Shown here one piece after another: positions 1 through 64,000 of a DNA stretch of 64,000 bases. This DNA comes from Sphaerodactylus townsendi (taxonomy: Eukaryota): NCBI RefSeq assembly GCF_021028975.2, contig NC_059426.1:143778001-143842000 (forward strand), read 5' to 3'. Position numbers and translations under genes: made by a program. Within the stretch, counting starts at the first letter, position 1, and every line of letters starts with the position of its first letter. Under the pieces are notes generated by a model. That model searched no databases, had not been told where the DNA came from, and saw only the letters and a list, made by a program, of their open reading frames with translations.

Positions 1-195
1 GGACCAGCCATCTAATCCAACATCCTAGCCTAAGGCAAGCTTCCATTTCTAAAGAATCCCTAACAAATGCCTTCAAGGGATGGAGTTCTACTATCTCCCT
101 CTGAAGACTGAGTTCCTGTTATTGCCAGGGAATTTTCCTTGAGTTTAATTGACACCTATCTTCCTGTAATTTTAATTCAGTGTTTATGCCTGTGT
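1..195 (-). mobile_element. Old CR1-type LINE 3' fragment
   Basis: Degenerate resemblance to the reverse complement of a CR1 3' end (ccatctaatccaac...cttcaagggatggag). Confidence 0.4.
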
Positions 196-1045
196 TCTCA
201 GTAAGTACATTGAACTCATGCCCCTCCTCTTTTGATCTCTCTGGCAGCCTTCCTGTCCCTGAAAAGTATACTTCCCCTTACCGAACTAATTAGTCAGCAA
301 CACTATTCATGTTACATGGTCAGTGGGGTTTATTCTCTAATCAGGGCTGAAGCCTTGACCTTCTTGGACTCAGATTGTTCAAGCCAGTCTTCAAGCTCCT
401 TTTCACTGTGCTAGCAAGGCCAGATCCACAACATTTGGTTGAAGCAGACTAGATTCACTGGCAAAAGCAGTCCCCAAGAAGGTTGGGGTTGTGTTCAGCT
501 ATGGGTTCGGAATGAAGGGCTATCACACAATAGGAAATTGGAATTTTCCAAGTACTTCAGCATCCTGGACCAATATCAGAGAACAAGCAAACTTGTTTCA
601 ACTTCCCCAGTCTGGCCAAGTCCTTATACCCTTCCTTGCTTCTTCCACATTCCACCAGCTAATGAAAAATGGAGATCTTTACAGGGGTGTATTGTTGGCT
701 TCAAGCCTCCGGTTTCGTGGCCTTTCTTTGGATACAAGGTCTGTTGCCTTAGTCGGTACGTGGGGCTACACTTCATTAGGCCAGTACTAGCAAAGAAGAT
801 GGCTTCTCAGAAGGATTTGGCTGAGGGATGCCACGTCAGAAAGTTCTGGATCAGGGACCTCTGTCTTTAAGAGTTCCTCAAGTCTGGTGATGAGGCCGGA
901 GGTCTGGGGTCTTTGCAGCATGTGCCATCAGCCATTCTGAATTTGGTGGTACTCCTTGTTCTCTTCGGATGTCCTGGTCGATGCTTATGGTCCTTCATCT
1001 CCCAAGCAGCTTTCCCAATTTTTGAATCTCTTTCAGTTTCTTTAC

Positions 1046-1165
1046 CTGTGGTTCCCCCAGAACTCATGGCTACAAAACATCAGATAAGGCTTTCCGTGCA
1101 GGCCACAATCTCTTAAGATGTCTTCATGGGCAAAATCTACTTGATATTTTCCAGCTCAAACCTCC
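1046..1165 (-). other. Candidate 120-nt exon, possibly with a start codon (GCCATG at 1067, MSSGGTT)
   Basis: Acceptor gtctgttcgttttag and donor CAG|gtaaag. The 5' part has stops in all three frames. Confidence 0.25.
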
Positions 1166-1991
1166 CTAAAACGAACAGACACATATAATGATTCAATAAG
1201 GCTGGTGCAGAAGAGCTTCATGGTGGATTACGCCAACAGTCTCCTTTTCATTACGAAGGGGAAGAAAGATTTGTTGATTCAACAGAGAGAAGGCCATTTT
1301 TTTATTGAAGAAAGAAAGATATTGATGAGCCAGACTCGCTTCTATTTTTAACTAGACATTGTTTTTCTCTATATTTTAACAGCTTTCTTCTTCAGGGGGA
1401 AAAATACATTGAAGCATTTTCATGTAATGAACAGTTCATAGACGAAAGGGAATGACTAACATGAAAGGCATTAATCTTCCCCATATAGGCCGACCACAAG
1501 TTATAGTTTATTAATGAAATGTATAACAGAAATTGAACAGTTTTCCCCCAATGGAGTCATTACAGAGGCAAAGTAATTGTGCTCAGCTCTCTCATTAAAA
1601 TGGTTCCCTCAGATTTGATGTTCTTAGGTTCTGCTAGCAAAAGTAATGGCTACACAGAAATATAAAGCAATTTTTTTGTAGCAAGATGTTCTGGTGATAC
1701 TGGTGGTGAAGAACTAATCTTTGGTGTACCTCTTTGGTTAGATCACCAAAGTCAGTTCATAGTATAATCCTCTGCAAAGTGGCTCCAGTCTAATCCCATT
1801 GGTTTCAATAGGATAACACTGGAGTAACTGCATAGAACTGCACTGTAGTTCTGCATTCTGGCTTGGATTTAGCAATGAACAAGTGGAAAAATAAATGGGT
1901 TTAGCACAGTTCCACTTGTGCAATATCTTGTGCAACAGATAGTGCTTTCATCCCCATCTATATATCTAATAATGAAGTGTGACTCCCATCT

Positions 1992-2215
1992 GTGTGTGTG
2001 CATTTAGGTCATAGCTGACTTATGGCGACCCTGTAGGATTTTTAAGGCAAGAGGCCTTCGGAGGTGATTTGCCATTGCCTGCCTCCATGTGGTCTGAGAG
2101 AGTTTTGAGAGACAATGAGTGGACTAAGGTCACCCAGCTGGCTTCATGTGGAGGAGTGGGGAATCTAACCTGGTTCTCCGGATTAGAATCTGCTACTCTT
2201 AACTAGTACACTGCG
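1992..2215 (-). mobile_element. SINE with a Squam3/MIR-like tRNA head and an RTE/BovB-like tail
   Basis: 2090-2215 matches the Squam3-type heads elsewhere in the window; 1992-2088 matches the tail of the 5S-derived SINE at 9935. Confidence 0.55.
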
Positions 2216-4399
2216 TTGGACCCAGAGGTTTGCGGAAAATATCTGAAAACTTTAGAAATACATTGGGAGGGTTGAATTCCCAGCAAAATACAAGAGCATT
2301 TTCTGCACTTGCCTTGTTCCTGCAGAGTTCTGCTGGTGAACACTGGAAACTCCTCTGGGCTTGGAGCCGCTTCCAGAAATTGCTGCCGTTGCAGCCAGGC
2401 TCAAAGACAGTTGGCGGAGCCTGGAACCATGCGAGGTTTGACGATGGAGGGGGGAAGATGACATACCCACATGAGTCTCACAGCCTCCCCCCACCCACCC
2501 CGCCCAGCTTGTATATTACAGTGCCCAAAAACTGGTTGCACCAATCTTGCACAAGTGGAAGTGCTAAGACTGTCTTAAGGCAAGAAGTTACTGTGGCCTT
2601 TTTCTTGCATGTCTGCTTCTGCAAGAGCTCTAGTAGAAGTGGATATTTTGTGCTGGATTCAACCCTCTGCCTTCATTAGCAGCCAGTATGATGCTGTTGA
2701 GCACTCATGACCAAGGTGCTCAGAAGGGGATGACCTCTCTATTGTTTATACACAGCATTTGGCATTCAGTGGTATAACACCCTGTAGAAGAAGGTTCTCC
2801 TTTGCTGTCAAGGATAATGCATACCTAACCCACCCAATTTTGTCTAATCTTTTCTTCAAGCAGTCCAGGCAAGGGGTCTTCAGTAAATTAATCATACATC
2901 AGATGAAGAAATAAAAAAACCCCTAAGGCACCTTAAATACATTTTTATGCAACAAGTTTCAATGGGCTGCAGCCTCATGGACCAGGCATGTATGTGCATT
3001 TAACTACTAATGTTGCAGTAAGTGCTACAAGGAACATAAAATGATACGTCCCTATCCAAAGCGCTTGCAATTGAAATCAAGCAAGCAAGATGAAAGGGAA
3101 AGGGAGAAGAAGGGAGAGTTTTGATCAGGATATCCAACTTTTGAAAAAATAGCAGGCAGGAGGGGAGGGGAGGGGAGGCAGTTTTGATCAGTGCCATGGC
3201 AAAGGGGAAGAGACACTAGCCCCTTTTCCCCTCGTGCTGATTTCCAGATTAAAATTTCATAGGTATACACAGGAAGCTGCTATTTGCTCTGCAGTGGACA
3301 ATGACAAATAGCTACCCATCTGGTCCCTGCGTGTTTTCTCCATGGACAAATAACAGATTGAGACTAAAGGCCAAACTCGTAACCCCTGCACCATAACCTT
3401 GATCTGAATCTCTCTTGCAGTTGCACTCACTCTCACACACACGCATCGCAATTGGTGCTCACTATCCAGATTATGCATCTTTTGCATCATGCCACCCTTT
3501 TTCTTGCTCTCTTTCACATACCTGTTTCTACAACAACATCACCTCCAGCGTGGATCCCTGATGCAGCCTTCTACTGAATCAGACTATGGGGCCATCAAGA
3601 TCGGTATTGTCTTCTCTGACTGGTGGCAGCTTTCCACAATTTCATCTAGACGGGGCTGCCAAACCACCTGATCCTTTTAAATGGGCACGCCAAGGACTGT
3701 ACCTCAGATCTCCTGTATACAAGGTAGATGCTCTTCTGCTGAAGTCCGCAGCCCCCTCTTGCTCCATCCCTAGATGACCAACTACGAGGAAGCAGCAGAA
3801 GAGAAAAACAGCAAAAAACTATTTCAGTTGCAACCTTCCCCATGGAATGGCTGACTACATTTGAGAAGAACAGTGTTAACACAGCAGAAAGAGAAGAAAA
3901 GGGGGGAGGGGGAAGGGAGCTGGTGGCTATTTTGAGCAGTTACCTTCTCCTTTAACAACAGGGTATTAGGATACATCCTTACCACATGAGGAATGCGGGA
4001 ACATAAGAAATACAGCCTAGCATCATACAGCCATGCTTTCCCAAACCCGAACAAGGGCTTAGCAGTCCAGCAAACCTTGTCACATCAACACACTAGCAAA
4101 AAAGAAAGTTGCCATCATCCTAATGGTCAGCCAATCTATCATTAGATACAGAAACCTGGTTTTGTTTTCCTCTCACTAGCACTCAGAGATAAACTGGCAT
4201 TGGAAATGTCTGCTGCAGTGCAGCCACTGAACCTGATGCCTCGCTAGGGTACTCCAAGCTTCTTCAAAGGTTCCCTAAAGCCAACCTTCTTCCAAGTTCA
4301 TCCTGCTTAGCTTGAAAAAGCCATCAGCCATCTCAATGCATAAGGAAGGGAAGTAAGTGTTCTTGGCTTCGGTAGAAGAGCTCATCCCCCTGCCGAGAC

Positions 4400-4597
4400 T
4401 TCTACCAATCTTGATCCTCCTTGATTGCAAATGCTTTAGCAGACTAGGTGCTCAGGAGTGGGAGCAGCAGAAGGCCATTTCGTTCACATCCTGCATGTGA
4501 GCTCCCAAAGGCACCTGGTGGGCCACTGCGAGTAGCAGAGTGCTGGACTAGATGGACTCTGGTCTGATCCAGCAGGCTTGCTCTTACATTCTTATAT
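4400..4597 (+). mobile_element. CR1 LINE 3' end
   Basis: tgctggactagatggactctggtctgatccagc followed by TTCTTAT-type terminal repeats; same family as 16143-16226. Confidence 0.7.
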
Positions 4598-5452
4598 TCT
4601 CACCAAGAGGGCAAATCAGAATGAGTGCATGATGTAATTCTGTAATCTGAGCAGCTTTTCTATTAATGCATTATCATGTTCTACTCCTGTTCCCCCAAAC
4701 AGTGAACAGGTGGTTGCATGTTTTGACAGCTAACCAGCTGGGTTGTATTGGAACTAGTGAGCATGAATAGCCAATATTCTGGTTGCTTGTCATTCAGTTA
4801 CCAAAAAAACAACTGTACAGCTCCATTGCATTCCAAGTTCTCTGGCTCTTTTTCAGAAGAGAGCTTTGGGAAACAACCTCCAGGATTTCCCACACATCTG
4901 CATTCCAGATGTGGCAGGCTTTCATTCACACAAATGAATGGTTTCATAACTGTGACTGGATTCAGCAATTTGAGTGAAATGAGTTCCGCCAGTGGTACGT
5001 TCAGCTGTGCTTCTCTTGTCAGTCAGAGGACAAGGAAAGCATAACATTTCATCCCTATTTGCAGTGCCATCCTGTAGGCAGATTACTATTCAACAACCGG
5101 ATGACTATATTTGGCTTGGTCTGTCACAAATTGTAGCTTGGCAATCAAAAGGAATTTCCCAACCATTAGGAGAGTGGAATTCTTTGGCAGTCTCTTGAGA
5201 ACACACATAAGGACAAAGACTCTAATTTGTATTTTTAGAAAAGAACTGTGCATATTTCAGAGGGAAGGGACATTGCATCACAAAACTTTAGATGTGGCTT
5301 TCAGCAGGGATAAACTTTAGATGGGGCTTAAGACAGGGATAAATACCGCAGGAAAGACATGGGTTTCTCCCCTCCTTCCGAATGCAATGGCTCCCAAATT
5401 ACAAAACTGGCTCAGTGTCTCTCTGGGTGCACATCACCATGTTTCCTTATGT

Positions 5453-5597
5453 NNNNNNNNNNNNNNNNNNNNNNNNNNNNNNNNNNNNNNNNNNNNNNNN
5501 NNNNNNNNNNNNNNNNNNNNNNNNNNNNNNNNNNNNNNNNNNNNNNNNNNNNNNNNNNNNNNNNNNNNNNNNNNNNNNNNNNNNNNNNNNNNNNNNN
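5453..5597. other. Assembly gap
   Basis: Run of N. Confidence 0.99.
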
Positions 5598-5663
5598 CAC
5601 AAGTGCCTGGAATTCATCTCTGAATATCGAGTCCTTCCCAAGGACCTAGGATATTAAAAGTAT

Positions 5664-5664
<1 letters not shown>

Positions 5665-5713
<49 letters not shown>
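5665..5713. repeat. (GAT)n microsatellite at a SINE tail
   Basis: About 16 perfect GAT units. Confidence 0.95.
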
Positions 5714-6002
5714 TTAGATTTGTATCCCCGCTTTCTCTCCAGTAGGGAGATTCAAAGGGACTTAAAAACTCCTTTCCCTTCCCCCCCCCATAACAAACAC
5801 CCTGTGAGGTAGCTGGGGCTGAGAGAGCTCTGTAGAGCTGTGACTAGGCCAAGGTCACCCAGCTGGCGTGTGTTGGCGTGCACAGGCTAATCTGAATTTC
5901 CCAGATAAACCTCCACAATTCAAGTGGCAGAGTGGGGAATCAAATCTGGTTCCTCCAGATTAGAGCACACCTGCTCTTAACCAATACGCCACTGCTGCTC
6001 CC
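5714..6002 (-). mobile_element. Squam3-type (MIR/Ther1-derived) tRNA-CORE SINE, full length
   Basis: Reverse complement is highly similar to 56271-56572; contains the CORE cctcacagggtgtttgt and a tRNA head. Confidence 0.85.
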
Positions 6003-6339
6003 AATTATGCCAATTTTATAGTATATTGAGGCTGGATCACACTGAATATCTACCTGCTCTAGTATCTTCCTGTTTCCTGCAGTGGCTATCCAGGATCCTG
6101 TAGGAAGCTCTGCATTTTCAAAAGAACGTGATTTGTTCTTTTCAGATTTAGATTCAGATTTCGCATGCTGCCCCTCCCCTTTAGGGCTCGGGGCTGCTCA
6201 CAACCTTCCATATAACATCATCAACATTACATATTTTAAAACATTTTAAACAATCTTATACATTACAATTTCCATTAATTCAAGATGACGATGGACAGTA
6301 TTCAGTACCTTTGAGGGTTAATGATGGATCTCAATGGAA

Positions 6340-6773
6340 CGAAGAGAATTGCCCTGCCAGGCCCCTCTGCTCCTCGGAGGCGGACCTGTTGGTGATCCCT
6401 GGCCCCAAAGCGATCTGGCTGGCCTCTACAAGAGCCAGGGCTCTTACAGCTGGCCCCTACTTGGTGGAACAGGCTCCCAGGTGAGATCAGGGCCCTGCGG
6501 GACATACAGTTTCCGCAGGGCCTCTAAAATGGACCTGTTCCGCCAGGTGTTTGGCCAGCCAAGGTAACATCAAATTTCACTACAAATTAACATCTGGCTT
6601 CCCCTGCGTGCAAGGAAGGGAAGGAGGGGGGGAAATAATTTTTTCTGAAGCCATCAACAAATTATGGTTCTTTTAATTTTGTGAGGGTGGAATGTTTTTG
6701 CTGTTCATATTTTTAATGTATTTAATTGTTGTGAACCGCTCTGAGTCCCTTGGAAGAAGGCAGTATATATATT
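6340..6773 (+). mobile_element. L2 LINE 3' fragment
   Basis: Frameshifted ORF2 C-terminus (…LASTRARA…WWNRLPGEIRAL…FRRA.KMDLFRQ), T-rich 3'UTR and terminal stem-loop. Confidence 0.8.
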
Positions 6774-9652
6774 AAACACGGGCATCATGTTGGGGACCCC
6801 GATGTAGAACCAGAGAGCAAAGTATACAGTCATACTTGCAAAAAAAAAAAAAGGTCAGACACATGTTCCATAAATAATAATCACCTTTTAATAGATTAAA
6901 CTCATTCACTCTATCTATTTGGGTGTACCCTTTTCGTATGAGATTTGAACCCATGCTTCTCAAGCCCTGGTTTATTTTATGTAGTTTGTTTATGATATTT
7001 ATATGTGGGAGATCTGGGTTCCAATCCCACATCAGCCTTGAAGTTTGTTGACTTGGACCAATGGAGGGAGGGAGAGGAGAGGGGAGGGGAGGGTGGCATG
7101 CGAAAGAGGGGAGGGGGCTGGCATCTGGACATGGCCCACCCAGCCTAGTGGGGAGGGGGAGGGGAGGGAGGGGGAGGGTGGCATGCAAGGAAAGGGGATG
7201 GATGGAGGGGTGGCATGCAAGGGAGGGGAGGGAGGGGTAGGAGAGCTTCAAACTCGAGCGGGAGGAAATGCCGGGCAAGGGGGAAATCCTCCCTCAGTCT
7301 AATCTTTCTCAGATGTTTTTTGTGATGATAAGATTAAGGTGGGGGGATGAGAATTTTGAAAACCATAGTAAGTTCCTTGGAGGTAGGGCAGGAGAAAATG
7401 TAACACACAGTTGTGAAGTCTTACAATCAAAGGAACTTGGAGGCCACCTATTTGCTTTCATATGCTCTGGTAAATTGGTACATTTTCCATTCTTTTACAG
7501 ATTTAGCCCCCTAACAACTCCACACTTGCATCCTTCTTCTGCATTAAAATGTTATGTTGAAATCTGTCACATTAGCACACAACTTTCCCTCCTGATCCCA
7601 GCTCTTGTCGGGCATATTTCTTAGTTGTCTCCTTGTAAACCTTCCAGTTTTCTGAGTTTGACAGTGATCTGCAGAGAGACGCTGTGAGCAAAATGATGTC
7701 ATTCAAAGCAGTTCCCTTGGAGCCGGCACTATGTTCTACATGTTGCCACATATTGGAAATCAGTCAGGACAATTTCAAGAGACTGAAGCGAAACACTTTT
7801 GCCCTTTAGACAGGCTGTTGCCTTGGTAAAACTCAAGTAACCACGTCATAGCATTCAGCCATAATTCATACAGCGTCAGCTATGAGGTATCTTCAGATTA
7901 TCAAAAGATTAGGAGAAGAAATGCACAAAGAGGAAGCAGGTGATTGCACACTAACGTTCAGAGCTGGAATCAAGGGTCAGCGTGTTTGGGCATCTGTCAG
8001 GGTCCATGGCCCAACAGAGGAAGCACCATTGACTAGATGCCTTGGCCCATCTGGTCTCATCAGATGCCCCTGCAATGTCACAAGGCCTTTGGGGACAATC
8101 TACCAGTTCCTGACCAGAGAGATACCGAGAAGCAGAAAAGTGAGGCTCTTGGGTGAATGACTACGATCCACTGCCTCCCCAAACAACTGTGACCAGAAAA
8201 TGGGAGCTAGCTGTAGAAGGACCCTATAACATCTGGGTCAATCTTCCATTTACTGGGGAGGGGGTCTTGGGAAAACTACACAGTTTGAACCTTTAAACTT
8301 CACCGGTGCCAACGAGGCTAAAAAGAGGGTGAAAGAATCTTATATTTGGCTCCTTCCAGGTTAGGAAGGACAGCCTGTCCTCTTTGGCAGGCAGTCTCCT
8401 CACCTTCTTGCTCAGTCCCCCAAGGCTGCAATGTCATCCTGTCATTCTGCAATGTCATTTTGTTTCTGGTGAATTCTACAGCATCCCGCAATGGGGTGAC
8501 ATCCAGTCACACAGTCAGAATTGATGTGGCATGATTGCAAGGACACCATTAGGATGCGACATCACAAGAGGTGCTTGGATACAGAAAAGATATCAACAGG
8601 GTGGTTAAAAGGCAATGATGCTCTTCTGTGACATCATTCACAACAGCAGTGGTAAGGCAATCTTCCTAGACTGGCAAAGCTAATTTAACACCTGCAGGGT
8701 GATAGGAACTCATAGCTGAGGTTTAATGAGATTGTGTCGAGCTTTTGGATGAATTCTAAATCAGCAGTTCCATGCTGGAATCTCTGGATAGAAAGTTCTT
8801 TTATTGAAGAACAGCCACTACCAGATCAGCAGCAAAGAGTTGTTGGATTAAATCCAAAAATAGTGGTAATATATTTTTGTTAGGGCCAGTCAAAATAGTC
8901 TAAAACAGGTCAGTGAAGGTTGCTGTCTTGCCTGTACACTGTTATCTGTGCACTCTCTGGAGGCATCTGGCTGGTCATGATTAGAAATAGGAAGCAGGAC
9001 TGGATAGACTCTTGGACTGATCTAACAGGTTTTTCCACGAGACCACATGTATTGAAGCTCCTGTTCTCTGGCAGTGCTGTCTCTAGGAAGTTTAGCACTT
9101 GGACTCCGAGTACTTTTATCAGCCCTCTCCTGCATATGTTTACTGTGAAAATCGGTTCCATGGTTCATAGTGGGGCTTATTCCAGGGAGTGTGAATAGGA
9201 TTGCAGCCTTATCTTGATGTCTAAATTATATATCAGATCCATCTATTTTTAGTCTAGAAGGTCTTCTCCAAAGTGATAATGAAGACAGACTTATGATTCT
9301 ACAGGAAGGCTATGATATCATATTATATCTCAGTTGTTAATGTTTTTTTTCTCAAACAGGTTTGCCAGCTGGATTTAAAAAAAATAGTTTTTCTGCTCCA
9401 GATAATTTGTAACTTGAAGCATTTACTCTGATTTATTGCACTTTGCTATAGGTTGGCAAAATTACTGTACTGGAATAATGTTTTGTGCTTTTTTGTAGGC
9501 TTCATATATTTTATTTTTCCCTAAATAAATCTTGTTATTGTTTAGCCACTACTGGTGCCATCTAGAAATCTTCACAGAGCAAAGTACATGTTTTTAAGGA
9601 TTCATTTACAAGGGTTTATTACAAGGGTTTTAAATTAAATACAAATAGTTCT

Positions 9653-9903
9653 GGTGGGTTTCCCGGGCTGTGGGGCCGTGGTCTGGTGGATCTTGTTCCT
9701 AACGTTTCACCTGAATCTGTGGCTGGCATCTCCAGAGGTGTGTCACAGAGGGAAGTCTGTTACCCTCTGTGATCCACCTCTGAAGATGCCAGCCACAGAT
9801 GCAGGTGAAACGTTAGGAACAAGATCCACCAGACTACGGTCACACAGCCCGGGAAACCCAGCAGAACCAGTTGAATCTGGCCGTGAAAGCCTTCGACAAT
9901 ACA
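9653..9903. mobile_element. Penelope-like element fragment as an inverted repeat, with a 17-bp flanking duplication
   Basis: About 110-bp inverted arms, terminal gaaagccttcgacaata, and TAAATACAAATAGTTCT at 9636-9652 and 9904-9920. Confidence 0.8.
9777..9817 (+). ncRNA. Minimal type I hammerhead ribozyme motif
   Basis: cct-CTGAAGA-t-gcc…ggt-GAAA-cgtt-agg. Confidence 0.6.
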
Positions 9904-9934
9904 TAAATACAAATAGTTCTTTGGTGGATAAAAC

Positions 9935-10123
9935 AATCAAGTCACATCCAACTTGCAGTGACCTCAAATGGTTTTCAAGGCAAGAAATTCACAGAGATGG
10001 TTTGCCATTGCCTGCCTCCACACAGCAACCTGGAACTTCCTTGGTAGTCTCCTATCCAAGTACGAACCAGGACTGATCCTGCTTAGTTTCTAAGCTCTGA
10101 TAGGATGAGGCTAGCCAGGTCAG
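9935..10123 (-). mobile_element. 5S rRNA-derived SINE with an RTE/BovB-like tail
   Basis: 10040-10110 is a degenerate reverse complement of 5S rRNA (gtctcctatccaagtacgaaccagg…ctgcttag). Confidence 0.7.
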
Positions 10124-11274
10124 AACATGACTTCTTAGACCTACGCTAGTTTACTCCAATGGGATCCCTAGGTGACCCCACCTGCATGGCTCTAGAAAAA
10201 ATATCACTAACTCACCTAAGCCTCATCACAAAGGGTAGTTTGCCTAATTTCTCTCATTTGTATTAGAAGTCAGTGGCTCTGAGTGGAAAGCAAGTTGAAT
10301 CATTTAAAGGAGCCATTCATGCAACAGGGTACCAATTGCAGTTTTCACCAACTAGAAATGGATTGTAATCGTGACAGGGGAAGGGGACATTGGGTCCCAC
10401 CTGCACAAGCGTCTAAGACTTTATAATGGAAGAAATCAGAGGGAAATGGCCTCTGCAGACACTCTCCAAGGCTGCCCGCAGAATGATGACCAATTTCATC
10501 CTATTTCCGATGAATGAAGGAGCCCGCTGATAACTGCACTCTCAGGTAATATATACATGATTCTTCCCCAACTAATTCATCAGTATGTGTCTCATGCACT
10601 GTAGCAGGGAGAGTGTGTGAGAGCGAAGAGGAGAATTTTGAAACCTCCTAGCTGTAATTGGGAAAGGCTGGAGAAAACAAGAGAGTATTGCAATTACAGG
10701 GAAATGCACCAACTCACAATTTATTCAGCAGTCTTACGTGTCATAAAAGCTGCTGCCGACATTAACATCTGAATCCTTTTCTGCCTGCTGCTGATTTTGG
10801 GAAACAAACACCCGCTTGCTGCAATCAAATGTACTTCTGCAAGCCTCTGAATTGGATATTTGACAAAACACTGCGTGCGCGCACACACACAGGACAAGAG
10901 CCCTAAATGAATGAGGAGACATCTGCCTGGCGCCCCAATTATCTGGCAAATGGCAGGTGAAAGAAATGCTCTCAAGACAGCCACCGTTTTTGAGAAAATG
11001 ATACTGCTCAAAGGGAGGCAGAGCAAAGTCCTTCCAGTGACTAAGAATTCCTATCAAAGCTTCTAACCACAGCTTAGCGGTCTTTTCTAAATTTCTTTAA
11101 TAAGTTACCTAAATTCTAAACAGTTATCCCATTCATTACATTAAATGGAGAGCTACAGTACAATATAACAGAACCAACAGGAATGTGTATTTGGACTGTG
11201 GTCTGAACTAGGGTTCATACAAGTCCAACTAAGAACCAGTGGCATACTACCTATAGAGACATGGGGAAACCCTG

Positions 11275-11803
11275 GGTGCACACCTTTGGTCATGGCGGGC
11301 GGGGGGGCAAGGCACAGGCTGGGTCCCTGTGCTTGGCCTCTCCCGTGGTGCGGCGACCCAGCTGGGGCCCAGCCATGCATCCATGAGGCCTCTTCCCTGC
11401 TGGGGGATTATGCCAGCACACAAGGCCGAGTCCAGTCATGCGGTTGGGAGGCTGGGCCCAACCATGCAGCCTCTTCCCTGCTGGGGGATGGCGTGGGGGG
11501 GGGGGGGCGGGAGAGCGGATTGGACAGGCGCTGCCCAGGAGCCAGACTGCTGCTGCAGCGCCCATCCAGGCCACCCCTTCCCAGGCCCTCATGGGCGGGG
11601 CTCATGGGCAGCTCGGACAGGCACCATGGAGGCAGGCTGCCTCCTGGGCTGCCTGCCACAGCACCCTGCCCCCCTCCTCTCCACCTCCCTGCAGGCCAAC
11701 TTCTGCCCTGCACAGGGCCTGGGGAGGTCAGGAGGTAGCCTGCAGGGAGGTGGGGGTGGCTCAGATGGGCGCTGCCCAGGAGCTGGCCTGCCTCTAAGGT
11801 GCA
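11275..11803. repeat. GC-rich interspersed element with internal direct repeats
   Basis: gcctcttccctgctggggga x2 and gcgctgcccaggagc x2; sharp GC boundary; explains the overlapping spurious ORFs. Confidence 0.5.
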
Positions 11804-12171
11804 TAGTAGGAATACTTCTCTTTTCCTTAAATTGTCCTGGTTCTGAGTCCAGATTCTCACCCTGTTGCAAATTCCACAACTTGATCCTCACGTTCACTCA
11901 CAACTTGCATCTTGAATTCAGTCCCCCTGCCTCAACAGTTGTTAACGAACTGGATTTTAAAATGTCACGGTCCATACTAGAACTAAGTTTGGGAAGCAGA
12001 ATGCTGGGATTCAGGTTGTTTTTTTAAAAAAAACCTAAATATGTTCATAAAAATTGTTTCCAATATCATAGAAATAATGATATTTCTGAAAAAATTGCCC
12101 CGACGAAGACAAAAGAGGGAGAAATCTATTCTCACAAAGATAGTTACATACAGTATACGTTTGTATTATAT

Positions 12172-12355
12172 GGGAGGGGCTATAGCTCAATGGTAGAGCT
12201 GTGTGCTTGCTTTGCACCCAGAGGGTCACAGGCTCAATTGCTGGAATCTCCCACCAAAACAGCCAGATAGGAGATGATGTGAAAGACCTCTGCTCGCTTC
12301 TCTGAAGAGCTGCTGGCCGCTGCTAGTCAGAAAATAAATTATTGATTTTGATAAA
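12172..12355 (+). mobile_element. tRNA(Ala)-like-head SINE, degenerate
   Basis: ggggctatagctcaatggtagagc A-box head; related copies near 15743, 20510-21190 (-), 51085 and 63390-63465 (-). Confidence 0.6.
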
Positions 12356-12802
12356 CCCCACAACCTCAGTGCAGCCACAACAAGCCTGCTTCTAACCCAA
12401 GGGAAATAGTCACCCAAGGCACGTTAAATTAGCTCAACCACCTAACCTAACGGAGAGGACCCACAATCCATCTGGATGGGGTGGAAAGCTGCCCACTGCA
12501 ATGGGCAAGCCCAGTGGGCCACAGATGGACAATGGACTTCCCTTGAGAACTCCTAGGTTGTCAATACAATGGATGCCCAGAAGATGACACCACCTGCTCA
12601 TTTGAGATGTACTGGAATCCTAACCCACTCTCCAACCTTGGACATTCTGCCAGCAACCCTCTTGGGCTCTCTGTAACTGATGTTGGATGAAGGACTTGGA
12701 CTATCTCCTCTACTTGGGCAGTTTGTTCTAAGACTTCTCTAAAGCCATTTATTGGGTCCATGACTGAAATTGTTTTTGAACCAGAAACCTCACAGATGCT
12801 TT

Positions 12803-13118
12803 AACCTAGATGGCCCATGCTAGGCTAATCTTATGAGATCTCAAACGGAAAGCCAGGTTGGCCCTGGTTAGTATTTAGATGAGAATCTGCAAAGGAAGTC
12901 CAGGGTTGCTACATGAAGGCAGGCAATGTCAAACCATCTCTGAAAGTCTCTTCCCTTGAAAACACTATGGCCGTAGTGGCGAACCTTTGGCACTCCAGAT
13001 GTTATGGACTACAATTCCCATCAGGGCTTATGGGAATTGTAGTCCATAGCATCTGGAGTGCCAAAGGTTCGCCACCACTGCACTATGGGGTTGCCAGGGG
13101 ACAGCTGTGACTTGATGG
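12803..13118 (+). mobile_element. 5S-derived SINE interrupted by a hAT MITE
   Basis: gccctggttagtatttagatgaga (5S-like), with the tail continuing after the insertion. Confidence 0.65.
12971..13080. mobile_element. Palindromic hAT MITE
   Basis: About 50-bp inverted arms ending AGGTTCGCCACCACTG; 8-bp TSD CACTATGG at 12963-12970 and 13081-13088. Confidence 0.92.
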
Positions 13119-13687
13119 GACTTTCCAACACCAATCTTTGCCACTTTTCTGCTCTGTGGTACATTTATTTTATTTTGTTGTATATTTCCCCCAGTATCCT
13201 TTTTCCTTATCTGCTTTTCCCTTATCTATACCAATCACCTTCTCCCTTGATCTGGCCTGTGTGACTTGTGTACGTGGAAGGAATGCAGCAAGTGGCTCAT
13301 CTTTGGGTACTGTTTTTCAAATTCTTCTAATGTATCCTGAAGCATTCTGAGTTTAAGGCAGGCATTGCAGAGATTCTGAGGAAGTGGAGGTGGTGATGGT
13401 ACAGGCCTGATGCCGGAACAGAATACAGTAGTAGAATTCTGAGGAGGAGAGAGAAATGTACCACTTCAGGTGGCATGTAAAGAGAACCCATTTTTAATGC
13501 TCCCCTCTGTGAAAATGTCCTATAAACAAAACATTATTATATCAGGGAGAAAAGAAACAGCAGATCCCTTTACATGCTGCACTAATTTCATTTGCATGGA
13601 AACTGAAAATATAATTCTGCCCTCTGCAGTGGTACAGTCCAGACTACTCAGTACTCTGTCAGTTTATTATTACCTCATTTTGTAACT

Positions 13688-13862
13688 CAGTGGTTCTCAA
13701 CCTTCCTAATGCTGCAACCCTTTAATACAGTTCCTCATGTTGTGGTGACCCCCAACCATAAAATTGGTATATATAAAATATAAAAAGACTGTTTTCCGAT
13801 GGTCTTAGGCAACCCCTGGGAAAGGGTCGTTCGACCCCCCCAAAGGGGTTCCGACCCCCAGG
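13688..13862 (-). mobile_element. SPIN (Space Invader) non-autonomous hAT element
   Basis: TIR CAGTGGTTCTCAACCT plus diagnostic internal sequence (cagttcctcatgttgtggtgacccccaaccataaaatt; gatggtcttaggc; gggtcgttcgacccc). The second TIR is deleted; flanked by YTGTAACT. Confidence 0.88.
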
Positions 13863-14739
13863 CTGTAACTCATCTAGAGCAACCAGGCTGCGTAGAGTAT
13901 TGCTTGCAACTGAATTGGAAAGGAGAAAGGGGGCACCTAACAGTCTGGGCCCAGGATAGTGAAGGGGCATGAGCCTGATTCAACATTCAGTTGGCCTCTC
14001 ATGAGTCTGCCCTCTCCCAAGCTACTGTTACACCAACAAGCGTGTAGTTCTCCGAACAGCTGTCCTCCTATTGTCACAATCACTTCTTCCATTTCTAATG
14101 GAGCCTATCTAATGATAGGCTGAGGCCTATCATTACATAACAAAAATATATTATGTGGAATGACAGGAAGTTGCCACATGGGTTGTTCCGTATCCCAGGC
14201 TGAGGAAGGAAGAAAATATTTTCCTGAAGGAAACTAGGTTATGAGGACAGGTTCTTCCTTGGCTACAGCTGGGGATTTTAGGAAATATTTCGCATGAAAA
14301 GGAAACACCTCCTTGACAGTGGTCAGGGTAGGAGTGTAACAAACATGTGCCTGTGTCCCTGTGTGCACACAACCACACATGCAGAAAACCATATTTTGAC
14401 CTTACTTATATCCCACCTTGTCTCCTCAGGTTTACCAAAGCAGCACTAGCTGCAAGGACACAAAAACAATATCAGTGCCCAGCGATAAGACAAAAACAAG
14501 GTTAGCCTCCTCCAAATGGGTCTATGAAATAAAACTGTCTTACACAACTTCATGAAGATGCTGAGTGAAGGAACCCTCTGCACTCACTCTGCTAGACCAT
14601 TCCATAGTAATGGATAGAATGGACAGCCCCAGGTGGGGAATCCCTGGGAGAAAAATGGGAGCAGCGATTTTAAAAATTGCTTTAAAAAAAATCAAAACAT
14701 TTATATCTTGCTTTTCTTCCCACCAGGGCTTAAAGGAGT

Positions 14740-15036
14740 NNNNNNNNNNNNNNNNNNNNNNNNNNNNNNNNNNNNNNNNNNNNNNNNNNNNNNNNNNNNN
14801 NNNNNNNNNNNNNNNNNNNNNNNNNNNNNNNNNNNNNNNNNNNNNNNNNNNNNNNNNNNNNNNNNNNNNNNNNNNNNNNNNNNNNNNNNNNNNNNNNNNN
14901 NNNNNNNNNNNNNNNNNNNNNNNNNNNNNNNNNNNNNNNNNNNNNNNNNNNNNNNNNNNNNNNNNNNNNNNNNNNNNNNNNNNNNNNNNNNNNNNNNNNN
15001 NNNNNNNNNNNNNNNNNNNNNNNNNNNNNNNNNNNN
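14740..15036. other. Assembly gap
   Basis: Run of N. Confidence 0.99.
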
Positions 15037-15050
15037 CATCTGGTTAGTTC

Positions 15051-15186
15051 CAGTGGTGGGATTCAAATAATTTAACAACCGGTTCCAGTGGTGGGATTCA
15101 AATAATCTAACAACTGGTTGTTTACAAGCGCCATTTTAACAACCGGTTCTACCAAAGTGATGTGAACCTGCTGAATCCCACCATTG
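15051..15186. mobile_element. hAT MITE (TIR CAGTGGTGGGATTCA)
   Basis: TIRs plus 8-bp TSD GTTAGTTC at 15043-15050 and 15187-15194; the first 35 bp are internally duplicated. Confidence 0.9.
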
Positions 15187-16031
15187 GTTAGTTCACTCAG
15201 AGCCACAGGCGAAGCCACTGTCTGACAGCCAAGAGACAAAGACCTTTTGGGTTCTTTCCCTACAGCTCACTGCAGAAGGGTCACAATGCTGGCTAAAGAC
15301 ACCTCGGGCTGAACATTTCCTGGCTAAATACCTGTAACAAGAAGAGGAGCAAAGGCTCAGCCCAGATCTTATGGCACCAGCAGACACATTCCCAAGATCC
15401 CTCTCCCTTGCTAGAAAAGCCTCTGCCCTTGCCTTTAATATCTGTCATGTTTTTCCTCCTGCTAGTGAAGCGTTGCTCATATTTATGAAGCTCTATAAAT
15501 AATATGTTTTTATATTCATACAAACCCAGTTGCTGAACGAGTGTTGAATATTCAACACTCAACAGATGGTTGTTCTTATAATCGCTTTAAAATGGAAATG
15601 ACCAGTTGCTGAAGCTAAAATATTCATTCCATTTCACTCGCTCCACAAGGCCCTTCTTACCCAATGTTCTGGTCTGTAGAAAAACCCACAAGGGATTTCT
15701 TTTTAAATATACACAGTGGCAGGGACAGAATCACGTGGCAGAGGAGGGATAGCAGCTTAGTGGCAGAGTATCTGCTTGGCATGCCCAAGGTCGCAGGTGC
15801 AGTCTCTATCATCTCCATTTAAAAGGCTTAGGTAGCAGCCACGGGCAGACTGCTAGGGAACAACTGTTGGAGTTTGCCACACAGAGAAAAGGCTAACACA
15901 CTGATTAAAAGGGTAAAAGGTAAATGTTAACTAGGAACTACATTTTACTATGGAATTTAGTTGGTTTTTGTATAGTTTTCAGTGGGAGGGAACCTGTCCC
16001 TTTAAGAAGCCCTTTATAGGCAAAAGCACTA

Positions 16032-16639
16032 CAGTGGAACCTCGGTTTTCATTGGTAATCCGTCCAAAAAAACCCAACAAAAACAAAAACAAAAACCTCA
16101 TCAATAGGAATCAATGTAAATCCAGTTAATTCATTCTAGACACATAAGAACATAAGAACAAGCCAGCTGGATCAGACCAGAGTCCATCTAGTCCAGCTCT
16201 CTGCTACTCGCAGTAGCCCACCAGGTCCAGCTGTCTAAGGAAAGACACTCCAGAATACATACCAAAAACACAATTGTAGTGAATAAAGTGAAATATAGTG
16301 AATATAGTGAAAACAATAACAAACAGGCACTGGATTATTTTTACAAACCAGTAAAGAAAGCCTACATTGCACAAAATAAATAACTTGCCTTTAAAATCTG
16401 CAAAACAACCTTGGAAGGTGTACACAAGCAGGCTCTGGATGCTCACACAACGAGACATTGAGCAGGAAATTGTGAGGTCACATGGCTGACGAGAGCAGGT
16501 GAGGTCACATGACCACCAAGAGCACACCGACGAAATCTGAGGCAACCCGACGAAAAGTGAGACAAATTTTTTCGTGGAAAAAATCAACGAAATCTGAATC
16601 CAGCGAAAACCGAAGTCGACGAAAGCCGTGGTTCCACTG
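16032..16639. mobile_element. Tigger/pogo-like non-autonomous Tc1/mariner element
   Basis: TIR CAGTGGAACCTCGG…CCGTGGTTCCACTG with TA on both sides. Confidence 0.85.
16143..16226 (-). mobile_element. CR1 3' end nested in the Tigger-like element
   Basis: cataagaacataagaa tail; reverse complement of 4515-4597. Confidence 0.75.
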
Positions 16640-17526
16640 TATAGCATTCTTATTGGTTACCAGTTCCTGTTTTACAGTTTTGTTTTTAGTTCAGGTGCCT
16701 GGGAAAGGCTGGCGATAGCAATATCTCAGACATTTAAGGTGTAAAAGATCAGCGATATTTTAAGAAATACAGTTTCAACAGAATTGCAAGGAAACAGAGT
16801 CCAAGTAGAGGACACCGGGAGATCTCAGAGGCAGTACAAGCAGCACAGGCTTCCTTAGAAGCAGTTAAGGAAAGAGTTTATGTCTGCAAGCTCTTCAAAC
16901 CATCTCCAAATGTTTCCAGCATTGCAAGTATTCTTTATTTAGATGGACTTCATGGGAGGAGTCAGAGTCCTAAACTTTCAATATTATTAAACCATTTTTG
17001 AACTGTTACTTATTTGTCTGTGGGTCTTACACTCTGTTCTAGCCAAATGTAAGGCGCCTGAACTTTAGTTTGCTTGGGGAACAGAACATGCTGCTATCTT
17101 ATTATCTAGAAAGAGTCTCTGCAACTAAGATCTAAGAAGAAGCAGGATAGATACCTGAGAGTATCAGTCTAAGGAAAGACAAGAGATGGCACAAAAGGAC
17201 AAAGTGGTCACTAACTCTACAGCCCTGTCTAGCTGACCATTTGCCTGCCTCCTGCTGGGTCCTCTTCACAGTTCCTTTGCACATTAGATATTGCTACATT
17301 CAACAACAACAGCCCTGGAAAAGGGCTCTGTTCCCAGCCTGGGTCAGCTTCACTCCCAAAGGAGGGAGAGATAAGTAGGCAACCAGCTAGGTGGCCGTCA
17401 CTACCCCTCACAGAGCTCAGCCCTGTCAATGTACTGTGCGTGATTCTCCCAGACTAGAAGCTGCCTTCCTTAGGTTATCTTAGAGAAATGGATATCGCTT
17501 ACAGGGAAATTCCAAAAGTGACACCA

Positions 17527-17529
<3 letters not shown>

Positions 17530-17586
<57 letters not shown>

Positions 17587-17597
17587 CATCTATCCAT
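17530..17597. repeat. Compound (CT)n/(TCTA)n/(TTTA)n microsatellite
   Basis: Direct observation. Confidence 0.92.
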
Positions 17598-18825
17598 CTA
17601 TCTATTTATTTATTTATGGGATTTCTATACCACCCAATCCCCAAAGGGCTCTGGGCGGTGTACAACTATAAGAATCACTGAAATTTCATAGTAAAACCAT
17701 AGAGTTGTTGGCAGTTCCTAGAGAGCCATGACATCACTTGTGGGTTTTCTTGAACTTCATGGCATTTTTCAGAATTTTAGTTTTCTATCCCTGCTGCTCT
17801 AAGTGGCAGCAGGAAATGCCAGCCAGGGAGCTGACAACTCTACTAGCAGTATGAGGGTATCTTCAGGTGTTCAAGTCAACCTGTATAACAAAACTCTGGA
17901 AACAATTTCTTTTAGAGTCAAGCAGATCACAGTAGGGGAAAATATTTGACAGAGAAGAAACAAGGAGACGGGTTTTTAATCTTCCCTCCATCCGCCTCTT
18001 TTCCTCTTTATTTCCTCAAGTCACTTCCTCCACCTACCCTCACTGCAAGACTCCAGATACATTTTTGTGGGGCTAAACACTCATCCAGAATCCTTTGGGG
18101 AGTAGTTTTGGGAACTTTTTGGCACAAAAATAGCAAGAAAGAGAAGCATCCCTCCTCACAGTGCTCCAGTTTGGCCTGTTCTTAAACGACTTTTCCCTGG
18201 ATGAAACTGTTTTTGACAGACACATTCATCTCTAATGAGCAGTTTAGTCTTTAAGCCCATTATAAAGCAATAAAGAGAAGAAAAAGTGGCAGAAGTCAGG
18301 AGGGCTACACACTGCATCGTAGGCTATGGCTTGGGGTGGCCAAGTTTTAAAAGCACCCCAGACCCTTTTGAATGAGGTGACTATGGGAAGCACATGTAGC
18401 ACATAACTCAAGTGGTGAGTAGACAATAAGGATTTTTGCAAGATTGCAGAAGAAAACGGTGAACAACTTTGAATCATATGCCTTCATAACCATAGCACTT
18501 CCACTAAGGAGCACATCTCAGGTTCCACTGTGGTGCTGCAAAGATACTGGAAGGTTGCCAACAACCTGGAGGAGAAAATGTGTTGCCCCTTTAACAGACT
18601 TCATGGGATGTTATTTACCTGTGTGCCATGAAAAACTTCAACTGCCCATTTCCACGTGTTAAGTCTCTGCTAAAGGGGGCAACACGTTTCCTCCTCTAAG
18701 TTGTTTTCAACCCTAGATGCTGGGTCATTACTTTCAGTTCAGAGGGTGCATAATTTACCCTGGAAAGGCTGCCAGCACCAGCCCTGCCCCCAAGTTCCAG
18801 TGAACACACATACAATCCATATACA

Positions 18826-18950
18826 GGTTGTGGTGGGTTTTTCAGGCTGTGTGGCCGTGGTCTGGTAGATCTTGTTCCTAATGTTTCACCTGCATGTGTG
18901 GCTGGCATCTTCAGAGGTGTATCACAGAGAAAAAGTCTGTTACACACTGT
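18826..18950 (-). mobile_element. Penelope-like fragment with a hammerhead motif (18877-18917)
   Basis: Same family as 9653; reverse complement reads cct-CTGAAGA…GAAAcatt-agg. Confidence 0.75.
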
Positions 18951-20571
18951 GTCTAGACTGTGGAAATTTTCAGCATCCTTGCAATGCCAAAGTCATCTCT
19001 GAGGTTTTCAGCACAATCAATATCCAAATAATCTGTTGAACTGAACTGAACTGACACCCTAATTATGTAGCTATATAGTTAATGCAAATATTGTCCTCCA
19101 TAGTAATTTTCCCAATTGAAAACCCTTTATGAGGTGCTCAGGTGATTGATAAAATGTAATCATAATATAATTGTGATTTTGTTGCAATTGTACACATTAT
19201 TTTCTGCCCCTCCAAATATTCAGGGCAGTTTGCAATATAACAGGTGATATTTCCATCATAACCCACCAGTAAAGCAGCCAACGAAAATTGTCACAGCTCA
19301 ACAGATTTTTCAAAATCAGTATTGGAATCTCTATGAAATAGAAATTTTGCAAGCCTTTTGTTAAAAATGCCAGAGAGGGGATTCCAGGTGAGCATTCGAT
19401 AGGATTGGAGTGGCCCTCAAGAATGAGTAGGGCCTCACAACAAGGTATGCTGAGGTGAGATATAGGTGACCATCTTTGTTTTTCCTTTAAATGTGTCAGT
19501 TTAGGAAAACAGGGGGAATCTAAAGCTGCACATTTACTTGGGATTGAAAGCATAAAGGATTCGCAAGGACACTTACTGAAATGTCAGTTTTCGTGAGCTA
19601 GGACAAATACGATTCTTAATTGCATCTTTGTTTGAATTATCTTTGTTTTCACTACAACAGACTAACACAACCACCACAGTGGAATCTGTAACTTGGGAGT
19701 AAACCCAGTTTGGCAATTAGTCCCAATTTTTTGCAAGACAAATTACAGAGGGGATCTTACTGTTTATTATTAATGGGAGCTGTTGAATAACAGACACATA
19801 AGCATACAGCAAGAGCATCAGGGGCTGTCGTTCAGCGCATGTCATGCATACAGAAACTCCCTGGTTTATTTATTCATTCGTTTCAGCAGCAGCAGCAGTG
19901 TGAAGGGCAACAGGAATGCCTACTTATGCTACTCCCCAGAGAGGTCTGCAAAAATTGACACTAAACCATGCAACGAACAACAGTTATGAAAAGAAAACAG
20001 CCTTGTGAAATATTTTCTTCAGTTTTCAATAAGATCTTAGATGAAAAGTCAGCAACTCAGTGAGAAGCAGCCTTAAAGTTCACCACTATTCCTAATTCAC
20101 CCCAAATGTTGTGTCACGCGCACCAATTTAACCTGTTGCTCTAGTCTATGCAATCCCTTGCACACAGAACCAGCCAGACCATTCGGCAAACTTGGCAAAC
20201 AATCACTCCATGCGCCAGATTTCAAGGAGTGCCAGCATGGTGAGAGAACCCTTCTTGTCCCCATGTGCCTTTCTCCTGGAGGACAATGGGAAGCTCTGCC
20301 CACCTGCCATCTTCCTTTCCTTTGCTTCTCCTGACTCACACCCCCCCCCCCAAGTCATCTGACTCGCTGCTGTTTCCTCATCCAATAGCCTGGCTGGGAG
20401 GACGGCATGGTGTAATGCAAGGAACCTGGCAGCAGCAGCACCCAGACTATTCCCACCTCACTTCACACCCTGCAAGAGGACAACATCACAGAGCAGCAGT
20501 GTGCCACATGTCACTGCCTTATACTGAATCAGACCATTGGTCCATCAAGGCAAGTATTGTTTAATCAGACT

Positions 20572-21046
20572 TGTAGGGGTGAGCCCGCGAACCCAGCAGA
20601 ACCGTAGAAGGAGCGCCTGGCATGCCGGTGCCGGCTACGGCCTTCTGGGCGCACACGCTCCCCCAACCCCCACTCCCCCATGAGTCACGGGTCATGAACT
20701 ACCTGACTCGTGGTCACCAGCTGTCCCACACAATGGGACAAAAGGGGCTCTTGCCCTCAGGTGAGGATTAGGCCCGGACGCGGATGCTTCCTCCCGCACG
20801 TAGCCACCTGATGAGATCATACATCACATGATGATCTCCCGTTCTCCCGCTCTCCCGACCTCCCGCTCTCCCGCCTGCCCGACCCCTTTACACGCCCCCA
20901 GTGAAACCCTAATAAAAGGTGTGAGGGGCGAGCACACGGCAGAGTTGCCAGGATCACGGGATCCCGCGCTTCCTGCTGCTGGCGCTCTCCACCAGATGAA
21001 ATCTCCGCGTCTCGCTCTTCCTTGGGGCCTCGTGGGCAAGACTACA
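20572..21046 (+). mobile_element. Solo LTR, young and CpG-rich
   Basis: TGTAG…CTACA termini; 6-bp TSD CAGACT at 20566-20571 and 21047-21052; AATAAA at 20911; interrupts an older SINE-like element. Confidence 0.85.
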
Positions 21047-21577
21047 CAGACTGGCAGTGGCTCTCCGGCTGCCAAGCAGAAGTCTCGCACATGACCCAAT
21101 ACCTAATCCTTTTACCTGGAGGCACCAAGAATTGAAGCTAGGACCCTCTGCATGACGAGCCGATGGCCCACCACTGAGCCACAATCCCTCCTGATAGACC
21201 TCCCAGATGCCCCTCTTGGCAGCCACTCTAGAGAATTCACACATGCACAGAGGTTGGAAGGAAGGTCCGCAGGTGGCTCCCAAGGTAGGCTGTGCTAGCT
21301 TGCCTGCCTGTGGTAGCAGAGCAAGGCTGTGCAACTTGACTTCCTGCAGAGCAAGTCCAAGGAGATCCAGCGCTCCCACAGGAGACCTTGTGTGCTGCCT
21401 GGAATGCCACAATGGAGGGTCAGAATATAAAAGGAGGTAATAGATAAATTCTGTGATTCAGACCCACCAATCCTTTCAGGTCCATCACTCATATCTACCT
21501 TGTTACTGACATGTTCAGTAGTGCTGTGGGAGGTGGGGCAAACCCCATCATCCCAATAGACAGGTTGGCCCTGCTTC

Positions 21578-21707
21578 CAGGGGTCTGCAACCTGCGGCTC
21601 TCCAGATGTTCATGGACTATAATTCCCATCAGCCCCTGCCAGCATGGCCAATTGGCAGCATGGCCAATTGTCCATGAACATCTGGAGAGCTGCAGGTTGC
21701 AGACCCC
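21578..21707. mobile_element. Palindromic hAT MITE (TIR CAGGGGTCTGCAACCTG)
   Basis: Inverted arms; interior shared with the 12971 MITE. Confidence 0.8.
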
Positions 21708-22121
21708 AATCCAGACAGTCATACCAGGGGCATTAAATGACTTCTAGAATCTCCATATATGTTGATATCTGTTGGGCCAGCTCCGCATGCATGCCATGGC
21801 CACAAAAGGAGCAGTACATGAACTGTTTCTTGATCATTTAACATCTTAACCATTGATATGATATTTATTTGTAATTCTATGTTGTTAATCTCGCTGAGCC
21901 TGGCTTTAGTCAGGAAGGACAGGATAAAAAATATAATAAATAAATAAAATGAGAGTTAAAGCTCCAGCATCTCTTGCTGCAGCCTCACAGTACAACAGAG
22001 ACAGAAAACTCCAGAATGTGCTTAAAGGCCTTATCCAAAGCTCAGGAGATGTACATGCAGGGTGAATTCCCAGCTATGCTGTCATGGTTTCAGTACTGAA
22101 GGGAGACTAGGTTTTCTTTGA

Positions 22122-22541
22122 AGAGTAGCAATTATTTTTTTATATATAAACCTTTAATGGCATAATTAAAACAGCAGCAATATACCAGAAAAATGGCGAC
22201 CTCAGTGTAATGATACAATCTCCAGTACAGTTATAACCGTTTGCTGATGACAGAGCACAAAAAGTTAGCCAGCGCTTCCAATACACTTGCAGAACCACAA
22301 TCCAACATCGTTACCACAATTGATAGAGTGGCAATTATTTTTTTTATATATAAACCTTTAATGGCATAATTAAAACAGCAGCAATATACCAGAAAAATGG
22401 CGACCTCAGTGTAATGATACAATCTCCAGTACAGTTATAACCGTTTGCTGATGACAGAGCACAAAAAGTTAGCCAGCGCTTCCAATACACTTGCAGAACC
22501 ACAATCCAACATCGTTACCACAATTGATAGAGTAGCAATTA
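22122..22541 (-). mobile_element. Tandemly duplicated 5'-truncated non-LTR retrotransposon end (about 190 bp x2)
   Basis: Each unit reads …VLEALANFLCSVISKRL* then ATTAAA and an A-tail; three copies of the 13-bp AGAGTRGCAATTA. Confidence 0.8.
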
Positions 22542-22564
22542 ATGACTGAACATCTTGAGGGAAA

Positions 22565-22579
22565 CCAGTAGATGGCGGT
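22565..22579 (+). promoter_or_regulatory. Candidate CTCF site
   Basis: CCAGTAGATGGCGG fits the core CCASYAGRKGGCRS. Confidence 0.5.
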
Positions 22580-23018
22580 GCTAAATTAGGTAAATTCTCA
22601 TTATACTTGCTTCAAAGGACTACTGCTTGAGCTACCAGCTGACCTTATTAATAAGGGCTCCCTTAGTCCCTTAATACACAATTGTACAACCGATTTGTGT
22701 GAATGTCAAGCAATTGTCTGTTTTAGCCATTCCCATAAACTGGGGAAGCTGAGGCACATTGTAGGGATGTCTCCCATTGGGGGGAATGTAACGAGCAGGA
22801 CAATGAAGAAGGCTGAGGGGATCTTTCAAGCACAAATGCCTTTATGATCTTCCCCCTCCCCCACTTTATTTTATGGTTAACTTTTGGCTGCTTCTCATTT
22901 TTCTTCTTGGTATCCCTCTTGACAGCATTCTAATTGGGGTCCCTTCTTGGAGGTCTGCAGGCCGGGCTGGCCTTACCACTAGACACACCTAAGTGATTAA
23001 TCAAGGCTGCCGGAGCTT

Positions 23019-23160
23019 TGTCAAAAGCTTTCACGGCTGGAATCAACTGGCTGTTGCGGATTTTCCCGGCCACGTGGTTGTGGTCTGGTAATTTTCACTC
23101 CTACATTTTTGCCCACTCTCTAGAGGCATGTCACGGCAAGATGTGTTTCTCTCTGTGGCA
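23019..23160 (-). mobile_element. Old Penelope-like fragment
   Basis: tgtcaaaagctttcacggctggaatcaactgg is the reverse complement of the family terminus; hammerhead decayed. Confidence 0.6.
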
Positions 23161-23396
23161 CTTAGCAGCCAGACTTTGAGGGGAACCAAAAAGGTGAGAG
23201 GAACCTCTGCTAGTAGCTTGAAAGGGGGTTTGGCATTAATTTGCTTCTAGAGTCTCCATCTATGTTGACTGTGGTCTTTTATGGCTACCAGAATGAAACA
23301 CAACAGGCCTTGGAGGAGCTTATCCATTTTTATTTTAAACATTGTTCATTTTGAACAATGCCCAGTGAAATGTTCATTCTAGACTTCTCTTCTTTC

Positions 23397-23660
23397 TGGC
23401 ATAGTGGTTAAGAGCAGCGGACTCTAATTGGAGAGCTGGGTTTGATTCCCCACCCCGCCACTCGAGTGGCAGACTCTAATCTCATGAACCCAGTTTGTTT
23501 CCCTCCTCCTACATATGAAGCCTCTTGCATTACCTTCAGCCAATCACAGTTCTCTCAGAACACGCTCAGCCCCACAAGGTGTGGCAGGGGAAGGGAAGGT
23601 GATTGTAAGCCGCTTTAAGACTCCTTAAAGGTAGACAAAAGAACCAACTCTTCTTCTTTT
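23397..23660 (+). mobile_element. Squam3-type SINE
   Basis: tRNA head, gggtttgattcccc B-box and (CTT)n tail. Confidence 0.8.
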
Positions 23661-23696
23661 CTCTATTGAATGGGATGCCAAAGTCACAGTTTGCCT

Positions 23697-23749
23697 GGCA
23701 CTCCAGATGTTATGGACTACAATTCCCATCAGCCCCTGCCAGCATGACC
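23697..23749. mobile_element. Half of a palindromic hAT MITE
   Basis: Matches the left arm of 12971 and 21578. Confidence 0.7.
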
Positions 23750-23832
23750 TAGAGTGACAAAAAAGGTTAGGCCAGTCCTGGCTGCAGGAAGATGGGTGGA
23801 CTGGCTGGAGGGTAGCCAACCTGGATCTCCCC

Positions 23833-23996
23833 CAGAGGCGTAGCTCCAAGGGGAAGGGGGTGCACTACACACCGGGTGCGTGCCCCTGTGGGGGTGTGGC
23901 GAGGGCGTTCTGGGGCGGGGCAGGGGCATTCCGGGACGGGGCAGAGGCAGAGGACACACCAGTGCACCGGCACTTTTCCCCCTTGCTACGCCTCTG
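23833..23996. mobile_element. hAT MITE (TIR CAGAGGCGTAGC)
   Basis: Perfect 12-bp TIRs; 8-bp TSD ATCTCCCC at 23825-23832 and 23997-24004. Confidence 0.9.
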
Positions 23997-24635
23997 ATCT
24001 CCCCCTCCCATCAGTTTTGCAAATCCCCTATTCATAATCCATTATGAAGCATTTCAAGATAATACAGGCCCTTCTGTTCTCTCCTCATCGTTGTTAGTCA
24101 CATAAGTTATTGAGGCATGCAAAGAAATTTGACTTAACAAATACTTTAATAGGAATTTGCTCGCCGTCTGCCCTCTAAATTTCCTCCCCAGGGAGCAATG
24201 AAACTGGCAGATAGAAGATCGTAATTATCAAATCATAGTATACTCTAATAGGAGAGCCTTAATATTCATTAAGCCTGATATATAGTGCAGACTATCCTAC
24301 AGCATGCTTCCAGTGCTTCTGCACAAAGCCTGGCAACACTGTGTGTTAGATCAGGATTGGTATTTGCAAGACACAAGGAAGTATCAAATTGTCCTGTGTG
24401 ACCTGGCAAACGGAGCAGCAGTGGCAAAACTAGTACATATATTTTTATAATACTGGTCTGATGACAGCAGTATTTATAAGTAATTGATCATGGTCAGCTA
24501 CAGGTTTCCAGATTAGACAACAGGATATGAGTTCACCCAGGCGCTGCTGAGGCAGGCAGTCCAACCAGAGCCGATGGGGAAAGACAAGGCCACACCCAGC
24601 AATGCACCAGCAGCAATCCCACAGCCTGACAAATC

Positions 24636-25045
24636 AGATTGCCAACCTCCAGTGGGTGACTGGAGACCACCTATTGTTACAACTGACCTCCAGGCAAGAG
24701 AAGTCAGTTCAAGAAAATGCCCTCTTGGGAAGGTGGACTCCATGGCATTAGACCCCATTGAAGTCCTTCCCCTCCCCAAACCTCTTCCACCTCAGGCTCC
24801 ACTCCCAAAATATCTCTATTTCCCACCCTGGAGCTTCAGCCCTACCAACAGGCTCAGTGCAAGCTTGAGGAAAGAGATAGGACTTAGGTGCAGGGTTGAC
24901 AGCCTCCAGGTGGGGCCTGGAGATCTTCCGGAATGGCAGCTGATCTCCAAGAGACAAAGGTCATCTCCCCCAGAGAAAATCATTGCTTGGGAGGGTGGAC
25001 TTTAAGCTAACATACCCGGCTGAAGTTCGTCCCCTCCCCTAACCC
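24636..25045 (+). mobile_element. Two copies of a TAGGGTTGCCA-type hAT MITE
   Basis: ttgccaacctccag…tgatctcc…tgggagggtggact; related copies at 27568-27753, 32283-32433 and 36213-36404 (-). Confidence 0.65.
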
Positions 25046-25159
25046 CAGCAGGGTTTCATGGCCTGGAAAAGGGGGAACTCTGGAGGGTGCTGTAGCCCCA
25101 GATTCTGCTCCCACAAAAACAGACATTGTCCCAGAGAAATCCAAAGCATTACATATATA

Positions 25160-25433
25160 GGGGTGCTGTGTGGTTTCCGGGCTGCATGGCCGTGTTCTAG
25201 CAGCATTCTCTCCTGATGTTTTGCCTGCATCTGTGGCTGGCATCTTCGGAGGATCTGATAGTAGGAAAGCAAGTGGAATATATATAGCTTTCCTACTATC
25301 AGATCCTCTGAAGATGCCAGTCACAGAAGCAGGCAAAACGTCAGGACAGAATGCTGCTAGAACACGGCCATGATACAGCCCGGAAACCACACAGCACCCC
25401 AGTGATTCCGGCCGTGAAAGCCTTCGACAATAT
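25160..25433. mobile_element. Penelope-like inverted-repeat fragment (second subfamily)
   Basis: About 110-bp arms (25160-25270 / 25287-25400); flanking ATTACWTATATA duplication; two mutated hammerheads. Confidence 0.82.
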
Positions 25434-25464
25434 ATTACTTATATACCTCATACTCTCTACTAAG

Positions 25465-25572
25465 CACTGGAAATATCAAAAGGAACTTCACAAAGCATTT
25501 CAAGAGAAGATTGTAAGACTTCAGAAGAAATGGACAAATCAGGAGAAGCAATTTAGGGACAGGCAATTGATG
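25465..25572 (+). other. Candidate coiled-coil coding exon HWKYQKELHKAFQEKIVRLQKKWTNQEKQFRDRQLM
   Basis: 108 nt, phase 0/0, acceptor ctctctactaag, donor ATG|gtaaca; no partner exons established. Confidence 0.25.
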
Positions 25573-26047
25573 GTAACAAAAATGTGAATTTTTCTATACA
25601 GCTTCCAGTAAGCCCCCCACCCCTCCATGCCTGTCTCTGCGGAACTAGCTTCTTTACTGGAAGAAGCAATTACTGTAACTGACTGACATTAAGCTCAAAT
25701 GTACAGCAATTTCTCTATTTTTCTATTAGAGAGGAAAAATGAGATACATAATTTACTAGACATGCAACATTTTGGTAGAATTGGTGAATATTTTTGTCCG
25801 CAATTTACTCAAGATCTACCAATAAAAATTCATAACAAATAATCATGCCTAAAGAAAAATGTGTGGCTATTTATAGAAACCCATAAAGGTGTAATGGAGA
25901 AACTGCATTTCCTAATTGATTTCCTTGTCCTGTAGCAGTTTTGCCCAAAATTTGTATGTTTTACAACAGTACAGCACCAGTGGTAAGTTGCTCCTTCTCT
26001 TTCAGTTCTTCACAATTGTTTTGTTAGCACAAGTGATGTCTATGGTA

Positions 26048-26322
26048 AGGTGACATTTGTGAACCAGGACGGGCGGGTAGGTGGGCGGCCGCGCACATGT
26101 GCGCGCGCATGCGCACGCAGTTGCAGGAACGCACGGCCTTCTGGGGCGCTCCCGTTTCCTGCCCTGTGACAGGGCGGGAAATGGGAGCGCCCCAGAATGC
26201 AGTGCGCTCCTGCGGCCGCGCACGCGGGAGGCTGCCGCACTGCCTTGCGCCCCAGAAGGCAGTGAGGCAGCCTTCCAAAAATCGGGACACTTGAAAAAAC
26301 CCGCGGGACGCGGGACAAATTG
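26048..26322. mobile_element. CpG-rich hairpin-containing DNA transposon fragment (hAT-like, GGGAC subterminal repeats)
   Basis: Internal palindromes; abrupt GC island in AT-rich flanks. Confidence 0.5.
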
Positions 26323-26781
26323 AGTAAGCTCTGAGGTTACTATTACATATAGTTAATGCAATAGCTATTTGGCTTGTATATTTCTTCAGATTTATAAAGC
26401 AGATATGTGGTGCCATGACAGAGAACTTGGTGAATGTTTGTGGTTAATAATATTTTTAAAATTCTGATATTAACTACATTGTCCAAATTTTGTGTCATTA
26501 CCATGGTACATGGTACATGGTACAATTCTATAAGAGGGAATTATCTGGTACGGCAAATTCTTCCCAGCAGTTTCAGCTGAATAGATGTAAAACAAATGTG
26601 TTGAAAACAAATGTATTGTTTTCAGTTGTTTCAATAGTTACTTTTCACAGGTGTAATGCTAGTGCAGTGCACCCGAGAGATTACTGCATTTTCAAATGAA
26701 GTGCTTGTGTGAATACTGAGGTAAAAATTTCACCTATGAAGAATGAGGCACAAATTACATAATCAAGCATTTTGTTAAAAA

Positions 26782-27125
26782 AAATTATTTACAAGATTTC
26801 TGTCCTGACTTTCTGCCTTTAGGGCCACTAAGGTGGCTAACAGATTAAAAACATTTGTAATAAAAACATATCTTTAAAACCATTAAAACAAACAAAAAAG
26901 TTCAAAAATTAAAACCATGTTAAAATACACATACAACACACTAAAATATACATACATAGCAATAACAATAAAAAAACAGGACAGGAATAAAATGGCAACA
27001 GAAGGGGCAAGGAGAGTGTCTCTGGGGAAAGACTTCCAGAGTTTGGGTTCTGTTACTGAGAAGGCCCTTTTCCTGGTTGCCACCTGCCTTGTGTCAGAAG
27101 GCAGGACCTCAGAAGATGACCATAG
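26782..27125 (-). mobile_element. L2 LINE 3' fragment
   Basis: ATRKRAFSVTEPKLWKSFP resembles the L2 ORF2 C-terminus (RAFSVAAPxLWNxLP). Confidence 0.7.
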
Positions 27126-28488
27126 GGTTCATTTATGCACATTCACAGAGGCACATGTATGCATATTCACAGGATGTGTGCACATTCGCTGCGACATGTG
27201 GATAGGATAGGATGTCTAGATGAAATAGTAAAAGTGGCTCATGCAGATGTATGGAAAATTTAACAAGGATGGGTCAGTGGATCTTCTGCCACTCTTTTGA
27301 GGAAACTGCTGGGAGATAGGAACAAACCAAGCGTGCCTGCTGATCCTCTGTAATTTTCCACCTAGTACTACATTACTGTAAATATCCTCAATTGGATATG
27401 TCCTACGGTTACCATTGATCAATGGCATAACTTGCTTCTGTTGGCAATTAGAAGTTCTACAGTATGGACAGCACTTATCTTTTGCTTCCCTTTGGCAGAA
27501 ATAACACTGGAGACTTATCATGCTTTAGTAGTACTTATTTTATTTACAAATGTGCAAATGGAGCACAGTTAGTGCCAGCCTCTGGGTGGGACCTATTTCC
27601 CAGAATTACAGTTCATCTCCAGACTACAGAGATCAGTTCCCCCTGGAGAAAATGGATGGTTTGGAGGGTAGACTCTATGGTATGGTACCCCACTGAGCTA
27701 CCTATCCTCTCTAGGCTCTATCCGCAAATCTCCATCTGGATCTGGCAACCTTATCCCCACTGGCCGCATCTACTGCCAGTGGTCAGGGGAAACTGTCAAC
27801 ACTAGTTAGGAGGATAAGATCAACTTATCTGGAGTCCCAGTTCTGCTATCCCATATCAGATCCCCTGAGAACAAGATCTTGCACCATCAATTCAATTCCA
27901 AGCAGCATCAGTCTGCTTCTCTGCCTGTATCTGTCAAAATCTAAATTGTTCTTTTGTCATACACGCATGCAAGACTTCCTCCTCTCTCCCACTGGGAGTG
28001 TTACCATGCCTCCCTGGCACAGTGGGGTGGGGGGAGTGCTTATTCACAGGTATCCCTGCCCACATGCCAGCCTAAAGGGTAATGCTGGTGTTTGCAGAGA
28101 TGGGGAGCCCATTCTCTGGCAATAGCCAGGTCTACCTACAAGAAACTTCCAAGAATTGTTTTCCTGTTCTCATGCTCTCAGCTTGCTTGCCTTATCAGCA
28201 CATTTTCAGCTCCACAGCCAAGGAAGAATGTGTCCTCAACACGATACAGTAGCCCTGCTGAATGGATACTCATTTCCAGCCACAAGAAGACTCCTGATGT
28301 CATTGCCTCCCCTGATTATCTGAACCCAGATACTCCCTTCTGTTAACTAACTTCGTCTGACCACCTTACAATGCACTCTATTGTTTCTCAAACAATCCAG
28401 CCGGATTCCTTGCCCAGGCTCTCGCAACATTAATAAGCAGTCTGCTCTAAGCTCATATTCCCCCATTATTGAGAGATCGTGACTCCAC

Positions 28489-28581
28489 CTTGGGTAACAG
28501 GAGGGGAATCAGCTCCTCCAAGCTCTTTACAGATACTTAGACAGAGTCCTTTTGGACAACTGAGATCCATTGAGGAGATGT
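28489..28581 (-). CDS. Candidate exon 4 of the unidentified minus-strand gene (DISSMDLSCPKGLCLSICKELGGADSPPVTQ)
   Basis: Acceptor tttcttacctattgcag; 93 nt open in phase 1; weak donor gtggag. Confidence 0.3.
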
Positions 28582-28624
28582 CTGCAATAGGTAAGAAACA
28601 TTGTTATGCCTTTTGTCATACCTT

Positions 28625-29138
28625 TAATGCCTTTCGCAACCTGGGGCCCTCATACCTTAGGGACCGTCTCTCCCCTTATGTCCCTTCTCAGCCTCTGCGT
28701 TCTGCCAAGGCAAATTTTCTGGTGTCCCCGGCCCCTCAATGATGCGACTAGCTGCCTTGGACCCTGCCTGGTGAAACACTCTCTTTTCAGCCATCAGGGT
28801 CCTACGGGACTTTGGACAGTCCCACGTGCCTGTAAAACGGAGGTATTTCACCGGGATTTGGGGGGGTCGCTGGTTGCTACCCCCCACATACTATCATAAC
28901 TAGCTGCCACTGTACTATGTCTAGTCCCCTCCCGGGGGGATAGGAAGTTTTCTCTTGAGGTGCCATCTGATGTTAGGTTTCTCTGTTTTCTGTTTTGAGG
29001 TTGTATTTAATTATATTGATTTTAATGTATTATCTTGTAATTTATATCCTTTTTAATGATTTTATCTTCCATATACCACCCAGAGCCCTTCGGAGGTGGG
29101 CGGTATGACAAGTTTAACTAATAAATAACTAAATAAAA
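28625..29138 (+). mobile_element. L2 LINE 3' fragment
   Basis: LGPSYLRDRLSPYVPSQPLRS motif, T-rich UTR and A-rich tail. Confidence 0.85.
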
Positions 29139-29774
29139 GATGTCCCCTCCTCCAGCCAGACTACTTTAGGCCACGTCTATAGAATAAACAAGGAGTTCTG
29201 TATCTCATTGAGCCTGTGGGCACTTTTGCAATGTTGAGAGCAGAGAGTGGGCATCATCACAAAACGTCTACTGAGACCAATCCCAAAATGTTGGGAGGAT
29301 GTAAGCCAGGCATCTTTTGAGGAAGGCAGTTGTTTCTAAGCAGATGCTCCCTGCAGACACAAAGGTGATGCCTCCCAGGTTCCTATGAAGAACCTCCTGC
29401 TCCAATTAGGTAGAGGAAAGACAGCCCTGGATGTCTGCTTTGAGGAAGAGCTGCTGTGGGAAGAAGTTAGTAGGCTCCAGGAAGCCCTTTGGCAGGTGGC
29501 ATGGGACCCACCAATGCCATGTTGATGATCATTGGGGTAGCCCTTTTAAAAGACTCAAAACTCCAGATTCACAAACCATGAAGTGTTTCTTTCAGCTACT
29601 CAGACATAGCTGAAAATTTCAGGCTCCTGTATCAGAGCCATACTTTGCAGTATGTACAGAAGTACGTAATATCCTGATTTTTAATCAAAAAAGCAACACT
29701 GAAAGACTGTGACTAGGAGTGGAAAGAGACCTCTTGCTTATAGGCTATTTGTTGACTTGAAAGTTGACGCTCAC

Positions 29775-29816
29775 CAACTACCTTTCCCTGACTTGGGGAA
29801 AAGCCATCATACTTGG
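29775..29816 (-). CDS. Candidate exon 3 (AKYDGFSPSQGKVV)
   Basis: Acceptor ttttctgcttcaaattttag, donor gtgagc, 42 nt, phase 1/1. Confidence 0.35.
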
Positions 29817-30434
29817 CTAAAATTTGAAGCAGAAAAGGATGGTCACTTGGCTGCTATGATTCCACAGATTGTACGCCAACAGTAATTTTGCAAGGAAAAC
29901 TTCTATTTTATACTCATTTGTAGAAAGGCCAAGGATATAGAGATTGGGGGCGTTGTAAAGAGTTCTGGTTCTACCTAGTTGTATTACGTCAGTCAAGACC
30001 TATACTCATAAATCCAGTGAAAACTATCATCATTTCCCCCCATATCTTTGCAATAACTGTATCGCTGCTTGAAACCTCATCAAAAAATATTTAGCAATTC
30101 TGGCTGGTTAAAATTAAGACTCTGACCCAAGAGGTCATTTTTCATAAGTTTTTCAGAACAGAATACAGATTGTACAAATAGAATGGAAATATAACAGCCC
30201 TGGTGCAAACAGTAGAGCATAGTTAAATGACGTCTGTTTGTCAGGATATGGAACGAGCTTGTTTCTTAATTGCTCTGAACAGGCAATTTTGCAGTAATAA
30301 TCCTGCTTTTAATTTGCTATGTGCAAAGGTCTTACATCCATTATTCCTCATTAGCAGTCCAGATTCCAGTTTGCTTATGAAAGAGACCTTCTGCAGGGGG
30401 AAAGGTGGGGGAGAGTAGGTTGCTTGTTAATTAG

Positions 30435-30593
30435 ATGGCACATTTGCTGGGTGACCCTGGACTAGTCACAGTTCTTTGGAACTCTCAGTCCCACCTACCT
30501 CACAAGGTGTCTATTTTGGCGAGAAGAAGGGAAAAGAGCTTGTAAGCCACCTTGAGACAGGAGAGAAAGGTGGGGTATAATTACAAACTCTTC
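30435..30593 (+). mobile_element. Squam3-type SINE, 3' part
   Basis: CORE cccacctacctcacaagg and tail. Confidence 0.7.
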
Positions 30594-33500
30594 TGCACCA
30601 GTCTGGCACTTAGCATCCTAAGGTAGTTAGGACCATGTGGGTGGGGCAGTGCCCAAGAGGGGTGGTCAGAAAAGCCTTATTATTGAGCCCTATGGACTGC
30701 ACCCAAATTTGTGATGGTGCATCTTTGCACTGGTACAAGAGAGAGTTCCCAGGCCAAAAAAGCGCAGGGAGTTGACTAGTGTTAGTCCTGCTCCCAGGAA
30801 TGTTCCCTTTCATGCTGAAATAGGACCCTCTGCCAAGGTTATGCTGGTGCACAAAAGTTGCGCTATAGTGCCAACATGAGAAAGAAGCATAGATGTACTG
30901 CAGTTCTGCACTGGAATAAATGGCCCTTACATGGGTGTACATGGGTGTATCCCCTATGGCTCTTTGCCAATACCCCAAAGACTGCGCTGTCAGACACGCA
31001 TCCTGAGTTACTCTGAGTTTTAAACCCTGTATCAGAAGCATGTTTCGGTTTTCAGTTATGGCTGTTGTTGATCTTAAATTTATGCTGAAGCCTTTTAAAA
31101 ACTTTTGGCAATCACAACAGTATCTTAAACACCAATACACAGAAACATACCCAAAAAGTGTGATACATTAATGTATTATCACATAAAGCAACACAGAAAC
31201 TTGAGAAATAGGCAACTGGATGTGAGGTTTTTTATAGGAAGGGTGCTGCTGTTATGGCTGTTTTAATAGTAAATTGGTTAACAATTAACTATTGATCAAT
31301 AGTTAATTGCAATAATTAGGCTTTCTACAGTCTTCTTACTGTTCATTGCACTGCTTTGTTAACTAATTTAACTAAAACTAATGATTCACATGTTTCTGTG
31401 ACTGTTTTGCAGGTAACTTGGAATCCCACTTTTAGTAGGAGGATGGGATCAAAATAACAAATATATAACCCAATATTTCATAGTTCAGAAGCCCTGCAGA
31501 TGATATAAATATTTTAATTATAATTGGCATTCAACTAAGTACATAAGGAAAGATATCAAATTTCCTTGAAGTTAAAAAAAGGATGCGCAAGTAATTCCCA
31601 AAGGGAAGTTAGTCTAGTGACCCACTTCAGATGCCCTTTATTTGCAGCAAAATTTGCAGACTTCCAGCAAAATAAAAATAGGTGTTGTCATCATGTTGTG
31701 CAGTCCTTAGGATTCAAGCAAAATTCTATAGTTTACCCATAGAGTTTGAGATGAATCCTAGAGCATCACTCAGATAGAATAATGACACTTCTAACTTTTT
31801 GCCAGAAGTGATGATGCATGCTAGCTTGTCACTGATGGAGCTGTCCCTGCTCTCAGTTCCTCCTGGAGGGTGGCTGGCAACACTAAGCAATCCTGAAGTG
31901 GATTGCTATTAAATCCTACTACAAATCATGTCTATTGAATGATGCTTAGTAGGAGAGACCACTTTATTACTCATTGAATTCCATTTTAGGGTTTTAAAAA
32001 CCTGGAAATTTTTGGAATTTTTAAAAAACCTAAACTTGAAAGTGAACAAGTAAAATTATACATATACATCCCCCTGCCTCGCTGTTTCGCAGTTTCATAT
32101 GGCTGTGGGAAACGGTGGTGGAGAAAATTTCAACTGAATGCTGGAATCCAGTCCACATGGACCTGCGAAACAGTGGCAGGGATGGAGGAGCGAGCGGTTG
32201 AACCCCAGCTGAAAAAGCTATTCTCCGACCTCCAGACTGCATAAATAGCTTGTTATTTATGCACTGAAAACATTCATTCCACTTCTTCTGGAGGAAATGG
32301 CAGCTTTGGAAGGTGGGCTTCATGACATTACACCCTACTGAGGTCCCTTCTCTCCTTAAACTCCACTCTCCCAGGCTCCACCGGTCCACCCACAAATCTG
32401 CAGGTATTTCCAAACATGGAACTGGAAACCCTAACTTCAACTGTTGTTATTCTAGGGTAGGTTCTTTACTGTAAAAGCTTCCATTCTATCAGTCATGTAT
32501 TCATTTGTTCGGGCTGCCTGCCTTCTGATAACTCCACATCGCCTACCACATCGGGCTGCTAATGTCGGCTATCAAGATAAAGCCCAAGTTATCCCCACAG
32601 CAGACTTCTTAAAATGACCTTCATTCCCGTTGTGCAAAGGAATTTAGTACCTCTTTCTCTGCCCATTTCCCTGTAAGCCAGTCCTTCTCTTCTTGTTCTT
32701 CTTTAAAAAAGAATCCAGCTAGCATTTGGCATCCCCAAATCTCTACCTCCTGTGCCTCATGTTCCTGCATTGGTTAAGAGTTGGCTCTTTGATTGTTCGC
32801 TGTTGGTTAGAAGTATTCGCATAATCAGGCCTTACATACAGGGTGCTTGTGAAAGCCATCAGTGGTTTGGGGATGCTATAGATAAATTAACTGCTCTCTT
32901 ATTCCTGAGGGTGTAGCAATAGAGAAACTTCTTGGAATAAATGTGGTGGCTTTGCAGCCCCAAAACTCTCAACAGTGTGAAGGAGCCCAAAGTGGAGAAC
33001 ATTTCTTCGTAGTAATGATCTTAGCGCTTTGTCTGTGAAATTCCAGATGTATTTTGCTGGTTGCTCTTAGCAACTGGATTAAATGAGGCCTTAGCCTGGT
33101 TTTAGCTTTTTCTGAAAGATGTATCTAAAAAGTACAGAGCCCAACTTGCCTGTCATATTCTTAGTGGTCATTGGTCACACCAAGGACTGAATCACTGAAA
33201 ACCAAAACACATGCTATGACAGAAGGCAGGCTCTTGTATATCCCCACCATATATTTTCCATAATATCTGCAAGAAACACTGTATTTTTAAAAAAAAATGT
33301 ATTTTATTGCATTTATATCCTGCCCATACCTGCCCATAGTCAGGCTCAGGGCGACTTACAGACACGTAAAAATTACATTTGAAAATATTGTAACTCTACA
33401 ATAAAACCAATAATAATACTAAAACCTGGATTATATCACTAGATGGCGAGATTATGTACTTTCCATAACGCATAAAGGAATATAACGCCACTGAAGGATA

Positions 33501-33849
33501 AATGGAAACCTGATCCAGCCCAAGTTAACAGTGTTATGCCCTTCTAAGCCAATTAACTCACATGAATTTAGAAGGGTGTAACTCCACATAGGCAGGGTAA
33601 CACTGTTACTCTTTCAGTGAAATCAGTGGGACTTCAGAAGCGCTTCAGTAGGATCATATAGCTGAAATGGGCGGGAGCAGATTCCTTAGGGTTCAAGACC
33701 CAAGAAAGGCGCTCCTTGTGAGGCAACTGTGTGGATAAAAGGAAGTATTTTGAAGAAGCAGATTCTATCCGAAATCAAAGCAGGCAATAAGCAGGGAGCC
33801 CAAGGGTAACATTCTTACACAGCTGCTCTTCCCAAGCAAGCTGGTCTTC

Positions 33850-34030
33850 AGTGATTGATCGGCAATCATTATTAATATTTTATGTCTGAGGCTGGGGCGC
33901 AGATTTGTAGCCTCGGAGCTCGACAGTGTTTCATCCTTGTTGTTTGTTTTAATTTATCTCGTTTGCAGAATGATTGTTGAGTCATTTATTATGATCATCA
34001 TGCTTCAGCAATTCATAAAATGAGCTTTGA
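33850..34030. promoter_or_regulatory. Enhancer-like non-repetitive block
   Basis: TGATTGAT, TTTATG, TGTTTGTTT, TGAGTCA and TCATAAAA clustered, with retained CpGs. Confidence 0.4.
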
Positions 34031-34255
34031 ACATGTACTTGAAATGACCAGAGCTAGAGCTATTGAACAGACCAATCAGGAAAGAAATCCGTGGGAAAAA
34101 AGGACTGAAAAATAGCCAGTACACCTAATGTAATATAAAATTATGTTTATTTATTTATATCCTGCCTTTATCCCTACTGAGGACTCAGAGCTGCTTGCAT
34201 CATTCTCCTCTCCTTTATCCTTTAAAAAACCCAACAAGGTAGGGCAGGTTGAGAG

Positions 34256-34728
34256 CAGTGGCGAAGCTACAAGGGAATGGGGGGGGGTGCGCCGTGCACC
34301 GGGTGCATGCCTGGGGAAGCAGAAAATCGCCCCCAGGCCTCTCCCCCTTTCCCTGCCCCCCTCCACAGTGCCCCCCATGGTGCCCCCCCGTGGCGCCTCC
34401 CCTTCCCCCCTTCCCACACTTACCTTTAGTTCCTTTCCTTTTTGATAACTTTTTCAGGCTGCAAAAGGCCTGTCTCAGTAAAAACAGCCTGATGAACTAA
34501 AGTTCCCAGGAGACCTTGGGGCTCTCAAGATCTCCTGGGAAGTATAGTTCCCATCAGCCCATTTTTACTTGGAAGAGGCCTTTTGCAGCCTGAAAAAGTT
34601 CGAGAAAAAGAAAAGGAACTAAGGTAAGTGTGGGAAGGGGGGAAAGGGGAGGCGCTGTGGGCGGGGCACCGCGGGGGCAGAAAATATAGTATGCGCACCA
34701 GGCGCAGTTTGGCCCAGCTATGCCTCTG
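34256..34728. mobile_element. Palindromic hAT MITE nested in an old MIR-like SINE
   Basis: TIR CAGTGGCGAAGCT…AGCTATGCCTCTG; TSD GTTGAGAG/GTTGCGAG; long internal inverted repeat. Confidence 0.85.
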
Positions 34729-35781
34729 GTTGCGAGTATGTCACCCAGCAAGCTTCCAGGGCACAGTGGAAATTCCAGCCAGATCACCCAGATTATGGCC
34801 TAGTGTTCTAAAACCACTCCAACATGCTCGATGTAACCCAGAATACATTAACAATCCAATCCAAATGAGGGAGAGTGTGGAGGCGGCTGAGAACGGTGCC
34901 ATGAATGTGGGGCTGCTCCATCTCCACAGGGACTTCAGGCAACATAGAAAGGAGTTTTTTACTAAAACCCTCCTGCCGTCTGAATTGCCCCATAGGTAAA
35001 ACAGGTTTATGTCACACAAAAGTGTGGTGTAAATCTGTGGGCCTGGAGGGTGTTGTTCCAGTTTGGAATGCTAGTGGAAGCCAACTAATGTTGGCGCCAC
35101 CCCCAGAAACACCCTGAACTGCCCACCCCACACGCTGATGTCCACTCAAATGCCAACGTAGGTCTATAGTAGCAACCGTTTCCAGGTTTGCCTACCACGA
35201 AGCTGAGGGATGGCTGAATGCTGGTGCATTTGTTCCCTCCACCGGCAGGGATCCCCCTTGTGCCAGTGGAGGGAGCTAACGTGTTAGCATGGCTTTCTGC
35301 CACTTCCTAGGGCCGTTCAGGCCCCCCATCTGGATTGGGCTGCCTGTGCATTAATATGTGCTTGTACACACACATTTACAAAAATGTGTGAATATGTAGA
35401 CAAAATCCAGAGAGATCATAGCAGGGACACAAAATTGTACAGTTTGCAAAACAGCACAGGGAAGCCCCTCCGTTTCTCTGCTAAAAAAAACGAGCAAACT
35501 GAATAGTCAGATTTAGCAGGATCCACAAAGGAGTGTCAGCCCATTTTAAGTGGTGAAGTCCATGTACTTGTTATAGAAACCGTAACTCTATGAACAGATG
35601 TCTTGTCCAACTTAGGACCTGTCACAAATGTGCCAATTCTGAGTGTTTTTGTTAAAATTAATTGAATCTAATTACAATTACATAATAAATAGTGTTATGT
35701 ATATCTGTATTTTAGTATTTGCTATTTTATGTTGATTTGTAATGCTTTACGCTTTCACAGCTGAACTACCGGTAATACAGT

Positions 35782-35829
35782 AGATTATTTATCTGTTTTA
35801 TAAAGAGATTATTTATCTGTTTTATAAAG
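35782..35829. repeat. 24-bp perfect tandem duplication
   Basis: agattatttatctgttttataaag x2. Confidence 0.9.
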
Positions 35830-35890
35830 AGATGCCCCTGAAACATGCCATTGGTCCACCAGAAACACATTTTCTTATTTCCACCCGCAC

Positions 35891-35914
35891 CTATTTGGGA
35901 TGGATTTGTTTCGT
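35891..35914 (-). CDS. Candidate 24-nt exon 2 (DETNPSQI)
   Basis: Branch-like cttaat plus ttcacctccttttcag acceptor; AG|gtgcgg donor; phase 1/1. Confidence 0.45.
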   Translation of the reverse strand, partial: TKQIHPK

Positions 35915-36899
35915 CTGAAAAGGAGGTGAAATATTAAGTATTTTACAGCAATAATTGTGAGACGAAACTAAACAGCTGTGACTGTGATGAGATGTGACTG
36001 TCAGTGTTGTCCCTCATTTTCCCTAACTCCCAGTGGAGTCATTCATAGCTGCATAACATGCAGAGATCCAACAGGCAAAAAGCCCTTTTTTCAATCATTG
36101 CATTTCCATGTCAGAAAAAGTTGCACAATTGGAGTGAGGGATTGGCTGCTTTGTAGTGATGTCACAGAATGAACTTTTGCCAAGGCTGACACATGGGGTT
36201 GGGAGGGAGAATTAGGCTTGCCAGCTCTGAGTTGGGAAATGCCTGGAGATTTGGAGGGTGGGTGGATTTCAATGGGGTATAATAATGCCGTAGAATCCAC
36301 CTTTCAAGGCAGCCATTTTCTCCAATCGAACTGCTCTCCATTGCCTGGCGATCAATCGTCATAGCAGAAGAGCTTCAGCCACCACCTGGAGGTTGACAAC
36401 TTTAGTGGAAGTGATACATTACATTCCCACAGATCCTTTCGGCAGTCAGAGCTGAGTTGATCAGACGCTGACGCATGAAGTGTTTCCCCACTAAGTATAA
36501 ACGCATCTCCCTAAAATGTACACTTTATGAATTTGAACTCAGACTCTCCAAAGCGTATGCTAAAATCAATTTGGTTAGATTTTAAGGTGCCACTGCACTC
36601 TTATATCACCGTAGTGTATGCAGGCAACGTAGATTCCCCCCCCCCTTTTATGACTCATGAGATTGTGCGGACAGCGTGGGTGTATTAGAATTATAATTGG
36701 ATCCCTGCCCAAACTGTTTGGCTCCAGCAGGGAGTCTTCGCTTGTTGGACACTGTGTACTCTAGTACAGAATTTGTAGATCTTCCCTTCCGTGGGCACTT
36801 GAGAGCCTGGAGGTGTTTTCTGCTGCAGTGCCGCCGAAGGGAGGGGCTGAGACCGAACGGGAAGATCCCTTCCCGCAGGCTGCCTACGAGTAACGTTAC

Positions 36900-36933
36900 C
36901 GAGGGGAAAGCTCTGCCTCTTCCTTCGTGACAT
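36900..36933 (-). CDS. Candidate first coding exon MSRRKRQSFPL
   Basis: gccATG in the CpG island; 34 nt to donor G|gtaacg. Confidence 0.45.
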
Positions 36934-37079
36934 GGCACAAATTGCACACGATCCCTGGGAAAGGAGCGGAAAAGCATGCCCGCAGCCTCCCGCAGGAAGC
37001 ATCCGTGCGGTCATTGCACGCAAGCCAAACGCGGGCTGGCAGGGTGGGGCGCGAGGGCGCCGCGTTGCTCCGCTCCGGT

Positions 37080-37357
37080 CTCTTAAGGGGAGGGGCTCTT
37101 CGGCGGGACTCGGTAATTTGCAGCCGATCCCTTGCCTGGGTTTGTTATGGTCCCCTTGCGTGCATTTGCAGACTAGGTGATCTGAGCTCTGAAGCTCGCG
37201 GCGGCTGCTGCAGCTGACCTGGGAAAGAGAGTCGCTGCCAACGCTTGCAAAAAGGGGTCTGGCCATGCAGCCGGGCATGTGCAGACGGTCCCTCGGTTCG
37301 TCGGTGGGGATTGCCGGCTAATGGGGCGGAAGACCAGGCGAGCGCTCAGCTGTCCAG
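37080..37357 (+). other. Candidate first exon of a plus-strand gene (start uncertain)
   Basis: CAG|gtaggg donor at 37358 inside the CpG island. Confidence 0.4.
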
Positions 37358-38479
37358 GTAGGGAACGAGCCGCCTAGTTTGCCTCCCTTGCTTCTGAGGA
37401 TAACACGTGTAGGAAGCGAGCATTGCTTTTGCATGCACGTGAGGATGGGGAGTAGCCCTCCAGGAAGGAGAGATTTGTCGGCGCGTGAACGTGGCTTAAG
37501 TAAATACCTTGCAGGCTCAGGAAGAGGGATGCGATTGAGCCGGTGGGGGTTTCCCGAAATCGGTAACTCTTCGAGCAGCCCCCGCCGTTTGGACACCTGG
37601 CGGCCAAAGATCCCCTGTAAAGGAGGGGGTGTGCATGAAAATCAAGGTGTCGCTGGGTTGGCTTCTGAGTTCACCAAGTGCAGTCTCCGAGGTCGCCTTT
37701 GCTGGCAGCCTCCGGTTAGGCCAGTTCTCGCAGAAAGGGACCGTGGAGGCTTTCTGGAAGAGTCTCGGGTACAAAAACAAAACCATGGGTCGGGGGGCGG
37801 TGCTGAAATTCCTATCCGTGCCGAGCCTATGAGGTTTCCAGAAGCACAGGGCTGTCCCCTGTTGGAAACAGGATACTGGTCCGGAGATCTTCGGGTGGGC
37901 CCAGTTAGGCCCTTATCTGTGTGCTTTCACCATTATAGAAAGCAACCCGAATGAGATGTTTGTATGCCATTTTTTTAAACAGTCCAAGTCCAGTTTATTG
38001 TTAATTAAAGCTGGAGAGGGTCACCAGGTGTGTAGTGCTTAAAATATGAGCTCTTGTGCGCTGCGGAGGTCAGGTGAAATGGTCTCCTATCATTATTTCT
38101 GAATGATACTAGATGCCATATCGATCCTTATCTTTTGGGTGCGTGTGCTGTTTGCTGACGTGGACTAAATCCAGGACTGAGACTCTGCTCCTGATTTGAA
38201 AGCCAGAGCACAGCTCAAGATTATGAAATCATAACAAGAAAAAAAAACACCTCCCACTCCTGAGTGGATTTCTTCCATAATAAGTTTCTGCTACTGGTCT
38301 TGACACATCTGGATTTAGGAGAGCAGGGTGTCTTGTCCACAAGCTAGCATCTCTCTCTTTACAAACTGAGCTCTGGAGTACTTTATGACTCAAATGGTAA
38401 TCAGCTTTTGGGATCTATTGCTATCTATTGTGATCTATTTAGTTGACTTTAAATGGGGGTTAGACCAGTTCACAGAGGA

Positions 38480-38665
38480 TCTGGAGTAGGACCTGGGAGA
38501 ACCAGGTTCCAATGTGCACTCTCCCATGGAAACTTGCCAGGTGACATTTGGGCCAGTCATATACACTTAGTCTAGCCTACCTCACAGGGTGGTTGTGAGG
38601 GTAAGAAGGGAAAATATTGTGAGCCACATTGGGTCCCCATTGAAGAGAAAGGCAGAGTATAAATT
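38480..38665 (+). mobile_element. MIR-like SINE, older
   Basis: cctacctcacagggtggttgtgagg CORE; related copies at 41545-41715, 42585-42780, 47935-48080 (-), 54965-55180 and 57640-57870. Confidence 0.7.
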
Positions 38666-39061
38666 CAGGAGATAACTCAAAATCAGTCAGGGAAATGGTA
38701 TCTGGAAATGGCAATCTACCTTCCACAGAATTGATAAGAACCAACCACCTAATTGTTTGCCTTTTAGGGCCAAAGACTTGACCAATGGAGGTCAGTTCAC
38801 AGATGTCCAGTGTAAACACATGGCCTTGACCAAAACAATAAGTCTGTTTCTGGGTTGTACATTTCAAACTTCAGGTGGGGCCTTCTATAGTTGAATGTGC
38901 CTTCACCCCCACCCCCCACCCCACCCCACCCCACCCCTTTTCTGCACATAGAAAGTTAACTTGTAAAGGGATTGTTTAGAGTAGACCTTCTTCTTGACTT
39001 CTCATCTCCTGTATAGATGTTTTCAAAGCAGCATGAAATCAGTTGAGTTCCCTCACCAGAG

Positions 39062-39327
39062 TGGTGCAGGTGGACTCTGATCTGGATAATCAGGTTTGAT
39101 TCCCCACTCCTCCACATGAGCAGCAGAGTCTTATCTGGTGAACCAGATTTGTTTCCCCATTCCTACTCAATCCTGCTGGGTAGTCTTAGGCTAGTCACAG
39201 TTCATTCAGCCCCACCTACCTCACAAGGTGTCTGTTGTGAGGAGATGAAGGGAAAATGAGTTTGTAAGCCACTTTGAGTCTCCTTTCAGGAGAGAATGTG
39301 GGGAGGGTGGTATAAATCCAAACTCTT
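39062..39327 (+). mobile_element. Squam3-type SINE
   Basis: B-box, CORE and tataaatccaaactc tail. Confidence 0.8.
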
Positions 39328-39586
39328 ATTTAGTTTAGTTTAATGACTTTATAACCTGCTTTTCTCTCTAAGATTCAAAGTGGATCGCACAATACTAAAC
39401 AATTTAATCAGGCATCATCCTTCATCCAGTGAATTAATCAAGGGGACTAGAATTTGCAGTCTGACGTATTTGAACCTAGATGCAGGTATTATTAGTGAGA
39501 ATTAGGACTGAATTAATATAATTACGAAATGTACTTATTTGTCTAGCAGCCTCAGCTTCTTTGGTTTGTAACCAACAGTGTTGCTT

Positions 39587-39720
39587 AAAAGGTAAAGATA
39601 ATCCTCTCTGAACGCACCAGGTCATCATTGACACATGGGGTGACATCACATCACGACATTTACTAGGCAGGCTGTCTTTACGGGGTAGTTTGCCATTTCT
39701 TTCCCCAGTCATCTACACTT
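39587..39720 (-). mobile_element. Sauria SINE 3' (BovB-like) end
   Basis: aaaggtaaag (ACCTTT tail) followed by gcaccag…tttgccatt…ttccccagtcatctacac. Confidence 0.7.
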
Positions 39721-42700
39721 TACTGTGAGCAAGCTTAGACATATTGAATATAAAAATGCATAGATCTGTGGATACACTGAAACTTTCACAGTAAAGGTAA
39801 TCTTGGAGAGGCAGTGAATCATTGAAGAGTTGAGGAAGTTACTCTTCTGGGTCAGAGGCCAGGCCTGTGCAGAGATAAAATGCCAGCAGTGTACTTTAGC
39901 AAATACTTTAGGCATACAAGACTGGAACTTCTTGTATGGTGTTGATAACAACCAGGAAAAAATCTTACACATTCCTCAGGGGCTTGTTATTTCTGCTTTT
40001 TATTATGGCAACCCTCACGAGGACCATGTGAATAGAATTTCTGACTTCAAAGAAAGTCAGAAACAAAGGCGGCATTCAGACAGTGTGGCAGTCTGTGGCT
40101 TGATCCAACCCGAGTTGGTTATGATGTCTGAATGCAAATGTTCCATCAAACCAGGACTAGTTCGTCGGCACCACACTGAGATCTCAGGGTCATTACTGAT
40201 TTGTTAACTACTGTAGGTACCAACTGCGGCTTGTGGTGATGTCTGATTTCCTAAATCATAGTTTTGTTGCCTCTTGTGGTCACCTGGCAGAGATGTTACT
40301 TTCCTTGCTTGCAGACGGGAGAGGAGGTGAGAAATAGGGAAACTGGAATTTACGTACATAAGTTAACTTACAGCTGGTAGACTAACCAGAATTTGGTGCA
40401 CTATCAGTGCTTTCCTGGAGTGTCCCTGAGCTTCTTTGTAACTTTTTTTTTTGGAGCAGCAATCATGGCTCTAAGATTGCCAGGATATTTTTTTCCTTCT
40501 GAATATTCCTTCCCCCCCGCCCCCCGCCGCCAACCACACTGTACTGTTCAAAAATCTGTGTCACTTCCTCACACCCACACTTCCTTACAAGTTAATTAAA
40601 GGGAACTGCACAGCACCTACAGTTTCTGTATCACTCCCAAGTGCATACATCTTGAAGGTGGGGGGGGGGGGGGCTGTTGTATCCTGAATGCATATCTGGA
40701 TCTCCTACATTGTTTCAGGTTGCAAGGAAGAGTTCTTGTGTCTGTACTGTAAACTCTGTTCTCTTCCTCTCTCTCCTGTAGATGATGAAGGGGGCCTTTT
40801 TCTGAATGAATGTTCTGGATAGAGTCTAGGCTGGCTGGGTTATCTCACAAGTTGTACCCCTCCTCCTGTCAGCAAAGAAAGGTGGCCTTTGCTCCTCACC
40901 CGCTTTCCTTCCGTGTTCTCTGGGTTACCCTGCACTGGCTCATCAGTGTCACTGTGGTTTGTTCTCATTTTGTACCAGTTCTGCTTGCCAAATTGTACTT
41001 CCTTGGAATTTGTTCTGCTTATATTGGAAGTGTTTCACAAGAGGAGTTTTAAAAATATGACTGACTCCTTCGGTCATATCAAATGCCGACTATGAAAAAT
41101 TTACCCCAGTCTGCAGAAACCAACGTCATCGCTCCAGCCTCTAATAGTGGGTTTGGAGAAACTTGGATTCCTCCTTTCCAGTTACTAACAACATTACAGA
41201 GTTTATATACATGCAAAGTGTGTGTGTATAAGGGATGCTTTCAGCTCGAGTGGCGGTGGGGGGAATTTTCTTTTTGATGCTAAATCACCTGTACAATGTA
41301 GTACTCTTTGCCTTTCCAAATAATCTTTGGTCGTTTATGAACAACACAGACCACAGATACAGCCTTGTATGGTTAAGTCTTAGCATGTGAGTGAGAGGAG
41401 CTCTTACAACTAAGAAGGTACACATACCCTTTGCCTTGCAAAGTCAAGTCTGCAGTGTGAATAAGTTATGCAAGTTGCTATTTGCTTGTTTTATCCTGTC
41501 TGTAAAATAAACTACAGTAGCAGGATCTTGACAACAGGAAGTCCCCGTAAGGTAGGAGTTAGCAGGTCGAACTGGGAACTGAGAAGCATTAATCCAAATC
41601 ATCCTTCTGTCATTCTCTCTCAGCCTAACCTGCCTCAAAGAGTGGTTGTGAAATGGAGGAAGGGAGAAGGGTGAATATTGTCCTGAGTTCCTTGGAGGGA
41701 GGGCAGGATACAATTACTAAAGAAATAAACAGTAGTCCCAAATGGTATTTCTGTTTCCTTAAAAGATTAACAAGTGGGTATACAGGAAATAGAATAGGTG
41801 GTATGTTGAATAGGTTTCCCTTGTTCAGTGTCGCTGTGTGCCACACTGGCTGCCTGTTTTCCATAGCAACTGTGCCTTCTATGGGCACGCTGTCATTTCC
41901 TGCACTATCCCCCATCTGCTTCAGCTTATTAACTTTAATAATATTTTGCTTCATGTTTTGACCCACAAGGAGCTCTTACAGCATTTTATAGTAGCCACAG
42001 TCGAGTCCCATTCTCTGAAACCATCAGGATTAAAAACTAAGTGCTTAATAGTCTGGTCAATAAAACATATTGAAAAACATGACCTCATGCATATAATTCT
42101 GCAAAGACCTGCTGAATCCAAGTGGCTTTTACCGGCCTTCAGAAAACCATCTACAAGGTAGCCCAGCGGACTTTGCCAGGGAGCTAGCACAGCAGATGAG
42201 ACCATTCTCGTTACAGGCAGCCAGGAATGCCTATAAAGATCTAAGTGGCTGGGGAGGTTTTTATGGGAGAAGGCGCTTTTATGGGAGAAGTTACCCTGGA
42301 CCCAAGCTTTTAAAAAAAGATCTCACAGAGTTAGAACCAGTGAAACAGATGGTCATCACTTAAAATCTTTTAAAACTCACTTCATGTTATTCCACAATAT
42401 ACTTCAGATAACCATCATGGTATCTCTTTGTAGACCAATGGAAGGGCATGGGCTGTCATTAAGGGTGCCCCCCCCCCCCCCACTGTGGACATTTTGATAA
42501 TCCAGCCTATTTTATTGAAAACATTTTTAAGTTTCCTTTCTCCTTACAGCTCAGTCACATTACTAAGGCACATACAATAGAGAGCTAGTACAGTGGCAGT
42601 GGATAAGCTCAGATCCCTGTTTTGTCATGAAAGCTTGCTGGGTGATCCTGGGCCAGTCTTGTGCCCTCAGACTAGTCTACCTCACAGGATTATTGTGAGA

Positions 42701-42909
42701 ATAAGATAGAAGAGAGGAAAACAATGTAAGCCCCATTTGGTCCCTAATGGGGAGAAAGTTGGGATATAATCTAAGGAAATATATGCTCTGGTAACATTGC
42801 TTGTAATTCTGTGTGGGGTGGACTGCACTTTAATGTCATCTAGAAACTTCAGTTCGTCCAGAATGTGCCACAATCAGTCAGAAGGGTACATTTCTAAGTG
42901 CACATCTGT

Positions 42910-43197
42910 GGTTTGAGAGCAAGTGGATTCTAATCTGGAGAACTGGGTTTGATTCCCCACTCCTCCACCTGAGCGGCAGAGGCTTATCTGGTGAACCAGA
43001 TGTGTTTCCACACACCTATGTTCCTGCTGGGTGATCTTGGGTTAGTCATAGTTCTTCGGAACTCTCTCAGCCCCACCTACCTCACAAGGTGTCTGTTGTG
43101 GGGAGAGGAAGGGAAAGGAGTTTGTAAGCCACCTTGAATCTCCTTACAGGTGAAGGAAATGTGGGGTATAAATCCAAACTTTTCTTTTCTTCTTCTT
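42910..43197 (+). mobile_element. Squam3-type SINE
   Basis: Near full-length match to 56271-56572. Confidence 0.85.
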
Positions 43198-43538
43198 GCA
43201 TGTTTACTACAGGGTACCTGTGTTTACACCAGGGTCCCTGTGACAAACAGCATTTGCTGCATAAGGCACTTGCCCTTAACAGCATGGGAGTAGTGCCAGT
43301 AAAATGAGCACCAGTCACTCTGGAGAAGATACCAAGAGCTGTTGGAATACTGAAGCCGAAACACAGCGGCTGTAGGAAGGGCTGACTCAACCTGCCCCTC
43401 CCTGTCACTTCTCAAACACCTCTTATGGTTTCAAGCTTCTCCCCCCTTCTCGTAATCTTCAGACTTGCTTGTTTAAAAATGTGAATTACAAATCTCTTCT
43501 TGGAATGGAGTTTCCAAGCAGGATGCTTGACAGCTCAC

Positions 43539-43829
43539 GAGAGCCAGCGTGGTGTAGGGGTTAAGAGTGGGAGATCCTAATCTGGAGAACCGGGTTTGAT
43601 TCCCCACTCCTCCACATGAGCAGCAGACTCTGATCGGGAGAATCAGGTTTGATTCTCCACGCTTCCTCATGAAGCCTGCTGGGTGACCTAGGGCTAGCCA
43701 CAGTTCTCTCAGAACTCTGCCAGCTCCGCCTACCTCACAAGGGTGCCTGTTGTTGGGAAGGGGAAGGAAAAATGGTTGTAAAAGTGGTTTGAAACTCCTT
43801 GCAGTAGAGAAAAAACAACTCTTCTTCCT
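43539..43829 (+). mobile_element. Squam3-type SINE
   Basis: tRNA head, CORE and (CTT) tail. Confidence 0.85.
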
Positions 43830-44566
43830 TAATTCACGCTTTGTGTGTCTGCTGCAGGAAATGTTGTACGAAGATCTTGTGCCCCCCCAACAATAATTTT
43901 GCAGTCAGATTGTGCCTTTGTTTTTGACTTCAAGAAGCTGTCTTTCTGAGCTGTAAATATTGTTGCACGTATGTGATTTACAACGAAAGAGAAAGAGCTA
44001 GCAGTGGCCGAAGGAGAGACCAGAAAGCTGCAGACATCAGTAAATGCATGAATTGCTGGGGAGGAAGGGTTATATTGATGCACGGTTGTTGCCCAGCAGC
44101 TTTTCCCTGATACCATGGCAACCTCAGTGATGGGCAATATGCGCTGTTTTCCTTTGCCAGATGCTTGATGGATGGCTGTGTGTGGGGAGGAGAGAGGGAG
44201 ACATATTGCAGACCTAACAAAAACGATGTGCTGTACTTGGGTCCCACTTTTGAAATTCTGCCAACCACAGTGAAGGTAGTCTTAATTCTTCCTTTACAAT
44301 TGTCTTAATTGTGCAGTCAGGCTGTTTCTCTTTTAGTTCATTGCTCCTATTTTTCTCACCTTTGGCAGCATATCAGTTCCTGCCCTTTATTTCCCTGAAG
44401 ATATCTTAATTTTAAATAGCTTTTTTAAAAAAATGTGCGTGTGGGTTCTTTCTCCTAGTCAGTCATGTTATTTCACAACTTTTCGCAAAGAAATCATCAG
44501 ATTAAAAGCAGGTATGCATAGGTTCTCTGAATGCTTACATTTGCAGCAATCAGGGAGCTTAGCTTA

Positions 44567-44818
44567 CCCTGTTTCTCCGAAAATAAGACATCCCCTGAGA
44601 ATAAGATGCGGTAGAGGTTTTGCTGAAGTGCTAAATATAAAACATCCCCGAAAGTAAGACGTAGCAAAGTTTTTGTTTGGAAGCATGCCCGTCGAACAGA
44701 ACACCAGAGCATGCAGCTGTGGAGCGGAAAAATAAGACATCCCCTGAAAATAAGACATAGTGCATCTTTGGGAGCAAAAATTAATATAAGACACTATCTT
44801 ATTTTCGGAGAAACACGG
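44567..44818. mobile_element. Tc1/mariner-superfamily MITE
   Basis: TIR CCSTGTTTCTCCGAAAATAAGA; TA flanks; repeated subterminal AATAAGAC. Confidence 0.9.
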
Positions 44819-45688
44819 TATGTAAACTTATGGGTGGGGTGGCCCATTAGCTGATCGGTGTCTGGCTCTGGGTGTCAGATCCCAGACTAGTTGCAGCATA
44901 AAAGGAAGTGCTTATGTAGAGAGATATGCGGCCATTTCCTGTCCTCTGCGCTTCTGTTATTGCAGTGTTTTGGAACCTTATGACATTTACTTTTCTAAAG
45001 TTTGGCTAGCCTCCTTACCATTTGTGTCATTAAAAGATGGGCTTTTAGAGCTGCCCATCCCCTTTTTGATTTGTATGTTGGTGTCATGGCCTTGCTTTGG
45101 ACCTGATATTCGTTGCTCAGAGTTTGTAATGGTTTTTCCTGAGCCCGTCAGAAGACCTGCTAAAAACATTGAACCCTTTGGGGATACTGTTGTTTTTCTG
45201 TTCCCACACTGATCTGACCAACATAGATGCAGATTCTGACCCCTTCGTGTTTCAGAGTCATGTGGGTGTCACTGAATTTGGGACCCTTTGAATCTAAATC
45301 TTTGTGTACCCAATCATCTCTCTCCTTACAGTTGCTAAATGTATTTATTTACATTATTTACAGTGTTCCTTTCTCACTGGGACTCAAGTCAGATTACACA
45401 GAGGGGCAGCCCAATCCGGGAGGGGAGGGCAGACCTACCTCTGGAGCCAGCACAGCCTTGCACTGGTGTGGGTGCCCACCTACCCCAACTCAAGGGGCAA
45501 ATGTACTGGCAGGGGGGCCACAATGCCCATTGGTGCAGAATGTTGTATCAGCATGGTTGGGGGCATTCTGGAGGTGTGGCCAGAGTGGAGCCAACTTTAA
45601 TCAGCTTCCACCTGGCCGTTGCCTACCAAAACTCCAGCCCCCAAGGCTTGGACTTATGCCACCCTTTGGGGTGGCGTAAGTACATAGG

Positions 45689-46300
45689 TGTCATGGGCCA
45701 ACTGGATCCAGAAGGTATTGAGGACTCCTCCGATGAAGAGTCAGCAGAAAGCCCTGGCTCCTGTCCACAGCCAGTAGTAGAAGTGGCACAACGGGAAGCA
45801 GCCTCTGTGGGGTCAGACATAAACCCACAACCAGACCCCAGGGCAGTGACCCCCCAGCCCTCCAGCTCCGAGCGAGCTGTGGAAAGCCATTTGCCAGCCT
45901 GCTCACCTCCCTCATCCCCAGAGCCTCAGGAACAGAGAAGGAGGAGAACACACAGGGCCTTACAGGACAGAAGACAAAGTGCACACCTGGCAGCCCAGCA
46001 CAGGCTCTGCATGGACAATGAGGAGGAGTGTTTGCAGAAGCAGGTCAGAGGCAGCTGACAGGTGCACAGCATTATAGGCCATCCGAGTAGCCTTGCCTTT
46101 ATAAGCAACTGGAAAGGGCATAGCTGCCTGGAAGCAACACATCAAATTGCTGCTGACCTGGTGGTTCCTGCTTTGAACTATCTGCTCTGTCTTGACCTTG
46201 GCCTTAGTCTCTGAGTTTCTGGTTTACCCTTGGACTTTTGTGAATGTGGGAACTTTCGTGCTTGACTTTGGGAATGCAACTATGACTGTGGAAACTGGAC
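45689..46300 (+). mobile_element. Probable Gypsy-type LTR fragment nested in a CAGCCCAATCC-TIR element (about 45407-46490)
   Basis: Starts TGTCATGG; TATAA at about 46100; then T-rich U5-like sequence; 3' CA terminus not found. Confidence 0.45.
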
Positions 46301-49300
46301 TCTATATGTGTGTGAGAGAGAGAGGGCACTGGGAAACCACAACAATAGAGCCCAATGGAGGACTTTTTGGTGGTGGAGAGGGTTTTCCTATTTTTCCCCT
46401 CCCAGCATTGTCAAGAAGCCCTCTTGGAGGTGGTCAGGAGGCGCCACAGTAGTGCTGCATCCCCCCACCAAGATGCTCTGAATTGGGCTGTGAATAAGTT
46501 AATAGAATGGGGCATCTAATAAACGTTGCAGTAGGAATGTGGAACCAACCAGAAGTCTGAAACACAGCTGAAGCAAAGCATAAAGTGCTAACATGATGCA
46601 TTAAATAATGCAGAAATTACATAAATCCTACTTACAGCAACAGTAGTATAGTCCACATTCCCTAACTGTTTCCCCAAGCATCATTACACCAGTGTTATCG
46701 CTAGTTCTGAACCCACTGCCATAAAGCACAATCCAAACGGAGTAAGTGTTATGTGCACATGACCAGTTGCCAGGAAATGGGACAGCTTGATTGACACGTT
46801 CTCCTGTTAAGATTTTCCCATTGGCTACCTTCAGGACAAGTTTCCCTTTTCCATGCCATATCATGGAGTGAATTCATTCAGATTTTTTAAGTTTTAATTT
46901 AAACATGTAAAATTCTGCAGGTTTTAGGGTTATTTGTCTGGTGCTTTTATGATCAATTTGTTCTGTCGTAGTTTTATCTTTTTAAATATTTGTTCGTTGG
47001 TTTTACTGTTAGTGCCTTGAGAACTACAGTTTGCAGAAAGTGTGGGACATAAATATTTTAAGTGTGTACTTGAGATGGCATTAATTGGTGGGGGGAAAGG
47101 GAGGGGTGACTGGGCAGACCAGATTCCATTAATTACCTTCTCACACAGTTCCATATCTAGGGGATTAATTCCACCACACCACCCCTCATTTGTAATGGAA
47201 CTGAGCCTTGAATTGCAGGATTGTGACTTTTGTAGAGGAGATATGCTGCTTTGCTTACCTGTGACTGTCTATCAATTAGACTCACCTCCTACATAGCACA
47301 CAAGTGAAGACAAGACCCACTTGAATCACTTAATGCTCCCTTTTGACTGCCTGCCTTTTCTCCCCAGAGAAAAGGTGATTATGTGTTTTGTTTGTTTCCA
47401 TGATCTGTGTGGGTGCTCTTGAGAAAATGAGGAGAGGTTTCAAGTTTGGACAGTGTTGATTGAGGTTTATGGTTGTTATCAGTGGCAGTGAAACAAATAA
47501 TCTCATGTCTGTTTGTCCCTGGGTTGATTGTTCATGGGTTGTTTAAATTTGGAGTGGCAGTTATACACCCAGATATAATTTCTTTCTGAAGAAACGCCTA
47601 TCCTGATCCTTTAAGCTAATTGTGGGAAGCAGAGGGAATATCTGTCGTGGCAGGATATCATGATTTAAGGCTGGCAACATTTAAACTGGTCCCTGTAGTT
47701 GTCCCTTTAATATCAATCTTCAGCAATTATCAGGTGATGTTAATTACCTCCATGCCATGGAAAGCTTCAACTGCCCATATTGCAGAACTTTCCTCCCCCA
47801 AAAAACTCCCCTCCCAGCCAGTTGGCAACTTTAATAGTCTCAGTCCATAATGTGGCATGTAACTGTTTTTTGTAACTCCATTGAGAAGCATGATTACTGT
47901 ATGTTATCCATTACATTTTAAATTCATACGTGGTTGTCCCTTTCTCCATTTTATTTTCACAATGATCCTGTGAGGAGGTTGGGCGGAGAATGACCAGCAC
48001 AAGTTCACCCCATGAACATAATAGCCAAATAAATATTTGAAGCTGGATGTCTTTGGCTAGTCCAATAATGTAACTACCAAACATTAGGTATTCATTGTAG
48101 ATAAAATAAGGCACATTCGAGCAATAAACATATCCTTGAAAGTAAGCTATACCTGTCTGCAGTATACACAGGAATTGTGATGTACTGAATTCTGAAATGG
48201 GCCATAGTGTGAGAATTACTAGATCTGCTGAATGGAACTAGGGACAGATGGGGGAATTTCTTTGCAAACCTGAAGAAAGTTTCAGCTTTGCGGGGGGGAA
48301 ATTCTGAAATCTAAAGGAAAAGATTGAGGGATTAAAATTTCTGAAAATATTGGTACCTGTAGCTTTCAGAAAATAATGTAAACTGAGCTCTCAGTGGCCA
48401 TTTTGAAGGTTGTTAGGTAACCACAACACCTTCTATGCCTTGGTTTCTGGAAAGCAAAGCCATGGGGCAGGTGATGGGGAGGAGGAGGAGAAAGGGTGAA
48501 CTTGAAGGCCAAAGCAGTTCTGAACCTTCAAACTAGGCTCAGCATGGTGCTAGTGGCCACTGGACTATTCAGCCAGACTTTTCCTGGGGAGAGGCTGCCA
48601 GGAAGAGGAAGGGGGGAAAACTGAAAACAAAGGAACAGATAATGGGAGGAAACAGGAAAATAGAAAGGCTATGGGGGCTGCCAGGGAAGGGAGGAAATAG
48701 TGAAGGAGGGGGACACAGGGAGAAATACTTGAGATTAATACTTTGTAAATTGTCTTACATAAAAATCTTCATTCTATGCATTTTGAGTATCTGAAACCTT
48801 ATGAGTGAAAGCATTCACTCATTCTAGGAGTGAAGCTGTTTGATAGGAGGATTCTCCCCCCCCCCCCCTCCACCCAATCCTTCCCTTGGAGGAAAAAAAT
48901 CTTGGGAGAAAACGAAAGCACACATACCCCAGATATTTTCCCCCAGGCCTTCACATTTCTACCTCTAGCAGGTGCATGTTGTAAACCTGCAGTGTAGGCA
49001 AGAACTGCCTTGCTTCATCAGAGCAAAAATCCATCCAATCTACTTATTGGGTCCTGACAGGCTATAGTAGTTTGAATCACCTTCATTCTGGGTTTGAATT
49101 AGTACTTCAAAATTTGTCTGTTGTTTGCATATAGTTTATTTAGAAATGTATTTTATGTTGATTCTTTTTAAAGGGTATCTTATTTTGAAAGATACTTGAT
49201 AAATGTGTATGCTGTCAAAATATTATTATTTTTATATAAGCAAATGAATAAGAAGAATTTCAGGAACACTCTAGAATAGATGGTTTTATCATTAAAGTTA

Positions 49301-49377
49301 ATTTGATATCCTCACCACACATGCCCTCTGCAATGGGCCATCTGCTTTTTGTAGAACCTGGCAATATCTTTTGGGCT

Positions 49378-49470
49378 TGGGTGCTGTGTGGTTTCCGGGC
49401 TGTGTGGCCGTGTTCTAGCAGCATTCTCTCCTGACGTTTCGCCTGCGTCTGTGGCTGGCATCTTCAGAGG
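49378..49470 (-). mobile_element. 93-bp Penelope-like insertion with a 12-bp TSD
   Basis: ATCTTTTGGGCT at 49366-49377 and 49471-49482; same subfamily as 25160. Confidence 0.85.
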
Positions 49471-49471
49471 A
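49429..49471 (-). ncRNA. Minimal type I hammerhead ribozyme with an intact core
   Basis: UCCU-CUGAAGA-U-GCCAGC(CACAGAC)GCAGGC-GAAA-CG-UC-AGGA. Confidence 0.7.
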
Positions 49472-49799
49472 TCTTTTGGGCTGTAAGGCAGGTGAAGTGT
49501 TCACAGTGGGCAGGATGACAGTGATCCAGGTATTTTTGTGGCTTGATGAGCTAACTGTGCCTATCCTGTAATCTACTCCTGATATGCTGGCTGTTTTAGA
49601 GAAAAAGAAATTGGGTTTCCCCCTGGAGGAAACATGTGAACGTGACCAAAATTTCTGGATTTACACAGATGTCACGAATGCAAAGGGATCCTACGCTGTT
49701 CAGGATTTAATGGAATGATAAGGACGAGCTGTATTCCCTGAGCTTGCCCTTGTTACATTGTGCGGAAGAGGCTGGAACAGAGAGTGCTGTTTGGAGCAG

Positions 49800-50009
49800 C
49801 ACGTCTGCAGCTTTCTGTGGGTCTGTTTGGGAACTGAGTTCGTTCTCTCCCTCCTCCCCCCCCCCCTTTTTTTTTTCCTGGAGGCTGTGTGGGATTGAAC
49901 TAGCTGAGTTAATGCGGACTGGGACCCAGCTGGGTTGTTTCTTTTTCTGCTTCCAAAAAAGGAAAGTCGGCAGATGCTTGCTCAACAAGCAGCCAGGTCC
50001 CCGGGCTAG
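49800..50009 (+). other. Candidate alternative first exon
   Basis: Locally CpG-enriched unique sequence ending TAG|gtgagc. Confidence 0.35.
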
Positions 50010-53000
50010 GTGAGCTGAGAGCATCTGGAAGAGCTGCAAGGATCTTTGGGGAAGTGGAATGACTGGCAAGCAGAGGTAGCTTCAAAAAGTGGTTTTAATG
50101 ACCTCTTGGCAGCCAGGGGGTCTAGGCCTTGGAAACTCAGTGGACCTTCTGTACTTTTCTCCTTAGCATTAGGCCCCTAACACTGAGCTGGGGCACTGGG
50201 TCGTAAATTGCTAATGAGAGAATCTCTTCTTGCCTGAACTAACGTCAATCCAGAAGTGTGAGAAACAGTACCAAAAAGAAACACAACTCTCCATGGGAGT
50301 TTTGGCAATCATCTCAGATGCTGCCATGCCTAGGGTAGCATGGTATCCATGTACATTTTGCTATTTTCCCAGAGCTGTTCCATTACATAGATCATCACAG
50401 GGCTGATAGTCTCTGTGTAGTTTTCCTAGATAAAATACTCTAGCTAGATTAACATGCTTGATAGGAGAAATCTAGGCAGAGGAATTTCTAGCTAAAAACA
50501 TTTCTACTGCACTTTTTTCAATCAGTGTTGGCTGAATCTGGCGGGTTTATCATGCACTTCACTGCAGGAGGCTTTGTGTGTGCGTGTGTGCGTGGTCTAC
50601 TGTGTATAAGATGAGGAAGTGGATGCAGCATACAGTCTTGGAAATGTGCCCCAGATCCTTTGATACTGGTGCATGCTTGCCTTGAGAATTACATACTACC
50701 ACAAGCAGCATTGGCTTCAAAGTCAAAAGTGATGCCACAGCATCTTCTAGCCTACGGTGTTGTTGAGAGACCTGGGATGCAACTCTCACCTGCCACTGAA
50801 CTTGTGCTGGAGCTGAGCATTTCTCAATATCCTTTGTAGCACTATAAAGAATTCTTGTGGCGAATGGTCCCTTTCCGCTTAATGTTACTGCTTCTGGCAT
50901 AAGGCCTAAAGTGCACCACAAGCTTACCTGCAAAATTGTAAATAGTCCCGCAACACACCTCTCAGATTGTGCCCTAATTACACTTGGGTATCAAAATCTG
51001 TTAGGTTTATCTTGGGTTTCAGCTCACTCTTTCTCCACAGTTAACACAGACAGAGTGCTGTACCCATGCTAGTTCCTGTATTGAGGATAGGACATAACTC
51101 AACCATGTATCAGCGACTTTGCTCATGCAAAATCCCAGGTACAATTTCTACCATTTTCAAGTAAAAGCCCCAAGTTGTAGTTGGTATGTATCCTTCCACT
51201 GGAGACTCAGAGGATTCGCTGCCAGAAACAATCACTCAGACCTCGTGAGATCAATAATCTGACTCAGCAGAAGACAGCTTCATGTAGAGTGGGGTCATGA
51301 CTTAGTGGTAAAACATTTGCTTTGCATTCAGAAGGTCCAGATGTTACCAGACAGACCTATTTGGGGGGGGGGCTGCTTTCAAAATGGTGCTCCTACTTAT
51401 CCCACCAACCTTGTAGGTAGCCTAGGAATGCAGTGCCAAGATAGAATGCCATTCTACATTGGCTCAGTGTCACCCATGAGGACAGAAAAACCTGTCCAGA
51501 CTAACCCTCGCCAACATCAGCCTTGCCTCACCTCTTCTTGCAGAGATTAGGAAAAGACAATATCTTTCAACCTACAATGCCAGTTCCCAACTCCAGCCCT
51601 GACTCACATGTCTCAATGAGACAAAGGGTATGTTAACTAAGATTTCATCAAGAGTTCCTACCAAAATACTAATCTTATCTTCTAGTTTCTGACTAACCAG
51701 TGCAACGACCACCGTCATTTACATTTGGCATTTTCCACAGTTGTTATTGAATCATCTTCACCCTAAAAAGCTATCTCCATGCATTCCCTGGCTTAGAACA
51801 TTTAGCCAAGTGACAGACCATTAACTATCGACCGCTTAACTTAAGTGTCCAACACTTAAGTGTCCAACACTTAAATTAAGTGTCCTTCTCTTGTCTTCCT
51901 TCCAGAAGGCAAGAATATCCTTTGTCCTTAGAGATTAGGGTCACTTAACATAACCTGAGGGGCCATTTCTCATTATAACTATCCCCCACGCCCAGCATTC
52001 AGTGTTCAGTATTTTCCTAGACATCTCTCTGTCTGGATAATACTGTTCCCAGCATGTTGCCTTTCTTCTTCTACTGGAGCTCAGCATGAGTCACTGAACT
52101 CTGCTCATCCGATCAGTCCTCTTCTAGATCCTGTAATTATTGCCTCATTCTCCCAAAATCCCTCGCTTTTCCAGACTTTTACTTTCAGCACTATTTATAT
52201 CCTAGAACAGTGTGAATTCTCTGCTGCTTTGATCTGTACCAGTGCGTTTCTTATTTTTACTCTTTTAATAAAAAGTGTTAAACTTTTACTCTCATTTCCT
52301 GCGGATTTCTTGCAGAATTCTATCTCTGTACACTCTGATGACAAGATCCCAAGCTTATCCGGCCCCTCACTATGTTAGGTCTGCCCTTGCTAATTCCCCC
52401 ATTCTAAAAGAAGCAGGCCACACTATTTCAGGTAACACCAGCTTCAGTGCTTGGCATCCATTTTCACGGTTTCTTCTAGTTGAGGTTCTTCTTGGCCTCA
52501 TCTACAACAAAGAATCCCAAGGCAAGCAGTAAAAAATTATGTAGAGAAAGGGAGCAGCTCTCAAAGTTCAGCATTCTTCCTCCCCATGCCTGAGTTTTTT
52601 GGGTTTAATTGAACCTCTTTCTGCTTTTGTAAAACTCACGCTGTTCTTAGAGTGGTTGCAGTCACCTGCATTGTTGCGGAAACTCAGAGTCCACTATCTT
52701 TCCCGAAGGGACTTCCTAGCTGCACATGGCTCTGCGAGTTCCTCACCCCTTCTGCATACTGCTGCAGCAGTCTAGTGATTTACATGAAGGGACCAGTCAG
52801 ATGTTTGTTGTAGCATTTCTTTTCCTGGAATTTGTGTTAATGTTGTGGTGATGTCTGTGCATCGGTTCCTTGAGCAAGAAGGGGGAAATGATAGTTCAAA
52901 AAGGAGGAGATAAAACTTGTCAGGAATTCAGGTTAGTGCAGATAAAGCAGAGGCTATTAATTAAAGTCTTCTATTGATAATCTTTGCAGGAGTCCCCCCC

Positions 53001-54292
53001 CCCCTCAAAATCAAGGCTTCCCAGGACGCTGGCGGAAGTCTTGCTCATGTCACTAACAGCAGTCACAAGCTGTTTCATCTGCAATCTGATATCCTTGTGA
53101 AGTGAGTGGGCAGCTGAGCTCCTGCAAGTAGGGAGAGCTGGCAGAATGAAAGCTGCAATTTTCCGGGGCTGGGCTCCTGTTTTGGAGGGTCCTAGACAGA
53201 GATGCCCAGCAGCCCACTTCCCTTCCTTTGCACGCTATTAGGCTACTTGCTCAAGCCACCCTTTCAGCCAACCTACCCATGTGCCACCAATTTGCCTCTG
53301 CCTCCTTCCCCTGCCTGCTTACAAGCCCTTCCACTGCCTGCACTCACATCTTTTCCCCAATGGTGCGGGGCAGCATGTGCACCTGGGAGCACAGGTGATA
53401 GTATGCTCAGGCTGCAGGTGGATGAAATGCATGTATGTGGGTGGGTGGGTGGCAGTGGAGGCCCACAGGCAGGAGGGTGGTGGCAGTCAGCCCCATCAGA
53501 AGCCCTGGCCCATGGCAGCTTCCTCACTTCAGGGGGTCATGATGCTGGCCTTGAATTGTAACTTCATCACAGTTAACAACTACTAAAGAGCACCTATAAG
53601 GGGAGAATGGAAGACAGCGTTTGAGGATCTGTATCATGTGTAAATCAGTTGCCTGTAAGTGTTCACTCCAAAACCTTTGCCACCATGATTGTGAGTACTA
53701 GGGGAGATGCACACATCAAGAAGTGCTGCTCCACTGCATGAAGAATTTCCACATGAGATACGGTACCTTTCAGTTGGCTCTAAAGACTAAGTGCAGTCTC
53801 ATGCGGTTTCTCTACAACCCAAGCACCAGCTGAGAGACAGATTCCCACAATTCTCTGTGGCTAAGCGCTTAAGCCAGCTTCCAGTTTTGACAGTAAAGCA
53901 ACTTATCAATAAAACCGAGAAGCCAACCATAAAACAGCAGCCTTAAAATCGTCTGTTAAAAGCTCATTGCAGTAGGAATCAATGGAAAACCATCACTGAA
54001 ACATATCTAACAAAGCAGGAATAGGAGAAGGACAATTGGGCCAATTTTGGGGAGCAGGGGAGAATAAACTAAAGAGCAAAATAATTAGATATTTCTTACA
54101 AAAAACAACCAGTGTTTTCTATTCCAACTTAAACACACACACCCTTTGATGTTCTTGGTTATGGCAGAATGTTGAATGGAAATGGACTTTAAATCAACTA
54201 GCAGACACTGAAAAATGGCATGAGAATCCATACAGGATGGAAGCCAGCAGGCAGGTTCAGACAACAGCTTCCCATCTGGCTAATTTAGTGTT

Positions 54293-54530
54293 GAAGAGTT
54301 TGTATTTACACTTCATTGTGTGCAACCATAAGGGAGTCTCAAAGCAACTTACATATTCTGTCCCTTCCTCTCCCCTCAACAGACACCTTGTGTGGTAGGT
54401 GGTACTGAGAGAATTCTGAGGGAACTGTGACTAGCCTAAGGTCACCCAGTAGGCTTCATGTGGAGGAGTGGGGAAACAAATGTGGTCCTCCAGATTAGAG
54501 GCCACCACTCTTAACCACTAAACCACATCA
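54293..54530 (-). mobile_element. Squam3-type SINE
   Basis: Reverse complement of head, CORE and tail. Confidence 0.8.
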
Positions 54531-55734
54531 TAATGGGTAGAAAGATACCAAAAGGAGGTGAAGTGGTTTCAGACAAAATTGCCATTTTGACCTTTGCATC
54601 CAGCATAAATTTTACTAGAGGACTAGAAGAGTGGCCCAAAGCCCCTGAGTAGTTGGAAAGTGTTGGATGCACTGAATTGGGTGCACTTGACATTTGAAAA
54701 CTGTTCCTTTTTAAATTCCAAAACTAAAAGCCACTTATTACTAAAACCATCCAAAGCAAAACAGCGCTGTGAACTTTCAAGTTCTCTAGGTTTCATCAGG
54801 TCGGATGTTCAAAACAATAAAAGATGGGGTGGGTGTGAGAAAACCACATCCATTACGATGTGGTGTTAAGGCCTCTTCCCTTAGAATCCTTAGCTGACTT
54901 CCATCTGTGGCAAACTCTTTTCAAATTACATCCTTTCATAGAAGGTAGCTTCTCTGCACAGGAAGCCAGTGTGGCAAAATGGGAAGCCAGTGAATGTTGG
55001 ACTAGGGCTTGGGAAACCCAGGTTTGAATCCCCACACAGATAGTTTGGTGAGTAACTTTGGGCAAGTCGCTCTCTCTCAGCCTAGCCTACATCATCATAG
55101 TGATGTGAGGATAAAATGGAGACGAGGAGAACAATGTCAGTGACTTTGGGAGGAAAAGCAAAGTATAAATGAAGTTAAAGAAAAACAAAAATAGAGGGTG
55201 TGCTGATCAAAGCGGCTTTTTCGTTCTTCTTATGAACCAGGGAAATCCGAGTGGATACCCTTTTAACCAGACAATTCTGCAGCCTCCTCACTGGTGAAGC
55301 TGATTTTATTAAACAAAACAAGCATAAGAGCTGGCCCCAAACTTCCCTAAAATTAACCTCTCAGCAGTGTTATGGTCCTTTCGGGGAGGGGGGTCAGTTC
55401 TTCCACCAGGAACATTTGGGGTTCTCTGCGTGGGATGGTGAACTTGGCCTTGATCACCTCCTCTTCTGAGCACCTTCCGAGCGACATGTTACATTGTTTT
55501 TTTTCCAAGGGGAAAATTCACTTTCATATTCAAGGAGACAAACCCTGAGTTTATGTGTGCAATTTAATTGGATAATATTATGTGTGCTATGTAATGTGTT
55601 TTTAATTGTCTTCTTGCCCTCAGTTTATATGTCTTGCATGTAGTGCTGTTTGTCTTTGGACGGGGCTTCACTAAAGTGTTGTTAATGCTTTTGTGACGCT
55701 CATTTCCTATGCCTTTCACACCTCTTCCACGTAG

Positions 55735-55911
55735 GTGTCGGATCTGAGAATTTGCTTCTTCTCCCGTATCCTCCCCTGGATAGAAATGCTTTCCGTGTCT
55801 GGCTGTCTTTAAAGCTTCATTGACTCTGTCAGTAGAATAGAGCTGGGAGCAGCAAGACTCTTGCTCATCAGCCGACATATTCACCCACCTACGCAAAAAG
55901 GCAGACAACAG
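55735..55911 (+). other. Candidate non-coding exon
   Basis: Long pyrimidine tract ending ccacgtag; weak donor CAG|gtctga. Confidence 0.3.
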
Positions 55912-56270
55912 GTCTGATCTCCGCCAGCTGCTGAGAAGCAGGGTCGCCAAGGGACCAGCTGTGACTCTTGACAAGCCACCCGAGGGAGGGAGGGAGTGGG
56001 GAGTCTGAACTGCAATTCCTACAGTTTTATCCAAGATCTCGTACCTATTGTTTTTCTACTGCTCATTCCGCTTCCCCTTGGTTTCTTTTTGCCCTTCCCT
56101 AATGTGATGCTGGCTGGGGATGATGTAAAAATAATACAGGAGCTTTAACGACGAACAACATTTATTGTAGCACAAACTTGTGAGTTCATGTCATCACATA
56201 CAAGACGAGTACATCTACTAGGACAACACATTTATATTATGTCCAATGGGTTGTTTTTACAAGGTTCAAA

Positions 56271-56572
56271 AGGAGCAGCAGTGGCGTAGGACGTTAAGAG
56301 CTCGTGTATCTAATCTGGAGGAAGCGGGTTTGATTCCCAACTCTGCCGTCTGAGCTGTGGAGGCTTATCTGGGGAATTCAGATTAGCCTGTACACTCCCA
56401 CACATGCCAGCTGGGTGACCTTGGGCTAGTCACAGCTTCTTGGAGCTCTCTCAGCCCCACCTACCTCACAGGGTGTTTGTTGTGAGGGGGGAAGGGCAAG
56501 GAGATTGTAAGCCCCTTTGAGTCTCCTGCAGGAGAGAAAGGGGGGATATAAATCCAAACTCTTCTTCTCTTC
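56271..56572 (+). mobile_element. Squam3-type SINE, full length and young
   Basis: tRNA A/B boxes, CORE and (CTT)n tail. Confidence 0.9.
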
Positions 56573-56830
56573 TAAATGTAGTCTCCTGTGCGAGCACCAG
56601 GTCATTACTGACCCATGGGGTGATGTCATGTTTCAACATTGACAAGGCAGACTATTTATGGGATGGTTTGCTATTGTTTTCCCCGGTAATCACTTTACCC
56701 CCAGCAAGCTGGGTATTCATTTCTCTGACCTCAGAAGAGTGGAAGGCTGAACAACCTGAAACTGACTTCCATCGGCTATCTGAAACTGACTTCCATCAGG
56801 ATCAAACTGGGAGTTTTGGCTGCAGTCCTG
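56573..56830 (-). mobile_element. Sauria SINE
   Basis: ccccagcaagctgggtattcattt…gacctcagaag…ggaaggctga diagnostic segment. Confidence 0.8.
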
Positions 56831-57134
56831 CAGCTGACCACTCTGTGTTCGGGTCTCTGTTTGTAAGGTTACCTTGTTTTAATCGTAAGCCACCTCAAGC
56901 AGGACTGTGAAGAGGCAGCTGAGAAATATCCTAAAGAAACAAACAGCAAGGTCAGGGAACTGTTACAAGAGAGATCAGTTTAAAATGAAATTCAATCAAA
57001 AATATAATCTATCTAAGAGCAACTGAGGACCAGTCCCAAGTGTTTATAAATCAATCAGAGTAGGAGTAGCATAAAATTGGTGCAGATTAGAACATGAGCA
57101 GCAGATCCAATTAGAAAGTTATTTGGATATAGAG

Positions 57135-57630
57135 CAGTGGTGGCGAACCTATGGCACGGGTGCCAGAGGTGGCATCCAGAGCCCACTCTGTGGGCACGCA
57201 TGTACAGAGTTCATCATGGGGGGGCGGGTTAGAAAATCGCCCCCCACACATCTAGGCTGACCTGGGCCACTGGGCACGACGTGTAGGTAACCCTGTTATG
57301 TGCTGTTAAACCCCACTGATTTTCATGGGAAGAACTAAAGCGCAATCCTTTACCTGGGAGTAAGCTCGGTTGCTGGCAATGGGGCTTGCTTCTAAACCCT
57401 CCTAGGGCCGTTATTCACCCATTGGAAGTGTTGCACGGTTGCTTCAAAGCAAAGCCACTGACTACCACCAAGCTTACTCCCGAGTAATGCACGCCTTGGA
57501 GCCAACCGTTTTTTCTAAACTAAAACCTCAGTGTTCAGGTTAAATTACTGTGTTGGCACTGCGCAATAAATAAGTGGTGTTTGGGTTGCAGTTTGGGCAT
57601 ACTCGGTCTCGAAAAGGTTCACTATCACTG
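57135..57630. mobile_element. Non-autonomous hAT element (TIR CAGTGRTGGCGAACCT)
   Basis: TIRs plus TSD ATATAGAG/ATGTAGAG. Confidence 0.88.
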
Positions 57631-57884
57631 ATGTAGAGCCTACGTGTGGTAGTGGTTACATGTGTTGGACTAGCAGAATCTAGAGACCTGGGAGTGTCAT
57701 GGGAGCTGATTGGGAGACCTTGGCCAGTCGCACACTCTCAGCCTAACCTACCTCACAAAGTTGTTGTGAGGGTAAAATGGAGAAGAGGGGAATGATGTAA
57801 GCAAAGAGGAGAATGAAGTAAGCAGCTTTGGAACCCCATTGGGGAGGAAGACAGTACAGATGAATTAAATATGAACCTGACATC

Positions 57885-58400
57885 TATATACTTGAGGGAC
57901 CGCATCTCCCCATATTGCCCCACTAGGTCCCTCTGATTGTCAGAGGGGAACCTATTAGACGTCCCTGTTCCAAAACACATCCGGCTGGCCTCTACTAGGG
58001 CCACGGCTTTTACAGCCCTCCCTCCCCCCACCCCAGTCGAACAGGCTCCCTAGAGAGACCAGGGCCCTGCGGGACTTGCAGAGTTTCCGCAGGGCCTGTA
58101 AAATGGACCTGTTCCCCCGGTCATTTGGCCAGCCGCGTTGAATGTGACCCCATTTCATCAGGCCTCCAGTGTGTTCAGCTGGGGAGGGAGGGGGTAGGGT
58201 TTTCACTGCCATCTGTCTTATGTTTTATATGGTTCCTGATCATAGTTTTATTAAGTTGTTGATTATGGGTCTTCACACTGTTTTAATTTGTTATATTATG
58301 TCATTCTACTTTCTGTTGTTCGCCGCCCTGAGACCTTCAGGGGAGGGTGGCCTATAAATTTAAACTATACAATATAAATAAAATATATAAATAAATATAA
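57885..58400 (+). mobile_element. L2 LINE 3' fragment
   Basis: YLRDRISPYCP…IRLASTRATAF motif; same family as 6340. Confidence 0.85.
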
Positions 58401-59498
58401 GGGGTTGGATATGAAAGATACTAGTATTTATGGTGAGTAATAGTTGGTTGTATTTAGTAAAAAAAAATTAAAATACGTGCATCGATTGTTTGGCCTACTG
58501 TGTGACACTGAAAACAAAAACACATAATGAACATCTCAGGAGAAAGACTGACTTAGCAAAGCAGCCAGATTTGTGCAAGGTTACCCCCTCCCACTCATTC
58601 CAAAATATGTTCGGCCATTAGAGGCTATCCTGCAGGAACATAAGCTCACATTTGCTCTTGGTGGTTTTTAAAAGGTAATAGCTCCTCAGGTAGCCATTGT
58701 GAATAATATCATGGTCTATATGTTTCCCCAGGCCTGTGGGCAGGCTTCTATCACTGCCACAAAATAACTAACAATAGGATCCTATTCCTGATCTTGTGGG
58801 TTTGCGTAGCTGATGTTGTTCCTAGCAACTTTTAGTTTTCTGTCCTAATATTTGCCATATTTAACACCTGACACCCCCCCACACACACACACACACCTCT
58901 CTTTGAATGAGACATCTCAAAACTCATCTTAGTGCAGGTTATGGGATGGAATTGATCTAGTCCATTGCAATGACACAATCATCCTCCACATAGGACAGGC
59001 TACAGCCTCTGAGAAGACTGTGAGAAGGAGATGTGGACATGAAGATAGTCTGTGCCACTAGGACAAATCTACCTACCTCTTTGTACTTTTCTAGGGCTGT
59101 CAAGATATTTTACTAGCCTTGGTAATGCTGCAGAAGAAACGCAGAGTATCGATGCAGTTGTCAAATGCTGATTGTAAAGTCATAACATTGCCAAACAAGT
59201 TAAAAGTCCCTGCCCAGGGAGCATGCCATCTAATTAGTTAATGTTCGGTTGGTGCTTTGCAGATGGATAGTGCGGAAAATAGTATTAGACATTGTTATTG
59301 TCAAGGTGCAATGTGCTCATTTTGTTGTTAAGTTACAAAACAAGCTGTTAGTAGGGGTTGGAGTCAGACTTCTTAATGGACTAAGGCTTAATAGTGACAT
59401 TTGTCAGACGTTTTGGGGCAAAAGGATGGCTTTTGTTCCAACAGGAACAGGTGGGCTCTTGGCCATGTCTCTCTTTCATCTTGTTGTCGTCATTCAAC

Positions 59499-59577
59499 TC
59501 TGTGCATCTTGGAGGGTTGCATACTTGCCTGGAAAGGATTCTGTGCATCTTGGAGGGTTGCATACTTGCCTGAAAAG
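59499..59577. repeat. 41-bp tandem duplication
   Basis: tctgtgcatcttggagggttgcatacttgcctg x2. Confidence 0.9.
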
Positions 59578-59602
59578 TGGTCTTAAACTAAAATGTAAAA
59601 TG

Positions 59603-59802
59603 TATTGTTGAAGACTTTCGCAGCCAGAATCAACTGACTGTTGTGGTTATTCCAGGCCGTGTGTCTGTGGTGTGGTAGATTTTGTTCCTAATATTTCACC
59701 TGCATCTTCAGAGGTATATCGCAGTGAGACATATCTTGTGGGATGGGAACAAAAACAACCAGAACACAATCACACAGCCTGGAAAAACAGCAGTGGCCAG
59801 TT
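59603..59802. mobile_element. Old inverted Penelope-like fragment
   Basis: Degenerate version of the 9653 structure; hammerhead stem II partly deleted. Confidence 0.6.
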
Positions 59803-60221
59803 AAAACATAGAATTCTTGCCCCTGTGAGCCTGTCCTACTCTGTATATCCTACATTGTCCTGATCAATTGCCTCTTGTGTCAAACATAGTGTTCTTTCTT
59901 CTGAAGACTGGTCCATACTTTCTGATGGCATCAGTTCCTGATACGTTTACACCAATGTCTTAAGGACACAGTGAAAGGGGGAAGCTTAAGTGTCGAGATA
60001 CTAAGGTGCTGTCAGATCTCGGGCCTTTAGTCAATAAACAGACTCTGGATTCTTGATCAGTAGTTTTTATTGAAAGGCTTAGTACGTAGCTTTAGAAAGC
60101 CAGTTCTGAGTGCCCTGGGTTTCCTAGGTCCCTTTATCCTTAGCCCAGTCCCCCCTCCTGAATTCCCAGAGAAAGTGTGAAAAGAGTTCTTTGGAGGCTT
60201 AGATGCCTCAAGGGAGCGATA

Positions 60222-60462
60222 CCATGTTTCCCCGAAAATAAGACAGGGTCTTGTATTAATTTTTGCTCCAAAAGATGCGCTAGGGCTTATTTTCAGGGGA
60301 TGTCTAATTTTTTCCATGATCTTGCACCCCCCCACATGACCGGGGAATCTGTAACTAGGGCTTATTTTTGGAGTGGGGCTTATATTTCAATCATCCTCCA
60401 AAAATCCCAAAAAATCATTCTAGGGCTTATTTTCGGGGTAGGTTTTATTTGGAGGGAAACGG
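60222..60462. mobile_element. Tc1/mariner-superfamily MITE related to 44567
   Basis: CCATGTTTCCCCGAAAATAAGAC…GGAAACGG with TA flanks. Confidence 0.85.
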
Positions 60463-62022
60463 TAGGGACAGATGCAGTCACCTGCCTCACCTTCCCCCCT
60501 CAGGCCAACAGGCACATCTTGTTTCTCAAAGAGACTCCTCAGGGTCATTTGCCTATTTATCTACAATCGGAGTCACAGCTATCAACATCAAGGAAGGGAA
60601 GTAAGGAAAGAGAGAAAGGCCCTTACCATCTCAATCAAGGTGCATATCAATCAGGTTACATGACTGTTACAATCAGGTTACATATACCAGGCTTTGTTCC
60701 TGACAGGTGCACATGTGGACTCCTGTTAGGGAGTTGTGATTTGCATGGTTCCCGGGTGCATATCTACTGTGTATTTAGCAATGCACATCCTCTCTTCGCA
60801 CTTCTTGTTTCCCCTACAGAGAACATGTGAGTGGGAGTGTGGCAAATAGGCCTACCGCTGTGAAGTGTAAATCAACCCTTAATTTAGTAGTTACAGAGAG
60901 CTGCGTTTCAAACACTTGTTTTTGTGTTGAGGTTGACAGCAACGAACAAATAAGAACTAGGGGCCCGAAGTGTTTTGACTCCTGAAGGTCAAGGGTTCTT
61001 CAAGCTCCTCTTGTTCAGGATGGGATGGAGGGAACAGGGTGGTTACCTCTGGTGGGTGGAGTTCACAGTTCCACAGAATAATGCAGTGATTTGTGAGTGA
61101 CCCCGGACAATCAACAAACAGTTTCCACTGAAAAGGCCTATTTGTATATTTGCTGATGATTGCAAGAAAAAAATCCTTTGAAAAAATATGATGGGTGGAC
61201 AGTTCCTAGAATGTCTCAGTGGGGGAAGCAGAGGCAACCAGCCGACTAAAGTTCCTTACGCAGACATACAACTGGAAACCAGGAGAACCTCGCTATTGGG
61301 TCTGGGAGCCAGACTCTCTTCCCTCTTAGTGGCCATCTAATGTAATCAGAGGCTCTTTCTCTAAGGAATCTGAACAGGCTGGTCGCCACACAGCAGGAGA
61401 AATCCCTTCCAGGTTCACAGTCTAGTGATTCATCTCTTACTGCCACGCTTGATAGTCTCAAGGGCTAGACAGTGAACCAGGCAATATTTGAGGCTCTTCC
61501 TCCCCAAACAGTGACCTAGCTGTGGACATCAGCCTTCCTAGTAGGGGAATAACTAAAGCACTGAACCCCGTAAAAATGACGAGTTGCTGCAGAGACAGGG
61601 TTTTGTGCATGTGTGTGTTTGCCAGATTCCTCCCACACATGTAGACAAATGCTCCAAGCAGCATGGCCTGCTAAGTGTGATATATAAACGGCATAATTGT
61701 GGGGGGAAAGGACGGTGCTTGCTGATGGCCAGAGCCCAGCTGAGGTGGCCAAGGATGTAGGATGATCTTTCTTCACGGTCTCTGTTTCCCCTGTGCAGGG
61801 AAATGCACCGTGCTTAGAACTGGGGAAAGCAAAAAGCCGAGCCTTCCTTCTCCACAAAGCTGACCCACCCCAGCCTGATCTGCCAGTCAATGCATGGCTG
61901 TTCCCAGTGTCCAAAAAAGGCAATCTGCAGGGAAGGAGGCCAATTCTTCATGCATCATCAGCTGCGTACACGCTGTAGCGGTCTCAGATGTACTGACAGC
62001 ATCTTCCCTCTTGTGTCTGTAG

Positions 62023-62198
62023 AGGCACCGCTGCTGCTTCTCAGCAAGAAGTGAAGCTCTTGGGCGGTTTTCTGGGAACTTCGTCAGGACTTCGAGAAGA
62101 GATTCAGTGAGCCAGATATTAACCAGGATCACGCGTTCTCCCTTCCCTCCTATTAACATTGCTGCCTGTATTTGGGGATCAGCCAGCTGTTGTCTAGG
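62023..62198 (+). other. Candidate internal exon, probably 5'UTR
   Basis: TACTGAC branch point, pyrimidine tract and tgtag acceptor; AGG|gtaagt donor; no ATG. Confidence 0.55.
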
Positions 62199-63752
62199 GT
62201 AAGTGGAAATTGCAAGGTTTTGTGATTTTTAAGGCAGCATTATTGACTTATGCCATGCTTTCCTCTGTATTAATTTGCATCAGGATTTCTTGAAGCAAGA
62301 TCTTAATCTACTATGCCAAAAGGTTTCCTGTAGACTCTATCATCACAGATGTATTCACAGTAAAGGACCTGGTACAGAAGCTCTTTGAGGTGGGAGATAC
62401 TGTTACGTTTTTGAGTTATGCTTTTAATTATGAGTTCTTCACATGATTTTTAAAACTCCTGCTGGGTTTCTGTTTTATGCATGGAGAAATTGAGCTGTGT
62501 GGGGAATCTTCAGAGCTTTATCTGTACCGTCAGCATCAGGAATAAACAACTCCAGCTTCTGACAAGGAATTGGATAGTGTTCTTCAGCATTTCTCAGTGG
62601 CTTATGGTCTTCTGCCAGCATGTGGAGTAAGGTGGGGTGGGATTGCAACCTTCAGAACTTCATGGTGGAGAAGCCGCTTCTCGGGTTATGTGATTATAGG
62701 AGGAATATGATAAACTCATTATATTCTTTCTAAATAGGTACTAGCTTTCAGACTGCAGAGAGTGCTACTAAAATACTGAGCATTGTGTTGTGCAGGGCTG
62801 AACATGGAGGCAGATGGTTAACTGTACTCATGCCCTCCTGACCTCAAAATGGGATGTAACATTTTGGAAGGATTTCGTTGTTGCAGTTGACCCTTATAGC
62901 AGTTGTCTTGTTGACTTGACTTTCTTGATCTTGAAGCCTTTCCCGTTTCAATGTTGTGTGCTGTTTTGCCCCTCGCAGTATGGTACAGGAAATTGGACAA
63001 CAAGCAAGAATGTCTTCTTGGCACACCACCTAGAAATCCCTGAAGGACATCAAGAGCTAAAATACACAAATGAGATGTGTGTGTTTAAAAAACTGTGAGC
63101 ATTCTTTAAAAAGAAGAGAATTTCTAAAATAGATTTTTATTGCTATGTAAAACTCTTTCTTGTAAATCTGGTTTAGCGTAGATGTTAAAAGAAGTACTTT
63201 GGCACCATTAGCCACATACACATTTTCTTTTGTACTGAAGCAGAGAAAATTCTACACCCCCTCCCGAAAGAGCCCCTCTACAATGATCAGTCAAGCCATG
63301 CAAGTAATGTAATTTATTAATTTAGATATGCATGGACCTTCTTATAATGTGTCTTACATTTGGTCCACCTGAGCTGAGAGTTGTCTGATCTGATTGACAG
63401 CTGCTCTCTGGAATCTTGGGCAGAAAAAGGTCTTGCCCATCACCTGCTCGCTGAAAGCATTTTACTGGAAATGCTAGGATTTGGACCTGGGACTTTCACC
63501 ATGCAAACAGACCCACCAGCCTCACTTCCATCTTGCTTTGCCTTCTGCTTTTTGAATATTGTACCATGTAGAATTTGGAATTCTTAAGGCCAGTGTGGTA
63601 AACAGTTTGCTAAGTAAGAGTAAGTGTGAGTGAAAGAGGGTATATGTTGAGGGAGGAATAACTGTAAGCTGTGGGGATCAGCATGCAAAGCTCAGAATTC
63701 TCTCCCCTTAAACGCGAGAGTTGTGTACATTCTCAAACGGGTGTTCAAAGCC

Positions 63753-64000
63753 ATGAAGAGTAAATGCTACTTTCAGCATATGAAAGCTGAAATTCTCAAC
63801 ATTGCTCATCATCTCTCATTACGAGAAATCCTATACGATGATGCCGTCCAAGATTTCCAGCCATTCGAAAGGTCAAGCTCAGCTGTAAACAAGGAACTTT
63901 TCCAAGCACAAACATCAAGGAATATTTCAAATGTGCAGTTGGGTGCACTGTGGCCATTAAAGACAACCACTCCTAGCTCCAATCTAGCAAGCAGCAAGTT
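63753..64000 (+). CDS. Possible coding start MKSKCYFQHMKAEILNIAHHLSLREILYDD…, open to the window end
   Basis: gccATG at 63753, or acceptor tttcag at 63776 then ATG at 63780; more than 80 codons without a stop in unique sequence. Confidence 0.35.
   Translation, partial: MKSKCYFQHMKAEILNIAHHLSLREILYDDAVQDFQPFERSSSAVNKELFQAQTSRNISNVQLGALWPLKTTTPSSNLASSK

What the first reader, a model, noticed from the sequence alone, without database searches (positions are those of the whole stretch)
49366..49482. Intact hammerhead ribozyme delivered as a 93-bp mobile insertion
Seen: the minus strand reads UCCU CUGAAGA U GCCAGC-CACAGAC-GCAGGC GAAA CG UC AGGA. That gives stem I UCCU/AGGA, the full catalytic core, an extra U after A9, stem II, a loopless palindromic stem III (ACGU) and a GUC cleavage triplet. 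The insert is little more than the ribozyme and is bounded by a perfect 12-bp duplication. Established: Penelope-like elements and retrozymes carry minimal type I hammerheads that typically cleave as dimers. Inference: this is a non-autonomous ribozyme-bearing mini-element about 300 bp upstream of a candidate alternative promoter. It could cleave antisense transcripts if paired in trans with another copy.
Basis: partly seen in the sequence, partly recalled or inferred. Interest (0 to 1): 0.8.

Follow-up and report, generated by a model that had tools for sequence, protein, structure and literature searches.

The report
Truncated Penelope retrotransposon stub with hammerhead
The 93-base insertion is real and carries a hammerhead ribozyme motif, but it is an ordinary dead-on-arrival stub of a Poseidon-type Penelope-like retrotransposon, a layout already described in lizards, not a new ribozyme-carrying mobile element.

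Summary
A 93-bp insert (49378-49470, sense on the minus strand) lies between perfect 12-bp duplications. It carries a minimal type I hammerhead motif with C17 at 49433. A contig from a related organism lacks exactly these 105 bp, so this is a recent insertion.

The insert matches, without gaps, the last 9 nt of the pseudo-LTR plus ORF nt 1-84 of the published Anolis element Poseidon_Ac (77/93 nt, 19/28 codons). The "extra U after A9" is the middle base of the ORF's AUG. The cut site lies 26 nt after the AUG, as published. The insert's 3' end at +84 coincides with the published tail-less internal start site of reverse transcription. Its 5' end is a truncation sealed over a 4-nt microhomology.

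The hammerhead is therefore carried along because it sits next to the reverse-transcription start. It does not define the unit. Sister copies in the window have variable 5' ends and fixed 3' ends (about +84 or +119), and they form the known inverted layouts.

No Rfam hammerhead model matches. Predicted folding favours an inactive structure. No RNA data were available.

The scan has noted this family many times in this genome (143 notes). It is a known kind and of low interest.

The parts
49378..49470 (-). 93-bp insert: a 5'-truncated, tail-less stub of a Poseidon-type Penelope-like element. It comprises the last 9 nt of the pseudo-LTR plus ORF nt +1 to +84.
   Evidence: Hand count gives 77/93 nt identical to the Poseidon_Ac junction, without gaps. 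Absent from an organism C contig.
49471..49482 (.). Target-site duplication copy on the 5' side of the element (AGCCCAAAAGAT on the minus strand).
   Evidence: family D2: 12/12 identical to 49366-49377. Present once in the empty site of organism C.
49366..49377 (.). Target-site duplication copy on the 3' side of the element.
   Evidence: D2; record 17.
49471..49474 (-). AGAT: 4-nt microhomology between the target and element positions -13 to -10 at the 5' junction.
   Evidence: Sister copy B reads ...TCAGAT|CCTCTGAAG. In one search the loose ends of family contigs start only beyond 49474 and continue as B-type pLTR sequence.
49429..49471 (-). Minimal type I hammerhead motif. Helix I is UCCU/AGGA, the core is CUGAAGA, there is an extra U, helix II is GCC(A)GC/GC(A)GGC with loop CACAGAC, then GAAA and a palindromic ACGU helix III. 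C17 is at 49433.
   Evidence: It is the only descriptor hit in the window, with 0 hits in 200 random sequences.
49459..49461 (-). AUG start codon of the element's ORF, formed by A9, the 'extra' U and G10.1 of the hammerhead.
   Evidence: translation starts MPATDAGETSGEN.... [quoted passage not shown] Here 49458 to 49433 is 26 nt.
49378..49461 (-). First 28 codons of the Poseidon-type ORF (MPATDAGETSGENAARTRPHSPETTQHP). It ends in the AC-rich stretch where tail-less reverse transcription starts.
   Evidence: Poseidon_Ac MPAIDVGETSGENASGTWPHSPKDIQQP, 19/28 identical; tail spans nt 85-119.
9651..9906 (+). Sister copy A. It is a fold-back pair of stubs: a tail-less arm in inverted orientation plus a tailed arm, with a 16-bp TSD AAATACAAATAGTTCT. 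It belongs to the other subfamily.
25160..25415 (+). Sister copy B, of the same subfamily as the insert. It is a fold-back pair: the left arm ends at about +84 and the right arm carries the tail to about +117. Both hammerhead cores are mutated (G12A; also U4C in the left arm).
18823..18951 (-). Sister copy C. It is a solo tail-less stub that reaches further into the pLTR (about 38 aligned nt upstream of CCTCTGAAG). The 15.2-16.2 pair is broken.
59600..59802 (-). Sister copy D. It is an old, degraded fold-back copy with a tail and a deletion inside helix II.

Best explanation
The insert is a dead-on-arrival product of target-primed reverse transcription by a Poseidon-type Penelope-like element (PLE).

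Shown:
- It is an insertion with a 12-bp target duplication and is absent from a close relative.
- It is collinear with positions -9 to +84 of the pLTR/ORF junction of Anolis Poseidon_Ac.
- Its hammerhead overlaps the ORF start in exactly the published way.

Inferred from the published in vitro behaviour of Poseidon_Ac:
- The element's enzyme nicked the target with a 12-bp stagger.
- It started cDNA synthesis internally on the template RNA, at the upstream of the two known start sites (+84/85, giving the tail-less form).
- It copied about 93-97 nt through the uncleaved hammerhead and then stopped.
- The 5' junction was sealed over the 4-nt microhomology AGAT.

The hammerhead spans -9 to about +33, right next to the start site, so any stub longer than about 95 nt carries it. 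The ribozyme is a passenger and does not define the unit. The stub lacks ORF nt +85 to +172, the rest of the minimum template found in vitro, so it should be unable to transpose again. A single copy with a loopless helix III is not expected to self-cleave.
For: 1. Sequence, repeat and motif are as described.
2. An empty site is seen in organism C. A filled site is seen in organism B, whose contig reads 22 nt into the insert (records 17 and 9).
3. The Poseidon_Ac consensus printed ends ...CCTCTGAGG and begins ATGCCTGCCATAGATGTGGGCGAAACGTCAGGAGAGAATGC.... Against it the insert is 77/93 identical without gaps (hand count). It translates in frame to a 28-aa peptide that is 19/28 identical.
4. Frangieh et al. 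2024 (PMC11167929) report the following. The ORF begins at stem II. The cut site is 26 nt after the AUG. Reverse transcription starts at two internal sites, and the roughly 34-nt 'tail' (nt 85-119) lies between them. Both DNA strands are cleaved and extended. Uncleaved RNA is the main template.
5. In the window, tail-less arms end at about +84 (the insert, B-left, C; A-left is slightly shorter). Tailed arms end at about +117-119 (A-right, B-right, D). The 5' ends differ in every copy. Fold-back pairs have the tail at one end only, as drawn for PLEs in PMC8557442.
6. [quoted passage not shown]
7. The family is very abundant. Summed contig depth over the insert is about 10^5 times the flanks in all four organisms (a rough figure).
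Against: - No full-length Poseidon ORF was seen in this window. There were no Pfam hits in the ten longest ORFs, so the autonomous partner in this genome is inferred, not shown.
- The enzymology comes from the Anolis element, which is 83% identical over this stretch, not from this family.
- The 3' end at +84 could in principle be a coincidence for one copy, although four arms in the window share it to within a few nt.
- Ribozyme inactivity is inferred from folding energies and from published assays of related motifs. It was not measured here.
Confidence: 0.9

Rival explanations
1. A distinct non-autonomous mini-element (SINE-like or retrozyme-like) consisting essentially of the hammerhead, copied as a unit and mobilised in trans by PLE enzymes.
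For: The family is very abundant compared with any full-length element seen here. A 2026 preprint argues that animal non-LTR retrozymes derive from PLE pLTRs. The 5' end of this copy lies just at the edge of helix I.
Against: Sister copies have different 5' ends, and only the 3' ends are fixed. The insert is part of a coding sequence, in frame with the Poseidon ORF. It lacks ORF nt +85 to +172, part of the 172-nt minimum template for the enzyme in vitro. There is no tandem arrangement, whereas retrozymes are tandem repeats of about 300 bp with canonical hammerheads. No internal promoter was identified.
Confidence: 0.06
2. The stub's hammerhead is functional in the host. Paired in trans with another copy, or with abundant PLE RNA, it cleaves minus-strand transcripts after C49433 and influences a nearby promoter or transcript.
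For: The catalytic core is intact, the only intact one among the eight arms in the window. Related motifs cleave as dimers (PMC4209133; PMC6765202). The Poseidon_Ac hammerhead cleaves when its protein is added.
Against: - The insertion is absent from a close relative, so it is young and not conserved.
- Helix I has 4 bp and helix II has an A.A mismatch. The active dimer fold is 9 kcal/mol less stable than the best fold.
- Published min-HHRs have very low activity even as dimers.
- Anolis RNA-seq showed no read ends at the cut site.
- There is no CpG island or other promoter sign nearby.
- No RNA data were available here.
Confidence: 0.03
3. A chance resemblance to a hammerhead in an unrelated repeat.
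For: No Rfam hammerhead model matches, even at E<=10.
Against: The descriptor gave no hit in 200 random 64-kb sequences. The motif is homologous, position for position, to the experimentally tested Poseidon_Ac hammerhead, where C3G and G8C abolish cleavage and the double mutant partly restores it.
Confidence: 0.01

Closest known systems
Poseidon_Ac (PAc), Penelope/Poseidon-clade PLE of Anolis carolinensis (Arkhipova 2006; Frangieh et al. 2024, PMC11167929)
   Same: The pLTR/ORF junction has the same architecture. The hammerhead core lies just upstream of the AUG, which is formed by A9-U-G10.1. The cut site is 26 nt after the AUG. The N-terminal peptide is the same, MPA.D.GETSGENA..T.PHSP. An AC-rich stretch lies at about +84, where tail-less copies end. 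In sister copies the tail is of about 34 nt (...GGCCGTGAAAGCCTTCGACAA...). Fold-back pairs have the tail at one end only.
   Different: Identity over the 93 nt is 83%. The core N7 is A instead of G. Position 4 of helix II is an A.A mismatch instead of U.G, and position 5 is G-C instead of G.U. It comes from a different host (names were coded; an earlier follow-up called it a reptile genome). At least two subfamilies are present in the window.
Minimal hammerheads of metazoan PLEs (Cervera and de la Pena 2014, PMC4209133; Lunse, Weinberg and Breaker, RNA Biol 14:1499, cited in PMC6765202)
   Same: Type I topology. Helix I is short (4 bp) and helix II rather long. An unpaired nucleotide lies between A9 and G10.1. 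G10.1-C11.1 is present. Helix III has no loop and is palindromic, so it can form only between two copies. Most copies occur as dispersed single motifs from truncated PLEs, and some as pairs on opposite strands 100-700 bp apart.
   Different: Nothing essential. This copy has an internal A.A mismatch in helix II.
Animal non-LTR retrozymes (Cervera and de la Pena 2020, PMC7229834; Li et al. 2026 preprint)
   Same: They carry type I hammerheads, are thought to work as dimers, and probably derive from PLE pLTRs.
   Different: Retrozymes are tandem repeats of about 300-bp (or other) monomers with canonical hammerheads, and they give circular RNAs. Here there is a single 93-bp copy with a target duplication, no tandem repeat, a minimal hammerhead and coding sequence of the PLE ORF.
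5'-truncated LINE insertions (for example L1) with TSD and microhomology at the 5' junction. This comparison rests on my own general knowledge.
   Same: An aborted target-primed reverse transcription product, a target duplication of 12-16 bp, and a 4-nt microhomology at the 5' junction.
   Different: The 3' end is not the RNA's 3' end or a poly(A). It is an internal start site specific to PLEs, and both strands can be primed, which gives the fold-back copies.

Membership tests
Hammerhead ribozyme, minimal PLE type (min-HHR) | Conserved core C3 U4 G5 A6 N7 G8 A9 ... G12 A13 A14, A15.1-U16.1, H17 | tested here: met
   CUGAAGA ... GAAA CG U C on the minus strand, 49467-49433.
Hammerhead ribozyme, minimal PLE type (min-HHR) | [quoted passage not shown] | tested here: met
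   U at 49460. G 49459 pairs with C 49441. C15.2-G16.2 lies within ACGU.
Hammerhead ribozyme, minimal PLE type (min-HHR) | Helices I and II formed by Watson-Crick or wobble pairs | tested here: inconclusive
   Helix I has 4 bp, one of which uses the junction T. Helix II has 5 bp interrupted by an A.A mismatch. The active double-hammerhead fold is -17.9 kcal/mol against -27.2 for the MFE.
Hammerhead ribozyme, minimal PLE type (min-HHR) | Self-cleavage after H17, as a dimer or with protein help | not testable with these tools
   No RNA run was listed. Activity of the homologous Poseidon_Ac motif needed its protein.
Rfam hammerhead families (Hammerhead_1 and relatives) | Covariance-model score at or above the gathering threshold | tested here: not met
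   No hammerhead hit at gathering score or at E<=10 on 261 nt. The original study needed a dedicated relaxed descriptor for these loopless-helix-III variants.
Penelope-like element, Penelope/Poseidon clade (as a truncated copy) | Sequence homology to a PLE pLTR/ORF junction that includes the hammerhead | tested here: met
   77/93 nt and 19/28 aa identical to Poseidon_Ac, without gaps and in frame (hand count).
Penelope-like element, Penelope/Poseidon clade (as a truncated copy) | 3' ends at the two internal RT start sites (tail-less at about +84/85, tailed at about +119), with variable 5' truncation | tested here: met
   The insert ends at +84. Alignment A1 shows both end types and variable 5' ends among seven arms (for the reference positions).
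Penelope-like element, Penelope/Poseidon clade (as a truncated copy) | An RT plus GIY-YIG endonuclease ORF, showing an autonomous element in the same genome | not tested
   None in this window. Only the window and contig summaries were available. Earlier notes call the family Poseidon-type but list no full ORF.
Penelope-like element, Penelope/Poseidon clade (as a truncated copy) | Insertion with a target-site duplication and an empty site in a relative | tested here: met
   A 12-bp TSD and a precise 105-bp absence in an organism C contig (record 17).
Non-LTR retrozyme | Head-to-tail tandem repeats, each with a canonical type I hammerhead | tested here: not met
   No tandem repeat in 48800-50100. 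The insert is a single copy with a TSD and a minimal, not canonical, hammerhead.

The most novel reading that the evidence does not exclude
Because about 10^5 near-identical hammerhead-bearing stubs are scattered through the genome, a solo stub with an intact core, such as this one, could pair through its palindromic ACGU with RNA from other copies. With help from PLE protein, it could then cleave host minus-strand transcripts after C49433. Recent stub insertions would then act as polymorphic RNA-processing sites.
Probability: 0.03. Interest if true: 0.6.

Novelty: already known. Interest (0 to 1): 0.12.

Why it matters
Little new biology rests on this locus. Its value is as a clean natural example of published in vitro findings on Penelope-like elements. 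A filled and an empty allele are both seen among relatives. The 3' end sits exactly at the tail-less internal reverse-transcription start. The template was uncleaved, because the insert begins upstream of the hammerhead cut site. The 5' junction was sealed by microhomology. It also explains the 'extra U' of this hammerhead class in squamate Poseidon elements as the middle base of the ORF's AUG. For the scan, it shows that such 'intact hammerhead' calls in this genome are copies of one very abundant PLE family and need not be followed up one by one.

Tried and rejected
- Rfam at gathering score on the whole window and at E<=10 around the site gave no hammerhead family. The only weak hit was a chance match to an lncRNA model (E 0.58).
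- My first descriptor script timed out. It was rerun successfully.
- My first attempt to score the dimer used a wrong, knotted topology and gave a meaningless energy. It was corrected to the domain-swapped double hammerhead.
- I looked for a promoter or CpG island near the insert and found none. The bacterial promoter scanner was not used, because it does not apply to a vertebrate genome.
- I looked for a PLE ORF or any gene among the ten longest ORFs and found no Pfam hit.
- I looked for tandem repeats and found none.
- I searched earlier notes for a full-length Poseidon ORF in this genome and found none.
- No RNA run was listed, so read ends at the predicted cut site could not be examined.
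The identities to it are hand counts from the printed sequences.
- The large protein searches were not used. A 28-aa fragment cannot reach full-length relatives there.
The N runs at 5453-5597 and 14740-15036 were left alone.

Full report
**1. The observation**

On the minus strand, 49482-49366 reads AGCCCAAAAGAT | CCTCTGAAGATGCCAGCCACAGACGCAGGCGAAACGTCAGGAGAGAATGC...CACAGCACCCA | AGCCCAAAAGAT. The two 12-mers are identical (family D2) and enclose 93 bp (49378-49470).
- helix I UCCU/AGGA;
- core CUGAAGA;
- an extra U;
- helix II GCCAGC/GCAGGC with loop CACAGAC;
- GAAA;
- a loopless ACGU;
- C17 at 49433.

I wrote a descriptor for a minimal type I hammerhead. It asks for the core, 0-1 extra nt, G10.1-C11.1, a complementary 15.2/16.2 pair, U16.1, H17 and helix I of at least 3 bp. 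It finds this site and nothing else in the 64-kb window, and nothing in 200 random sequences with the same dinucleotide statistics. The motif is therefore not chance.

Three qualifications apply.
- Helix II contains an A.A mismatch, so the motif passes only if one mismatch is allowed.
- The fourth pair of helix I uses the T at 49471, outside the 93 bp.
- No Rfam hammerhead model matches, at gathering score or at E<=10.

**2. It is an insertion, and a recent one**

Contigs of four public runs were laid on 48600-50300.
- In organism C a 2482-nt contig covers 48601-49365 and continues without interruption at 49471-50300 (record 17, positions 1495 to 1496). It lacks exactly 105 bp, which is the insert plus one copy of the 12-mer. 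This is the empty site.
- That contig differs from the window by 41 substitutions over about 1.6 kb, plus some indels.
- In organism B a 3036-nt contig reads from the flank 22 nt into the insert (record 9), so B has the insertion.
- Organism A, probably the source of the window, has it as well. Its contigs break inside the repeat.
- Organism D was not informative.

**3. What the insert is**

The same sequence occurs elsewhere in the window:
- copy A, 9651-9906;
- copy B, 25160-25415;
- copy C, 18823-18951;
- copy D, 59600-59802.

A, B and D are fold-back structures. One arm is inverted, followed by a short spacer and then a direct arm. The direct arm continues about 33 nt further, as ...CAGTGATTCCGGCCGTGAAAGCCTTCGACAATA.

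The literature explains this layout. Penelope-like elements (PLEs) carry minimal hammerheads in their pseudo-LTRs. Most copies are dispersed single motifs from truncated elements, and some are pairs on opposite strands (Cervera and de la Pena 2014, PMC4209133). PLE insertions are heavily 5'-truncated. They often have an inverted truncated copy alongside, and a 30-40-bp 'tail' at one end only (Craig et al. 2021, PMC8557442).

Frangieh et al. 2024 (PMC11167929) studied Poseidon_Ac from Anolis carolinensis and reported the following.
- The ORF's AUG lies at the start of stem II.
- The cut site is 26 nt after the AUG.
- Reverse transcription starts at two internal sites, and the tail (about nt 85-119 of the ORF) is the stretch between them.
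- Both DNA strands are cleaved and extended.
- The uncleaved RNA is the main template.

Their File S1 prints the consensus. It ends ...CCTCTGAGG and begins ATGCCTGCCATAGATGTGGGCGAAACGTCAGGAGAGAATGC...

Against that junction the insert aligns without gaps from -9 to +84, with 77 of 93 positions identical (my hand count).
- The 84 nt after the AUG translate to MPATDAGETSGENAARTRPHSPETTQHP. Poseidon_Ac has MPAIDVGETSGENASGTWPHSPKDIQQP (19/28 identical).
- C17 at 49433 is the 26th nt after the AUG, as published.
- The insert ends at +84, exactly where the published tail begins.

**4. The family's ends**

In alignment A1 the tail-less arms stop at or within a few nt of +84. These are the insert, B-left, C and A-left. 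The tailed arms (A-right, B-right, D) stop at about +117-119.

The 5' ends differ in every arm:
- -9 to -13 in the insert;
- roughly -25 in the direct arms of A and B;
- about -38 or further in C and B-left.

Two subfamilies are present. The insert belongs with B.

The contig data agree with this picture.
- Beyond 49379 many family contigs continue into ...AATCACTG, the complement of the start of the tail, or into AT-rich flanks.
- Beyond 49474 they continue into pLTR sequence (table 7).
- B-type copies therefore match the window through AGAT (49471-49474). This stretch is a 4-nt microhomology between the target and element positions -13 to -10.

Summed contig depth over the insert is about 10^5 times that of the flanks in all four organisms. 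This is a rough figure, but it shows a very abundant family.

Only two positions of the insert differ from what at least 10% of that depth shows. At 49447 this copy has C where 93% of the depth has T, which falls in loop II. At 49441, 20% of the depth has the CpG-decay variant of C11.1. The copy is therefore close to its family consensus and keeps its CpGs, in line with a young age.

**5. Mechanism**

Shown:
- insertion with a 12-bp duplication;
- homology to the Poseidon junction;
- the 3' end at the tail-less start site;
- a template not cleaved at the hammerhead, since the insert begins upstream of the cut site.

Inferred from the Anolis enzymology:
- a staggered cut;
- internal priming at +84/85;
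- cDNA synthesis of about 93-97 nt through the hammerhead;
- early termination, followed by microhomology-mediated sealing.

The stub lacks ORF nt +85 to +172, part of the 172-nt minimum template for the enzyme in vitro, so it should be immobile.

The hammerhead spans -9 to about +33, next to the priming site, so any stub of this length carries it. It is a passenger. The fold-back sister copies fit priming on both strands.

**6. Is the ribozyme likely to work here?**

A single copy cannot form helix III. As a dimer, the double-hammerhead fold scores -17.9 kcal/mol. The best dimer fold scores -27.2, and two monomer MFEs together score -23.4. The monomer MFE pairs GAUG (A9-U-G10.1 region) with CGUC, the cleavage site. 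These energies ignore tertiary contacts and proteins.

Published min-HHRs cleave poorly even as dimers. The Poseidon_Ac motif cleaved only when its protein was added, and Anolis RNA-seq showed no read ends at the cut site. No RNA run was available for this genome, so nothing could be measured here.

Of the eight arms in the window, only this one has an intact core. The others carry G12A, U4C, A6G, a broken 15.2-16.2 pair, C11.1U or a deletion, as expected for neutral decay.

**7. Surroundings**

There is no CpG island within several kb; the only one in the window is at 37-38 kb. There is no tandem repeat, and the longest ORFs have no Pfam domain.

**8. Comparison and verdict**

The closest known thing is the published Poseidon_Ac junction and its genomic stubs. 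This locus is a truncated copy of a sister family in another reptile. It is not a retrozyme, because it is not tandem, has a minimal hammerhead and carries coding sequence. It is not a self-standing mini-element either.

The second is weak evidence for this loopless class.

The scan has already noted this family many times in this genome (143 notes). Two earlier follow-ups reached the same reading on other DNA. I formed my reading before seeing them, and I tested it here on this locus and on the window's own copies.

The finding is real but ordinary.

Noticed in passing
window 10017-10138 (-): The only Rfam hit at gathering score is 5S rRNA, at 39.5 bits against a threshold of 38, with several non-canonical pairs. 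It is followed on the same strand by sequence that looks like a SINE body (...GGCAATGGCAAACCATCTCTG...CTTGCCTTGAAAACC...). It is probably the head of a 5S-derived SINE rather than a 5S gene. PLE copy A is inserted just beside it.
   Followed up: no
window 9639-9650 versus 9865-9876: In fold-back copy A the inverted-repeat match runs 12 nt beyond the element into the left target duplication. The target AGAACTATTTGT resembles the element's AGAACCAGTTGA at the start of the tail. This may be a chance or microhomology effect at the priming site.
   Followed up: no
window 37001-38000: This is the only CpG island of the window (GC 0.575, CpG observed/expected 0.77). It lies just upstream of the minus-strand gene that another note places at 28489-36933.
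   Followed up: no
window 48828-48884: Contig depth rises about 100-fold in run X1 (8040 against about 75), which indicates another, unrelated repeat about 500 bp from the insert.
   Followed up: no
window 49398-49474 (tables 5 and 5c): Family contigs show many 'goes back' and 'opposite strands' joints with short filler letters. So head-to-tail as well as fold-back arrangements of these stubs, with varied junctions, exist elsewhere in these genomes.
   Followed up: no
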